A stretch of DNA of 50,045 bases, counting the filler, from Dirinaria sp. TL-2023a (Eukaryota): the NCBI GenBank assembly GCA_051941275.1. It is 2 parts of 2 records of this genome, joined end to end, with 100 filler letters (N's around TTAATTAATTAA, not from the genome) between each part and the next. Parts side by side here need not be neighbours in the genome. Positions count along the whole stretch, not along the records: positions 25,111 to 50,045 come from JAVEBF010000180.1; 1 more part is not named here. The stretch is one strand, 5' to 3'. The notes under the pieces were generated by a model, which saw only the letters and a program-made list of their open reading frames with translations, did not search any database and had not been told where the DNA came from. The first letter of the stretch is position 1; every line of letters begins with the position of its first letter. The translations under genes were made by a program, and so were the position numbers. Positions 1-50,045 of this stretch are shown here, piece after piece.

Positions 1-519
1 GGGATGGAAATCCAAGGAGGGGGAAAAAGGGCAGAGGAACTTCTGATTGGATACTTGCTTGTTTTCCCTTTCCCCCCTTTCCCCTCCACCCTCTCGCCCG
101 CTGTATGATGATCCATCCATCCATGTGTTAGTCAGAATGTACAGTACATGTGCTCTCGCAGTTGGAAAAATCGTACGGTTCTGTATGGATGAGTGATCTG
201 AGGCCCTAGCGAAATAGTCTAGAATCGTCTAGGTGTTTTGGTAGCGCTGTTGAATTTCACTGCAACAGACTTGGGGAAAAGCGGCGCATTGAAAACATTG
301 ATTTAATTAAAAAAGCTGAATTCGCCGGATGATATGACTTTTGCATAATCTATGCCTTCGAGATCAAGAGAAGAAATTGAATTAATAGCATCCTCCTTTC
401 CATCCCCAATTTAAAAAAATGTAGCGTCTTCATCTTCCAACTCTCCCGAAACTCCAGAAAGAGAAACCTACGGCACCAAAAACAAAACCAAAAAAAAGGT
501 GGAAAAAAAAAATAAAAAA

Positions 520-975
520 TCACGCAATATTCGTAATATCAATCCCCTGCGCCTCGGCATCGGCCAAAGCCAAGCTCTTGACGGCCACAAACTGGCCCCC
601 CGTCGGCACGGGGTTGCAACCCCCGCCGTTATGCGTCTTCGGCCGGTAGAAGGTGTACCAGGGCGTGCCGACGCATCTATTCGAACCGTACACCTGCAGG
701 ATATGCATCGCTTTCTCGCCCGTGCCCCAGAAGATGCTGAGCGTGTTGGTCGTCGAGGCGAACGGCACGCAGTCGGCGTAGATTTTCGGGCGCGGGCCTT
801 TCAAGGGCTTGCCGTGGCAGTCGTCGGTCCCGGCCGAGCCGATCCAGGGGTAGTGGTCGATACGGCGCTCGAGGGTGTGGTTTTGGCTGCTGCTGGTCGG
901 GGCGGCAGCAAAGGGGCTGGCGTTGGTGCTGGCGCTGAGGGCGAAGAGCATGGAGAGGAAGGAGACGACCTGCAT
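520..975 (-). CDS. Small secreted cysteine-containing protein (effector-like), 151 aa
   Basis: Single GC-rich ORF with a hydrophobic signal peptide (MQVVSFLSMLFALSASTNA-SP), a short pro-region ending in LERR (Kex2-type site) and 4 Cys in the mature part. Confidence 0.85.
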   Translation of the reverse strand: MQVVSFLSMLFALSASTNASPFAAAPTSSSQNHTLERRIDHYPWIGSAGTDDCHGKPLKGPRPKIYADCVPFASTTNTLSIFWGTGEKAMHILQVYGSNRCVGTPWYTFYRPKTHNGGGCNPVPTGGQFVAVKSLALADAEAQGIDITNIA

Positions 976-1075
976 CTTTTGGGCTTGATGGATCTGATTC
1001 GTTGGCTCTTTTTTTTTTTTTTTTTTTTTTCCTTTGTTTTGAATTAGTGCGCTAGGATTATTAGGAATGTTTCAC

Positions 1076-1265
1076 GTCCAAGTAATAGGATCGATGCTTT
1101 TCTAAGGTTTCGGTCGAATAAGTTTTACACTCAAGTAGTAAGATTGATGTTTTCTTTTCGCAGACGTTTCAACAAGTCTAATACTCAAATAGTAGGATTA
1201 ATGCTTTTTGCGCTGAGTTTCAGTCGAACGTTTTCAAGCTCAAGTAGTAGGGTCAATGCTTTGTG
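1076..1265. repeat. Degenerate ~54-bp tandem repeat, 4 units
   Basis: Core resembling CTCAAGTAGTAGGATTAATGCTTT recurs at ~1077, 1130, 1184 and 1239 (period ~54-55 bp). Confidence 0.8.
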
Positions 1266-2085
1266 CCTCCGCTTAATATTGTGATGGTCTTGGCACATCA
1301 GTCTTTGTTGTTGAACTCGATATTTTATCGTATCCTTGATGTTTGAATGAATTGAATTTGTTCGACCCTTCTTTTTCTTTGTCCTGCAAAAAGAGCTTAT
1401 TCCAATTCTTAGAGCTGATGGAACTGAAATTTGGAACGACCATTTTGAGCCCAACCAATGCGCCTATGATCAGCTGAAAAAATGTGATGCAGCAGCGACA
1501 GACTCCGGCGAGCATTTCCGAAAATCGGAGCAAGCACAGCGTTAAGGCAAATAATGCTACATCGACTTATCTTTGGCCTAGCAGCGTTATCCATGTGTTA
1601 AATAAATGGCCAAAAAATTAATGTTCGAAAAAGGAAAAGGTGGAACGGGAAATCTATTTATATCCTTCAAGAATCTGTTAAAAAATCGGGAAAGAAACAA
1701 TGTCTCGATGCCATGCCTCAAAGGCTAGAACTTCAGCTTGGACAGGCCTCCTGAAATGAGTCGGCGCACGACTGTCCGGGTCATTACTGCGACACGTGCT
1801 GTGATTTGTGCTCCGGCCTTTAAGCGATGTCGTGATATACAGCGTCATGTAGAATCTTTTGCATCCCCCTCAGCTTCATCTCGTGCTCATGCTATTCACG
1901 CTCAAGGAAATCAGCTGTGGGTGTAAGAATGACGACTGTTAAAGACTGGTCGACGAAAAAACGGCATTTGCCCGACATCCGGTCGAAGTGTTGGACCCAC
2001 AGATGGAGATTGTCTCCGTAGGTTTAGCTACTCTCGGACGCATGCTAAATTGTCATTTTTCCGGGGTTTAATCTTTTGATAAGAC

Positions 2086-3036
2086 TCATTTCGCTGTAGC
2101 GGTTCCCCTTGTCCCGTTCGCCTGCACACTGCTAATTTTCAAGAAAAACCCTTCGGCTATTCCGCGCGTGAGATCTTTTATGGTGAAATCTAATTCGATA
2201 AACCTGCGCTGTTGGTGGAACACGTATTTTGCGATCAAAAGCAGCGACTCTCGGATAAGGCTGTTGGTCACTTTCCGTAAATGAGAAGGAGCGCCAGACA
2301 GTTCATGGACATTCAGTGCAGTATTCCCTGAAAAACTGATTCCATAAACATATGAGCGCTCGGCGTCGGCGCGCTCGGTTGCAGTGCTAACCATGGCATC
2401 CAAAATTGTGGTGAAAACCTCTATGGCATGAATGGTGCGGCCGTCGAATTTCCAATCAATCGATAGCCCATGAAATTCTGGATCAGGGTCCAATACTTCA
2501 CCGGAATCCTCCGTTGAATTGACATTGTTATAGCCATTTGTTAAGGCTAAGTTACTGCTGTTCGAAGGTCCTTCTAAAGTGGTGTGGGGTTTGAAGGGAT
2601 GGGCAATCCGAATAACACCCCCAATCTTGTTCTCGAATCTCAGCCAGATGGTCATCTCGCGGAACTGGTTCTTGTCCGACATTCGAATTACTCCTTGATA
2701 GAGACCCAGGAGAATGTAGCTCAATTTTATAGGGGGTCTCTCAGACTCGGGTCCTACCCTGTCAGTGTACTTAATGGACACACCGAGTCGTGGATCGATA
2801 ACAGCCGCAGTACCAATGAACTCTGAATCCCAATCAGTTTTACACCAGCTAGAAATAGCATCAATCGCGTTGATGTATACACCAAGTGGATTGATGAGTC
2901 CTGTATGAAATTCGATGAGTGCGTCGAAACCTGGAGGATTGGGTAGTGTGGTGTAGTTGAGTGGGATTGTGTGGGCCTTTATCAAGGGAAGACAGCACTG
3001 AGCTAATATTATAAAGAGGATTCTGAAGCTACGCAT
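2086..3036 (-). CDS. Secreted protein with two tandem related ~110-aa domains, 316 aa
   Basis: ATG at 3036 begins the signal peptide MRSFRILFIILAQCCLPLIKA; several N-glycosylation sequons; two halves with a similar hydrophobic pattern joined by an S/T/N-rich linker. Confidence 0.8.
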   Translation of the reverse strand: MRSFRILFIILAQCCLPLIKAHTIPLNYTTLPNPPGFDALIEFHTGLINPLGVYINAIDAISSWCKTDWDSEFIGTAAVIDPRLGVSIKYTDRVGPESERPPIKLSYILLGLYQGVIRMSDKNQFREMTIWLRFENKIGGVIRIAHPFKPHTTLEGPSNSSNLALTNGYNNVNSTEDSGEVLDPDPEFHGLSIDWKFDGRTIHAIEVFTTILDAMVSTATERADAERSYVYGISFSGNTALNVHELSGAPSHLRKVTNSLIRESLLLIAKYVFHQQRRFIELDFTIKDLTRGIAEGFFLKISSVQANGTRGTATAK

Positions 3037-4497
3037 CTTGAAAGGATTTTTAGGGATCGATACTTTTCGAGTCTGAGTGTAGTGAATATTGACTTTGAAA
3101 TGCAGGAGCAGCAAGATCAAGATAATGCGTATAAGTACCTAGTGACCCGCTATCCGTATCCGACTTCTGCCAATCGTATCCGTGTCTTGGCAAGAACTCC
3201 GGAGCTTGTGACGGAGGTTTCAGGTACATCCACCAAGTTAGCTTGAAGCTTGATCTATGCAGATGCTAGATGCTGTGAAGCTCGTCATGACTTACATACA
3301 GAGCCTTCAATGATTCGCAATTAAAGAAGCTGTTGATCTGGAAATCCGCGTACCAATGTCTTACTTCGAGGCTTTCCTCTCTTGGTTCAGGCCATGTACA
3401 TAGTCCATCTGTAAGTCAGTTGCCCCACAAGCAAACGGGGTCAGTATGAGAGATCGGAACACAGATATTGAAAGGCGCCACAAAACCAAATAGCAAGATC
3501 CAATGAAGCACGTCAATTGGTCTTCAATCGAGACCTTACATAGATGCTATGAGTGCTTAGATACGTCCTAGCTGAGGCAGAAGGGTGAGAAAGTGGGATG
3601 GAAACATCGAGTTTGGCATCACAAAGAAGCATATCCTTGCAGGGCTACTTATATGAAGTGGACCCGGAAGTTGCTATTTTCGATCAAAGTTGTAGCATCA
3701 TGGTCAAGCAATTAGTTGAAGAACTTGATTAGAGTGCCATTAACAGAGCATAAATCCTTCTAGTGATTGTCCGGTCTGAATAGCGTTATAGTTAGCCGGC
3801 GCAGTCGCTTGGGCGCGTGATTTCGGGAAGCGGCTTGGATTGATTCGCGCAAGCACGTTTTTCTGGCTAAGCGACGCGGATGCAGCTTCTTTGGTCTGCT
3901 TGGACTACTGAACTCAATTACTATTATTGATGTGTAGAGCTGATGTAGGGATTTTGGGGAAGAAGGCCTGGAGGGGCAACATACTTTGTGAAACCGATCA
4001 CAGATAATGAAACAATGGCTTTGGTTTAGCCTCGTCTTGTGCTTGACAAGAACACGACTTAGCATCCGAGAGAAGATCTGAAATTTAAGATCTTTCATTA
4101 AAGTACATGTAAGTAAAGGGCCGGAACGTCGTGGTTTCGAATGACTTAGTAATCAATGCCTCTCGGGCCGAAATCAACGCTTTAAACTGGGTCACTGTTT
4201 AGCTTTTGGAAAAGGTTGCCTTTGTCACAGCTTGCAAGCTGAATGTTCTCGCAAATCCGTAGGCTCTAGGTAGGGAAAATATGAGAATTTAGGATTCTCA
4301 GGTTTCTTTTAGTATCATCACAGCTGGTAGGCTGGCAAAACAGACAAGTCGACTGGTCTGAGTGACCCGAAACAGTCTGTATCAACATTGGACAATTCTC
4401 CCATGCTGTCAATGTCTTTTGATCAGAGCTCACAAGGAAAGCTCACGCTCCCTCTTGGAATGCTTTGCTCTGGGATGCTTCCGCTGTGGACCAGGAT

Positions 4498-5879
4498 TTA
4501 ATTTTTAGGATTCCACAGTACCTCGATAATACTGAAAGAGCTTCCCTCTGACCTAGAGATATTGTGGAGACAAAAGCGTTCGTCAGCCGCTTCGAATAAA
4601 TGAGCCCAGTCAGCCTTTGTGCGCTCGGCACTGTTGAAGCAGGCCGCCATGACCATGTCTACGTTTCTATATAACAATTACGTCAGTCGAGCCCTTTTCA
4701 AACAAGGGATCCGCGTTTGAGGATAGACATACGGCCCCATTTTCTCCGTCAACTGTGTCTCTGGCATCTCGTCAAGCACGTATTCATAGATGAGGACCCG
4801 CGAGTCTTTGCGCATTGCTGGAATTAGGCTTCGCAGCATTTTTATGCAGTACGGGTCGCTCCAGTTGTGCATGATCCATCGGAAGAAATATATAGTAGAA
4901 TCTTTCAGCGTCTGCTCCGTGAAAAAGTCATGCGCCATAAACTCGATCCTTCCTTGAAGTTCTTCCGAGAGGGATGCGCGGCCCTGTTCGACTGTGCCAG
5001 GGAGATCCTGTACGATAAATCTTATGTGCTGCGTTGACTTGGCCAAGAATTTTGATATACTACCGTTGCCACCACCCATGTCCACAAGCGTGACACCTGG
5101 ATGATCAACAGAGTTCCAGTCGAAGCTCAAGAAGAGATGCTTTAGGTCCCACCTTTCGCCTTTAGTGAAAAACCGCATACCAGCACCGAAGCGTCTGGCG
5201 CGTTCCGGGTGCTGAGCGAGGAATGGAAAAATAGACAACGAAGTGTCATTCGCTATACTGAAGGCCGACTCATTTGGTTCTCCCGAGTCACCGTACCGGT
5301 TCAAGGCCTCAATTACTCTACCCGCCGCCGGCCCAAGCTCTGCAGTCTCTAATCCGATAGCATCAAAGAAATCGGGGTCTGTAATCATCATCCGCGAAGC
5401 TGCTGTATGTCGCACGGTGTCTGGAGACACTTGTGCGAAGATGTGATTTCCCATTGCGTGTCGCATGAATCGCCGAACGAAAGCCTGAGGTAGGCCACTT
5501 TTCAACGAAATTTCCTTGTATGTTGTAGATCCGTTGATCGGAACGGCGTGAGCGAGCTTGAATTCGTATATGACTCGTAGTGACAGGTTCTCAGTCCACT
5601 GTTCTCATGCTAGTATGGGCCTTCGGACCGCAGTCATAGTCTGAGAGAGCGTACATTTAGTATGATCTCCATTGAACTGCCAACGGGACCCTGAGATAGC
5701 TGTTTCAACGTCTGGGTTGAATTGATAAGTGCATTTTTGCTGGCCTCAAGCTCCGATGGCAAGGTTCCGAGACTATTGTTATCAAAAGACGCGGGCTCCA
5801 AATTGTGAGTTGAAAGGTGCTGGTCAAGACGCTTCGCATTCTCGAGTATCTCCTCAGCCAACGAGGTTAAAGGCCCCAT
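4498..5879 (-). CDS. Fungal SAM-dependent O-methyltransferase (Methyltransf_2 family, secondary-metabolism type), 3 exons
   Basis: Exons 5879-5655, 5598-4733 and ~4666-4498 with GT..AG introns; motifs LVDMGGGNG, IVQDLP, HDFFTEQ, FRWIMHNWSD and the C-terminal DMVM..FNSAERT..DW. Confidence 0.92.
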
Positions 5880-8601
5880 GTTCGGTGAGGGTTAAAATGA
5901 GATACCAAAAACAGGAGCGAAAGCAGCCTGAGACAGCTGTTGCAGGTTGTGTCCAACTCAGAAATCCATGGGATTTTCCGAAGAGGACTCGGCAGCTGTC
6001 GGCCTTCTTATATATTCCTACTTCTGGAAGCACACTGCCTCTTCTCGGGAGCGGCAATTTTTGGCAGGATTCGACGTTTAGCTTGGGCTTTAACATCGGG
6101 CTTGCAGTAAGCGTAGACGAGGGCGCCAATCAAATTTGAGTTCGCAGCACCTGTTACACTGTACCTAAGGTGCTACATTTCAAAATCAACCTGATTGACG
6201 CACTCCTTTAGGATTACTCTCCAAATTGTTTCGTCAAATGCCAACCATGAGTCGGCGTCCACTCTCTCCGCCTTTTCATCGGACGCCGGTGATACCGAGT
6301 CTAGATATGGGATGATATGTACCTAGCGGTTGGCAGCCTCAATGCATTTTTTCCAACTTCTATGAGAAAATACTCCAAGTCCAAGCCGAGTTGGCAGCCA
6401 AATAGAAGAGCTAGTGAAAGTAAGTAGACAAGTAGATCCGCAACCGTTGTCTTATTCGGCATTTGGATCCGTTAATCTGTAGATGAGCATTTTTTCATGC
6501 AGCAAGGCAATCCTGGAGGACGCACTACTGCTCATGTGATGCCGACATCTTCCGCCTGCCCAAGGACTTTGGTAAGATCAAAGTATTTGTCATCTGTGAA
6601 GGAAGAAAGGATTTAGTAGAAGTACTGAGCCACGTCTAGCGTTGTCTTAGGAGCTGACTACCGTCAATCTTAAAGAGGAAAAAAAAAGCAGTGTGATTTA
6701 GCTTAGATGCTCGAACCTTGCGAAGCATCGGAAAATCATTTGGCCGAGATAATTGATAATGGGCTGCCCTTAGGGTTAGTAGAGGGCTATTGACCAATTA
6801 AAGGCGGTTGGAAAGCTGCTTACAGAGACATTCCTACCAAAGAGTCTGAGACATGGATCAACCAAATCTTCAGCTTCGATGTGCTTTAAAAGAGCCGTGA
6901 TAAAGTTTTACACGCGGCGCCATCAATTGAAAAAGCCGTCCGATGCTGGAATAACAAAGATTGAGACGTTGAATGCTAGAGTGATGAGGTAGGTCGTTGA
7001 ATTAAATTGTCATATCTCACTGCTTCATGAATTTGCTAATATGCTTTATAGCAGAGGCAGGTATAGTGTTGAAAGTGAATTCCCCGCTGATTTTGCACTC
7101 ATATACAGGAACAGAATACCCATAAGGCTTAACGTCTTTTCAGCTCCCCCAAGCAAACAGCAGTGAAATTGGTCCGAGCAGACACTTTGAATACAATCTC
7201 CTGTTCAAAGGCCTAGAAATACGTAGCAGCAGAATGAAATGTGCCAATGGCGAGGCGTCTAGTGGAACATTGGCCCTTCATAACAACAAGAATGTGTGAC
7301 CCGCTAGTAGCCCCAAAAAAAAAAGGTTTGAACGATCGATGAGGGCCACTCCGTGTTCGAAAGATGTCAGACTATTCTGACTTTGTTGGTGTATCCCGAC
7401 CTGCATGGTTTTCAATTGTTCATTGATATTGTAAATGTGAACGTGGATGCCGTTTCATTCCGATGCGAATCTATCGAAGTCATCACAGAGCGATCTCACG
7501 TACTCGCCGCCCGCGTTCTACACATCGTTCAATCCGTTATGATTTAGCTGCTTATTCGGTTCCATGGCATTCCAGCTTCTAGTTGTTCAGAAAACAGAAT
7601 CTTGGGCATTGGAATGTTCGTCTGACGGCACGAGCGACGGACCAGAAGAATCCTCTCTAGCTATTAGTCGGAATTCTATCTTATCACACAACGCGGTAGC
7701 AGAGATGGCCAAGGCTTCCCTCGGTTCGAGCAAACGATCACAGTATCTGTCAGGGCCGTGCCCTACAGATTGGCGCCTCAATTCTGTTTATAACCCTATC
7801 AGGCTACGAGCGTCGATCCCGGGCGCTCGCTCAAATACAACGCTGGTCAGAAAACCCCTGTCTCTTGCAGGTCTCTCTAGATATAGGACAAGTTCTCGAG
7901 GTTCCGTTGTATCGAGTTCAGAGTTGCACAGTGCACATGCAGCCTCGAAACAGATCGCGTCTGGTTCCACTTCTCGTGCCCGTGTAATAGTAAACGCCTT
8001 GTGTCTTAGTTTCTTCTGACGCCTTTTGCTCGAACATTCGAGTAGAGATCTCGCCGCCGAAGATCTCTTTATCTCTTTTTCGAGGTCCTCTAAGTCTTAT
8101 TCTTCTCCCTTGTTGGGATCCTAGCTTATGCTTGATCAAGTCTTATCGGAGTCCGTCAACCGAAGCTCTTCCGCGCTATTCTCTGTGGAAGTCTCATTTT
8201 CTTATGAAATCCGAAGCTTGGCTTTCTCACGAGTCCATTCCTTTCCTCATCCGGATGATGGGTTCGAAGGCATGACGAGGTGTAGGATATCTGTGTCCAA
8301 ATGCTGCATCAGCGCTCCAGCAACAGAAAGTAGCAACGGAATGCGAACAAATCTACCTGTATTTCGGATTGCCCTCATGTGCAGGATCCAAACAATATTC
8401 TTCAAATGCCTCCATTGCCTTCTCGGCACCTTTACGCGACGCTGCTGCCGTAAGTAGGGCATGGTGATCCGAGAATCATCTGTCTCATTCGGCTTCCAGA
8501 GTACCGCTGCCTAGGTACTTCGTAAAGGGTCATGATCGTCTGGCTAGCAATCTTTTGGACATTTCCGTCGGTTGATGGCTGTGGCTTGTGAAACCGTCAG
8601 C

Positions 8602-8862
8602 AATAGAAGCAAGCAAAGGAAGACTTCAGTACTTTTAAGTCCCCTGGCTTTCGGACTCGCGCGGGATTTCTTGCTGATTGTGATCGAGACCTCGTGCTCC
8701 TTCTCGAACACTTCATGAATTGCCTGGTTGGTTGATGGGAGCGGCTGGCGGAGTCATCAGCAAAAGAAGCAAGCAATGGAAGACTTTCATACTTTGTACG
8801 CCCCTGGCGTTTAAATCCGCACGAAATTCCTCGCTTACTGTAAGTGAGCTCCTTCTCTTGAA
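8602..8862. repeat. Two diverged ~100-bp direct repeats about 160 bp apart
   Basis: AGAAGCAAGCAA(A/T)GGAAGACTT...CCCCTGGC at ~8605 and ~8765. Confidence 0.7.
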
Positions 8863-9249
8863 GTCCTTTCTTCTTGATCGGTTCGCGTATTATTTCTCCA
8901 TGAGCTCGCTCTCTGCACTGTGAGTCTAATTAGCGTTTCCTAAAGAGTAAGAGGTTGAAAGTGACTTACAAAGCTGATGAGCGGATGAGGATAGCATAGT
9001 GGCCAAGGTTGCACTGCAACCAAGCCATGAAAACGGTTCTTTCCTAGACTGGATCCGAGCTGCGATACTGTTCTGAGCTCCTGTCAGAATCACTAGCGAT
9101 GAGCATCTGTAGTCAGCATAGTGACCAGAGATGTGCTGCAATCAAGCCGTGAAGAAGGTTCCGTCCTTCAGCCACGGATGTGATACAGCTGTGAGCTGGT
9201 CTTGAGTCGCGATAGATGTCAATCATTTGCTGATGGAGTTTGTAACACC

Positions 9250-10095
9250 TCTTCTAACATGAGCTTCGAAGCCAGCTCTTTGTTCCATCCAATGCTGCCC
9301 TATTGGTCCAAGCTCTTGCCAGAGTCCCTGTAGGGGCCGGTGCATCTGACCCTAAGTTCTAAGACCCCTTCTTCAAGTCGAGCTTCGAAGCCGGCTCTTT
9401 GTTCCATCCAAGGCTGCCTCAAGGCCGCCTTGTTGATCTGAGCTGTTCCCAAGATCGCTACAACGATCAAAACGGTGGCTAAGATCCGATCATCATGTTG
9501 GACGCGACGCCTCAAGTCGATTCTGTTCTTCATGTGAGGCTGTGGTGTGGTGCTGAGCTCTTCTTGGAAGGCTGTGGAGGCCAATGCATTTGCTGCTAGA
9601 ACCTCGTTTAACACTGGCTGCAAGCCGGCCCTGCGCCCCGCTTGATGCTGCCATATTACTCTGAGCCGTTCATAAGATCTCTGCAGCGATCAAACTGGTA
9701 GCTAGGATCTAAGCATCTTCTTGAACGCGATTTCTGGAGTCGATTCTGTCCTTCAAATAGGGATAGCGTACAGCTCTGAGCTCCTCTTGAATCGCTGTAG
9801 GAGCTGTTGAGCCTGCTGCTAGAATTAAGGATTCCTTCTTTAACTCGAGCTTCGGAGCCGGTTTTAGACTTCATCGAAGACTGCCTTGCAGATCCATCGC
9901 ATCTGATGTCGAAGATCCAAACCACCTTCTTCGACGCGGTCTTTGAAATGAACTCAGCGTTGTCAGCGACGACGACGTTGTTCAGGATTCTTTTCGGGGT
10001 CGCCTCATGGGCAGATGCATTTGCCGCTAGGATTTGCGGCCTCTCCTTGGCATGAGCTTTGAAGCCGGTTCAAGGCTCCATCGAAAGCCGTCTTA
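9250..10095. repeat. Dispersed ~40-bp degenerate repeat, 4 copies
   Basis: GAGCTTCGAAGCCGG...CATC..AG.CTGCC-like units at 9261, 9380, 9847 and 10054. Confidence 0.75.
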
Positions 10096-10708
10096 ATGAT
10101 CCTAGTTGATGTCAAGGTCGTTGCATTGACCAAAATGGTGGTTCAGATACATACCATCTCCTTTTTTTTAGCGCGATATTTGAAACAGGTTTGCGCTTTG
10201 GCGGCCGCGATGTTGATCTGAGATCTTGTCAGAGTCGCTGAATAAAATCAACATGAACATGTTCGCTGACATTGGCAGCATGTTCCTTTGACAAGAGCTT
10301 CAGAATGCCGAGAAGGTAGAGTCAAGATTTGCGTTAAGTGATTGGAGTTGAGTTACACAAGTGGAAAAGAAACAGGCGCGAATATAGTTGTGGCTTCTCT
10401 GAGGACTGTGCGATTTTGTTCTGAGATCGCTCATTCACGATTATATTACAAATCGGCGTGCTCGTTCAAGCCACTGAGCTAGTCAATGTATTCATCGAGA
10501 ATCGAAGCGTGTTCTTTGACACGATCTCCAGGATCCGATGCTTTGTTGAAAGAATGTCTCATTTCGGCTGTGGAACCAATACCTGTGCCTCGTTCATGAA
10601 GGTGAGTTGCATTTGGTTGTGAGGAGCAGATGCAGACTGAAATACAGATCCTCTGGCGATTTTTGCAGTTTGGTCTTGGGATCAGTCCTGTGTCTTCTGC
10701 AACATTAA

Positions 10709-10954
10709 TCAACATGCTTGTCGAAACCGCTGAAGTTGTCTATTCGTGTGCTGAGACTCAAAGCACGTGGTTTGACATGGTATGTAAAGCATCGCTCTCT
10801 TTGTTAGCATGTCATTGTCTAGTTCTAAGACCAGAATCGGGCAAATGTGATGAAGCTTGAGTTCCATAAATGGTTGAGGAGGAGGAGGAGGAGGAGGAGG
10901 AAAAGATGCAGTCTGAATGAATAACGACGCAGTCAGGCTAGCGACAAACAACAT
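10709..10954 (-). CDS. Possible small secreted protein or pseudogene with a poly-Pro tract
   Basis: MLFVASLTASLFIQTAS resembles a signal peptide and is followed by a (CCT)n-encoded poly-Pro run; the downstream exon structure could not be resolved. Confidence 0.3.
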   Translation of the reverse strand: MLFVASLTASLFIQTASFPPPPPPPPQPFMELKLHHICPILVLELDNDMLTKRAMLYIPCQTTCFESQHTNRQLQRFRQAC

Positions 10955-13492
10955 TCTGAATGACAACACAATAATACCTCCTGGAATGAGATTGCTTTGG
11001 TATGCTCTCTAAGACAACAGCATTGCTGTTATCTGCCTTTGTTTTAGATTGCTTTCAAGCTTTGACATTAACTTCAAGAATATTCCTATTCCAGGGAGGT
11101 CTTAGCATCATTTTTTGATTTTCACATAGCTACTTCTCCATTCAAAAAAGTCTTGAAAACTCATGTATAAGGATTTGAACCAGCAAATGCCCACAGGGTT
11201 CGTATCAAACCAAAGTCAAGAGACTCTTCTGATATCTAGTGACCATCTTCTCCCTGTGACTTTGGCTCTTACCCAATTCTAGATATATTCTCTCCTCATT
11301 TTGATCAATATCATGACTTGTGCTCATTTCAAGGTCATATCACTAGTCAGTATGAGCGTTCAATTATACTGTGTCTTCTGCCGGTTGTATAATAGATAGA
11401 AACTCTTGACATGAAGGAGGATTTACCATCGCTGCATATCGGTGTACATGCTGAAGAAGCCATGTTGGCGTAGAATATCAACATTGTGGCTCCCTCTTCT
11501 ATAACGAGTCTGAGTTCAGCAGGGCGAATAAGACTCGTAAAATATTCGGAGTATCGTAATTTTCCACCAGCGTACTAGGCACTCTATGTGCGCTTCACGG
11601 ATGGATGATAGCTGTTTGAATGGTGTGAGTTCTAGTAATGGTTGCCTTCAATAGAGATATTGTCATAGTACTTTCTTCCGACGGTGCTTGATATGGGAAA
11701 GTTGAAGTAACGATGCTAGATACCTAGATTATTGATATGTTATAAAGAAAGACGGAACGAATCGTTAGACTTATGTGGATTGAAGCTGAAACACTGACAA
11801 TCTAGAGACTACGAGCAGAGACGCTCTTAACATTCTGCATACTAAAGCAGCGGCTGAATAGCAAATACATGCCAGGTACTGTACCTTCAGAGCATCCGAT
11901 CCTGCTCTAGAAGTCCTCAGTTGAACGGGCGTTGAACAGAACCATTGTTGGTGGGTGATCAATCCAGCTTTAACGTCCAAAATGGTCACATCTTTAAAGA
12001 TGGCATTTCTCAGTCCCACATGCTGGCACCAAAGTTCATAACTCCAGCCTGCCGGCTTGCGTTAACGCATCTGCGTAGAAGAGTGATTTCGAGATTAGTA
12101 GCATTTCTCGGTTTCAAACGCTCGTTGCGTCGTCGTACTCGCAATTTGAGGAATCATGCACGGACAGAAATGATAAGTCAGAGGAAGTCAGATCACTGAA
12201 GCCGAGTCACTTAAGGCACTCGTGAGTCTTGGATGGTCTGTCTATCCATCGAAGTGAAAGCCGATGATCAAGATCAATTTAGGCTTGGATCCTTTCAAAT
12301 TATCTGCAAAGTTTCAGGCAGAGTATGACAGAATTTGTGAGCCGAAGAGAGGAGAAAGGAGAGAATTGTGTGAAACGAATCGAGATCGAGATGTGATATA
12401 TTATATAGTACGCGGTTTCGGCTGCGAACCGACTCAGAGGTTGGAAATGAGACAGGAACTAAATCCGTTATAACGTGATTTCAGGAAAGAGAAACATTTT
12501 TCACTTAGGAAACTTAAGAGTCAATTGATAGAGCATTATACACTCTACTCTTCAACATAGGTCAGAGGTTCGATTCTACGTCTCTTCCTATTTTCAGGGT
12601 AGATTTCATCCCCCTCGAGGACATTTTTTCTAGGAGATAAGTAGATCTACCACCTTTTCAAGGATTCAGATGAGCGTATTCGAGCCGCTCCCAGATTCAG
12701 CTGTGGTATTGCTCAAGAAGAGGCGAAGAATCTTTCGTATTGATCAATGCTGGAGCAAGACATTTCTCCATACTATCGTTGATCGAGTCACTTTTCTCTT
12801 CGCTTCCCGAGTCTTTGCAAATCCTTTTTGTGCATACAACCGTATGTGTTAATAGACGAATAACAGTTTCTAAAAACGCACAACCGAGTTCAGTGATGAT
12901 TTCGATGATTCTTTTTCATTATCTGGAGACACGGAGACTAAACATAGAAATAGGATGTCGATCGAGTAATCTCGACTGTCTGGCAATTGCAAGCACCGCA
13001 CTCGACTGACGAATGCGAAAGGCATGATTTTGGTAGTACCAATAGATATTTGTCAACATTGACAATGCTGAAGTTGATTTTGGTGGAGTCGTGGCTGGTG
13101 ATATTGTTGTTGCTGAAGCAAAAAATTTACAGTAGACTTTGGTGATGCTGATGATATTACCAAAGTCTATACCCTCCACAAGCTTTTAGTCTTTGACATC
13201 TACTGCTTCAAGGTAGAAGTACTTCTTGACTGCTCCATAAAGCCGAATGCAGCTAGCACGAATGACAGATATTCTCATGAAGTACATTGAGTATCAAGTC
13301 AGAACATGCTGTCAAGCTGACTATCTTCATTGAAACGCAGATCCTCGATTGATAGTATCATATTCGGAACCGGGCTCGTCTCTTCGCATATTCTTGATGT
13401 ACGAGCCTATAATATCAGCGAGTTCTGCTCGAGACCTCTTTTTGAGATTCTTCCGCTGTCTCCAAAGTCTTTTGGTTCTTGGTCGCCGTGGC

Positions 13493-13729
13493 CTACAGTA
13501 CTTGGTCATAGGAATGGTCCACGGTCAAGAAATAAATATAGCAAATCCAGGTCTGGCCAATGCGCAGGACCAGGCCAGCCGCCTGCAGGGCGGTCTGGGC
13601 ACTCGAGGGCAGATCTACAGAGATGACCTCGGAACAGTCGGGTTGAAGATTGTAAGCCGTGCTGGAGATCCGCTGGCTGGTAACCAGGCAGTTGACGGGG
13701 TTGCCCTTGTCATTGAACGCATTTATAGA
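13493..13729 (-). pseudogene. Remnant of a superfamily-2 (SNF2-like) helicase C-terminal domain
   Basis: Manual translation FNDKGNPVNCLVTSQRISSTAYNLQPDCSEVISVDLPSSAQTALQAAGLVLRIGQTWICYIYFLTVDHSYDQVL* fits HelicC motif V (xNLQ) and motif VI (QAxGRxxRIGQ, here with R changed to L); in-frame TAG at 13493-13495. Confidence 0.7.
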
Positions 13730-14379
13730 GGATATAAACCCAGTCGTTTAAATGATTTAAAAAAAAAAAAACAAAATGAACGGTTGATAGTGACGAGCAG
13801 AGTCTTGTATTTCAACCTCAAGCTCTAAAGGTTGTGTCAATCAAGGTCCTCCGTGATGTCGCATCGTGCAGCGGATCATCTCTCCAGAGGGTTACTCTCT
13901 TCCAAGTCGACTAAGATGAGTATTTCGAGTACATTTCTTAGCTCTTCTAAATGAGCAAGGTCAAAAGCGCCCACCGCAATTGAGATATCTTGCCGTATTT
14001 GAGATGAGCTATGATCGCTCCTGGCGAAGACCACAAGCGTTCTTGACAGACTCACGGTACACTGCCTTCGTTATAGCGGAGAAAGTACTTGCGCATTCGA
14101 ACTATCTACGGGCAGAGAGATGTTCGGAAGGATTAACAATTCCTGTTAAAGTTGTTGATTCTTTCCAAAATTGATGGACATTCGTCCTCATCTAGCGCTG
14201 GTTTGTAGTGGTAGTGGCTTTTGCCGAATCTTTTTCACCTAAGCCAAGGGATGATGAGTTGGCCATTTCGACGTCGAGAATAAAGCTGACGTAAAGACGT
14301 AGCAAGAACGAAGCATTGCAGCAAAGCAGAAATGAAACCTACCGGACCACGCCACGAGCGCCCACGCAAAAGAAGCTTC

Positions 14380-14675
14380 GTCCCCTTCTCTGGCCGCGGT
14401 GCGGACGGCGGCAGCAAGGCCGGCAGCTGGATCGACCTCGCACCGGTGTTTGCTTGCGCTGCAATAAGCGCGCTTCGTCTGGCGAGCGCCAGACGGGGCA
14501 ACACACCGGTGGCGGCGATCCACCGCCAACCTCGCCACACACCGCCGGCATCAGGCGAGGGGTTCCTCGCCGGCTATCACATCATGTTAGCCCAGCTCCT
14601 TCTCAATATGCCTTGTGTACCTACCTGCGGCGAAAAGTGGCACTCTGGGGGAGGGGGAGCCAGGAGAAGGGGTCG
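14380..14675 (-). ncRNA. Candidate highly structured RNA of unknown class (GC-rich island)
   Basis: Closing helix 14382-14394/14659-14672, long rod 14406-14453/14498-14547, hairpins at 14456-14471, 14476-14495 and 14554-14571; the rod gains multiple G-U pairs when read on the minus strand. Confidence 0.5.
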
Positions 14676-15339
14676 CCAGATGTGATATCTTGCGTATAAA
14701 GCACAGACGTAAGTTATTACCAACGACTGAAATAGCGTCTTGACACAATTGAGCAAGTTTAAATTTGCTACAGTGCTAAACCGTGCTGAGCAACTCATGA
14801 TTTCTGGATCGAAGAACCTCTTCAAATGTCTCCATTTGATTTACGTTGACGTTTGTCATCTCCATAGACTTGTCGCTTTCATACTTCTTGTCTTGAAGAA
14901 ATTACAATCTTATATCCCCTAATCCTAAGCGACTGCAAAATCTGATCATATGTGTGATTCACTGTCAGAATCCAGATGAAACATGTTCGACACTGATCTA
15001 ATCGAAGGACGGGATCAGAGATTTAGTGCGTTCTGGGAATTAGTAAGAACGTCGACAAAGATAACATTTGAACAACATTCGTGAAGATTTAAGATTGTCG
15101 CATGGCAGAGATACGAAAATATCAATTTAAAGAATATGCCAACATGCACTTTTCAAGAGAAGTATACGATATTGCTCACTGATCTTCTTGTACTATATTC
15201 GTTAATGATCATGTGAATCATTTATCGAAATCCAATGATCCATCCAAAAGCTGTCTTCAGAAATACCTGAAAGTTGAGTTCTGAAATCAAAGATCGTGTT
15301 CTCCGTTAAATTGCTTATTAAGTGGCGGTGAAACATCTA

Positions 15340-15755
15340 TAATCTGTAGGTGTTAGTCCGCAGTAGTCATTTGATACCATGTGTATCAATTTATATCCAA
15401 GATTCGTTCAAATTCCTCTTAGATTTTCCTCTAATCCTGAACAATGCGTCTGATCAGATTGTGCAGAGGTCAATCATTTCCTGAATTGTCCAAGTCTTCA
15501 TAATGTTTGGTATAGTCTTCATCGGTTCGAATGACTATTCTAATGAGAGCTTGTGATTTTTCTTCGTAAAGTTCATTTGTCTTGCGTTTATCAAGAACAT
15601 CTGTAGCTTTCATCATCTCGAAGTGCTTTAATGTTGCTTAAAATCTAATATTTCTGAATTCTTCCTCTGCATGAGCTGGGATATGAGGGTCACGATTGTT
15701 CCAATGACTATGCCTCACTTCGATGGCTATTTTTAATTGAAAAGCATGTTAAACT
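15340..15755 (-). pseudogene. Pseudo-exon with multiple C-to-T-type premature stops
   Basis: One frame reads HAFQLKIAIEVRHSHWNNRDPHIPAHAEEEFRNIRF*ATLKHFEMMK...SGND*PLHNLIRRIVQD*RKI*EEFERILD; CTGAC..CAG and CTAAC..CAG intron-end signals lie on either side. Confidence 0.55.
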
Positions 15756-17342
15756 GCAGCGATGCATCGTCAGTAAATTTCGTTAAGACAAAAGAGTCGG
15801 TCTATGACTCGCAGAGTATAAAGTAATTGATTAGTATCAGCTTGTGTAAAGGTTCAAAGACTAAGTCAAAAGAAAAACTCTGGTCATGGAATTGCGACGA
15901 GACAAACCTGGAGGATGAGATTGACCGTGACATCGTACGCATCATTGTGATGATCACCGTACACGAAAGAAAGAAATGCCGACCATTCACAGAACAAATA
16001 GAACTTTTATCGTGGCTTGCTCTTCGGAGTCACAGAAACCACTTTCAGAGTTGAAATCACGACTGGAAATGAGTATAAGCTAGGAAATGTAAGTATGAGG
16101 ATAATTAGGTAAAGGAATGAGTGAAATCAGCCAGTGTATATAGTATATCAGACGGTTGTAACGCGATAATCTATCGTTCGATGCAGTAATTGGATACAGA
16201 ATAGCCTGCATTGTTGATTGCCGTACTGCGAACAAGTGAGTTGTTGGTTTAATAGAGAAATTTTCGGTGACTGTTTCCACAACGAATCCTCACTGGTCAA
16301 TTAATAGTTGAATTATATAGTCTTGGTCATGTTTCCTACCCTGGACCACTGTTTAGAGAGTAGATCGGTTATCAAATATCTTGTTCTTTCTGGGTGTGCA
16401 ACGAAGCCGTATTTCTCGAAGCAGCATATCATGTGTAACGCCGAGCTACAAATTTCTTTTCAAGATCACAGTACTCTGTCTTGGAGCTTTCTTGAGCAAT
16501 CTTTATCCATAGAAGTAAATGCAATAGTAAGATTTTGGCCCTCAGTCTTCTCCAGGGCGCGGAATCCAACAAAGCCTGCTCTTGGAACCTGTATTTGCCG
16601 GACAGGCGTATCATTAGACCTTGATGCTGCAGAATTCATGGCTTTATCAATCCACCTCCATCGAAAGCATATCTCAAGGCCGCCTGATTTGCAATGAAGA
16701 CGACGAGATAAGTAAGAGCTTCCTGGCAATTGGTATCGGTATCGATGCTGTGTGCCACTCCAAGTCGACTAGGTGGTGCACTAAAAAATTCTGTCTCTGA
16801 AATGAACCACGTTGTTGCAGTGCATGACGCGGCTTCAGCCACATCTGGCATGAATTGAAGTCGTGAAGCCGTTACAAGACAACATCGGTTAGCGAAGTGT
16901 CGACTTCACCAAAGAGCTCATACTGGGTCTTTAGAAACCTTTGATGGGACTGTTCTGCTAAAGCCAGGTGATTTTAAAGGCATGTTGGAAAGAGTCAACT
17001 AGTCTCCCGCGATTAGCTTCCAGATACATGAATGGTAACTTGTTGTAATACTCGTGCAAAAGCTCCTCTCTATCCAGTCAGAACATGAAAAGAATTGTAA
17101 ACACGTAGATAGCTCTTTCTAGGGTCCTGAGCGTCGGCAAGGATTGATTCACCGCGCAGTTCGGTTGAGATAAGTGAAGTTCAACAGATGAACACGCACA
17201 TCATTCCGGCTGGCCTAACCGAATCATGGCACTGCCTTTGGCTCGAGTGAAGATTGATTCAGAAACAGGAAGCAGTGAACGCCATCGTACCTTGAATTAC
17301 CCCCATATACACATGCGCTAGATCCACACTAAATGTCGCTCA

Positions 17343-19691
17343 TCATTTGTACATATCTACACTGGCCATTCCACCCTGAGATGCTATGGCCTCCTGCCGG
17401 TTATGCTCAGGGACTATCTCCTCTAAAGATGATTCGTGTTCAGGAATAGGAAGCGGCTGCTCATCTTTCAGTGCCGGCTCCGATTTATGCTTCTCTTCCT
17501 TATCACTAACGAGTATACCCAATTCTTTCAGCATATTCAGCTCTCTCAATGTCTTCAGCTTTTTTCTTCTGTTTGCATGTGAAGCATGTGAAGCATGAGC
17601 CAGAACCTCGTTGATCTTCTCTTCTACAATGTTTTTAACGTATAATGCCATATCTTGGTCCTTGAAGACACCAACAAAGCGATAGCCGAGCCAGAGATAC
17701 AGGATCAGACCTTTATGTAATTGCTCAAGTTCAGCAAGGTACTCTCTGTTCGTAACATTCACAGAGGTTTCCCTGTCTAAGATATCAAGGTTCAATTGAG
17801 GAATATCTAGAAGAGCGCCGCTAGTGTTGTTAGCGACACACTTTGCGAAAGCGACGACGACGTGATCAAAATTGCCGCGCTTCACAGAAGCTGGAGAAGC
17901 ACAAAAAATAATGCGGTCGCGGACGGTAAGACCCTGAACGCTCTCGATTATGTCGGCGATGGCGATCTGCTCTCTAAGTTGACAAAGGCGGTATCGCGGA
18001 TGCACAGACGAGATTTCGTTCAAGCGGGCAAGGATATAACTAAAGGGAGTTCCGGGTGGGTAGTAGGCAGCAAATCGCATCAGTACGTCTGCAGGTGGCA
18101 TAATGACAGCGCTCATGACGGGTTCGGCCTCTGTTTGCATAGCTTGATGCACACGCGCATAGTCCATCTGCTCTAATGAGGTGACCAGGCCAGCAGATTC
18201 TCCCGTGGGCGCGATGCTCGTCTTTGATGAGTCATCAGGAACGCCGTCGCCCACATTTTCGTACGGCTGAGTCGGTATTTTGCTTTGCGGTGCTACACGG
18301 TAGCGGCCTGCACGCCCTGCTATTTGCTTCAAGTGCGGTATTGTAATTGGCTCATACTGCCTCCCGTCGAATTTCCATGTGGACTCGAAAATAATCCGTT
18401 TGATGTCCAGATTGAGGCCCATGCCGATTGCATCACTAGCTACGAGGTAGTCGTAGTCGTTGTCGGGATCGTTGAAAAGCCTCGCCTGGCTCGCCCTTGT
18501 TTCAGGGGGTAGACTTCCATAGACAATAGCAACCCGTTTCCCCGTCTTCTTCTCAATCTCGGTCTTGAAAGCGTGAATCTCCTTCCTCGAAAAAACGACT
18601 AAGCAGTCTCCTTTGTGAAGGTGCTTCAAGTTGCCATGCAAGCTTCGAGGAGCTGCTTGTAAAGGACTCAGCCGTTCGTAATGGTGCAATACGATCTTTT
18701 CTCCCATTTGGGCCGCGATCTCGCGTATGAGGGGCACAGTTCTTGCTTCTCCGCAGAGATGTAATTCTTTAGCTCTCAAGCCTAGAAGTGCTTGAGTCCA
18801 CGCCCATCCTCGGTCATCGTTTCCTACCATTTGTATCTCATCAATAATGCCCACATCTACTACTTTATTTGTTGGTACCATCTCAACTGTACAGCTGACC
18901 ATTGCATTCTCCTCTTCACTGTACCGTTTGTCATCGCCCGTGATCAGATGGCAAGGCTTTCCTTTCGCATTCAACCTTGTGTAGACTTCATGAGCGAGCA
19001 GCCTTAACGGGCCTGCATATATACCCGATTCTGCCTGCTCTAGGCGTTGGAGGGCTCGGTAGGTTTTCCCGGAGTTTGTTGGGCCGACATGGAGGTGTAT
19101 GGTGCGTTGAACCGTGCGTGTACCAGGAAACCATTCGACAGGATATCTGAGATCGGCGAGGTCCGTTTGACTTTGGAGGGTGGCGGGAGTAAACTCACGA
19201 TTGGCAACCTCGCCAAAGACAGTGTATCGAATTCGCGACTCCAGGCCGGGACGACCATTTTCCACAAACGCGTTGTGGAAGGATTCCAGCACCTTCTCCC
19301 ATTTTTGAGCCTTAGGGCCGTGAGGTGTTTGAAAAGCTTCTCGCACTTCCAGCGCGAACTTCCCGGCATGCGGTATCTCTGCAGTCTTTGCGAAATTTTC
19401 CAGCTTCTGACAGACCAGCTCCCGGAAGTCTTCGTCGGTAACCTTCTTTCGATATTCTACTTTTGCCCGGGGTCTGAAATGGAGATTTGAGAAGATGGAC
19501 TCATCTGCGGATGGTGAACGATGATTGCGTTTCCGTGCCTGTAAAGAAAGACATTCTGAAAAGTAGCGCCGTGCTTTGAGTGCATTAGCAACAGAGGTAA
19601 GACTTATTATGGCTGCGGAAGCGTAGCAGCTACGATAAACTTGACCAAAGTTGAGGACATCATGAGCGGCCGTCCGAGCGGGCGTAAGCAT
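17343..19691 (-). CDS. SUV3: Mitochondrial ATP-dependent RNA helicase Suv3
   Basis: HVGPTNSGKT (motif I), GPLRLLAHE, IDEIQM, ASDAIGMGLNL and QIAGRAGR; a short in-frame intron near the 5' end is possible. Confidence 0.96.
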   Translation of the reverse strand: MLTPARTAAHDVLNFGQVYRSCYASAAIISLTSVANALKARRYFSECLSLQARKRNHRSPSADESIFSNLHFRPRAKVEYRKKVTDEDFRELVCQKLENFAKTAEIPHAGKFALEVREAFQTPHGPKAQKWEKVLESFHNAFVENGRPGLESRIRYTVFGEVANREFTPATLQSQTDLADLRYPVEWFPGTRTVQRTIHLHVGPTNSGKTYRALQRLEQAESGIYAGPLRLLAHEVYTRLNAKGKPCHLITGDDKRYSEEENAMVSCTVEMVPTNKVVDVGIIDEIQMVGNDDRGWAWTQALLGLRAKELHLCGEARTVPLIREIAAQMGEKIVLHHYERLSPLQAAPRSLHGNLKHLHKGDCLVVFSRKEIHAFKTEIEKKTGKRVAIVYGSLPPETRASQARLFNDPDNDYDYLVASDAIGMGLNLDIKRIIFESTWKFDGRQYEPITIPHLKQIAGRAGRYRVAPQSKIPTQPYENVGDGVPDDSSKTSIAPTGESAGLVTSLEQMDYARVHQAMQTEAEPVMSAVIMPPADVLMRFAAYYPPGTPFSYILARLNEISSVHPRYRLCQLREQIAIADIIESVQGLTVRDRIIFCASPASVKRGNFDHVVVAFAKCVANNTSGALLDIPQLNLDILDRETSVNVTNREYLAELEQLHKGLILYLWLGYRFVGVFKDQDMALYVKNIVEEKINEVLAHASHASHANRRKKLKTLRELNMLKELGILVSDKEEKHKSEPALKDEQPLPIPEHESSLEEIVPEHNRQEAIASQGGMASVDMYK

Positions 19692-20141
19692 CCCCAGTTA
19701 GGATACTACTCTGGTGATTGGGAACTTGTTAGGTCTGTACCCAAGTTGCGGAAGTACAATTCAATCATTGCACGAGTTTGGCCACCAGGAACGACCAGGA
19801 CCTCGGGAGCTCTCACCGTCTCAATTATTCACTCCCGGCGAAACGAAGCGCCGGCTTGGCGTTCACAAGCCCTCGTACCTTAAGCCACCACTGCCACGGC
19901 CACAGCCACACTGCCACCCCTCCCCCTCCAACTGCAACTGAAACCGACAATATTAATGTAGACTCTTCATTTACGAAACCTGAGACTCCTTAACCGGTCA
20001 ATCTCAGAAAGAGAATTGCATGCGACAAGCTAGGTGGAAGCAGAAACCAATCTTAAATCCTCTCGGTCCTTTACCGAAAGTCCCCGTGGTGAAAGCGCTC
20101 TGAAACTCGCTCCGCTGTGACAGAAATAATTCGCCAGCACT

Positions 20142-22583
20142 ATGGTTGAGAGTTCCGCCATTGCGATCCTCGAAGACGGTACGCTATCTCAAGGGATCAT
20201 GATTAAACACGTCTCACCATATTCTAGTCATACTTCAGACGGTCCGCGGGACGGCTCGAGGAGAAGTACGCAAGCCCAGCTTCTTCCCAAACCTGATCGC
20301 GTTGCCTAATGGTCCGACTTTAGTGGAAGGTACTCGTGCTAGACGAGGGCAGCAAGAAGCTAATCGATTCGGTCTGCAACGAAGATGATTTACTGGAGGA
20401 GAATATCACAAGTGGGTAGAAGAACCTCTGAGCCTCGGTTCGAGAAAGTCGCTGAATCAGTGGCAGACATTGAGCAGATCGAAGACAGAAGGCCTATGAA
20501 CAAAGAGATGGATGCCATCTACATTCTCTCACCGCTGCCGCATATCGTCGACTGTTTGGTGGCAGATCTTCAGAGACAGAGATACAGAAAAGCACATCTG
20601 ATATGGACCTCAGGTTCGTCCGCCTTCAAAGCAGAGAGCTAGAAATCCGAAATACCGATACTAAAGAGCGGTTGTTCGACAGTCCTACCACGGGATCAGC
20701 GCGCAAAATTAGACCAGTCGGCAATGGCTAGAGATCAAATCGCACAATTGAAGGTCCTCAACATTAACTTCTATCCGAGAGAATCGCATCTCATTACTTT
20801 CAGAGATCCTTGGAGCTTCCCCATGCTGTTCCACCCTGCCTGCAATCAGTTGGTGCGGAGACATATGGACGACCTGGCACAGAAGGTGATTGATTGAATA
20901 ATACCCATGCGAAATCCCAAGTGGGAGCTGACCCTGATTCTGAAGATTGTATCGATCTGTGTCTCGTTAGGAGAGTACCCTGTAATTCGATATCATAGCC
21001 CTAGGAATCCAAGCCATGAAGCAAGCGTCTTGTGTTCACACTTGGCTCGCTTCGTGCAATCTGCTTTGGACGAGTACGCCCAATTTCACCAAGACTTTCC
21101 ACCCGCCTCGAATAGACCTCGTGGCGCACTTTTTATTACCGATAGGTCGATGGACCTTTTCGCTCCTCTACTACACGAGTTCACGTATCAAGCCATGATC
21201 CACGACGTACTCCCGCTCATCGATGGAGATAGAGTCTTCTACAAAAGTCAAGATGAGGCCACAGGTGCTCCCAAACAAAGCGAAATTTCCGAAAAGGATA
21301 AGATCTGGGTCCAAAACCGTCACCTACACATGAAAGATCTTCTTGAGAAGCTGGTCAACGACTTCAATAAATTCCGTGCAGAGAACCCCCAGTTTGAAGC
21401 CGACGCCGGGACTCAAGGCAGCACCATCAGCAACCTCAACAACATCAGAGACATGCTTGCGGGCTTGCCCCAATTCCAAAAAGGCAAAGAAGCATATGCG
21501 CTGCATCTTGGCATGGCCCAAGAGTCGATGGATATCTTTCAGGCGCATAAGCTTGGCGACATAGCATCTGTTGAGCAATCGTTGGCTACTGGGCTGGACG
21601 AGGATTATAAGAAGCCCAAGAACATGGCCGACCAAGTGGTGCGATTACTGGATGATCCAGGTCTATCATCCCCGGATCGATTACGACTACTGTTAGAATA
21701 TATTCTTTACCGCGACGGCCTACTCCCTCAAGACATACAGAAGCTGCTTGCGCATGCTCAGTTACCTGCTCAAGACGGTGAGGTCGTTTACAACATGGAT
21801 CTCTTGGGTGCGCACGTCGGCAGAGCGATCAAAGATCCCCGGCCGCTGGCGACGACCCGTGCAAACCGAATGCAGCCTCCTCCGCCCAATTCGGACGATT
21901 CAGGCCTATCGAGATACGACCCCGTGCTCAAGACAGTGCTTGAGGACCATATCCGAGGGGCGTTGGACCAAGCCTACTTCCCCTTTACCAAGCCACACCT
22001 CGACGCGGCTGAAGGCATGCTGGGGGCTGATACGACCGCTCAGTCATCCTTAAGGAGTGCGAAGCCCACATGGGCAAGAACGCGGCCGTCAGCAAGAGAG
22101 CCACAGCAGCGGATCATTGTTTTTGTCGCCGGAGGAGCGACGTACTCGGAGGCAAGAGTCTGCTACGAGATTTCGGAAATGTATTCCAAAGACGTGTTCC
22201 TGGCCACCTCGCACATGCAGACCCCGAGCCTGTTCCTGCGACAAGTGGGGGACTTGAGCGTGGACAAGCGGCGTTTGAACCTTCCCATCGAGAGGCCGAA
22301 GCCAAAAGCCCCTGATCACTTGTTCGAGCCGGAGAAGCCGCCAGCAGCTCCACAGCAAGGACCTGGTCCACAGTCAGGCCCGCGGCAAGCACCGCAGCCA
22401 CCGGCCACGGCCATGGCTGGATTGAACCTGGGCGGAAGAGCGGCGAACGGTTCTGCAAATGGTCATCCTTTACCGACTCTTCCTCAGTCAGAAGCCTCTT
22501 CTTCTCTAGGAAAGCCGTCGAAAAAGGAGAAAGATGCGGGGGAGAAGAAGAAAAAGCATCATTTCTTCAGCTCGAAAAAGTAA
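20142..22583 (+). CDS. SEC1: Sec1/Munc18 family exocytic SM protein, multi-exon
   Basis: ATG at 20142 and five short GT..AG introns give WKVLVLDE, DAIYILSP, FYPRESH, SLGEYPVIRY, DRSMDLFAPLLHEFTYQAM and IIVFVAGGATYSE. Confidence 0.95.
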
Positions 22584-22880
22584 TGTAATGCTGGCACGGT
22601 TTCATCTTGGATGTGCTGAAAGTCACTTTGCGTCCTGCGTTTTTAGCGGCCTACCATAATGCATTTTTCCGTCATACTCTGCATTTGCGGGCGTCGGGCG
22701 GGAACTTGTACATAATTGAGATACCATATGCGTGAGATTTCTGGGGTTTTCTGAATAGAAAGATCCTAACAGGATGGATCCTCTTCTTCTTGGATTCAAA
22801 ACTAGCATGAGTACCCTCAAATGCATCAGCCTCTACCCCATCTTTGCATGCGGTACCCAGGACCATGAAATCAGCACGCA

Positions 22881-23639
22881 CTAGTCCGCCAAATACTTCT
22901 CCAAATCCTCGCTCTGATAGAACAGTTCCTGCAACCTCTCTCTCCTCTTGCGCTCCTCTGCATCTTTCTTCCTCACCCCTTTCGCATCCAACCTTTCCAC
23001 CCTCTTCTTCTTTTCAAGAACTATACCCTTCTTCTTCAACGCAACATCCATCCCTAATCCAACCGTATCATTCTTGATTCTCGGTTTCAGAGGCACCCTG
23101 ATCCCTTCCCCGTTCACCCCAAGCCCGCGCCTACTATCCGGATCCCACCCGTAGGACGAAAGATACTTCAGGCCTGCACGGCTGCGATCCAGATGGGACG
23201 GTGGGGTCGAATGAGAGAGACAGAATTGGTGGACGAGTGAGGTTTCATGCGGCTTTGGCGGCGCGGCGGGTAATTGAGAATCGGCGGTGGAGTGGAGGGG
23301 GAGGTGACAGATTTCACAGGTTGGGTTTTCTTCAGGAGTGGCACTGGGCTGTGATGCGGATTGCGCGGTGTCGTTGTGGGAGATATTATTATTATCGGTT
23401 TGAGCTATCTGTTGCCCTTTGCGCGGTAGGACGATGGAGAGGTAGCGGTCTCCGGCATTGCTGCTGCTGCTGCTGCTGCTGCTGCTGATCTTTGGCGCTG
23501 CGGTTGGTTCGTTTTTGACTGCAGCTGCGGGTACGAATTGGATGCGCTTTCTTTTGAGACCGGCTCCGAAGAATTTTTGATTCTGTAGAGGGTTTCTGTT
23601 TGGTTCTTCTTCTTCTTCTTCTTCTTCCTCTTCCTCCAT
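22881..23639 (-). CDS. G-patch domain protein (GPANK1-like)
   Basis: G-patch GLKYLSSYGWDPDSRRGLGVNGEGIRVP preceded by a CEIC..H..H zinc-finger-like segment; poly-E and poly-S tracts come from trinucleotide repeats. Confidence 0.85.
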   Translation of the reverse strand: MEEEEEEEEEEEPNRNPLQNQKFFGAGLKRKRIQFVPAAAVKNEPTAAPKISSSSSSSSSNAGDRYLSIVLPRKGQQIAQTDNNNISHNDTAQSASQPSATPEENPTCEICHLPLHSTADSQLPAAPPKPHETSLVHQFCLSHSTPPSHLDRSRAGLKYLSSYGWDPDSRRGLGVNGEGIRVPLKPRIKNDTVGLGMDVALKKKGIVLEKKKRVERLDAKGVRKKDAEERKRRERLQELFYQSEDLEKYLAD

Positions 23640-23994
23640 GATCTGTTTGGTAGAAGATGAATAGGGCGTTTATGTAGCTCAGTGACTCAAGGCTGATGAC
23701 GAAATAAGTTACGATGCTAGATTGATAAGATAACAAAATTACCAGCTTTTCTTTCACTTTAATTGGCAAAAGCTTCCGGTTTCTCCACGACTGTTGCTTC
23801 CCTACTTCCTAAGTCCACCTTGAAGCTTTGGGCAGGTAGAGACCAGGCATCTCTCCGCGAATGCATTATTCAAAGATCAAGCAATCATGCTCTCCTTAAA
23901 AAAGCCTAGGGAGACCCAATTGGGCACCTCAATGCTCCTTCAGGCTCTTTAGATATCACCCTGTCCGCAAGTACCGCGAGAGACTGAACGCAAG

Positions 23995-25010
23995 ATGCCT
24001 ATCCCAATCCTAGGCGACATCATCTCCAAAGGCCTATACAATGTCCCATACGCTGTGCCTACCCTGAAAACAGTAGCATGTCTCCTCGCCATCTATCTCT
24101 TGAAGCTCTACTTCGGCGGCGCAAGCAACAACTCCGAGCGTCTTATGCGCTCCAAAGTGGTCATGATCACCGTAATGACAGCCCTGCTCACCCTTTTCCC
24201 ATGACTAACATACTCAGGGTGGAACATCCGGCGTCGGCGCCTCCGTAGCCCATGAGCTCGCGTTGCGCGGTGCAAGCGTAATTCTACTCACACGTCTTCC
24301 GCCCTCGGACCCGTTTCTTGTCGATTATATAGATGATATGCGTGCCACTACCAAAAATCAGCTCATCTACGCAGAGCAAGTGGATCTGTCCTCCCTCCAT
24401 TCTATCCGCCTCTTCGCTACGAAATGGGTCGACAATGCGCCGCCCCGCCGGCTAGACATGGTGATCCTCTGCGCTGACACATTCACGCCACGATTTGGGG
24501 AAAAGCTCGTCACCGATGAGAAACTCGAAGTATGCTGGGGGATCAATTACCTCGCGAACTTCCACCTCCTCAGCATCCTCTCCCCTGCCCTGCGCGCTCA
24601 AACCCCAGACAGAGATGTACGGATTGTGTTTACGACTTGTCCAAGCTATATCGGCGGAGATCTGAAGAAGCTTAAAGATACCCGCACTCCGCTTCCGCCC
24701 GGAAGGGAGTACGGCACCAGTAAATTGGCGACTATGGTCTTCGCACAGGCCTTCCAGAAACACCTGGACAACTACAAGCGCCCTGACAACCAACCCAACA
24801 ACGCGCGCGTCATCCTGGTTGATCCAGGATACAGCCGCACCCCGGGTATGCGGCGCTGGCTTACCATGGGGTCGCTATGGGGTCTGCTGCTCTATCTAGC
24901 GATGTGGCCCATCTGGTGGCTGATGCTGAAGTCTCCCATGCAAGGCGCGCAGAGCATTTTGCGGGCAACGATGGAAGCGGAGCTGGGGAGGGGCGTGGGC
25001 GGGAGACTCA
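23995..25010 (+). CDS. Membrane-associated short-chain dehydrogenase/reductase (YNL181W/Pbr1-like), 3' end lost at the gap
   Basis: N-terminal TM segment; the intron 24172-24217 joins VVMIT to GGTSGVG (Rossmann motif); VDLSSLHSIR, NYLANFHLL and catalytic YGTSK; frame runs into Ns. Confidence 0.88.
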
Positions 25011-25110
25011 NNNNNNNNNNNNNNNNNNNNNNNNNNNNNNNNNNNNNNNNNNNNTTAATTAATTAANNNNNNNNNNNNNNNNNNNNNNNNNNNNNNNNNN
25101 NNNNNNNNNN
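25011..25110. other. Artificial contig-join spacer
   Basis: 44 N + TTAATTAATTAA (25055-25066, stop codons in all six frames) + 44 N = exactly 100 nt. Confidence 0.95.
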
Positions 25111-25358
25111 GGTTTATGAGATGGTGGGGGGAGAGGGAACTTTTGGAATATACTCGAGACTATAACCATGATTAGGACCTTTAAGGGGCGGACAATCTAA
25201 GCTGGCAGCTGTGGACCAAAGACGAGGTCGTTCGCACCTTACGAAATTCCCAGATGCGTTTCCTGTCTAGCATTTTCCGCTGGATCATGCTGCAGCTTCG
25301 TGATGATTGCAGACACTATCCTATATACTCGCTTCGATCGATAGGATGAATGGCCCAC

Positions 25359-27015
25359 TCAATTTTCCTGCGCTATCATTTCCGCCGCCAACTCAGCAAT
25401 CGCATACAGTGGCGCCTGCAGGTGTGCTGAGATAGAAAGTGGCAAGATACTGGCATCCACCACGCGGAGACAATCCACTCCGTAGACACGACATTGGCTA
25501 TCGACCACCTTACCCATACTAGCCGTGCCACCGGCATGGAACCATGACCAACACATTGCGTTGATTCGTTGATCAAGCTCACCGTCAGACGAGCCAGAAG
25601 TAATACGAGGCACCCCCGGCGGTGGCGTCTCGTGTACGATATAATCCTTCATCGACTCCATCGCCTGCAGTGCGGCCCGCATGCCAGCGCGCAGCACAGC
25701 GCGATCGTGCTCTGTTGCGAAATAATTGGGATCGATGACCGGGTTGTCTGTTGCACTTTTCGAGGCAAGGGTCACCGTGCCACGGGATGTCGGCGACATG
25801 CAAAGCACCCCCGTCGTGATATGGGAGCCGTCCATCGGAGCCATTTCCACAGGCGCTGCCGCCGTGATACCGTACATGACGGTGACTTCGTAATCTGTGC
25901 GTGCGCCGGCCTGGAATTCTGTTCTGTCGACAATTGCAGCCTTTTGCAGATCTTCATCTGGTGCTGCGCCGCTTGCCATCCAGTCCATGGGATTACCGGT
26001 CATATATTCGGGTTTATTGAAGGCGGCCGAGCCAAAGGCGTACCCTTTCTCGGGATCCGTGAGCTTCCACACGATATTGATGGATCCGTGGTCATGTAGA
26101 TTCTGTCCGACTGGCAAATCAACTACCTGGTTGATCTGGTGTTTGGAAAGCTCTGATTGAGGTCCGATGCCGGATAACATAAGAATTATAGGGGTTCGAA
26201 GAGCACCACAACTGACAATAACCTCTTTAGCCGCTCCCAGCTGTTGGTCATTGTTAAGCTCGACCCCGACTGCTCTTCCATTTTCGAGAAGAACGCGCTG
26301 AACGATTGTATTCGTAATGACTTGAACGCCCTGTAGATTATAGCAAACGGCTGCGTGTTGCCGTGAAGCTTCATGCCAATTCTCGACTAGTCGAGCGACT
26401 CCGTTTGGGTTGCCGGAATTCATATCTGAATTAAAAGGAAGCCCCGTAGATGACAAAGCGCGTCTTACAACCTCGCAAAGTCCATAGTCTCGGCCACCAG
26501 ATGAGGTGTGAATAGGGCCAGCAAACCCATGCTGGGTGGTATCTCCCTCCTCATGCCAATGCTCGGATTTCTTGAAATAAGGTAGCAGACCATCATATGA
26601 CCATCGAGGATCTTTGACAATGCGACTCCACTGATCAAAATCAGCAGCGTGACCTCGTGTCCAGGCGCCGTAATTGACGGCACTGCTGCCAGAAACTATA
26701 TCGCTAAGCTTTAACCAATTATATCTATGTTCGATTAATATAGTGAGGCTTACGCAAACGGCCTCCCCAATTAGGGATCTTCCGTTTCAGAATTTGAGGC
26801 TGGGGAGACGAATCGTAGCGATACTCAAGTGGTGTCTCGTGCAATAGAGGATATTGAACAGGCGATAGAACCATAGGATTGTGCGACTCATCGGGCCCTG
26901 CTTCGATGAGAGCTATGGACCAAGTCGGGTTGGCCTCGTGCAGCCGCGAAGCGATCACACAGCCAGAAAGGCCACCACCAACAATGATATAATCAAATTC
27001 CTCGGCGAAAACCAT
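25359..27015 (-). CDS. GMC oxidoreductase (AA3-type), no signal peptide, 532 aa, 2 exons
   Basis: Exons 27015-26754 and 26695-25359 total 1599 nt; DYIIVGGGLSG (FAD binding), GRLLSGSSAVN, GQNLHDH, WFHAGGTASMG, LRVVDASI and SAHLQAPLYAIAE. Confidence 0.93.
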
Positions 27016-28529
27016 GATAGAGTCCCAGAGCTTGTCTTTGAAATGAAGTTCTTGAGGTGGAGGAGGTGGAGATGGGTGAAATTTGAGAACTGAAACTCTA
27101 AAAACTATGACGATTTAGGTCAATCAAACACACATGGAACATCTCGCACTATTTGAGGCATCAAAAAGCCCTCAGCTACGTTGCTAAACCACGGATAGCG
27201 CGCGGTACCGATGGTGAGGCGTACGAACTCTACTCTTTCAAAGGTCGTATTGCGGGTGAGAGCCAGCCGCCTCCGATTGATTTAGCCTGTTTCGAGCAAT
27301 CCTACGGGAGTTGCAGTGCATAGACGTTCTGGCATACACTTCTGATTCGTGATCGCTAGGATTCGTGTACTGCATCCTTCTCAGTCGCACAGAAGTTGAG
27401 CCAGAAAAGCTATCCCGGTGTGGAGATAAGAATGGATTATAGAGGCACGATTTGTGCGGTGCTGCCGGCATCCCTAAACTATGGCTGCAGATAAGCAATC
27501 GAGTCTATTGACTCAAGTGAGTTAAGGCCGAGACTTTTGTTGGGGAATGAACCTTGGCTTTCCATGTCGAGGAAGTGAAAGGATGTGTGAAGCGCTCCGT
27601 TACCGCTGGTGCCGGTTTTGATTTCACGTCGCTTATGAATGGAATGGCCTCAACGATTTTTCAATTGAGCTTTGTACTTCGAAGCTCCTCAACCTTTGAC
27701 TATTAGTGCCGATCCTAGTCTTTGCAGACTCACAAAAGATCAATTGTGATTAGAAACACAACTCTGATTTTTATTTCAAATAAAGATATAAAGTCTCGAA
27801 ACTGATGTCGCAGAAATCACGAAAATACTAATCTCCGAGACTCAGAAAAAGTGTCGAGAGATGCCAGCCAACACCCAGTGATATACTCAGGATATCTGTT
27901 TCAGTATAATCTGCCTCAATGCAGTAACTCCAACGTATCGTTCAATACTACCCTATACAATCAAGACTCGTTCTCCTCGTGTAGCTTGAAATCCCAATTT
28001 AACAACTCTGAAGATATACCTTCAGGGAATATTGCTTTTCTTTCCACGACAAAAACCAACGAGAAAAGAAAATAGGGAGATACATTGACCTCTTTGCTAC
28101 TAAATAGATATCGCGAGCTTCTGTACTCAAATCTTTAAAATATCTAACAAGCGCTAGCCCGATCAAAGGGTTTCGTTCATCTTTGTTTGATTTCCATGTC
28201 CACAGACAACTTCAGAAAATAGAGACAGAGCCAATTGCACTTCCGTCCCTTCTTACCACATTCATTTTGACTCTCTTTTTTCCCCTTTCCCCGACCCTAT
28301 AAGGCTGAAGACGACAAATTCCTACATTTTCCTGTGTCTGGCGAGAGAAAAGAAAATGAACTACGTGAATTGAGAAAATAAATAGATCAGGTCTATATAA
28401 ATCATGCATAATTTTCTACACTGGCACAGCCCGATTTTATCGCTGCGGAGCTTTTTCCCCTTGACTGTTTTCCATGTCCACGCTCTACAAAGGCGTAGGG
28501 TTTAATGACAGACAGATCTAACATGTTAA

Positions 28530-30816
28530 CTAGTCAATGCTCAGGCTTCTCAGCCTAGCCTGCGCACCACAGACCTCCAGCGCCTGCCTCACCTCCAGCA
28601 CGCGTCTACACTCACCGAGCCAGTCCCAACTCAACGTCTTGGCCCACCCATCCAGCGCGTTCATCTCTCTGGCCGCTTGGTCCAGATTGCCCTCCTCGAG
28701 CAGCGTCTCCGTCCGCGTCAAGACGCTCTCCACATCGTCTCCCGTCGTCATGCCTTTCTTCTGAAACATCATCTTGCTGAGCGCCCAGCTCGCCGCGTGC
28801 GATGCGATTCCCGCGTCTTCGGGCAACAGGGCCGATTTGCGGACTTCGGCCGCCACGCGCCGGAAGCGGTCGATGAGCTGCGCGGTGGTGGGGATGCCGC
28901 GCTGGTATGCGGTGGGATTGATAGATGCGATTGCCGCGTTGACGACAGGGTCGTCGGAAGCAAGTTCCTTCAGGGCGGCGAGTTCATTGACGAATGGCCG
29001 CGGCCGGTCGGCGTCTTCCAAGGCCGAGCGCACGGCTTCGATGGCGACTTGCAAGTGCTGCGTTTTGAGATTGGAATCGATGACAGAGTTCCAGTCCGCT
29101 GTCAGGGACTCGAGTTCTGAAACGCTGGTGCTGAGCTCGTTGAGTTTGGACAGACGGCCGCTACGTTCGGTTTCGACACGATCGCGGACAGAGGACAGAA
29201 AATCTTTCTTGAGAGACAGGGCTTGTTCGAGCAGCTCATTGCGATGTTTCTGTTCGGCTACTTCTTGAGAGCGTCCTAGCTCGGTTCGAAGACGTTCTTC
29301 GTAGGATTGAGAAATCTTCTCCCGTTCTGAGGCGAAATCGTCCCTCCATCGAAGCTCCTGATCTCGCATTTCGGCTTCGAGACGGCCGACGAGTTCCTTG
29401 GCGCTGCTATCGAATTCGGCTTGCATGGTCTTGATCTTTTGCTCACCAGAATTTTTCTCTGCCTGCTTGAGGGCCAGAATCCGGGCGCCGACACCGGCAA
29501 GCTCGTTTTTAGCTTTGCTTATCGGATTGCCATATTTGTAAGACGCATTGTCCGCGTTGACTACTGTGATGATATCGTTCAATAGCTTCACCAAATCATG
29601 TACGAGAGGCTCATCAGCATTCTTTATCATCAACGGATCAATAGGGGGTATAGGCTGGATAACACTAGGTTCGTTCACTTCTGGCCCTTTTTTAGGAGCA
29701 TCTGCCGTCGTCTTTGTAGGTTTAGGCGCAGGCGTAGGCGCAGATTCAGCTTTTGGGACCGGTTTTGCAGTTTCTTTGGGTGCAGGCGCTGCAGGCTTTG
29801 GAGCTTCTTTGGGCGGTTCTGGCTTCTGCGCTGCGCCTTGGTTTGCATCCTTCTTGGCTTTCTGGACTGCCTCAACCTGCTCGCGTCCTGTTGCGGCTGA
29901 TGGAGTTCGCTGTGCATTCTCTGCTTTCGCAGTTGGATTCTTGTCGAGAGCGCTCATGTGAGGACCTCGCTTGCCCGTATCACTTCCTTGGTGTTCATCG
30001 TCGGCAACTCTCCATGATAGACCGCTCTTACTGGGTATGGTAATCTTGTTTCCTGAATCCGAAGGTGGCCGGTTGGTGGGGTTGGTAAGACCGGGAAAGC
30101 GCTTCCGGAACTCACGTTCCTCAAAGTAGAACACAGCATCTTCTCCAAAGGGTATGAATTCCGTGAAAAAGTCGTGGAAATTGTCCGAAACCAGAGAATA
30201 GTAAACGCCCCCAGCATATCCGAAGCCACCGAGTAGTATTAAAGCCAGAACGAACCGTCGAAAGCGACTGAGCCTGCGTTTCGGAGGAGTGGGAGGGGGC
30301 GGCGGAGGAGGATGAGATGAATCATTCGAAGTAGATGGGTTTCCTGTGGGCGCTGTCGGAGACACTGGCGCCGCATCTCTTTGCGTAGCGGGAGGTATTG
30401 AAGTAGGGGGTGCGGTTTGGACCTTTCCGCCAGGAGGTGTTGGCGGTGCAAGAGGAACGCTCTGAGGAGGTATGGCAGTATTTGCATTTGGCGTCGCTGG
30501 GGAAGAGCTTATAGGGGATCCTGGCGGTACTGGCCCAGGGGGAGGAGGAGTCGGTCCCACTGCATTCGTCGATTGCGAGCCTGGAAGGACAACTGTATCG
30601 GAGTCATGTATACTAGGTTTCGTGTTAGGGCCTGTCGGTCTCTCGTCTGCAAAATTTCTCTATGTCTAATATTAGCTTGGTGGAAAGGCAATGTGGAGAG
30701 CAGATTCCTACGCGAAATGAGCTTCTTGGACCTTGAGCGAGCCATTGTAGCTTCAATTCGGGTCGTGTTGATGTCAAACCTACTTTTCTGCTCAGTGTCA
30801 GAGTGCTACGCAGCAT
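28530..30816 (-). CDS. MIC60: MICOS complex subunit Mic60 (mitofilin), 2 exons
   Basis: Exon 1 (30816-30712) encodes an Arg-rich presequence and splices in frame to 30659; TM segment then SDNFHDFFTEFIPFGE, a coiled coil and a C-terminal mitofilin domain (GWAKTLSWDWLGECRRVLEV). Confidence 0.94.
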
Positions 30817-31199
30817 CGTGCGCCTTGGAGTTATCGACGAGGAAGAATATGGTAGGGATTGAAGCTGTCTGCATTGCCGGATGATCGTGTTTAATTCCAG
30901 GAAAGGGTGCCAAGAGTGCATTCAGTCTAGTCCAGATTGAGGCAAGTATACATGGATGCTTGGCGTGACTCGAGGACAAATACATCAGGCACATTCAGGT
31001 AAGTGCGTGAGGGGAAGAAATGTCCAACAGCCCTGCTGTTGAATCTAATCAATCGTGTTCTCCATTTCTTCTTCCATCGACGGTGTCGTAAGCCGACACA
31101 ATATGCGTGGGTATGCCATCCAAAACGCACTCCAAAGTAATACTAAGGATATAGACAATGCTCGCTAAAACGCTTGACGTCAATGCAGACAAGAAATGT

Positions 31200-34100
31200 T
31201 CACAACCATAGTAGCCATCTCACTGCATTGATGAATCCCCTGATCGTGCCTCTAATCAAACGAAGAATCACAACGATCAGCCAGACCCACCACATGATTC
31301 CCAGGAGAGTCCACTCCAGAAGCACATAAGCCCCTCGTCGAATCCAACGCATTCTCCGCCGCCGCTTTCTCAATATAGCATCCACACTGTCGTTCAACTG
31401 CTTGACCTCCAAGACGTGAGTGGTGGTCAGTTGAGCGCTGAATGCATCGGCTTCATCTGCACATGCCCTAACGGAGGGTGTAAGCTTCTGAGTCACTCGT
31501 TCGTCGATATCTTTGATCTGCTTCTGCAGATTTTCGAGAGTGTCATTTGAGAAGCGCTCCGCCGCGCCTCGCAACTGCTCGCTCGCACTGTCGATGTTGC
31601 CAGCATAGATACGAGCTACGGCGTTATGCTCCTCTGATCGGGGCACCTTTGGCCACGGCCCCTCCGAGATTCCGTGGATATCTTTGAACATGGACGACGG
31701 CACACTAGGGATTTCATGAGCACGCCGAGAAATCTCGTTGGCTTTGACGCCAGAAGATAGCAACAGTGCCCTGACACGTGCTATGTCTCGTTTCGTTACC
31801 AAACTTTTCGATGCAGAGACGCTCCGATCATCAACGCTCCACTCCCGCTTGTCCTTGAGGGTTGGTCTATCCTCAGAACGCCGCTGTCGGCTTTCCAGTA
31901 TGGCCAACCCTGTGATGGGCGGGCCTCCACGGCCGATAGTCCCCGGGATTCCCAAGACGGCATTCAGCCTTCTATCAGCTTCGCGGACGCGCCCTTCTGA
32001 CCGACTTGCGCTGCTTTGCCTTGAATCGAATGGATCATACGAGGGAACAGTGTTTCGAGTCTGCGTTCGAGTCATTGGTGGAGGTGGTGTCGGCGAGATG
32101 TTTCGCATATCGAGCTTTGGCGGCGCAAGACCCTCAAATCTACTCGATCGTTGTCGTCCTCGTTGTAAGGCTGGCATGGATGGCGCCTCATTTGTATCAA
32201 TTGTATCAAGAGTTTCTGCTGGCGGATGTTCATCCTTAGCGAATGACGACCGGAAAGTTGGGAGATTGCTCATATGATATTTCGGTTTTTGAAGCGATGC
32301 ATTGTCCTGACTGTTTCCACCTACTGTGGTCTGTGACACGGTAATTTCAGGACTGCTGTTCAGAATATCACTTTCAGTGTCAGACTCTTCTGTGACGCTG
32401 GAAGCTGGCGAAGGGATTCGTGATGCTGGGTTGCTGTAGTCTTTCCTCCATAACTTATCGCCAACACGGGATACTTCATGGCTGACGATCTCAGTGATAC
32501 GGCTATTTCGGAAGAAGCCACGAAACTTGGATTCGTGTTCGCTGCTTTCCTTCAAACCCTTTTTAGCATTGTCATCAGAACGTCGAAATATTCTACTCGC
32601 ATCCTCAGCTGTTGTAGGGGACAGAAATCCATCCGTGTGAGTAGCCGCCTTCTCTTTCCGTGGACCATCCTCTAACCTGGAATCTCTTGTGCTAGGCTTT
32701 GATAAGCCGGATAATGAATTAGCGTCAGGGGCGAAATCTGTCTCACTAATCGCCTGTTTGTCGTTACTCGAAGCTCCCCGCGACCTGCTACGGGAAGGCA
32801 AAGCTTTTCGAAGTAGATTTGAAGGACTGCGGGCGCGTGAGTGATGAAAGGCAAACCGTGGTAAGGAGCCTTGATTGACGGGAGAATTGGGCGCTGTTAC
32901 ATCAAGATCATCGTCCGTTGAAGTACGTGGTCGTCGTCCCCGCGGCTCTTCAAGACTCGTCCTCGTCCACGGCAGAGCACTGCGAGAGCTGTAGCCGAAC
33001 TCTTTCGAAGTCTGCGGTGGCTTTGCGGGAGACGAGCTATTCGCCACAATCCCATTAGTAGACTGCTTAGAATCTGGTTCATCAGACTTGAATTCCATTC
33101 CATCAGCTTTGTCCTGGCCTCGTCCGTTGACAAGAGCGCCCTTTTCGTGCATTTCTTGCTCCAACAATTTTTTCATATGCTTTTCGAGAATGGCACTGTC
33201 TATATCGTCTTGACCTCGATGCCGGCCCAGCTTGTGACGAGTTGATTCCTCGTAATCCGATCCGCTTAAACTCGAAGAGCTGTGCGAACGCATGAGCTTG
33301 CGAGGCCACCGACTTTTGCGGTCTCTGTGGCCGTCTGCTTGTCGATTGGGAATTCCTGACTCAACACGTTCGTTTTCCCGATGATTTCTCTCTTTCGAGG
33401 TTTCTTTGCGTGCTTTGTCCATCAAGAAACGAAACTTTTCAGGCGATATTGCTTGGCCATTGACGCTATCTGAACGACTGTGAGTAGCTGGTTCGAGATC
33501 AGCACTCGTCCTCGTTGAGGGCGCTTTATAGCTCTGAGGGCTGGCCAGGACCTTTTCCCCTCTGCAATCCTCGATAAGGCTGACGTTCCCATCGTGCTGA
33601 AGCCAATACGCATCTGCCAAGAGATCCCAATTACGAAATCCCCATTCGATGCGTGGACGTCGAGGTTTGCTGCCTTGTGCAGGGTTCTGCTTACGATTAT
33701 CCATACCAGGAAAGCCATCCACAATTGGTGTCTGGCCAGGGGCGTTTTCGAAAGAAGGTAATGGGAACCGATCGTCAATTGTGGCTATACCGGCTTCACG
33801 CTCGCCAGCAACTGTGTCGATCCAATGTCTTACTTTATCAACGTCCTTCCATTTCTCACTTTCGGAATTGAGGGGGCTACCCTGGCGTAATCGAACTTTA
33901 CGATTCCGTATATACTGAAGCGGATTGTAAGGTCTACCAAGGTCATTCGAGGATTCTGGAGAGGCCTTGCGGGTCGACCGCGCAGTCTTCGGCCTGCTTT
34001 CAGAAGGCAACGGAATCTTGGGCAGGTACTGTAACAGTCGGCGATATTCATAACCCAGCTCGATCGCGACCCTTGCCTTCTCTGCGCGCGATAATGTTGC

Positions 34101-35081
34101 ATCAGATGGGGAGAATGAGAGATCAGGACCGGCTGCCAGTTCTATGTCAGGTACTGTTGGTGCGTTTCCGGAGTCTTGCGAAGGACGGGGAGAAGGCGAG
34201 GCACGGCTCCCTCCCTTACTTGATCGCGGAGATATGCGCCTCGAGATCCGGCGTTGTTGCTCTAGATGATGGCGTAAACTCCCACCTCCTGAAAGTGGGC
34301 TGAAGCCAGCAGTCAGCGAGCCTGCAGAGATGACTCTCTTATCTCCATGCGTATTGCCTGGCGTCAAAAGACCCCCGCTGAAATTCCTACGACGGCTCTC
34401 GCTGAGACTCAATGCCAGATTGACGATCTGCGCAGGGTCCGTATTCAAACCTAGAGCAGGGATTCCTTCAATTGAGCTCGAAGTCGGTTTATCTGATTGC
34501 ACACTGCTGGAGGTGATATCACTGCCCGCCGAGGATCGAACGCTCTGGCTTGTTTTGGAAGGAGTAGAAGCCGTATTCCCACCATTCGCCGTGCCTTTGT
34601 GATCTGAGCCAGTAGCCGAGGTGACGCTCATGACTTCATTGGCAAGTGGCGAGCTCCCCACTGAATGCTTCAATTGATGACGGTGGCGAAGATGCCTCCG
34701 TTTTTGCATGTTCAATTCATCCTCATCAGCCTTCGCTTTGCCCTTGTTCTTGACCCCTTCTATATTTCCAGATAGATTGTCCTTAACCTTTAAAGGGTTT
34801 GAGCCTGACGGGAAAGCAGACTGCAACAGAAAGCCGCCGGAATGCCTTGGTCTCTTCTTGACATGTTCGTGTTCCAGCTGATTGTCGTGGGCGACATTGA
34901 TCGCTTGCACTTGATCGGCAGGATATGAAAAGGTGTCATCTTGATCCATCTGGGTCTGTGTGGATACAGCCTGGTTATTGCCATCAAGTCCGGCAGGGTG
35001 GTTCGAAAGTGGTACTGATGAGGCTGACAGTTGCGGGGAGGTAGACGACCGCAATGTCCGGCCGCTAGACTGTCCAGACAT
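31200..35081 (-). CDS. Large low-complexity conserved fungal protein with C-terminal TM segment, Mtc4-like, 1293 aa
   Basis: Uninterrupted ORF with a conserved-looking YNPLQYIRNRKVR block, a C-terminal coiled coil and LLEWTLLGIMWWVWLIVV; the Mtc4 label is from recall only. Confidence 0.7.
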   Translation of the reverse strand: MSGQSSGRTLRSSTSPQLSASSVPLSNHPAGLDGNNQAVSTQTQMDQDDTFSYPADQVQAINVAHDNQLEHEHVKKRPRHSGGFLLQSAFPSGSNPLKVKDNLSGNIEGVKNKGKAKADEDELNMQKRRHLRHRHQLKHSVGSSPLANEVMSVTSATGSDHKGTANGGNTASTPSKTSQSVRSSAGSDITSSSVQSDKPTSSSIEGIPALGLNTDPAQIVNLALSLSESRRRNFSGGLLTPGNTHGDKRVISAGSLTAGFSPLSGGGSLRHHLEQQRRISRRISPRSSKGGSRASPSPRPSQDSGNAPTVPDIELAAGPDLSFSPSDATLSRAEKARVAIELGYEYRRLLQYLPKIPLPSESRPKTARSTRKASPESSNDLGRPYNPLQYIRNRKVRLRQGSPLNSESEKWKDVDKVRHWIDTVAGEREAGIATIDDRFPLPSFENAPGQTPIVDGFPGMDNRKQNPAQGSKPRRPRIEWGFRNWDLLADAYWLQHDGNVSLIEDCRGEKVLASPQSYKAPSTRTSADLEPATHSRSDSVNGQAISPEKFRFLMDKARKETSKERNHRENERVESGIPNRQADGHRDRKSRWPRKLMRSHSSSSLSGSDYEESTRHKLGRHRGQDDIDSAILEKHMKKLLEQEMHEKGALVNGRGQDKADGMEFKSDEPDSKQSTNGIVANSSSPAKPPQTSKEFGYSSRSALPWTRTSLEEPRGRRPRTSTDDDLDVTAPNSPVNQGSLPRFAFHHSRARSPSNLLRKALPSRSRSRGASSNDKQAISETDFAPDANSLSGLSKPSTRDSRLEDGPRKEKAATHTDGFLSPTTAEDASRIFRRSDDNAKKGLKESSEHESKFRGFFRNSRITEIVSHEVSRVGDKLWRKDYSNPASRIPSPASSVTEESDTESDILNSSPEITVSQTTVGGNSQDNASLQKPKYHMSNLPTFRSSFAKDEHPPAETLDTIDTNEAPSMPALQRGRQRSSRFEGLAPPKLDMRNISPTPPPPMTRTQTRNTVPSYDPFDSRQSSASRSEGRVREADRRLNAVLGIPGTIGRGGPPITGLAILESRQRRSEDRPTLKDKREWSVDDRSVSASKSLVTKRDIARVRALLLSSGVKANEISRRAHEIPSVPSSMFKDIHGISEGPWPKVPRSEEHNAVARIYAGNIDSASEQLRGAAERFSNDTLENLQKQIKDIDERVTQKLTPSVRACADEADAFSAQLTTTHVLEVKQLNDSVDAILRKRRRRMRWIRRGAYVLLEWTLLGIMWWVWLIVVILRLIRGTIRGFINAVRWLLWL

Positions 35082-35456
35082 GACATCTTCGGATAGAGGC
35101 AGTGATTAAATATGTGGAGAGATTCATGACAGCGGATGCAGTAGAATTGCACGATGAACCCAATCGTCGAAATCGCTGGTTGGTTGGTCACTCGAGCTCT
35201 TCACATGAAGGTTCTTGGCACAGACGCCGGCCAAGAATCCCGACATCCCGAAACACGGGAAGCGGATCGACGGAAAGCTTGGTCGAGGGGTCTAGTACGA
35301 GTACCGAATCTCGCATGCTTACCTAATCATTCTTCAAGTCACGGGATTGCAGGGTACAGGCTGAGAAGATGAAATTGGCCGCCAAATATCTGTCTGGGGA
35401 TATATATACATCCTTAATTTCTAGCAACCCTCTCAATCAGTGATGCCATTCCCCAT

Positions 35457-37309
35457 TCACGAGCCTTGAAGCGGCTGATCCATGCCTCCGAGAGTGACCG
35501 TCTTCGTGATCTGAAACTCCGAAATGCCATATTTACTGCCTTCCCTTCCAAATCCGCTGAATTTGACGCCGCCGAACCTAATTAATCGTCAGCGTTGCCT
35601 TACCTCCAGGCATTGGCGGATGGTTGACTTACGGCGCCGCAACATCGCTAATGAGACCGGTGTTGACTCCCACCATGCCCACTTCCAGAGCCTCCGCGAC
35701 CCGGTAAACTCGCTGGAGGTTGTTGCTGTAAAAGTACCCGGCCAGACCAACCTCGGCTGCATTGGCCATCTGCACAACGTCCTTCTCATTGTCGAACGGG
35801 AAAAGGCCTGCCACGGGCCCGAATGTCTCTTCTGAAGCAAGCTTCATATCCATGGTCATGCCTGTCAGCACCGTCGGCTGGAAGAAGCTCGACCCGAGAT
35901 CGGGTATCTTTTGACCCCCCACAAGTACTCTCGCGCCTTTCTTTTCGGCGTCTCTAACGTGAGCGTCTACCTTGCTAACAGCGCGATCGTGAATGAGAGG
36001 GCCGTGTGTGACCCCCTCGTCGTAACCACCACCGACTTTGAAGGCTTTGACCTTCTCGGCGAACGCTGAAGCAAACTTGTCATATATGCCTTTTTGTACA
36101 TAGATGCGGTTGGCACAGATGCAAGTTTGGCCAGAGCTTCGAAACTTGCAAGTGATTGCACCATTGACCGCGACCTCGAGGTCTGCGTCGTCGAAAACGA
36201 TGAACGGCGCATTCCCGCCTAATTCAAAAGACAGCTTCTTCAGCGTGTCCGCCGATTGCTTCATCAAAAGCTTGCCGACGCCAGTCGAGCCTGTAAATGA
36301 CACTTTGCGGACAGTCGGATTCGAGGTCAACGCTTCACCAACTTCCGCAGTATTGTGCAGAGCACTGACAATGTTGACGACACCTTTAGGAATGCCAGCC
36401 CGGGCGGCAAGGTCCACAAGGGCTAACGAGGTAAACGGTGTCTCACCCGGAGATTTGCACACGACAGTGCACCCAGCAGCCAGGGCAGGAGCGACCTTCC
36501 GGGTGATCATAGCAGCTGGGAAATTCCATCTATATCGCTTGTAAGCTGCATTGCGCAACGGCTGCTCATCCAGCGCTCACGGCGTGATAAGCCCACACAC
36601 ACCCACTGGCTCCTTGATCGTGAAAATTCTGTTCCCCGCGATAGATGCCGGAATTGTGTCTCCATCAATTCTGGGTGCCTCCTCGCTGAACCACTCGAAA
36701 AAGCCAGCCGCATAGGCAGTCTCGCCCTTTCCATCGTTCAGGGGCTTTCCGTTCTCCCACGTGATCAGCTTCGCGATGTCTTCTTGGTTATCCATCATCA
36801 ATTGATACCATCTTCTCAGCATTCGCGCTCGTTCTCTGGGAGTTGTTTGGCGGAACGATTTGAACGCCTCTGCAGCGATGTTCACGGCATCGTCGACATC
36901 CTCCTTGGCGCACTCAGGGCATGAACCGATGAGCTTTCCGGTGGATGGGTCTGTCCCAATAATCTAAGCCTTTGTGTGCTCAATAGCAAGCGAGGCTGAG
37001 CAATACCATGAACCTCGAATGTCTTGCCTGACTTAGCTTTAACCCATTCGCCATTCGCGTAGTAAACTCCCTGCTTGAACAGGGATTGGTCTTTCAACTG
37101 GTCAATCACGAGTTAGTTAGTCATGGCCTTTCCATATGGATATTGCATGTCTTGAGAGACTGGCCGTCCAATTCTGTAAGGGGGAAGCTCACAGAAGGGA
37201 CGCTCGAGTTAGGCATAGCATAGGTTCGTAACAGTATTCGAGGTAATTGATAACGTTGTTTAGAGGTTTGAAATAGAGGGGCTCTTGCTGTGTAGAGTAG
37301 AGCTCTCAT
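35457..37309 (-). CDS. UGA2: Succinate-semialdehyde dehydrogenase (ALDH family), 5 exons, possible mitochondrial presequence
   Basis: [40 protein letters not shown] and [18 protein letters not shown] assembled over four GT..AG introns. Confidence 0.93.
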
Positions 37310-37443
37310 TGTGTGGATTCGAAGAGAGGGAGAGTAAGGGTATTTAGACCAAAAAAATGCACCGTGCGACTTGATGTCACTTCGTCATGGCAGTTCGCTG
37401 CTTGTTGGGCGTCGTTGGCTCCGAGTTTGGACCGAGTGTGGGG

Positions 37444-37470
37444 TAGGTACATAATGTACCTAAGTACTTA
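37444..37470. promoter_or_regulatory. Palindromic elements upstream of UGA2
   Basis: TAGGTACAT-A-ATGTACCTA (37444-37462) overlaps the palindrome TAAGTACTTA (37461-37470), 135-160 bp upstream of the ATG. Confidence 0.3.
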
Positions 37471-38642
37471 CTTTAGGGAGCTCGGAGGGGAGCTACGTAA
37501 GGCTTCCTAGTAATAAACGGGATGACGTCGCGTGTGGTCGCAGAAAATGGAAGAACTGAAACCTCGGCATAAGGTAGATTTACCTAGAAACAGCAATGTC
37601 CTAAACCAAAAATCCTAAGATTTACATAGATACCTCACCTATGCAGCAATTCATGTAAGATACTTTCAATGAAGTCGACAGATTCTCTGACCAGTTCGAC
37701 TGATTGCAATCCACCATTGCTTGTAGATATTGTGGGTCTTGGCAGTGTCATCAAGGCTCGAATTGCAAAATTGCCCTGATTCCAATGCGGAGCTCATTTC
37801 AAAATTATTGAGCAGTTAGAGACCTAGAGTTGTGTGATGACATTATCCATAATCTGTCATGTATTTTTTCAAATACTCTGCGCATTCTTTATTGTATGTA
37901 AGCAGTACCATGAGGGCTCCACCGTTCCAGACAAACGGAGTTGGTGCATAGTGATACTGCTGAGAATACAGTCTGTTCGAACAACAGGTTTTCACTGTCC
38001 CATAACCCCGCCGAGGCATGCTTGGAGATGAGCCAGCTTAGAGGACCAAATCTTTGCTCCCATTATCATTATTGTCCATGCTAGCCTTGCTAGGGTAGAT
38101 AAGTTCGGTAAGACTGAAGATCTTAGCTCTCCCGACAAAGTCTCCGCTGCCAAGAAATACCAAATTCTCTGTGCAGGGGTTTTCAAGACGAAAGCAGTTC
38201 CTGTTGGTCAATTGACATGGACGGACCAATATGAGCGTCACAAATTGACTTCGAGGTCATCATTTGGTAGAAAAGAAATCTGCTTTTTTCTACAGCGTCA
38301 TGTAAGCTCGGATGTCTACCTTACGCTACTGCTGCGCTAGCTGAGGCTGAGGCCGAGGCGGATTATTCGTACCGAATCGAACAGGCATGGAGCCACGCCA
38401 CACAGCCGCGTAGCGTTGGTATTTGAAGTTGATCGTTCTTATCGCAGCCATGAGATTCTTGCATGAGGAGACAAGGTTTATTGGACGATGAGCCACAGCG
38501 TCCGTCTCACTTCGTGCTGAACCTGATCACTTCTCTCTCTTTTTCATACTGATGTCTGTGATGCTCCCACAGATTTCATCCTCTGAGCGCCGTGAGCCTT
38601 ACAGTGCGGGCTTGAAATGGTAAACGTTTGCCTCGGCGAACG

Positions 38643-40471
38643 ATGTCCGACCCATTATCGGTCGCTGCCGGTGTCATAGGCATTGTGACCGCTGCTGTTC
38701 AGGTATCGAAAGTTTTAATTGACTTTACCAATGGCATGCATGACGCACCAAGGCAAGCGACTGTTGTGCTCGAAAAAGTGAACAGTATACACATCATCAT
38801 GTCGCAGCTTCAGCCGTTCGTACTTGGGCTTGCGACGCCTGACCAATCAAGAAGTTGCTTGATACAAGTCGACGCTGTCATTGCGATCCTGACTGGCTGT
38901 GTCGCCACATTTTCAGAGCTCGAGCAAGTTCTTGACGGCCTCAGAGCGGAGGGTCTGGCAACATTCCTAGACAAGATCAAATGGACTAAAAAGGAGTCAA
39001 CAATTGCAAGTCTGATCATGAGACTTGAAACCCATGAATCATCATTGTCGCTAATGTTGAATATACTCAATGGGTGCGTGGCTGAAATTTTCACCTCGGT
39101 TAGAGTATGTACTAAATGATTGGAAGCAATACCATGCAAGAAGTCAAGGTTTCTGTCAATCGTCTGAATACAACCATGAATGAAAAGTATCAAGAAATCC
39201 TGGACAGACTCCGGTCTCTGGAATTGCGACAGTCTGTAATTTCTCGACCGGCCTCCCGAAGCTCGACTGTTTTCTCGGAACGTCCTTCATCAGAGGCGCG
39301 GAGCCAAAAGGCTGAGGCGGATATTGAGGGGAACGAGGGCCAAGCGGGGAAGACTTTCAACTTGAAGTTTGAAAGAGATCTTGCCATAACTCGCGTCTAT
39401 AGGAAAACCCTCTTTCCAGGATCCACCTCCTCCCTTTTGACAACTGAAGAGGAGCCCCAGTGCAATTGGTCAATGCTCTCGGCTCTGAGTATGGCCGACA
39501 TGGCATCCCAGATATCCGTACTCAATCTGGCAATTTCTGCTTCTGATGTATACAATTCAAACCAATATACAGAAAAGAGCCTAGATAAATTTCTAGATAA
39601 AATGGATAACAACCAGCAAAATGGGGAGGAGCCCAAGGAAGGCATGGAAAAGGCCATGAAGAAATTCCCCCACCCTTTACAGCAGTTCATCGATGGACAG
39701 CATAAAGCTGAGGATCCAGCTGCAGAGGTCGTCATAGTGGCAGCGTTTGAGACTTTGGGCCTGCCGGCACCACTGTCCTCAAAATATGCACTATACATGA
39801 TCCATGAAAATCCCCAGAAGGAACTTGGATATGCAATCGACTCTCGGTATAAATACTTTTGGAAGAGGCTCGAGCCTACAGAAAAGCCGTTACGGATTTC
39901 CAGAGATTGGGTACGCAAAGGCCGGCAGCCGATATTTATGATTCGAAGACCTGCAGGGCCGTTTGTGAATGCCCAAGGAATTACCAGAAATTCAATGGAG
40001 CAATTTGGTTATCATGTCGATGGTTGGCTGATCGACGCCGAGGCCTTCTATCGACAAACTAGGTCTTCTCAGCGTGACAGCGGACTGAAATGCCACGGAG
40101 AGGAGTTCTACATACCTGCGATGAAAAATGGTGGTTCAACGACCAATTCAGGTTTGAGATATGTACGCGCCACTTCACAGGAATCCTGCCGTGAGGTATT
40201 GCGACGTGCCTTGGAGCAATACAACATCCCCTCCCTAGAGTGGGGACGATACAGGCTCGCAATACTTGACAATAGAGAAGTAAGATATTTAAGTTTGGAG
40301 GAAAAGCCATTGGCATTGTTCAGCGAGGGCCGAAACCCGATTTTCGAAGTACGAGAAATCGGAAACGGGATACCAGCCTACCACAAGCCAGAGATTGATC
40401 AGGTATACTTAAGAAGCAAAGCCCGAATCTGGTCATCCCGACTTAGAAAGGTTCCTTACACCATGGGTTGA
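38643..40471 (+). CDS. HeLo-like/fungal STAND N-terminal domain protein with two C-terminal Ste50-type RA domains, 2 exons
   Basis: MSDPLSVAAGVIGIV...DAP...IKW..KE..I..L..RLE..K/ESSLSLML N-terminus; intron ~39074-39126; FERDL..TRVYR linker; two segments matching the Ste50 RA pattern (C.EVL..AL..YNI...W..Y.L.I.....R.L..EEKPL..F..GR.PIF..R). Confidence 0.82.
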
Positions 40472-40554
40472 ACCGAACAGCAGTACCCTCTTTTTTGGTT
40501 AAAAGCACAGAAAACCGCCTCTGTCACTCATCTAAGCGAACGCTGCAATAGGTG

Positions 40555-43500
40555 TTAGGTGAACGAACGAACTTCCATGCCTATCCCAGCTAAGATGAGT
40601 TGGTTGGCAGCAATGAGTTCGATGTACGCTAGATCTGCGATAGTAGTAGAGGAATTATAGCGTCTGCGTACGGAAAAGCCTTCAACGCCCGGCCGACCAA
40701 GGTCAACATCAACTTGCCAGATTTGAAGCCTCTGATCGTTGCCGGAACTGATGAAATCATACTTTCTTTGAAGGTCACTGTACTCCACGTTTAAGAAACG
40801 AAGGGCAGTCGCCGCAGAGGCGTGGGCCTTGGGGATCACTAGCGTCGAGAGTGATATTGAGACATCGGAAGAACTTTTCTGGTCTTCCACATGCGCTGTT
40901 CCCGTACGCGAGAAAGCTATGGAACCGTCATCACCTGCAGTAGCCAAGATCGTGTCGGCATCAGATATGCACACGGTGGCCATACATTGAATACTGTTTT
41001 GGTGTACCCGGTAACGAGACGCCCAAGTTAGCACATCCTGAATCGTGATCTTTCCTAAAGACGTAATCCAATGCTGGGAATGATCATGTGCTTTCTGAGT
41101 TGAAGTGTGCGCATCTACGCCTACGGAGAGCGGCCAGAAACTAATATAACCGTCTGTGCTTGTTGTACACAGACAGGGTAAATCGTTCAAACGAAGGACT
41201 TTGGTCTGTGTGAGGCAGTAGCTGGTATACTGCCCCCTTGAAACCAGTACCCACGATCTAGTATTGCATTCGTAGGTGAATATCTAGCAACTTATAAGTC
41301 AAGTCAGGCGAAAACGGATGATATACTTACTCTGATTGAAGAGTCTGAATAGACTGCGAAGAAAATATAAGTCTCCAAGGGACTCTCGGCATTTTTCCAA
41401 AGCATATCAAAATCCATGATCCGCAGATCTGCCGATTCAGTCGCTTTCGGATATGCTGAATCGCACACGATACCAATACCGAAGTAGGGAACGTAATGGA
41501 CCCGCCAAATGAAAAGCTCTTCACGCCCTGCAGCACTGAACAAGAAATGCCCGTTCGGTGACCATCGCAATTTTCGGATGCCTGTCGTGTGCTTAGGCAG
41601 AATGTGCAAGCATTGGAAGTTATCTCCAAAATTGCTGCGATCATCAGGCAAATCGAATATTCGGATCGTCGTATCTTCTGCTCCAGACGCTAAGAACCTG
41701 TGATGAACACCGCTTTCGTCCACGATCGCTGGTGAAATTGCCACGGCCTTGATTTCTCGGCCATGCCCACCAAACTGCATTAGACGGTGCGATGCTTGTG
41801 GTTGTATAGAGATATTAAATAAAGATGCTTTAGTCCAGATGAAGTTTCCTCCATCCGAGTTGTCAGATCGCGGTATGTACGCCCAATTGCGATTCGAGCC
41901 GCCGCACTCGACATTCATGGTTTCCATCTTCCGGGTTTCATTCCATACCACAAACTCCTTGCCACGGAAGCCCCAAAGAATCAATTCTTTGCCGGTGTGA
42001 TGGAAAATTCCGCCCTCAACATGTGGGCCGAAAGGTAGAGCACCAACGTGGAGCGTCGAGAAATCAATGTTCAGACTCTGCTTAGAGGACTCAGACTTTG
42101 TGAGTCGATGGATGGCATATGTGCCGTTTCTGCCTGTGGTGAGGATGTGGCAGATATTAGAATCAGGTGAATAACTTGGTACGAATACAGCAATAATGGT
42201 AGTCACTGCGTCTGATCCATGCACACGGTGTACGGATAGACGGCGAGCAGCTTGTGGTTTGACTACTTCTGACACATCAATGCTGTAGATGGCAATGTCG
42301 CCGCCGCGAGATCCTAGGCTTACTAGGCCTTCCCATTCAATGCAGCGCGAAGTCGTCGCTACGAAAGATGTCGGAAGGTCCAGGTTCACTTTTCTGGTCC
42401 TCAACGCTTCTCCATCCAGCTGCACAAGAAGGCAATGCGCCGTTGAGGTTCCAACAAATGAGACAAAGATGAATAACTCTACGCTCTGTTTCCCTTGAAC
42501 TCTTACGCTCGGACAATCCCTCAACTGCGAAGCCTGCATACATGCCACTTTCCTGGGTAGCTCAGTGATCTTTGCCACAGTTCGCGTTCTATGCTTGTAA
42601 AGGAAGATTGTGCCATTACTACCAGTTAGCACAGCTGTGTCCGTCTTCTCTGCAACCGTTATAATGCTTGTTCCCTTCAATTCTGGAAGCTCTACTATCT
42701 TGCTCCACGATAAGGATAAGGACTGTGGAGACCCAGGCGGCGTTTGCTTCAGAGTGAGTGAGCCGAGCAAGACCCAGCCGTGATCAGTCGTGGCCAAGAA
42801 ATTTTCTTCATTTATCCATGCATAAGTCTTCAAGGATTCTGCCTCCGTATATTTTGAGTCAGTACCGGTTGCGGCCAGAGCCGTGTCAAGTTGTGACTTT
42901 GTGCTGAGCTCTTTTGACGGAGTACCATTGCTAATCTCCCGAGAATACCGAGACTCTGCCACGTAATCTTTGTTAGGACCTTTCACGGTGTATTTCAGAC
43001 TCCATACTTGGTTGCGAGCGCCATTCAATTCGAACTTGTATTCGGCGCTATAGTTGTCCTCAACACACAGATGGTAACCATTTGCTAGAAGGATACTTGT
43101 GGGATGGTCGTCAGGCAATTGACCAAATCTGAGCGTATGAAAGAGATAATCCACGGATGAGCCGTCCTCTGGCTTCACAAACCAAGCACTGATTTGGTCT
43201 TTGCTCTCTTGGTATCGATATGCGTACTGTCTACTGGCCGCAAGTCTGAAACCTTGATGTGTAGTGAGCTCGCCTACCTCTGTGTAGAGATATTCCATGT
43301 CATAAGCTTGGTTCGAAGGTGGCCGATCTTCGAAGTTGGCTGTGCCCTTCAGTGTCCCAGACGGATAGGTGGGTATCGCACTATGTAAGTCGCGTTCTAA
43401 GGTCCACTCTCCTTTCAATGAGGTAAACATTCGCATGAGTGGTGAAATATCTGGAGCCGCAGGTTCTGCATTAAGAACTAGGTGCTGCTGAATGTCATCG

Positions 43501-44772
43501 ACACTGTACTGCTTCCGCCAATCATTGTTGCACAGAGGTTGCTCATGGTTTCCAAGCTCGTATGTTACTATGCGTCCATCTGCTCCTCCTGAGGCAATCT
43601 GCAATTTTGAGTCTGCTTGCTCAGACACAGCCACGGCCCACAAATTCTTCCCAAAATGGTACTTGTACGTGGATAAATGCTCAAGTCGGAAAGGCGCCGC
43701 TCCACTCCAGAATTCTGCAGGGCTGGCCTTGCTCAATCGCCATATCCGCGCGGTACTGTCTTCGCCGTAGGAGAGCACGTACCATGATTGCCCTGCGTGA
43801 CCAAGAAACCGGACTCCCCAAATGCGTGAGCTATGTCCCATGCTTATTTCCGGGGTAGAGCTCTGTTCGGGGCCAACCGATATGTTTTGGCCTCTTTGAT
43901 CCGATGCATTGCGAATTATGTCAGTCACATTATGGAAGCGGATTGATCGATCGTCACCACAGCTTGCCATGAAGCGATTTTCAACAGGAGGTTCGGCCAG
44001 CTGAAGCTCAGATAAGGACACACCAAAGACAGATCCCTCATGACCGCCAAATGTATGATGCATCTGACTCGAGATCGTAGAAGAAGCCGGGATTTGTAAT
44101 GGGTCTACATAGAATGACCATAAAAAAACATCTCCAAACGCGGTGCCAGCTGCCACAAGGCCTGAACCATTGTGTGAATATGTCAAATCTGCGGAACACA
44201 GAAGAGTTCGAGGTCCTGATGTGAGACATCTTATATCCGCAAGTCGTGGAGCTTTCTGACCTTTTCCACTCAGTTGCAAAGATAGTAAAACATTGTGAGA
44301 TGTAACCAATATCGCTTGAATGGAAGGAGAATTATAGTGGTCGCCAATAACGTGGTTTGAAAAGCACGCGTCTAGTATTCGGTCGTCGGCACATCCTTCG
44401 ATGTCGATCTTGACATCGATGGATAGCTGACCATTAAGTCGGTTACACTTGAATTCGACCACGCAGATCGAGCGACCAGCCCATACGAGGGCAGTGGCGC
44501 AGTCTTCCCGTAGCCTCAAACACACACGAGACTTGATCCCTTGAACTGGATTCGAGGGGAAAAGCTTCACCGAGCGAATGATGCTACATGTCTGTACATT
44601 ATAGATACGCAGAAACGGACCCTCACCAGCCAGCAACAGCTCGGAAGACTTTGTCTGTAGAAAACGCAATGCGGTCACCGGATAGATGGCATGATCAAGC
44701 TACGCACAAGACACATTCAATATCAATCTGAACAAGACATCGCTCTTGACTTACTTCGGCGGACCCTGACAT
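40555..44772 (-). CDS. TRM734: WD40 protein Trm734/Rtt10/WDR6 (Trm7 partner) with an internal inserted domain, 3 exons
   Basis: Exons 44772-44755, 44699-41331 and 41283-40555; motifs LLLAGEGP, GHEGSVFGV, SCGDDRSIR, GHSSRIW, ECGGSNRNW, HGREIKAV, SGAEDTTIR, HQNSI and SSGNDQRL. Confidence 0.88.
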
Positions 44773-45261
44773 GAGAGATGAAGCGTTGGTAGAATCAAAG
44801 GTGCTCTTGTACCTGGCATTGGACAAGCAGTCTGATGGGTCGAATGGAGAAGTGAAGCAAGCGTACCGGAGCAAATAATCGTAGATTACATACTTACTTC
44901 ACAGTATTTGCCTGATAGGGCTGATTTAGGGCTTTGTGAGGGCTGAAGATCCTTACCTTACCTAGGTAGCGTCTCGGCCAAGTCGGACCGAGGAGTTGCT
45001 CTATGGAGGCGAAACAAGAGCTGTGTGGGGCGGATCGATACTCTATCTTGGACGTTGCTCGATTGCCTCCTCTGATTATCTACCACGACGGGATCATGAC
45101 CATGATAGTCCGTCTTTTGGAACATTTGCTCAAGCCTACAACCTTCTGACCTGTTGCCACAAAAGCGTCTTCCTTTCCAGCCTCCAAAGTCCGTTTCCTT
45201 CGAGACCACCGCTAGGCTCCAGCCACACACGCATATCTGTTCGCTTTGGTGCTAGTGGTAG

Positions 45262-48200
45262 ATGTGTGCTTGGAAGATAGCCCTTGTGGCACTCACATTT
45301 ACGGGTCAAATATGGAGCTCAGAAGGATATCGGAACACCTCCAGTTACATTACCTCGGCGCCGGGCTTCTCTTTCCAGGAAGATCGACCGGACGGCTGCC
45401 CCCCTTGCTTTAACTGCAACCTCGAAGCTTTTCAGTGTGCACAATTCGGTACATGCAACAAGTATAATGGCAAATGCTCCTGTCCCGCAGGTTTTGGAGG
45501 GGAAGACTGCTCTTTCCCGCTATGCGACTCCTTGGCCCATGGCAAGGATAGAACGCCGAGGGCGGATGGAGAATGTGAATGTGACGAGGGTTGGGAGGGA
45601 ATCAACTGCAATGTTTGCAGAACGAATGATGCATGCAATGCTCTGATGCCAGAAGGCGAGGGAGGTGTCTGCTATGACAGTTTCAGAGTCGTCAAGGAAA
45701 ACCACCAAATGTGCAACGTCACCAACCGCAAGATCTTGGACCAGCTGAAGGAGAGGACTCCACAGATAACATTCTCGTGTAACGCTGAAGACGAGACGTG
45801 CAACTTTCAATGTGAGTACAAAGCTCGATCGCTACTCTCAGGCTACTAATCAGTCGTAGTCTGGGTGGGCCAAGACGAGTCTTTCTTTTGCGATCTTGAT
45901 ACCTGCTCGTTCAGCCACAAAGACGACTATGATCGGAATGTCACAACATATAGATGTGAGAACATCAGATGTTCATGTGTGCCTGGGCGAATGTTGTGCG
46001 GAGAGGAGGGTTCAATCGACATTGGCGATTTCCTGGATCAAGAGATTAAGGGCCCCGCATCCCTGACAACCATACAGACTGAGGGAGGCAGCAGCAAAGA
46101 TGGAAGCAAATTCGATGAACCAGCGATGAACAATCTCATCAAGAGTGTTTTTGGCGACGAAAGTATTACGCTGCAATGCCATTCTGGGGAATGCCTATAC
46201 CGTACCGATGTCCCAGGTTACACCCGGCCCGTTAAGGAAATCAATACACCATTGATCGCGGGTGTCATAGCTGGGTGTGCGCTGTTCGTGGTTCTGGTCA
46301 TTCTACTGGTCTGGTTCTTGTCAAGACGATCGTTCAGACATGGACCGATCCACCTGTCAGATGACTCAGATGACGAGAGCGCTCAACTGATGACGGAGCA
46401 TAAGGCAGCTTCTCTTCAGTTCGAAAATGTCTCTTACCACCTGAACGGTAAGCAGATCCTCCACGGTGTTCAGGGGATGGCAGTCCCCGGCCAGATCACC
46501 GCAGTCATGGGAGCCTCAGGTATGTTTTACCCGCGCCTGAAACCCGCTTCGGTAGAAGTGCTGATGTGAGCTCCAGGAGCGGGAAAGTCGACTTTCCTCG
46601 ATATCCTTGCGAGGAAGAACAAGCGTGGTGTTGCTTCGGGTGATTTCTTTGTCAACGGTGAGAAAGTTCCTGACCGGGAATATCGTCACGTCATCGGTTT
46701 CGTCGACCAAGACGATACTATGCTACCCACCTTGACCGTTCATGAAACAATCATGACGAGTGCTCTTCTTCGCCTACCTCGCGACATGGGTATAACAGCA
46801 AAGGAGCAAAGGGTCTACGATGTCGAGAGGCAATTAGGGATCACCAATATTAAGGACCAACTCATCGGATCTGAAGAAGGTAACGGCCGCGGCATCTCTG
46901 GTGGTGAGAAACGAAGAGTCGGCATCGCTTGTGAGCTAGTCACAAGTCCAAGCATTCTTTTCTTGGACGAGCCTACAAGCGGCCTTGATGCTTTCAACGC
47001 ATTCAACGTGGTTGAATGCTTGGTCACTTTGGCAAAGACCTATAACAGGACGGTCATCTTCACCATACACCAGCCGCGCTCAAACATTGTTGCACTTTTT
47101 GACTACTTAGTTCTCCTGGCGAAAGGGAGAACCGTCTATTCGGGTCCTTTTAGCAATTGCCAGAATTACTTTGATCAGATCGGCTATCCTTGCCCGCCAG
47201 GTTTCAACATTGCTGACTACCTCGTGGATCTTACAATGCACGCCGAAACCGCCAACCCTTCGTCCGAAGAGAATGGGCCTGCAGGGTTTGATGGAAGCTC
47301 TGAGGCCATGAGGACCGTTGGGAGCAGTGTCCGCGCGATCAAATCCATCGCAAGCACTTCCAACGTGAGCATTGATAATAGTAGCTATGGCAGTCATAAC
47401 GAAAGCGGACGGCCAAAGAGTAAAAGGAAGCAGTCTCTGAAACAACAACAAGACCGTAAGCTTTATACGCGCAAGAAAAGCAGTGGTGATGACACGCCGG
47501 CAACGCCGAGGACCGACGACGAAAGCTCCATTGCAGATGATAATCGAAACTCTCAGGATTGGCTCAAGCTTTCACGGCAACAGCACGGACAAGTCCCTCC
47601 ACAAGTTATGGACGACCCGCATCAACTTCCACCGGCTGCGTCCGGAACTACAGGTCTGGATGAGCTGGTCTCAAGCTATTCTCGCTCTGAAGTCGCTATG
47701 TCAGTGCATGAGGATATTACCAGCGCTGTGAAGAATGCGACGACGGCCAACGGTTCGTCAAATGGCCAGAATGGCGCATCGGCAGCAATGAGGACCTATC
47801 GACGAGTAGGATATCTGCGCCAATTTAGCATCCTCTCGCAACGGACATGGCGGAACCTCTATCGCAACCCGATGCTCATGTTGACACATTATGCAATATC
47901 AATCCTGTTGGCGGTTCTCTCCGGGTACTTATTCTATGGCCTGACCGACGACATCCCAGGTTTCCAAAACCGGATGGGCCTTTTCTTCTTCATCCTAGCC
48001 CTGTTTGGCTTCAGTACTTTGACGAGTCTAACAGTGTTTTCTTCTGAGCGATTACTCTTCGTAAGAGAGAGAGCAAACGGCTACTACTCTCCGATCACTT
48101 ATTTCGCCGCCAAACTCGTGTTCGACGTTGTGCCGCTACGGCTCATTCCTCCAATTATCTTTGCTGCCATTGTGTACCCGATGACAGGCCTGGTGCCGGC

Positions 48201-48697
48201 CTGGCCCAAATTTCTCACGTTTATATTAGTCCTAGTACTCTTCAACCTTGCGGCAGCAGCAATATGCTTGTTCATCGGTATCGTATTCAAAGATGGTGGG
48301 GTGGCGAATCTGATCGGGAGCTTGGTGATGCTGTTCAGCTTGCTCTTTGCTGGTTTGTTGCTCAACCATGATGCTATACCAAAGGCGGCATTGTGGCTCC
48401 AAACAGTGAGTTTTGCACGCTATAAAGTTGTCCGAATCGGATCGTTCTAACGGATTGTAGCTCTCCATCTTTCATTACGGCTTTGAAGCACTAAGCGTCA
48501 ACGAGGTCTCTTATCTCACTCTCATCGACCACAAGTATGGCCTCGATATCGAGGTGCCGGGCGCATCTATTTTGAGTGCCTTTGGCGTCGATACTCTCGC
48601 TTTGTGGAATGATGTGATCGGCCTTGCAGTCTTTTCTGGAGTATTCATTGTTCTGGCCTACGTCGCTATGCACCTACTTCTTGTTGAGAAGCGATAA
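45262..48697 (+). CDS. ADP1: ABCG half-transporter with Cys-rich EGF-like lumenal N-terminus (Adp1), 4 exons
   Basis: Signal peptide and CPPCFNC/EGF-like repeats; Walker A GASGAGKST split by the intron at ~46520-46575; [25 protein letters not shown] and a C-terminal TM domain ending LLVEKR*. Confidence 0.95.
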
Positions 48698-49736
48698 GTT
48701 TTGGCAGGGTGATTCATGATTTAGCCATGCATATATTGCTATTAGGTTCTGGGCAGACACGGTATGTGGAAATATTCCGCGTGTAATCACTGCTCTAGGG
48801 CTACGTCTGCCCGAAGCATTTGACGGATCTCGTACTTATTCAATACTTTTTGGCAAAATTTTCTGTTTACCTGCACGCCTTTTCTATTGAAGTGCTCTCA
48901 TCGTGATGTTTCTATTCCCTAACCTGCAATCTGCTCAAGCTGGTCCCGCAATCTGGCCTAGTGATCCTCCATCCGAAACACTTAATGCACCAACAGCCGC
49001 TGCGCCTTCGCGAAAGACCAGCTGTAAGTTTCAGGTTGCTACTACCTCATTCGAGAGCTCGTTTCTATATTGCTGAGACCGAAATACTTATCCGGGGCTG
49101 CGACATGGCACGGTCAGTTGTAGGTCTCAAGAATTCCAGTTGGTAGGCGGTGCACACGATACATATTAAAGCCAGCCACAACCACTACCAACATTAACCA
49201 AAGGCCTTTGAAGGAGCTCCGCAGCATTAGTTACTGTACCACATCAAGTGAACATATAATAACCTCAACCCTTCCCCCTGCGGCTTTTCGCAGTCACTGC
49301 TCGCCAAATTTTTTATTCACCATGAATCACCGCTTCCGAGGACTATTCGGCATCTATAGCCATCTCTTCGCTCTCGCTCTGGCAGCTGTTGCTATGATAT
49401 TCGCTCGATGAGCCATTAGGTTTTCAAAAGCTTGCAATCAGTGTTCCTACAGTGCGGAAGTACGGCGCTGTCAACACGGTTGTCACTAACAACAACAACA
49501 ATAACAAGAAGAAAAAAAAATTATTGGGAACCCAAAAGCAAAAGCTCATCAACAACCCGCTCCAATAACAAAATAAAACAAAACTCTGAACCGGAGAACT
49601 CCAACCCATCTAGAATCAATCAAAAACTTCCCTCCTCCCCCCATCCTCAAACCATTCAATACACCCAGAACATAAAAAAAACATCCACCCTCCTCAAAAC
49701 CCCCCCAAACCACCCCTCTCCTAAACCAGCAACGAC

Positions 49737-50045
49737 ATGCATCTCCCCCTCCTAACCCGGATCCTGGTTCTCATCGTCCAATTCGGGATCCTAGTCATCG
49801 CACTCCCCAACGTCGGGAAACTAGAGCGAAACACCATGGCAGATGCCGCGAACGAAGTCATCGACCACAGTCTCCTCGATCCAGATCCCGCTACCATCTC
49901 CTCTGAAGAGAAGCAGCAGTCTGTTGCTTGCACCGAGGATGGAGGGTGTATCTCCGTGAGGGTTCCTGTGGGCGAGGTTAGGGAGAGGCCGGGGATGGTG
50001 AAGCGGGCGAGTAGTTGGAGCGGGTTTTCGTATTCGGTTATGAGG
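49737..50045 (+). CDS. Secreted protein, partial (runs off the window end)
   Basis: Open from ATG 49737 to the end: MHLPLLTRILVLIVQFGILVIA-LP...CTEDGGC...MVKR-ASSWSGF; signal peptide and a KR Kex2-type site. Confidence 0.7.
   Translation, partial: MHLPLLTRILVLIVQFGILVIALPNVGKLERNTMADAANEVIDHSLLDPDPATISSEEKQQSVACTEDGGCISVRVPVGEVRERPGMVKRASSWSGFSYSVMR

What the first reader, a model, noticed from the sequence alone, without database searches (positions are those of the whole stretch)
14380..14675. GC-rich island predicted to fold into a large multi-helix RNA inside a decayed AT-rich region
Seen: a 13-bp closing helix, CCCCTTCTC-TGGC (14382-14394) with GCCAGGAGAAGGGG (14659-14672), brackets ~290 nt. 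Inside it is a ~45-nt-per-arm rod (14406-14453/14498-14547) capped by two hairpins, GCGCT/AGCGC (14456-14471) and CGTCTGGC/GCCAGACG (14476-14495). Further hairpins are GGCGAGG/CCTCGCC (14554-14571), GGCTA/TAGCC (14572-14592) and GCTCCTTCTC/GAGGGGGAGC. On the minus strand, GGCGAGGUUGGCGG pairs with CUGCCGGCCUUGCU through five G-U wobbles, which suggests selection on an RNA rather than a DNA inverted repeat. The last helix favours the plus strand, so strand is not certain. No convincing ORF covers the island, and neighbouring DNA is mutationally eroded. I could not find the diagnostic motifs of SRP, RNase P/MRP, U1-U6, group I/II introns, hammerhead or HDV ribozymes. Inference: an unclassified fungal ncRNA, a telomerase-RNA-like three-way-junction arm, or a structured mobile/retro-RNA element.
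Basis: partly seen in the sequence, partly recalled or inferred. Interest (0 to 1): 0.8.

Follow-up and report, generated by a model that had tools for sequence, protein, structure and literature searches.

The report
Orphan GC-rich hairpin-rich DNA island
A 296-base GC-rich stretch that can fold into an unusually stable bundle of hairpins really is there, lying between two dead helicase-gene fragments in a fungal-type genome, but nothing available here shows whether it is a small transposon relic or an unknown RNA gene.

Summary
Bases 14380-14675 are the GC maximum of the window (0.69 against a mean of 0.48). The stretch folds far better than dinucleotide shuffles: z -5.7 on the + strand and -8.3 on the - strand. 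It is also the strongest GC-corrected folding outlier among 337 windows.

The identity is unresolved. I found no Rfam family, no tRNA, no coding signal, no protein relative and no telomerase template. There is no second copy in the window, and no relative in 884,591 bases of related fungal contigs, in phage and plasmid collections, or in a metagenome 25-mer scan. No whole genome and no sequencing run could be reached, so copy number and transcription remain untested.

With G-U pairs forbidden the two strands fold equally well, and the strand difference is ordinary. The neighbourhood is decayed: there are two SNF2-helicase C-terminal pseudogene fragments in a non-syntenic zone. It is not RIP-mutated.

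My best guess, at 0.4, is a short non-autonomous (MITE- or foldback-type) mobile DNA element or its relic. The main rival, at 0.3, is an unclassified minus-strand structured RNA.

The parts
14380..14675 (.). The island: a 296-nt, 65.9% GC, self-contained multi-helix folding domain
14379..14394 (.). Left arm of the closing helix, or terminal inverted repeat
   Evidence: 12 nt, 92% complementary. extend it to 13-14 pairs with one bulge; it matches the right arm with 1 substitution and 1 indel in 15-16 nt, and has no other copy in the window.
14659..14675 (.). Right arm of the closing helix, or terminal inverted repeat
14397..14553 (.). Long rod (arms 14397-14453 and 14498-14553) capped by two hairpins (14456-14471, 14476-14495). 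The inner part is Watson-Crick on both strands. The outer part pairs fully only on the minus strand, through nine G-U pairs.
14554..14592 (.). Two short hairpins: a 7-bp stem at 14554-14571 and a 5+2-bp stem at 14572-14592
14595..14660 (.). Third side arm. Its pairing differs between the strands and is G-U rich on the plus strand.
14343..14379 (.). GC-rich extension left of the closing helix. On the minus strand it includes a run of four U (14371-14368) five bases after the helix.
   Evidence: Read directly from the sequence. That the U run acts as a terminator is inference only.
14695..14701 (+). TATAAAG motif 20 nt right of the island. It is oriented for plus-strand transcription away from the island.
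   Evidence: Read. No functional evidence.
14798..15302 (-). Context: SNF2-family helicase C-terminal pseudogene fragment A
   Evidence: tblastn (depth up to 97 of 150 query proteins)
13364..13858 (-). Context: SNF2-family helicase C-terminal pseudogene fragment B. It covers the same protein segment as A, and the two are about 58% identical in DNA.

Best explanation
The island is a discrete piece of palindrome-rich DNA that arrived in, or survived in, a decaying non-syntenic stretch of a fungal-type nuclear genome. Most likely it is a short non-autonomous DNA transposon of the MITE or foldback kind, or its relic. In that reading the 13-16-nt imperfect terminal inverted repeats are the ends a transposase would recognise. 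The internal hairpins are DNA-level inverted repeats, not a selected RNA fold. Shown here: the sequence anatomy, the excess of Watson-Crick self-complementarity on both strands, the absence of coding and of known RNA families, and the pseudogene-rich setting. Inferred: mobility, which needs copy number or an empty site.
For: (1) The size (296 nt), the lack of coding signal and the terminal inverted repeats that bound the folding domain all fit a MITE.
(2) The structural signal is strand-symmetric and Watson-Crick. With G-U forbidden, the folds are -144.5 kcal/mol (+, z -5.3) and -143.7 kcal/mol (-, z -6.4). DNA-parameter folds are also significant on both strands.
(3) The setting is where mobile DNA accumulates. 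The island sits between two dead SNF2 helicase-C fragments. This is a ~12-kb zone with no Pfam family above its curated cut-off in any of 43 ORFs. It lies just beyond the end of a Sec1-Suv3 gene order that recurs in many of the 80 related loci (42 loci carry Suv3 with at least one more of the tested genes), while none of the tested genes left of Suv3 in the window appears in those loci.
(4) The helices are nearly intact and the GC is 66%, while the flanking pseudogenes are heavily decayed. This fits a later arrival.
(5) No known RNA family matches, even at E<=10.
(6) A 3-bp direct repeat (GTC) can be placed directly outside ends 14383/14671.
Against: - There is no second copy of the island or of its ends in the 50-kb window.
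- None was found in 884,591 bases of related fungal contigs, nor in a metagenome scan with one exact 25-mer.
- Genome copy number could not be measured.
- The only target-site duplication candidates are 2-3 bp. They are also explained by the palindromic CG/GTC at the helix ends, so they are near chance.
- The GC-rich block runs about 37 nt past the left repeat, so the repeats are not a clean compositional boundary.
- The architecture is a five-way junction with a rod and side hairpins, not the simple whole-length foldback typical of MITEs.
- From my own recall, 66% GC is unusual for a fungal transposon in a 48% GC genome.
- The terminal repeat resembles no superfamily signature that I can recall. 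This was not tested against a repeat library.
Confidence: 0.4

Rival explanations
1. An unclassified structured non-coding RNA gene of about 300 nt, read from the minus strand. The 5' and 3' ends pair, three small hairpins and a long rod capped by two hairpins radiate from the junction, and transcription ends at the U run just after the closing helix.
For: - The minus strand gives the best fold: -168.0 kcal/mol, z -8.3, and 5.1 sd below the GC-corrected expectation.
- Nine G-U pairs make the outer rod continuous on that strand only.
- A UUUU run follows the closing helix by five bases on the minus strand.
- The domain folds on its own in a larger context.
- High GC and intact helices inside decayed DNA could reflect purifying selection.
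- From recall, not from any call here: structural RNA genes stand out as GC-rich islands in AT-richer DNA.
Against: - No Rfam family matches at any threshold used.
- The strand preference is not statistically unusual and vanishes without G-U.
- A single-sequence covariance model of the rod found nothing in 934,636 bases of window plus related fungal loci. The best non-self hit was 19.3 bits, E 0.68.
- It lies in a non-syntenic, pseudogene-laden zone.
- The only nearby TATA-like motif points the other way.
- Four U is a weak terminator and common by chance.
Confidence: 0.3
2. A hairpin locus that is transcribed as part of a longer RNA and processed into small RNAs (miRNA-like or siRNA). The ~55-bp rod would be the Dicer substrate.
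For: A long, nearly continuous rod with few bulges on the minus strand. It sits among pseudogene fragments, where silencing-related inverted repeats are plausible (inference).
Against: No RNA data of any kind could be reached. The extra side hairpins and the closing helix are not needed for such a precursor. 69% GC in the rod is high for known fungal milRNA precursors (recall).
Confidence: 0.08
3. Captured or filler DNA: a fragment of foreign or ectopic GC-rich sequence joined in during break repair, with palindromes created by template switching and no function.
For: It is single-copy in all the data seen. There is no clear target-site duplication. The GC-rich block is not exactly bounded by the repeats. 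The surrounding region is a mosaic of unrelated relics.
Against: No donor was found. Plasmid and phage blastn gave none. The prokaryote scan gave only one 27-residue match, which at DNA level is 23 nt at 83%. Viral scans gave none. The degree of nested self-complementarity (z -5 to -8) is hard to get from random filler.
Confidence: 0.15
4. An endogenised copy of a small, highly structured replicating RNA, either viroid-like or a mycovirus end.
For: Viroid-like size (296 nt), high GC, strong structure in both polarities, and ends that pair.
Against: No hammerhead, hairpin, HDV, twister or other ribozyme family matched at E<=10. There were no viral contig matches. There is no poly(A) or other mark of retroposition in the flanks.
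Confidence: 0.04

Closest known systems
[quoted passage not shown]
   Same: Length of a few hundred bases, non-coding, imperfect terminal inverted repeats, strong single-strand folding on both strands, and a location in gene-poor decayed DNA.
   Different: No second copy was seen. There is no convincing target-site duplication. The architecture is a multi-branch junction and not a whole-length hairpin. GC is 66% in a 48% GC genome. The terminal repeat could not be assigned to any superfamily.
Signal recognition particle RNA (7SL / SRP RNA)
   Same: About 300 nt and GC-rich. On the minus strand it has small 5' hairpins followed by a long rod capped by two hairpins, the ends are paired, and a U run lies after the 3' end.
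   Different: No SRP covariance model matched, even at E<=10. The two apical loops are not GNAR tetraloops, and I could not find the conserved helix-8 loop motifs (motifs recalled; sequence). Here the 5' end pairs with the 3' end directly, and does not close the small hairpins as SRP helix 2 does.
GC-rich palindromic clusters of fungal mitochondrial DNA
   Same: GC-rich, hairpin-forming and apparently mobile islands inside AT-richer DNA (recalled).
   Different: Those are tens of bases long and mitochondrial. This island is 296 nt and sits between nuclear-type pseudogenes, in a window carrying nuclear genes (Suv3, Sec1, mitofilin).
Fungal telomerase RNA three-way junction
   Same: A GC-rich multi-helix junction.
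   Different: No template-like sequence lies within 6 kb on either strand. The flanks are unstructured and hold pseudogene fragments.

Membership tests
MITE / non-autonomous DNA transposon | Terminal inverted repeats at the element ends | tested here: met
   12 nt at 92% complementarity. 15-16 nt with 1 substitution and 1 indel.
MITE / non-autonomous DNA transposon | Target-site duplication flanking the repeats | tested here: inconclusive
   An exhaustive boundary search found only a 2-bp (CG) and a 3-bp (GTC) candidate. Both are near chance.
MITE / non-autonomous DNA transposon | Multiple dispersed copies in the genome | not testable with these tools
   No genome is held and no runs were listed. 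There are 0 further copies in the 50-kb window.
MITE / non-autonomous DNA transposon | Short (<~800 bp) and non-coding | tested here: met
   296 nt. GC by codon phase is 0.68/0.66/0.63, so there is no periodicity. No protein relatives were found.
SRP RNA | Match to an SRP covariance model (Rfam SRP clan) | tested here: not met
   cmscan of 14300-14760 at E<=10 returned only an 11.5-bit IRES_HCV hit.
SRP RNA | GNAR tetraloops on the two apical helices and the conserved helix-8 loops | tested here: not met
   The apical loops on the minus strand are GCUC and a 5-10-nt loop. The motif definition is recalled.
Telomerase RNA | Template complementary to about 1.5 telomere repeats, close to the structured core | tested here: not met
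   The nearest 8-mer permutations of the TTAGGG-type template are at 7791 (+) and 6777-6779 (-). The 9-mer with <=1 mismatch occurs 6 times against 5.6 expected.
RNase P / RNase MRP RNA, snRNAs, snoRNAs, group I/II introns, self-cleaving ribozymes | Match to the family covariance model | tested here: not met
   0 matches at gathering score in the whole window. Nothing relevant at E<=1 or E<=10 around the island.
tRNA or tRNA-derived SINE | tRNA-like head | tested here: not met
   ARAGORN found 0 genes in the window.
Protein-coding exon | Codon periodicity and protein relatives | tested here: not met
   1 of 6 frames searched in the large protein collection; Pfam, 5 island ORFs.
RIP-mutated repeat region (context claim) | TpA/ApT >= 0.89 and (CpA+TpG)/(ApC+GpT) <= 1.03 together (thresholds recalled) | tested here: not met
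   No 1-kb bin meets both. Bins 13001-16001 give 0.58-0.72 and 1.26-1.36.

The most novel reading that the evidence does not exclude
The island is the gene for a previously undescribed ~300-nt structured RNA. It would be read from the minus strand, with an SRP-like layout: paired ends, three small 5' hairpins, a long G-U-rich rod capped by two hairpins, and a U-run terminator. Selection on that fold would keep it GC-rich and intact inside decaying DNA.
Probability: 0.2. Interest if true: 0.65.

Novelty: new member of a known kind. Interest (0 to 1): 0.35.

Why it matters
If it is a transposon relic, it is an ordinary annotation item: a small GC-rich MITE-like family worth adding to that genome's repeat library. 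If it is a stable RNA, it would be a new class of mid-sized fungal ncRNA outside all 4227 Rfam families. Very few such RNAs have been found in filamentous fungi, so that would merit experimental follow-up. The present data cannot separate the two. The practical value of this report is that it removes the weak arguments (G-U asymmetry, telomerase likeness, RIP) and names the two cheap tests that would decide.

Tried and rejected
- Whole-genome copy search: no genome is held for this window.
- Sequencing runs for 14100-14950: none was listed, and no RNA holder was listed.
- Rfam: nothing at gathering score in the whole window. At E<=1 in 13000-16000 the only hit was a 20-bit cyanobacterial sRNA match at 13106-13170, outside the island. 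At E<=10 in 14300-14760 the only hit was IRES_HCV at 11.5 bits. All rejected as noise.
- tRNA scan: none.
- Bacterial-type promoter and terminator scan: none. It is of little relevance in a eukaryote.
- Telomerase template: rejected.
- Protein relatives of the + strand ORF 14290-14682: 104 word-sharing candidates, none at E<=0.01.
- Pfam on 43 ORFs of 5600-17400: only sub-threshold hits. One of them led to the helicase fragments.
- blastn against plasmids and phages: no match.
- Metagenome scan with one exact 25-mer: 0 hits.
- Degenerate-peptide scans: prokaryote genomes gave one 27-residue Streptomyces match. At DNA level it is 23 nt at 83% and was rejected as chance. Two frames against viral contigs gave none.
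- 80 Suv3-anchored fungal loci from metagenomes (best 66-70% protein identity): blastn gave one 17-nt match (E 0.077) and nhmmer gave nothing. The relatives are too distant to test conservation of a non-coding locus.
- Covariance model of the rod only (157 of 296 nt, one sequence entered twice): no hit beyond itself. The best was 19.3 bits, E 0.68, in three identical contigs.
- Searching the long contigs behind those loci: the records are not held.
- Tandem-duplication idea (helicase fragment plus island as a repeated unit): rejected. The two fragments share only ~58% identity over 154 nt, and nothing resembling the island follows fragment B.
- Literature: one full-text search (MITE, fungal, GC-rich, secondary structure) listed 3 papers, none relevant. 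Only the listing and abstract starts were seen.

Full report
**What is there.** Bases 14380-14675 are a 296-nt block of 65.9% GC. The DNA around it is 33-45% GC per 100 nt. In 200-nt windows the island reaches 0.69, the maximum of the whole 50-kb window, whose mean is 0.484 with sd 0.058.

- a closing helix, 14382-14394 with 14659-14672, which repeat finder extends to 14379-14390/14664-14675 at 92%;
- a long rod, about 14397-14453 with 14498-14553;
- two capping hairpins, 14456-14471 and 14476-14495;
- three further side arms, 14554-14571, 14572-14592 and 14595-14660.

**Is it more than chance?** Yes.
- As RNA, the + strand folds to -157.7 kcal/mol (z -5.71) and the - strand to -168.0 kcal/mol (z -8.30). 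In both cases 0 of 200 dinucleotide shuffles do as well.
- With DNA parameters z is -4.93 and -6.39.
- As an independent control I folded 337 overlapping 296-nt windows of the whole window on both strands and regressed energy on GC. The island lies 3.9 sd (+) and 5.1 sd (-) below expectation, and the next-best windows are at -2.1 and -2.4 sd.
- The domain is kept unchanged when 481 nt are folded.

**The RNA-versus-DNA argument.** The pairs exist: 14 G-U in the minus MFE against 9 in the plus MFE, with nine clustered in the outer rod. Two tests weaken the inference.
- The 10.3 kcal/mol advantage of the minus strand is ordinary. 44% of the 337 windows differ by at least as much between strands. 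After correcting for keto skew the island's difference is only -1.2 sd.
- With G-U pairs forbidden the two strands fold equally well: -144.5 against -143.7 kcal/mol, z -5.3 and -6.4 against 80 shuffles each.

So most of the signal is strand-symmetric Watson-Crick complementarity. That is what DNA inverted repeats give. The wobble-rich outer rod can be explained by a G-rich arm facing a pyrimidine-rich arm.

**What it is not.**
- Rfam gives nothing at gathering thresholds in the whole window. It gives nothing relevant at E<=1 in 3 kb or at E<=10 in 461 nt. This covers SRP, RNase P/MRP, snRNAs, snoRNAs, introns and self-cleaving ribozymes.
- There is no tRNA.
- There is no telomerase-type template within 6 kb.
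- There is no codon periodicity: GC by phase is 0.68/0.66/0.63, against 0.59/0.40/0.50 in the neighbouring Suv3 gene.
- There is no Pfam family above its curated cut-off in five ORFs that cross the island (only sub-threshold matches).
- The ATG-bearing + strand ORF has no relative in the 5.8-billion-protein collection (1 of 6 frames tried).
- 150 relatives of the neighbouring helicase fragment show no significant protein similarity inside the island.

**Surroundings.** The window is nuclear DNA of a fungal type. It carries Suv3 helicase, Sec1, mitofilin, a GMC oxidoreductase, an ABC-G transporter and an O-methyltransferase. The taxon is inferred from gene content only.

The island sits in a ~12-kb zone (about 5.6-17.3 kb) without recognisable genes. 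A weak Helicase_C hit at 13496-13747 (-) led to a full HMMER search. It gave 171 hits at E<=0.001. The full-length relatives are 1150-1440-residue SNF2-type helicases.

tblastn of those proteins shows two minus-strand fragments of the same C-terminal segment. Fragment A is at 14798-15302 and fragment B is at 13364-13858. They are broken by stops and only about 58% identical to each other in DNA. The island lies between them.

It carries no RIP signature, however: no 1-kb bin has RIP-like dinucleotide indices.

In 80 metagenomic fungal loci anchored on Suv3, the Sec1-Suv3 neighbourhood on the right is widely conserved. None of the genes on the left of Suv3 in the window reappears. The island therefore lies in a lineage-specific, non-syntenic zone.

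**Search for relatives.**
- No other copy of the island or of its ends occurs in the window.
- Nothing was found in plasmids or phages.
- An exact 25-mer scan of metagenome contigs gave nothing.
- Degenerate-peptide scans of viral contigs gave nothing.
- The prokaryote scan returned one short Streptomyces match. At DNA level it is 23 nt at 83%, so it is chance.
- The 884,591 bases of Suv3-anchored fungal loci hold no similar sequence.
- Those loci plus the window (934,636 bases) hold no structural match to a covariance model of the rod. The best non-self score was 19.3 bits, E 0.68.

Those relatives are only 66-70% identical in Suv3 protein. They are too distant to inform on a non-coding locus. 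Copy number, empty sites, covariation and transcription all remain untested.

**Weighing the readings.** In favour of a MITE- or foldback-type element or its relic:
- the size;
- the non-coding nature;
- the imperfect terminal inverted repeats;
- the strand-symmetric palindromy;
- the intact, GC-rich state inside heavily decayed DNA, which suggests a later arrival;
- the transposon-prone setting.

Against it:
- no second copy was seen;
- the only target-site duplication candidates are 2-3 bp;
- the GC-rich block overruns the left repeat by about 37 nt;
- the architecture is a multi-branch junction and not a simple foldback.

In favour of a minus-strand structured RNA:
- the best fold is on that strand;
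- the rod is completed by G-U pairs;
- the ends are paired and followed five bases later by UUUU;
- the layout loosely recalls SRP RNA;
- intact helices in decaying DNA could equally mean selection.

Against it:
- no family match was found;
- the strand bias is not significant;
- the locus is non-syntenic;
- no promoter evidence was found.

I put the mobile-element reading at 0.4, the ncRNA reading at 0.3, inert captured or filler DNA at 0.15, a small-RNA hairpin at 0.08 and an endogenised viroid-like RNA at 0.04.

**Verdict.** This is a real and statistically exceptional structured GC island of unknown nature. A genome-wide copy count and one strand-specific RNA experiment would settle it.

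Noticed in passing
window 13364-13858 (-) and 14798-15302 (-): Two decayed fragments of the same C-terminal segment of an SNF2-family helicase. Full-length relatives are 1150-1440 aa with SNF2-rel_dom plus Helicase_C. The fragments lie in the same orientation 1.4 kb apart and are only ~58% identical in DNA. No upstream helicase parts are detectable.
   Followed up: yes
window 520-975 (-): A GC-rich (0.63-0.68) intact ORF of 151 aa. It starts with a hydrophobic, signal-peptide-like N-terminus and has no Pfam family. It looks like a small secreted protein gene. It is flanked by long A/T runs, including a run of about 30 T at ~1010-1031.
   Followed up: partly
window 8567-10239: Diverged direct repeats. 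There is one pair of 122-nt copies 160 nt apart (8567-8848). There are also two families of 37-39-nt units (6 and 4 copies, 62-95% identity) at irregular spacings of 117-467 nt. They overlap minus-strand ORFs 9303-9689 and 9659-10069 and have only a sub-threshold DUF5892 hit. This may be a decayed repeat-protein gene.
   Followed up: partly
window 17343-25066 versus loci L001-L080: The gene order orf24209 / orf22881 / Sec1 / Suv3 recurs in many distantly related metagenomic fungal contigs (Suv3 45-70% identical). Conservation stops at the 3' end of Suv3. None of the window's genes to the left appears in those loci, so there is a synteny break at ~17.3 kb.
   Followed up: partly
window 41304-44699 (-): A 1131-aa ORF combining DUF6314 with C-terminal WD40 repeats.
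   Followed up: no
window 31200-35105 (-): A 1301-aa uninterrupted ORF with no Pfam family at E<=0.001.
   Followed up: no
window 14695-14701 (+): A consensus-like TATAAAG lies 20 nt right of the island and points away from it. No convincing ORF lies downstream.
   Followed up: no

What the first reader, a model, noticed from the sequence alone, without database searches (positions are those of the whole stretch)
38643..40471. HeLo-like N-terminal domain fused to two Ste50-type Ras-association domains: candidate immune sensor or decoy
Seen: the N-terminus has the DPLSVAAGVIGIV...DAP pattern typical of HeLo-like/SesA-type domains found on fungal NLR (STAND) proteins, but there is no NACHT or NB-ARC P-loop. 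The C-terminus instead carries two diverged copies of a Ste50-like RA domain: AEDPAAEVVIVAAFETLG..YALYMIH..RLEPTEKPL..GRQPIFMIRR and SQESCREVLRRALEQYNI..WGRYRLAI..RYLSLEEKPL..GRNPIFEVRE. Established: Ste50 is a SAM+RA MAPK adaptor, and HeLo-family domains act as cell-death or signalling modules in fungal nonself recognition. Inference: the SAM domain is replaced by a HeLo-like effector and the RA domain is duplicated, which could couple small-GTPase/MAPK perturbation to an effector output, as an integrated decoy would.
Basis: partly seen in the sequence, partly recalled or inferred. Interest (0 to 1): 0.7.

Follow-up and report, generated by a model that had tools for sequence, protein, structure and literature searches.

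The report
MLKL-like killer domain fused to Ste50-type RA pair
A lichen fungus gene joins a domain resembling the membrane-attacking part of cell-death proteins to two copies of the docking domain of the signalling adaptor Ste50, and it belongs to a large, apparently undescribed fungal family that couples this domain to parts of G-protein signalling.

Summary
Window 38643-40471 (+) is a two-exon gene with a 53-nt intron at 39074-39126. Spliced RNA contigs from a close relative skip the same intron. It encodes a 591-aa protein identical to a deposited hypothetical protein of Dirinaria sp. Residues 1-183 match Pfam PF17111 (Helo_like_N, now PigL_N) at the threshold. They fold as a helical bundle whose structural matches include MLKL and plant CC-NLR domains. 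Residues about 340-462 and 468-560 are two RA (ubiquitin-like) domains, 34% and 37% identical to the RA domain of a lichen Ste50. No NACHT or NB-ARC domain, SAM domain or repeat domain is present.

The main new point lies outside the finding. The first ~290 residues form a conserved module with 1207 representative relatives across Pezizomycotina. In 28 of 96 relatives scanned, it is fused to G-protein signalling domains: RhoGAP, G-alpha, CRIB, Ras, Cdc24-type GEF, Spa2-SHD or RA. Several of these have lost catalytic residues. None of the 96 carries a NOD domain. The partner domain tracks the module's phylogeny, so these are old subfamilies.

My best reading is an NLR-independent sensor-executioner targeted by its RA pair. 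The decoy idea is plausible but untested.

The parts
38643..39073 (+). Exon 1 (residues 1-143 plus two bases of codon 144)
   Evidence: The ORF and splice donor GTGCGT are at 39074. RNA contigs join 39072/3 to 39126/7.
39074..39126 (+). Intron, 53 nt, GT..AG with a TACTAA branch site
   Evidence: The sequence is. The intron is skipped in 2 RNA contigs, X1 and X2, which come from one sample (table 5).
39127..40471 (+). Exon 2 (residues 144-591 and the TGA stop). One ORF holds the second half of the N module and both RA domains.
   Evidence: The fusion is therefore not an artefact of gene-model merging.
38652..38735 (+). N-terminal hydrophobic helix (residues 4-31, DPLSVAAGVIGIVTAAVQVSK...)
   Evidence: AF2 predicts helix 4-31 with pLDDT 81-95. 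Kyte-Doolittle mean is 1.88 for residues 8-26, the second highest in the protein. P4, S6 and G13 are at least 85% conserved in 72 relatives.
38643..39244 (+). HeLo-like / MLKL-like helical bundle (residues 1-143) plus a long helix (145-182). This equals the Pfam PF17111 match 3-183 and spans the intron.
   Evidence: Pfam results are. AF2 helices are 4-31, 37-60, 76-102, 107-143 and 145-182. VIA-align gives MLKL 4btf_A Z 11.7, rmsd 2.4, 100 aligned, and Rx-CC Z 10.6, NRG1 CC-R Z 10.0, MLA13 Z 10.0.
39251..39367 (+). Ser-rich, poorly conserved linker (residues 186-224), predicted disordered
   Evidence: pLDDT is below 50. Composition is and there is no conservation.
39368..39565 (+). Conserved family motif of unknown role (residues 225-290): F.FE.DL..(S/T)RVY.R ... 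WS.LS.LS.....S.ISV..L(A/P)I......N..Y
   Evidence: F225, L229, Y235, S246, S259, S262, S265, S271, L278 and N287 are at least 85% conserved in 72 relatives. AF2 confidence is low. The atlas gave no hit.
39713..40081 (+). RA1: atypical RA/ubiquitin-like domain (residues about 340-462) without the first beta-hairpin. It has a conserved C-terminal extension (...FGYHVDGWLIDAEAF).
   Evidence: It is the second Pfam RA stretch. It shows 34% identity to Ste50 RA. A Ste50-seeded profile scores 62.7 bits. AF2 pLDDT is about 90. Tandem-UBL alignment to USP7 covers about 230 columns. The same domain type occurs in P0006, P0009, P0027, P0028, P0032 and P0124.
40097..40375 (+). RA2: complete RA/ubiquitin-like domain (residues about 468-560), Ste50-type
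   Evidence: It is the best Pfam RA stretch, 486-543. It shows 37% identity to Heterodermia Ste50 RA with E 4e-12. Foldseek gives RADIL RA E 3.8e-5, then Rasip1, RGL1 and RalGDS. VIA-align gives Rasip1 Z 10.5 and RalGDS Z 10.5. It groups with Ste50-type RA domains in the tree.
40376..40471 (+). Basic C-terminal tail (residues 561-591), predicted disordered, plus the stop codon
   Evidence: pLDDT is below 50. It is conserved in P0004 and P0005.

Best explanation
The gene encodes a cytosolic two-part protein with no nucleotide-binding oligomerisation domain. Part one is a conserved ~290-residue module. It contains an MLKL/HeLo-like helical bundle with a hydrophobic first helix, a long helix, a disordered linker and a conserved Ser-rich motif. 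By homology with HET-S, HELLP and MLKL, this part is expected to attack or insert into membranes once released. Part two is a pair of Ste50-derived RA domains. By homology, these dock on the membrane-anchored partners of the Ste50 RA domain: Cdc42-GTP or a related small GTPase, or an Opy2-like cytoplasmic tail. I propose that the RA pair is the targeting and sensing module. It places the protein at sites of Cdc42/MAPK signalling, and engagement or disturbance of that complex decides whether the N-terminal module is unleashed. Whether the trigger is endogenous signalling or a foreign effector acting on the bait (the decoy variant) remains open. Shown here: the gene model, transcription of the orthologue, the domain identities and folds, the family-wide fusion pattern and the loss of catalytic residues in relatives. 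Inferred: the membrane activity of the N module, the ligands of the RA pair and the coupling between the two parts.
For: The gene is intact and its intron is spliced in RNA of a close relative. Relatives with matching pieces exist: P0004 at 61% over exon 2, P0005 at 79% over the RA pair and P0010 at 86% over exon 1.

The N domain matches PF17111, which equals Helo_like_N according to passages of PMC9815663. Family members score up to 48.4 bits. Its structural matches include MLKL, Rx, NRG1, MLA13 and AtMLKL3. A hydrophobic, conserved helix 1 is present. Passages of reviews state that HeLo and HeLo-like domains target membranes and kill through the N-terminal helix (PMC12881547; PMC10197012).

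Both RA copies are homologous to Ste50 RA, and RA2 has the RA fold. Ste50 RA binds Cdc42 and Opy2 and brings Ste11 to the membrane (PMC6589780, abstract and introduction).

At family level, 28 of 96 scanned relatives carry RhoGAP, G-alpha, PBD/CRIB, Ras, RhoGEF/CDC24, GIT_SHD or RA behind the same module, and 0 of 96 carry NACHT or NB-ARC. The RhoGAP Arg-finger position is not Arg in 6 of 7. The G-alpha catalytic Gln position is Ser or Thr in 4 of 4 detectable cases, and the switch-I Arg position is His in 3 of 3. The Ras-like domain of P0054 has degenerate G1, G3 and G4 motifs. This suggests binding-only modules. [quoted passage not shown]
Against: Nothing here shows membrane activity, toxicity or any binding.

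The PF17111 score is at the threshold: 25.7 bits for the whole protein, below the 27.2 cut-off. The structural Z scores (10-12) lie in the range that the tool says generic helical bundles reach, and unrelated bundles score alike.

AF2 gives no confident packing between the parts (pTM 0.39) and no confident structure for the conserved motif, so there is no structural support for autoinhibition.

RA2 is only 37% identical to Ste50 RA, so its ligand may differ. RA1 lacks the first beta-hairpin. The tree contained no non-Ste50 RA outgroup.

Partner domains are inherited stably along the N-module tree: 7 changes, which is the minimum, against a shuffled mean of 14.2. That pattern fits old conserved cellular roles as well as immunity. 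Neighbouring genes are housekeeping genes (Mic60, aldehyde dehydrogenase, a WD40 protein, an ABC transporter), and there is no NLR or other cell-death gene nearby.

The window protein departs from the family consensus at K132 (Glu), S232 (Thr) and the LPI motif (LAI).
Confidence: 0.45

Rival explanations
1. Integrated decoy in the strict sense. The RA pair mimics Ste50 so that an effector or toxin of an antagonist that targets the Cdc42-Ste50-Ste11 module binds or modifies it. This directly triggers the HeLo-like executioner without an NLR. This is a special case of the best explanation, scored on its own.
For: RA copies are derived from Ste50: P0110 shows 73% and 57% identity to a lichen Ste50 RA, and 75-84% for Ste50-type proteins listed. 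Relatives carry other hub components, several without catalytic residues, as expected of baits. Ste50 SAM occurs on fungal NLRs (PMC9815663). The family is large and divergent, with 1207 representatives at 50% clustering. The RA domains have diverged from a strongly conserved Ste50 RA.
Against: There is no receptor moiety. No effector is known. The partner domain is stably inherited, not shuffled. At 37% identity, RA2 is a poor mimic of the conserved Ste50 RA. There is no genomic clustering with immune-type genes. No polymorphism or copy-number data could be obtained because no genome is held.
Confidence: 0.2
2. Non-lethal signalling modulator. The N module is only a membrane or oligomerisation scaffold. 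An RA pair without a SAM domain competes with Ste50 for Cdc42 or Opy2 (or tethers them). This tunes MAPK and polarity signalling, much as the dead RhoGAP, CRIB and G-alpha relatives would sequester their partners.
For: The subfamilies are old and vertically inherited, and they are spread over Pezizomycetes, Geoglossomycetes, Leotiomycetes, Sordariomycetes, Dothideomycetes and Lecanoromycetes. The context is housekeeping. The orthologue is expressed in a lichen thallus sample. Structural similarity to MLKL is not above the generic bundle level. Pfam has renamed the family after a pigment-cluster protein rather than after cell death.
Against: The conserved hydrophobic first helix and the PF17111 relationship point to the membrane-attacking class. 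A pure scaffold would not need it.
Confidence: 0.25
3. The ubiquitin-like domains no longer work as GTPase or Opy2 binders. They could act as generic protein-protein or FERM-F1-like modules, or the gene could be drifting towards loss of function.
For: Among the best fold matches for RA2 are FERM F1 lobes (SNX17 Z 10.8) and UBLs. RA1 is atypical. Of the 25 listed coding differences from the relative's RNA, 15 change the amino acid and 10 do not. This is a partial list, with 37 more differences not shown.
Against: The ORF is intact and spliced, and it is conserved at 61-79% in relatives, including both RA domains. AF2 confidence is high for both domains. RA-specific Pfam and Ste50 matches are present.
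Confidence: 0.1

Closest known systems
HELLP / HELLF / HET-S (fungal HeLo and HeLo-like cell-death executioners) and MLKL
   Same: All have an N-terminal helical bundle of the HeLo-like class (PF17111) with a hydrophobic first helix. This is followed by a flexible region and a regulatory C-terminal part. MLKL is among the best structural matches.
   Different: The known proteins are switched on by an amyloid motif templated by an NLR (HET-S, HELLP) or by RIPK3 phosphorylation of a pseudokinase domain (MLKL). Here the C-terminal part is a pair of RA domains, with a family-specific Ser-rich motif in between. No amyloid motif was recognised and no adjacent NLR gene was seen.
Ste50 / Mst50 / Ubc2 MAPK adaptor (SAM + RA)
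   Same: The RA domains are homologous, at 37% and 34% identity to the Heterodermia speciosa Ste50 RA. RA2 groups with Ste50-type RA domains, and a family relative reaches 73%. RA1, like yeast Ste50 RA (PMC6589780 introduction), lacks the first two strands in the model.
   Different: There is no SAM domain, so no link to Ste11 is expected. The RA is duplicated. The N-terminus is a HeLo-like module. The protein is not an orthologue of Ste50.
Fungal NLRs with HeLo-like N-termini, and plant NLR-ID integrated decoys
   Same: All combine a cell-death type N-terminal domain with a domain copied from a host signalling protein.
   Different: No NACHT or NB-ARC domain and no WD40, ANK or TPR repeats are present. 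None of the 96 scanned relatives has a NOD. The bait-like domain is fused directly to the executioner-like domain.
PigL_N family proteins (Pfam PF17111 as now named; ankyrin protein of the Monascus pigment cluster, recalled)
   Same: They share the same Pfam family for the first ~180 residues. One relative here carries ankyrin repeats (P0104).
   Different: The partner domain differs. No function of PigL_N was found in the papers read.

Membership tests
HeLo-like domain (Pfam PF17111, Helo_like_N / PigL_N) | Profile match above Pfam's gathering score | tested here: inconclusive
   The score is 27.5 bits for exon 1 alone (cut-off 27.2) but 25.7 bits for the whole protein. Relatives found at E down to 1e-84 pass clearly, for example P0064 at 48.4 bits and P0051 at 43.1 bits.
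HeLo-like domain (Pfam PF17111, Helo_like_N / PigL_N) | Hydrophobic N-terminal helix with transmembrane propensity | tested here: met
   AF2 predicts helix 4-31. Kyte-Doolittle mean is 1.88 over residues 8-26. P4, S6 and G13 are conserved.
HeLo-like domain (Pfam PF17111, Helo_like_N / PigL_N) | Four-helix-bundle fold related to the MLKL 4HB and plant CC domains | tested here: inconclusive
   Matches are MLKL Z 11.7 (rmsd 2.4, 100 aligned), Rx-CC 10.6, NRG1 CC-R 10.0 and MLA13 10.0. Unrelated bundles score 10-12 too, and the tool warns that Z under about 13 is common for helical bundles. Foldseek gave no helical hit with E at or below 1e-3.
HeLo-like domain (Pfam PF17111, Helo_like_N / PigL_N) | Membrane targeting and cell-death induction | not testable with these tools
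   This needs expression experiments.
RA domain (Pfam PF00788) | Profile match above the gathering score | tested here: met
   The score is 52.6 bits against 21, in two stretches, the best at 486-543.
RA domain (Pfam PF00788) | Ubiquitin-like beta-grasp fold | tested here: met
   RA2: Foldseek gives RADIL RA E 3.8e-5 and 11 hits at E 1e-3 or better. VIA-align gives Rasip1 and RalGDS RA Z 10.5. RA1 has only indirect support: a tandem-UBL alignment to USP7 over about 230 columns and a secondary-structure order lacking beta1-beta2. RA1 was not searched alone.
RA domain (Pfam PF00788) | Binding of a GTP-loaded Ras-superfamily GTPase | not testable with these tools
   No fungal GTPase sequence was available for a complex prediction. 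A pull-down is needed.
Ste50 adaptor orthologues | N-terminal SAM domain that binds the Ste11 SAM | tested here: not met
   No SAM family appears in Pfam at E up to 1. Genuine Ste50 proteins scanned in the same way show SAM_1 and SAM_2.
Ste50 adaptor orthologues | Single C-terminal RA domain of the Ste50 type | tested here: not met
   There are two RA domains, at 37% and 34% identity to Ste50 RA. They are related to the Ste50 RA but not orthologous.
Fungal NLR (STAND) proteins | Central NACHT or NB-ARC NTPase domain | tested here: not met
   There is no such Pfam match, and none in 96 relatives.
Fungal NLR (STAND) proteins | C-terminal WD40, ANK, TPR or HEAT repeats | tested here: not met
   None is present in the protein. 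The WD40 gene downstream lies on the other strand and is a separate gene.
Integrated decoy (as defined for plant NLR-IDs) | Domain duplicated from a host protein that pathogens target | tested here: inconclusive
   Derivation from or kinship with Ste50 RA is shown. Whether Ste50 is an effector target in fungi is not known from anything read here.
Integrated decoy (as defined for plant NLR-IDs) | Fusion to an immune receptor that signals on bait perturbation | tested here: not met
   There is no NLR moiety. The fusion is directly to an executioner-like domain.

The most novel reading that the evidence does not exclude
Pezizomycotina possess a large family of NLR-independent bait-executioner proteins that guard the small-GTPase and G-protein polarity hub. 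Each member fuses an MLKL-like pore-forming module directly to a binding-only copy of one hub component. These copies are a dead RhoGAP, a GTPase-dead G-alpha or Ras, a CRIB motif, a Cdc24-like GEF, a Spa2 SHD or, in lichen fungi, a Ste50 RA pair. A toxin or effector of an antagonist, or aberrant GTPase activity, that engages the bait would trigger membrane attack. This would be a one-protein analogue of pyrin's guarding of RhoA and of plant NLR-IDs.
Probability: 0.2. Interest if true: 0.85.

Novelty: new variant of a known kind. Interest (0 to 1): 0.62.

Why it matters
HeLo-like and MLKL-like domains are the best understood fungal cell-death executioners. So far they are known to be controlled by NLRs, either within one protein or through amyloid templating. 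This gene and its family suggest a second, NLR-free way of controlling such a domain: direct fusion to modules that bind Cdc42, Rho, Ras or G-alpha signalling proteins. If the N module is lethal, the family links cell polarity and MAPK signalling to regulated cell death in fungi. It also offers simple two-domain proteins in which the activation of an MLKL-like domain could be dissected. If it is not lethal, the family shows that PF17111 is not a reliable marker of immune function. That matters for the many genome surveys that count it as one.

Tried and rejected
Whole-genome search: no genome is held for this window. I therefore could not count paralogues or find the Dirinaria Ste50.

PDB sequence searches found nothing for the exon-2 protein at E up to 1. 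P0110 gave only weak RA hits, the best being afadin at E 0.24. Two searches were wasted on thresholds that were too strict.

A word-index search with the RA region found only P0003 and P0004.

The atlas gave scores of 0.83 or less for the RA region, which are leads only. It gave no usable hit for the linker motif.

The metagenome locus scan returned 2 loci that match only residues 5-48 at contig ends. These are useless for synteny or dN/dS.

tblastn found no paralogue of any part elsewhere in the window.

Complex prediction (three copies of residues 1-190, to test self-association) never ran. The queue was full at every attempt, so nothing is known from it.

In the VIA-align lists RA2 filled the table.

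The crude count of 10 synonymous and 15 non-synonymous differences rests on a partial list from contigs of a relative. It is not a dN/dS estimate.

The amyloid-signalling-motif idea for residues 225-290 was considered because HET-s has its prion domain at a similar place (recalled). I dropped it because the motif has no G/N/Q-rich pattern and is followed by further domains. No test was possible.

Literature: searches for HeLo-like or Helo_like_N together with Ras association, RhoGAP, G-alpha, GTPase or Ste50 found no paper describing this architecture. In one search only 20 of 34 papers were listed. Subscription journals and supplements were not searched.
Full report
**Gene model and expression**

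The finding spans ATG 38643 to TGA 40471 on the + strand. Two ORFs in different frames meet near 39100. The sequence shows a canonical fungal intron at 39074-39126: GTGCGT at the 5' end, TACTAA near the 3' end, AG at the end, 53 nt in all. Joining 38643-39073 to 39127-40471 gives 591 codons.

A word-index search with the exon-2 translation returned a 591-aa NCBI protein. It was 100% identical and covered 100% of that query. Its name is 'hypothetical protein Q9191_001984 [Dirinaria sp. TL-2023a]', from a lichen-forming fungus. Its sequence shows the same exon junction.

Three RNA-seq runs of one lichen metatranscriptome sample hold contigs about 95% identical to the window. These contigs cover most of the gene. 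Two contigs, from two runs of the same sample, skip exactly the 53 nt with GT..AG ends. They come from a close relative rather than the same strain. The intron is therefore real, and the orthologue is transcribed and spliced.

Exon 2 alone contains the second half of the N-terminal module and both RA domains. The fusion cannot be an artefact of merged gene models.

**Domain identities**

- **Pfam, N-terminus.** PF17111 matches residues 3-183, at 25.7 bits for the whole protein and 27.5 bits for exon 1 alone. The cut-off is 27.2.
- **Family name.** PF17111 is now called PigL_N. Passages of PMC9815663 name the same accession Helo_like_N / HeLo-like.
- **Pfam, C-terminus.** PF00788 (RA) matches at 52.6 bits in two stretches, against a cut-off of 21.
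- **Absent families.** No NACHT, NB-ARC, SAM, WD40, ANK or TPR family appears at E up to 1.
- **Full-length AlphaFold2 model.** This used a 63-sequence alignment and reached mean pLDDT 72.2 and pTM 0.39. It shows confident helices at 4-31, 37-60, 76-102, 107-143 and 145-182. Residues 188-330 have low confidence. There are two confident alpha/beta domains at about 340-460 and 486-556.
- **C-terminal model.** Residues 330-591 modelled alone give the same picture.

**The RA domains**

For RA2, Foldseek against the PDB gives 11 matches at E 1e-3 or better. The best is the RADIL RA domain at 3.8e-5. Rasip1, RGL1 and RalGDS RA domains follow. VIA-align gives Rasip1 RA Z 10.5 (rmsd 2.7, 90 aligned), RalGDS RA Z 10.5 and SNX17 FERM-F1 Z 10.8 for model residues 139-231, which are protein residues 468-560.

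RA1 has less direct support:

- It is the second Pfam RA stretch.
- A profile seeded with a Ste50 RA domain scores it at 62.7 bits.
- The two domains together align over about 230 columns with the tandem ubiquitin-like domains of USP7.
- In the models RA1 starts with the helix and lacks the first beta-hairpin.
- It carries an extra beta-hairpin and helix after the last strand, in the conserved '...FGYHVDGWLIDAEAF' extension.
- The introduction of PMC6589780 says that yeast Ste50 RA also lacks the two N-terminal strands.
- RA1 was not folded or searched by itself.

**Is the RA 'Ste50-type'?**

BLASTP against the SAM+RA protein of the lichen fungus Heterodermia speciosa gives 37% identity over 90 residues (E 4e-12) for RA2. 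For RA1 it gives 34% over 61 residues (E 3e-6). That protein is annotated 'Adaptor for signal transduction'.

A family relative, P0110, holds the second half of the N module and two RA domains in a single ORF. Its RA domains are 73% and 57% identical to that Ste50. A search with its second RA domain returned 1074 proteins at E 1e-3 or better among 1083 candidates. Those among the 120 listed that carry a source name or SAM domains are Ste50 proteins, at 75-84% identity to the query.

I built a tree of 40 RA segments. RA2 of the window protein and of its relatives P0004 and P0005 sits on a long branch inside the Ste50-type group. RA1 groups with the atypical RA domains of P0009, P0032 and P0028. 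The tree had no RA domains of other kinds as outgroup. 'Closest to Ste50' therefore rests on identity: 37% against at most 28% to solved metazoan RA domains.

The protein is not a Ste50 orthologue. It has no SAM domain and has two RA domains.

**The N-terminal module**

An exhaustive HMMER search of 1.84 billion representatives found 1207 relatives at E 1e-3 or better, of which 592 reach 1e-10. Almost all of the 150 listed match only residues 1 to about 292. This stretch is a conserved module made of four pieces:

- the helical bundle, with DPLS..A..V.G at the start, AP, TFSELE and an almost invariant W114;
- a long helix;
- an unconserved Ser-rich linker;
- a second conserved block, F.FE.DL..SRVY.R ... 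WS.LS.LSL...SNISV..LPI......N..Y, with five serines conserved in at least 93% of 72 sequences.

The role of this second block is unknown. AF2 is not confident about it and the atlas gave nothing.

The first helix is hydrophobic. The Kyte-Doolittle mean is 1.88 for residues 8-26.

VIA-align over 48,161 chains puts MLKL at rank 3 for residues 9-141, with Z 11.7, rmsd 2.4 Å and 100 residues aligned. It also lists the MLKL N-terminal domain (Z 11.0), potato Rx CC (10.6), NRG1.1 CC-R (10.0), barley MLA13 (10.0), Sw-5b (9.6) and AtMLKL3 (8.1). Unrelated helical bundles score the same. The tool warns that such Z values are common for bundles. I therefore treat the fold match as consistent with the Pfam assignment, not as proof of it.

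Review passages state that HeLo and HeLo-like domains target the plasma membrane, are cytotoxic and depend on the extreme N-terminal helix. They also state that these domains are related to the MLKL 4HB and to plant CC domains (PMC12881547; PMC10197012).

**What the module is fused to elsewhere**

I scanned with Pfam at E up to 1e-4 the 95 remaining listed relatives of at least 330 residues, plus P0137. That makes 96 proteins.

| Partner domain | Proteins |
|---|---|
| G-alpha | 10 |
| RhoGAP | 7 |
| PBD/CRIB | 4 (one also with a beta-lactamase domain) |
| RhoGEF and/or the CDC24 calponin domain | 4 (one also with a Ras domain) |
| RA | 2 |
| Ras domain only | 1 |
| GIT/Spa2 SHD | 1 |
| Ankyrin repeats | 1 |
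| TPR | 1 |
| NACHT or NB-ARC | 0 |

In total, 28 of 96 carry a domain of G-protein, polarity or MAPK signalling. Many of the rest are probably truncated ORF calls, because introns break the prokaryote-style gene predictions of ENA and Logan contigs. A local search found an RA-like domain in 13 of 152 proteins.

Named members come from Geopyxis, Geoglossum, Cudoniella, Oculimacula, Neopestalotiopsis and Bogoriella. These represent five further classes of Pezizomycotina. The clade nearest to the window protein is made of lichen-forming Lecanoromycetes: Xylographa, Squamulea, Lecanora and Trapelia.

Tandem Ste50-type RA pairs also occur behind other N-termini:

- P0155 has a HeLo-like start that weakly matches the module.
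- P0156 has a different N-terminus and a ULD_2 domain.

**Catalytic residues in relatives**

- **RhoGAP.** In the HMMER alignment of P0058 with p50RhoGAP, the motif GIFRRS aligns with DIFTLN. The first Arg of that motif is the arginine finger, as I recall. In an alignment of the seven RhoGAP members, that position is T, H, I, A, S, R and I. So 6 of 7 lack the arginine.
- **G-alpha.** The G3 box reads DVGGSR, DVGGTR, DVSGSR or DVSGTP in the 4 of 10 G-alpha members where a pattern was found. Canonical G-alpha has DVGGQR (recalled). The switch-I arginine position is His in the 3 of 10 where the switch-I pattern was found. Five of the ten keep an intact P-loop.
- **Ras-like domain of P0054.** It reads GGDNVGKV, DTTGYE and NNSD at the G1, G3 and G4 boxes.

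These calls rest on pattern searches and on recalled canonical motifs. They need a proper profile alignment. The trend is that the fused domains are binding modules rather than enzymes.

**Age of the fusions**

I built a tree of 72 complete N modules. The partner domain types need only 7 changes, which is the minimum possible. The shuffled mean is 14.2, and 0 of 200 shuffles did as well. The RhoGAP, G-alpha, GEF and RA types each fall on one side of a branch. The fusions are therefore old and inherited, not rapidly shuffled as in many NLRs.

The very high identity of the P0110 RA domains to Ste50 still suggests a recent capture or conversion in that lineage.

**Context**

The neighbouring genes are Mic60/mitofilin, an aldehyde dehydrogenase, a large WD40 protein with DUF6314 on the opposite strand immediately downstream, and an ABC-G type transporter. 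No paralogue of any part lies elsewhere in the window.

**Interpretation**

The protein combines a domain of the membrane-attacking HeLo-like class with a docking module related to the RA domain of Ste50. The Ste50 RA binds Cdc42 and the Opy2 tail and brings Ste11 to the membrane (PMC6589780, abstract and introduction).

I consider it most likely (0.45) that the RA pair targets the protein to such a complex and gates the N module. This would make a one-protein sensor-executioner without a NOD. The strict decoy version is a special case (0.2). It gains some support from the bait-like, catalytically degenerate partners in relatives. It also gains support from the report that the Ste50 SAM domain occurs on fungal NLRs (PMC9815663 passage). 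The stable inheritance of partners, the absence of any receptor and the housekeeping neighbourhood count against it.

A non-lethal modulator that competes with Ste50 or scaffolds polarity signalling (0.25) fits the phylogeny equally well. A generic or decaying UBL function (0.1) is least likely, given the conservation and expression.

**Novelty**

The protein itself is deposited and carries precomputed PF00788 and PF17111 labels, so the bare architecture is visible in databases. In the searchable literature I found no description of HeLo-like domains fused to RA, RhoGAP, G-alpha, CRIB or Cdc24-type domains. The papers on fungal NLRs and cell death that I read in passages do not mention such fusions. 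I rate it a new variant of a known kind.

Noticed in passing
relatives P0035, P0058, P0063, P0064, P0066, P0092 (RhoGAP); P0078, P0087, P0117, P0127 (G-alpha); P0054 (Ras): Signalling domains fused to the same N module appear catalytically dead. The RhoGAP arginine-finger position is not Arg in 6 of 7. The G-alpha catalytic Gln position is Ser or Thr in 4 of 4 detectable cases. The Ras G1, G3 and G4 boxes are degenerate. The canonical motifs are recalled from memory.
   Followed up: partly
P0155, P0156, P0157, P0158, P0159: Tandem pairs of Ste50-type RA domains also occur behind other N-termini. P0155 has a different HeLo-like start. P0156 has an unrelated N-terminus plus a ULD_2 ubiquitin-like domain. 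In P0157 and P0159 a Cys-rich tail follows the pair. Copies of the Ste50 RA seem to be a recurrent building block in Pezizomycotina.
   Followed up: partly
window 39368-39565 (residues 225-290): This is a strongly conserved Ser-rich motif (WS.LS.LSL...SNISV..LPI) shared by the whole family. It has low AF2 confidence and no known function. Its spacing of serines suggests a phosphorylation switch, which is speculation. The window protein has LAI instead of LPI and Thr for the conserved Ser232.
   Followed up: partly
window 31203-35105 (-): An uninterrupted 1301-codon open frame has no Pfam match even at E up to 1. It is a large uncharacterised protein next to the aldehyde dehydrogenase gene.
   Followed up: partly
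window 40555-44699 (-): A large WD40 protein with a central DUF6314 domain (97 bits) lies tail-to-tail with the gene studied. Only about 85 nt separate the two stop codons. The RNA contigs run on past the stop codon of the studied gene into this region.
   Followed up: no
window 45262-48447 (+): Frames with teneurin-type EGF-like matches (45262-45846) lie directly upstream of an ABC-G type transporter frame (46570-48447). They may be exons of one gene or a separate Cys-rich gene.
   Followed up: no
window 10001-18000: G+C content is 0.43-0.44 here, against 0.47-0.53 in the rest of the window.
   Followed up: no
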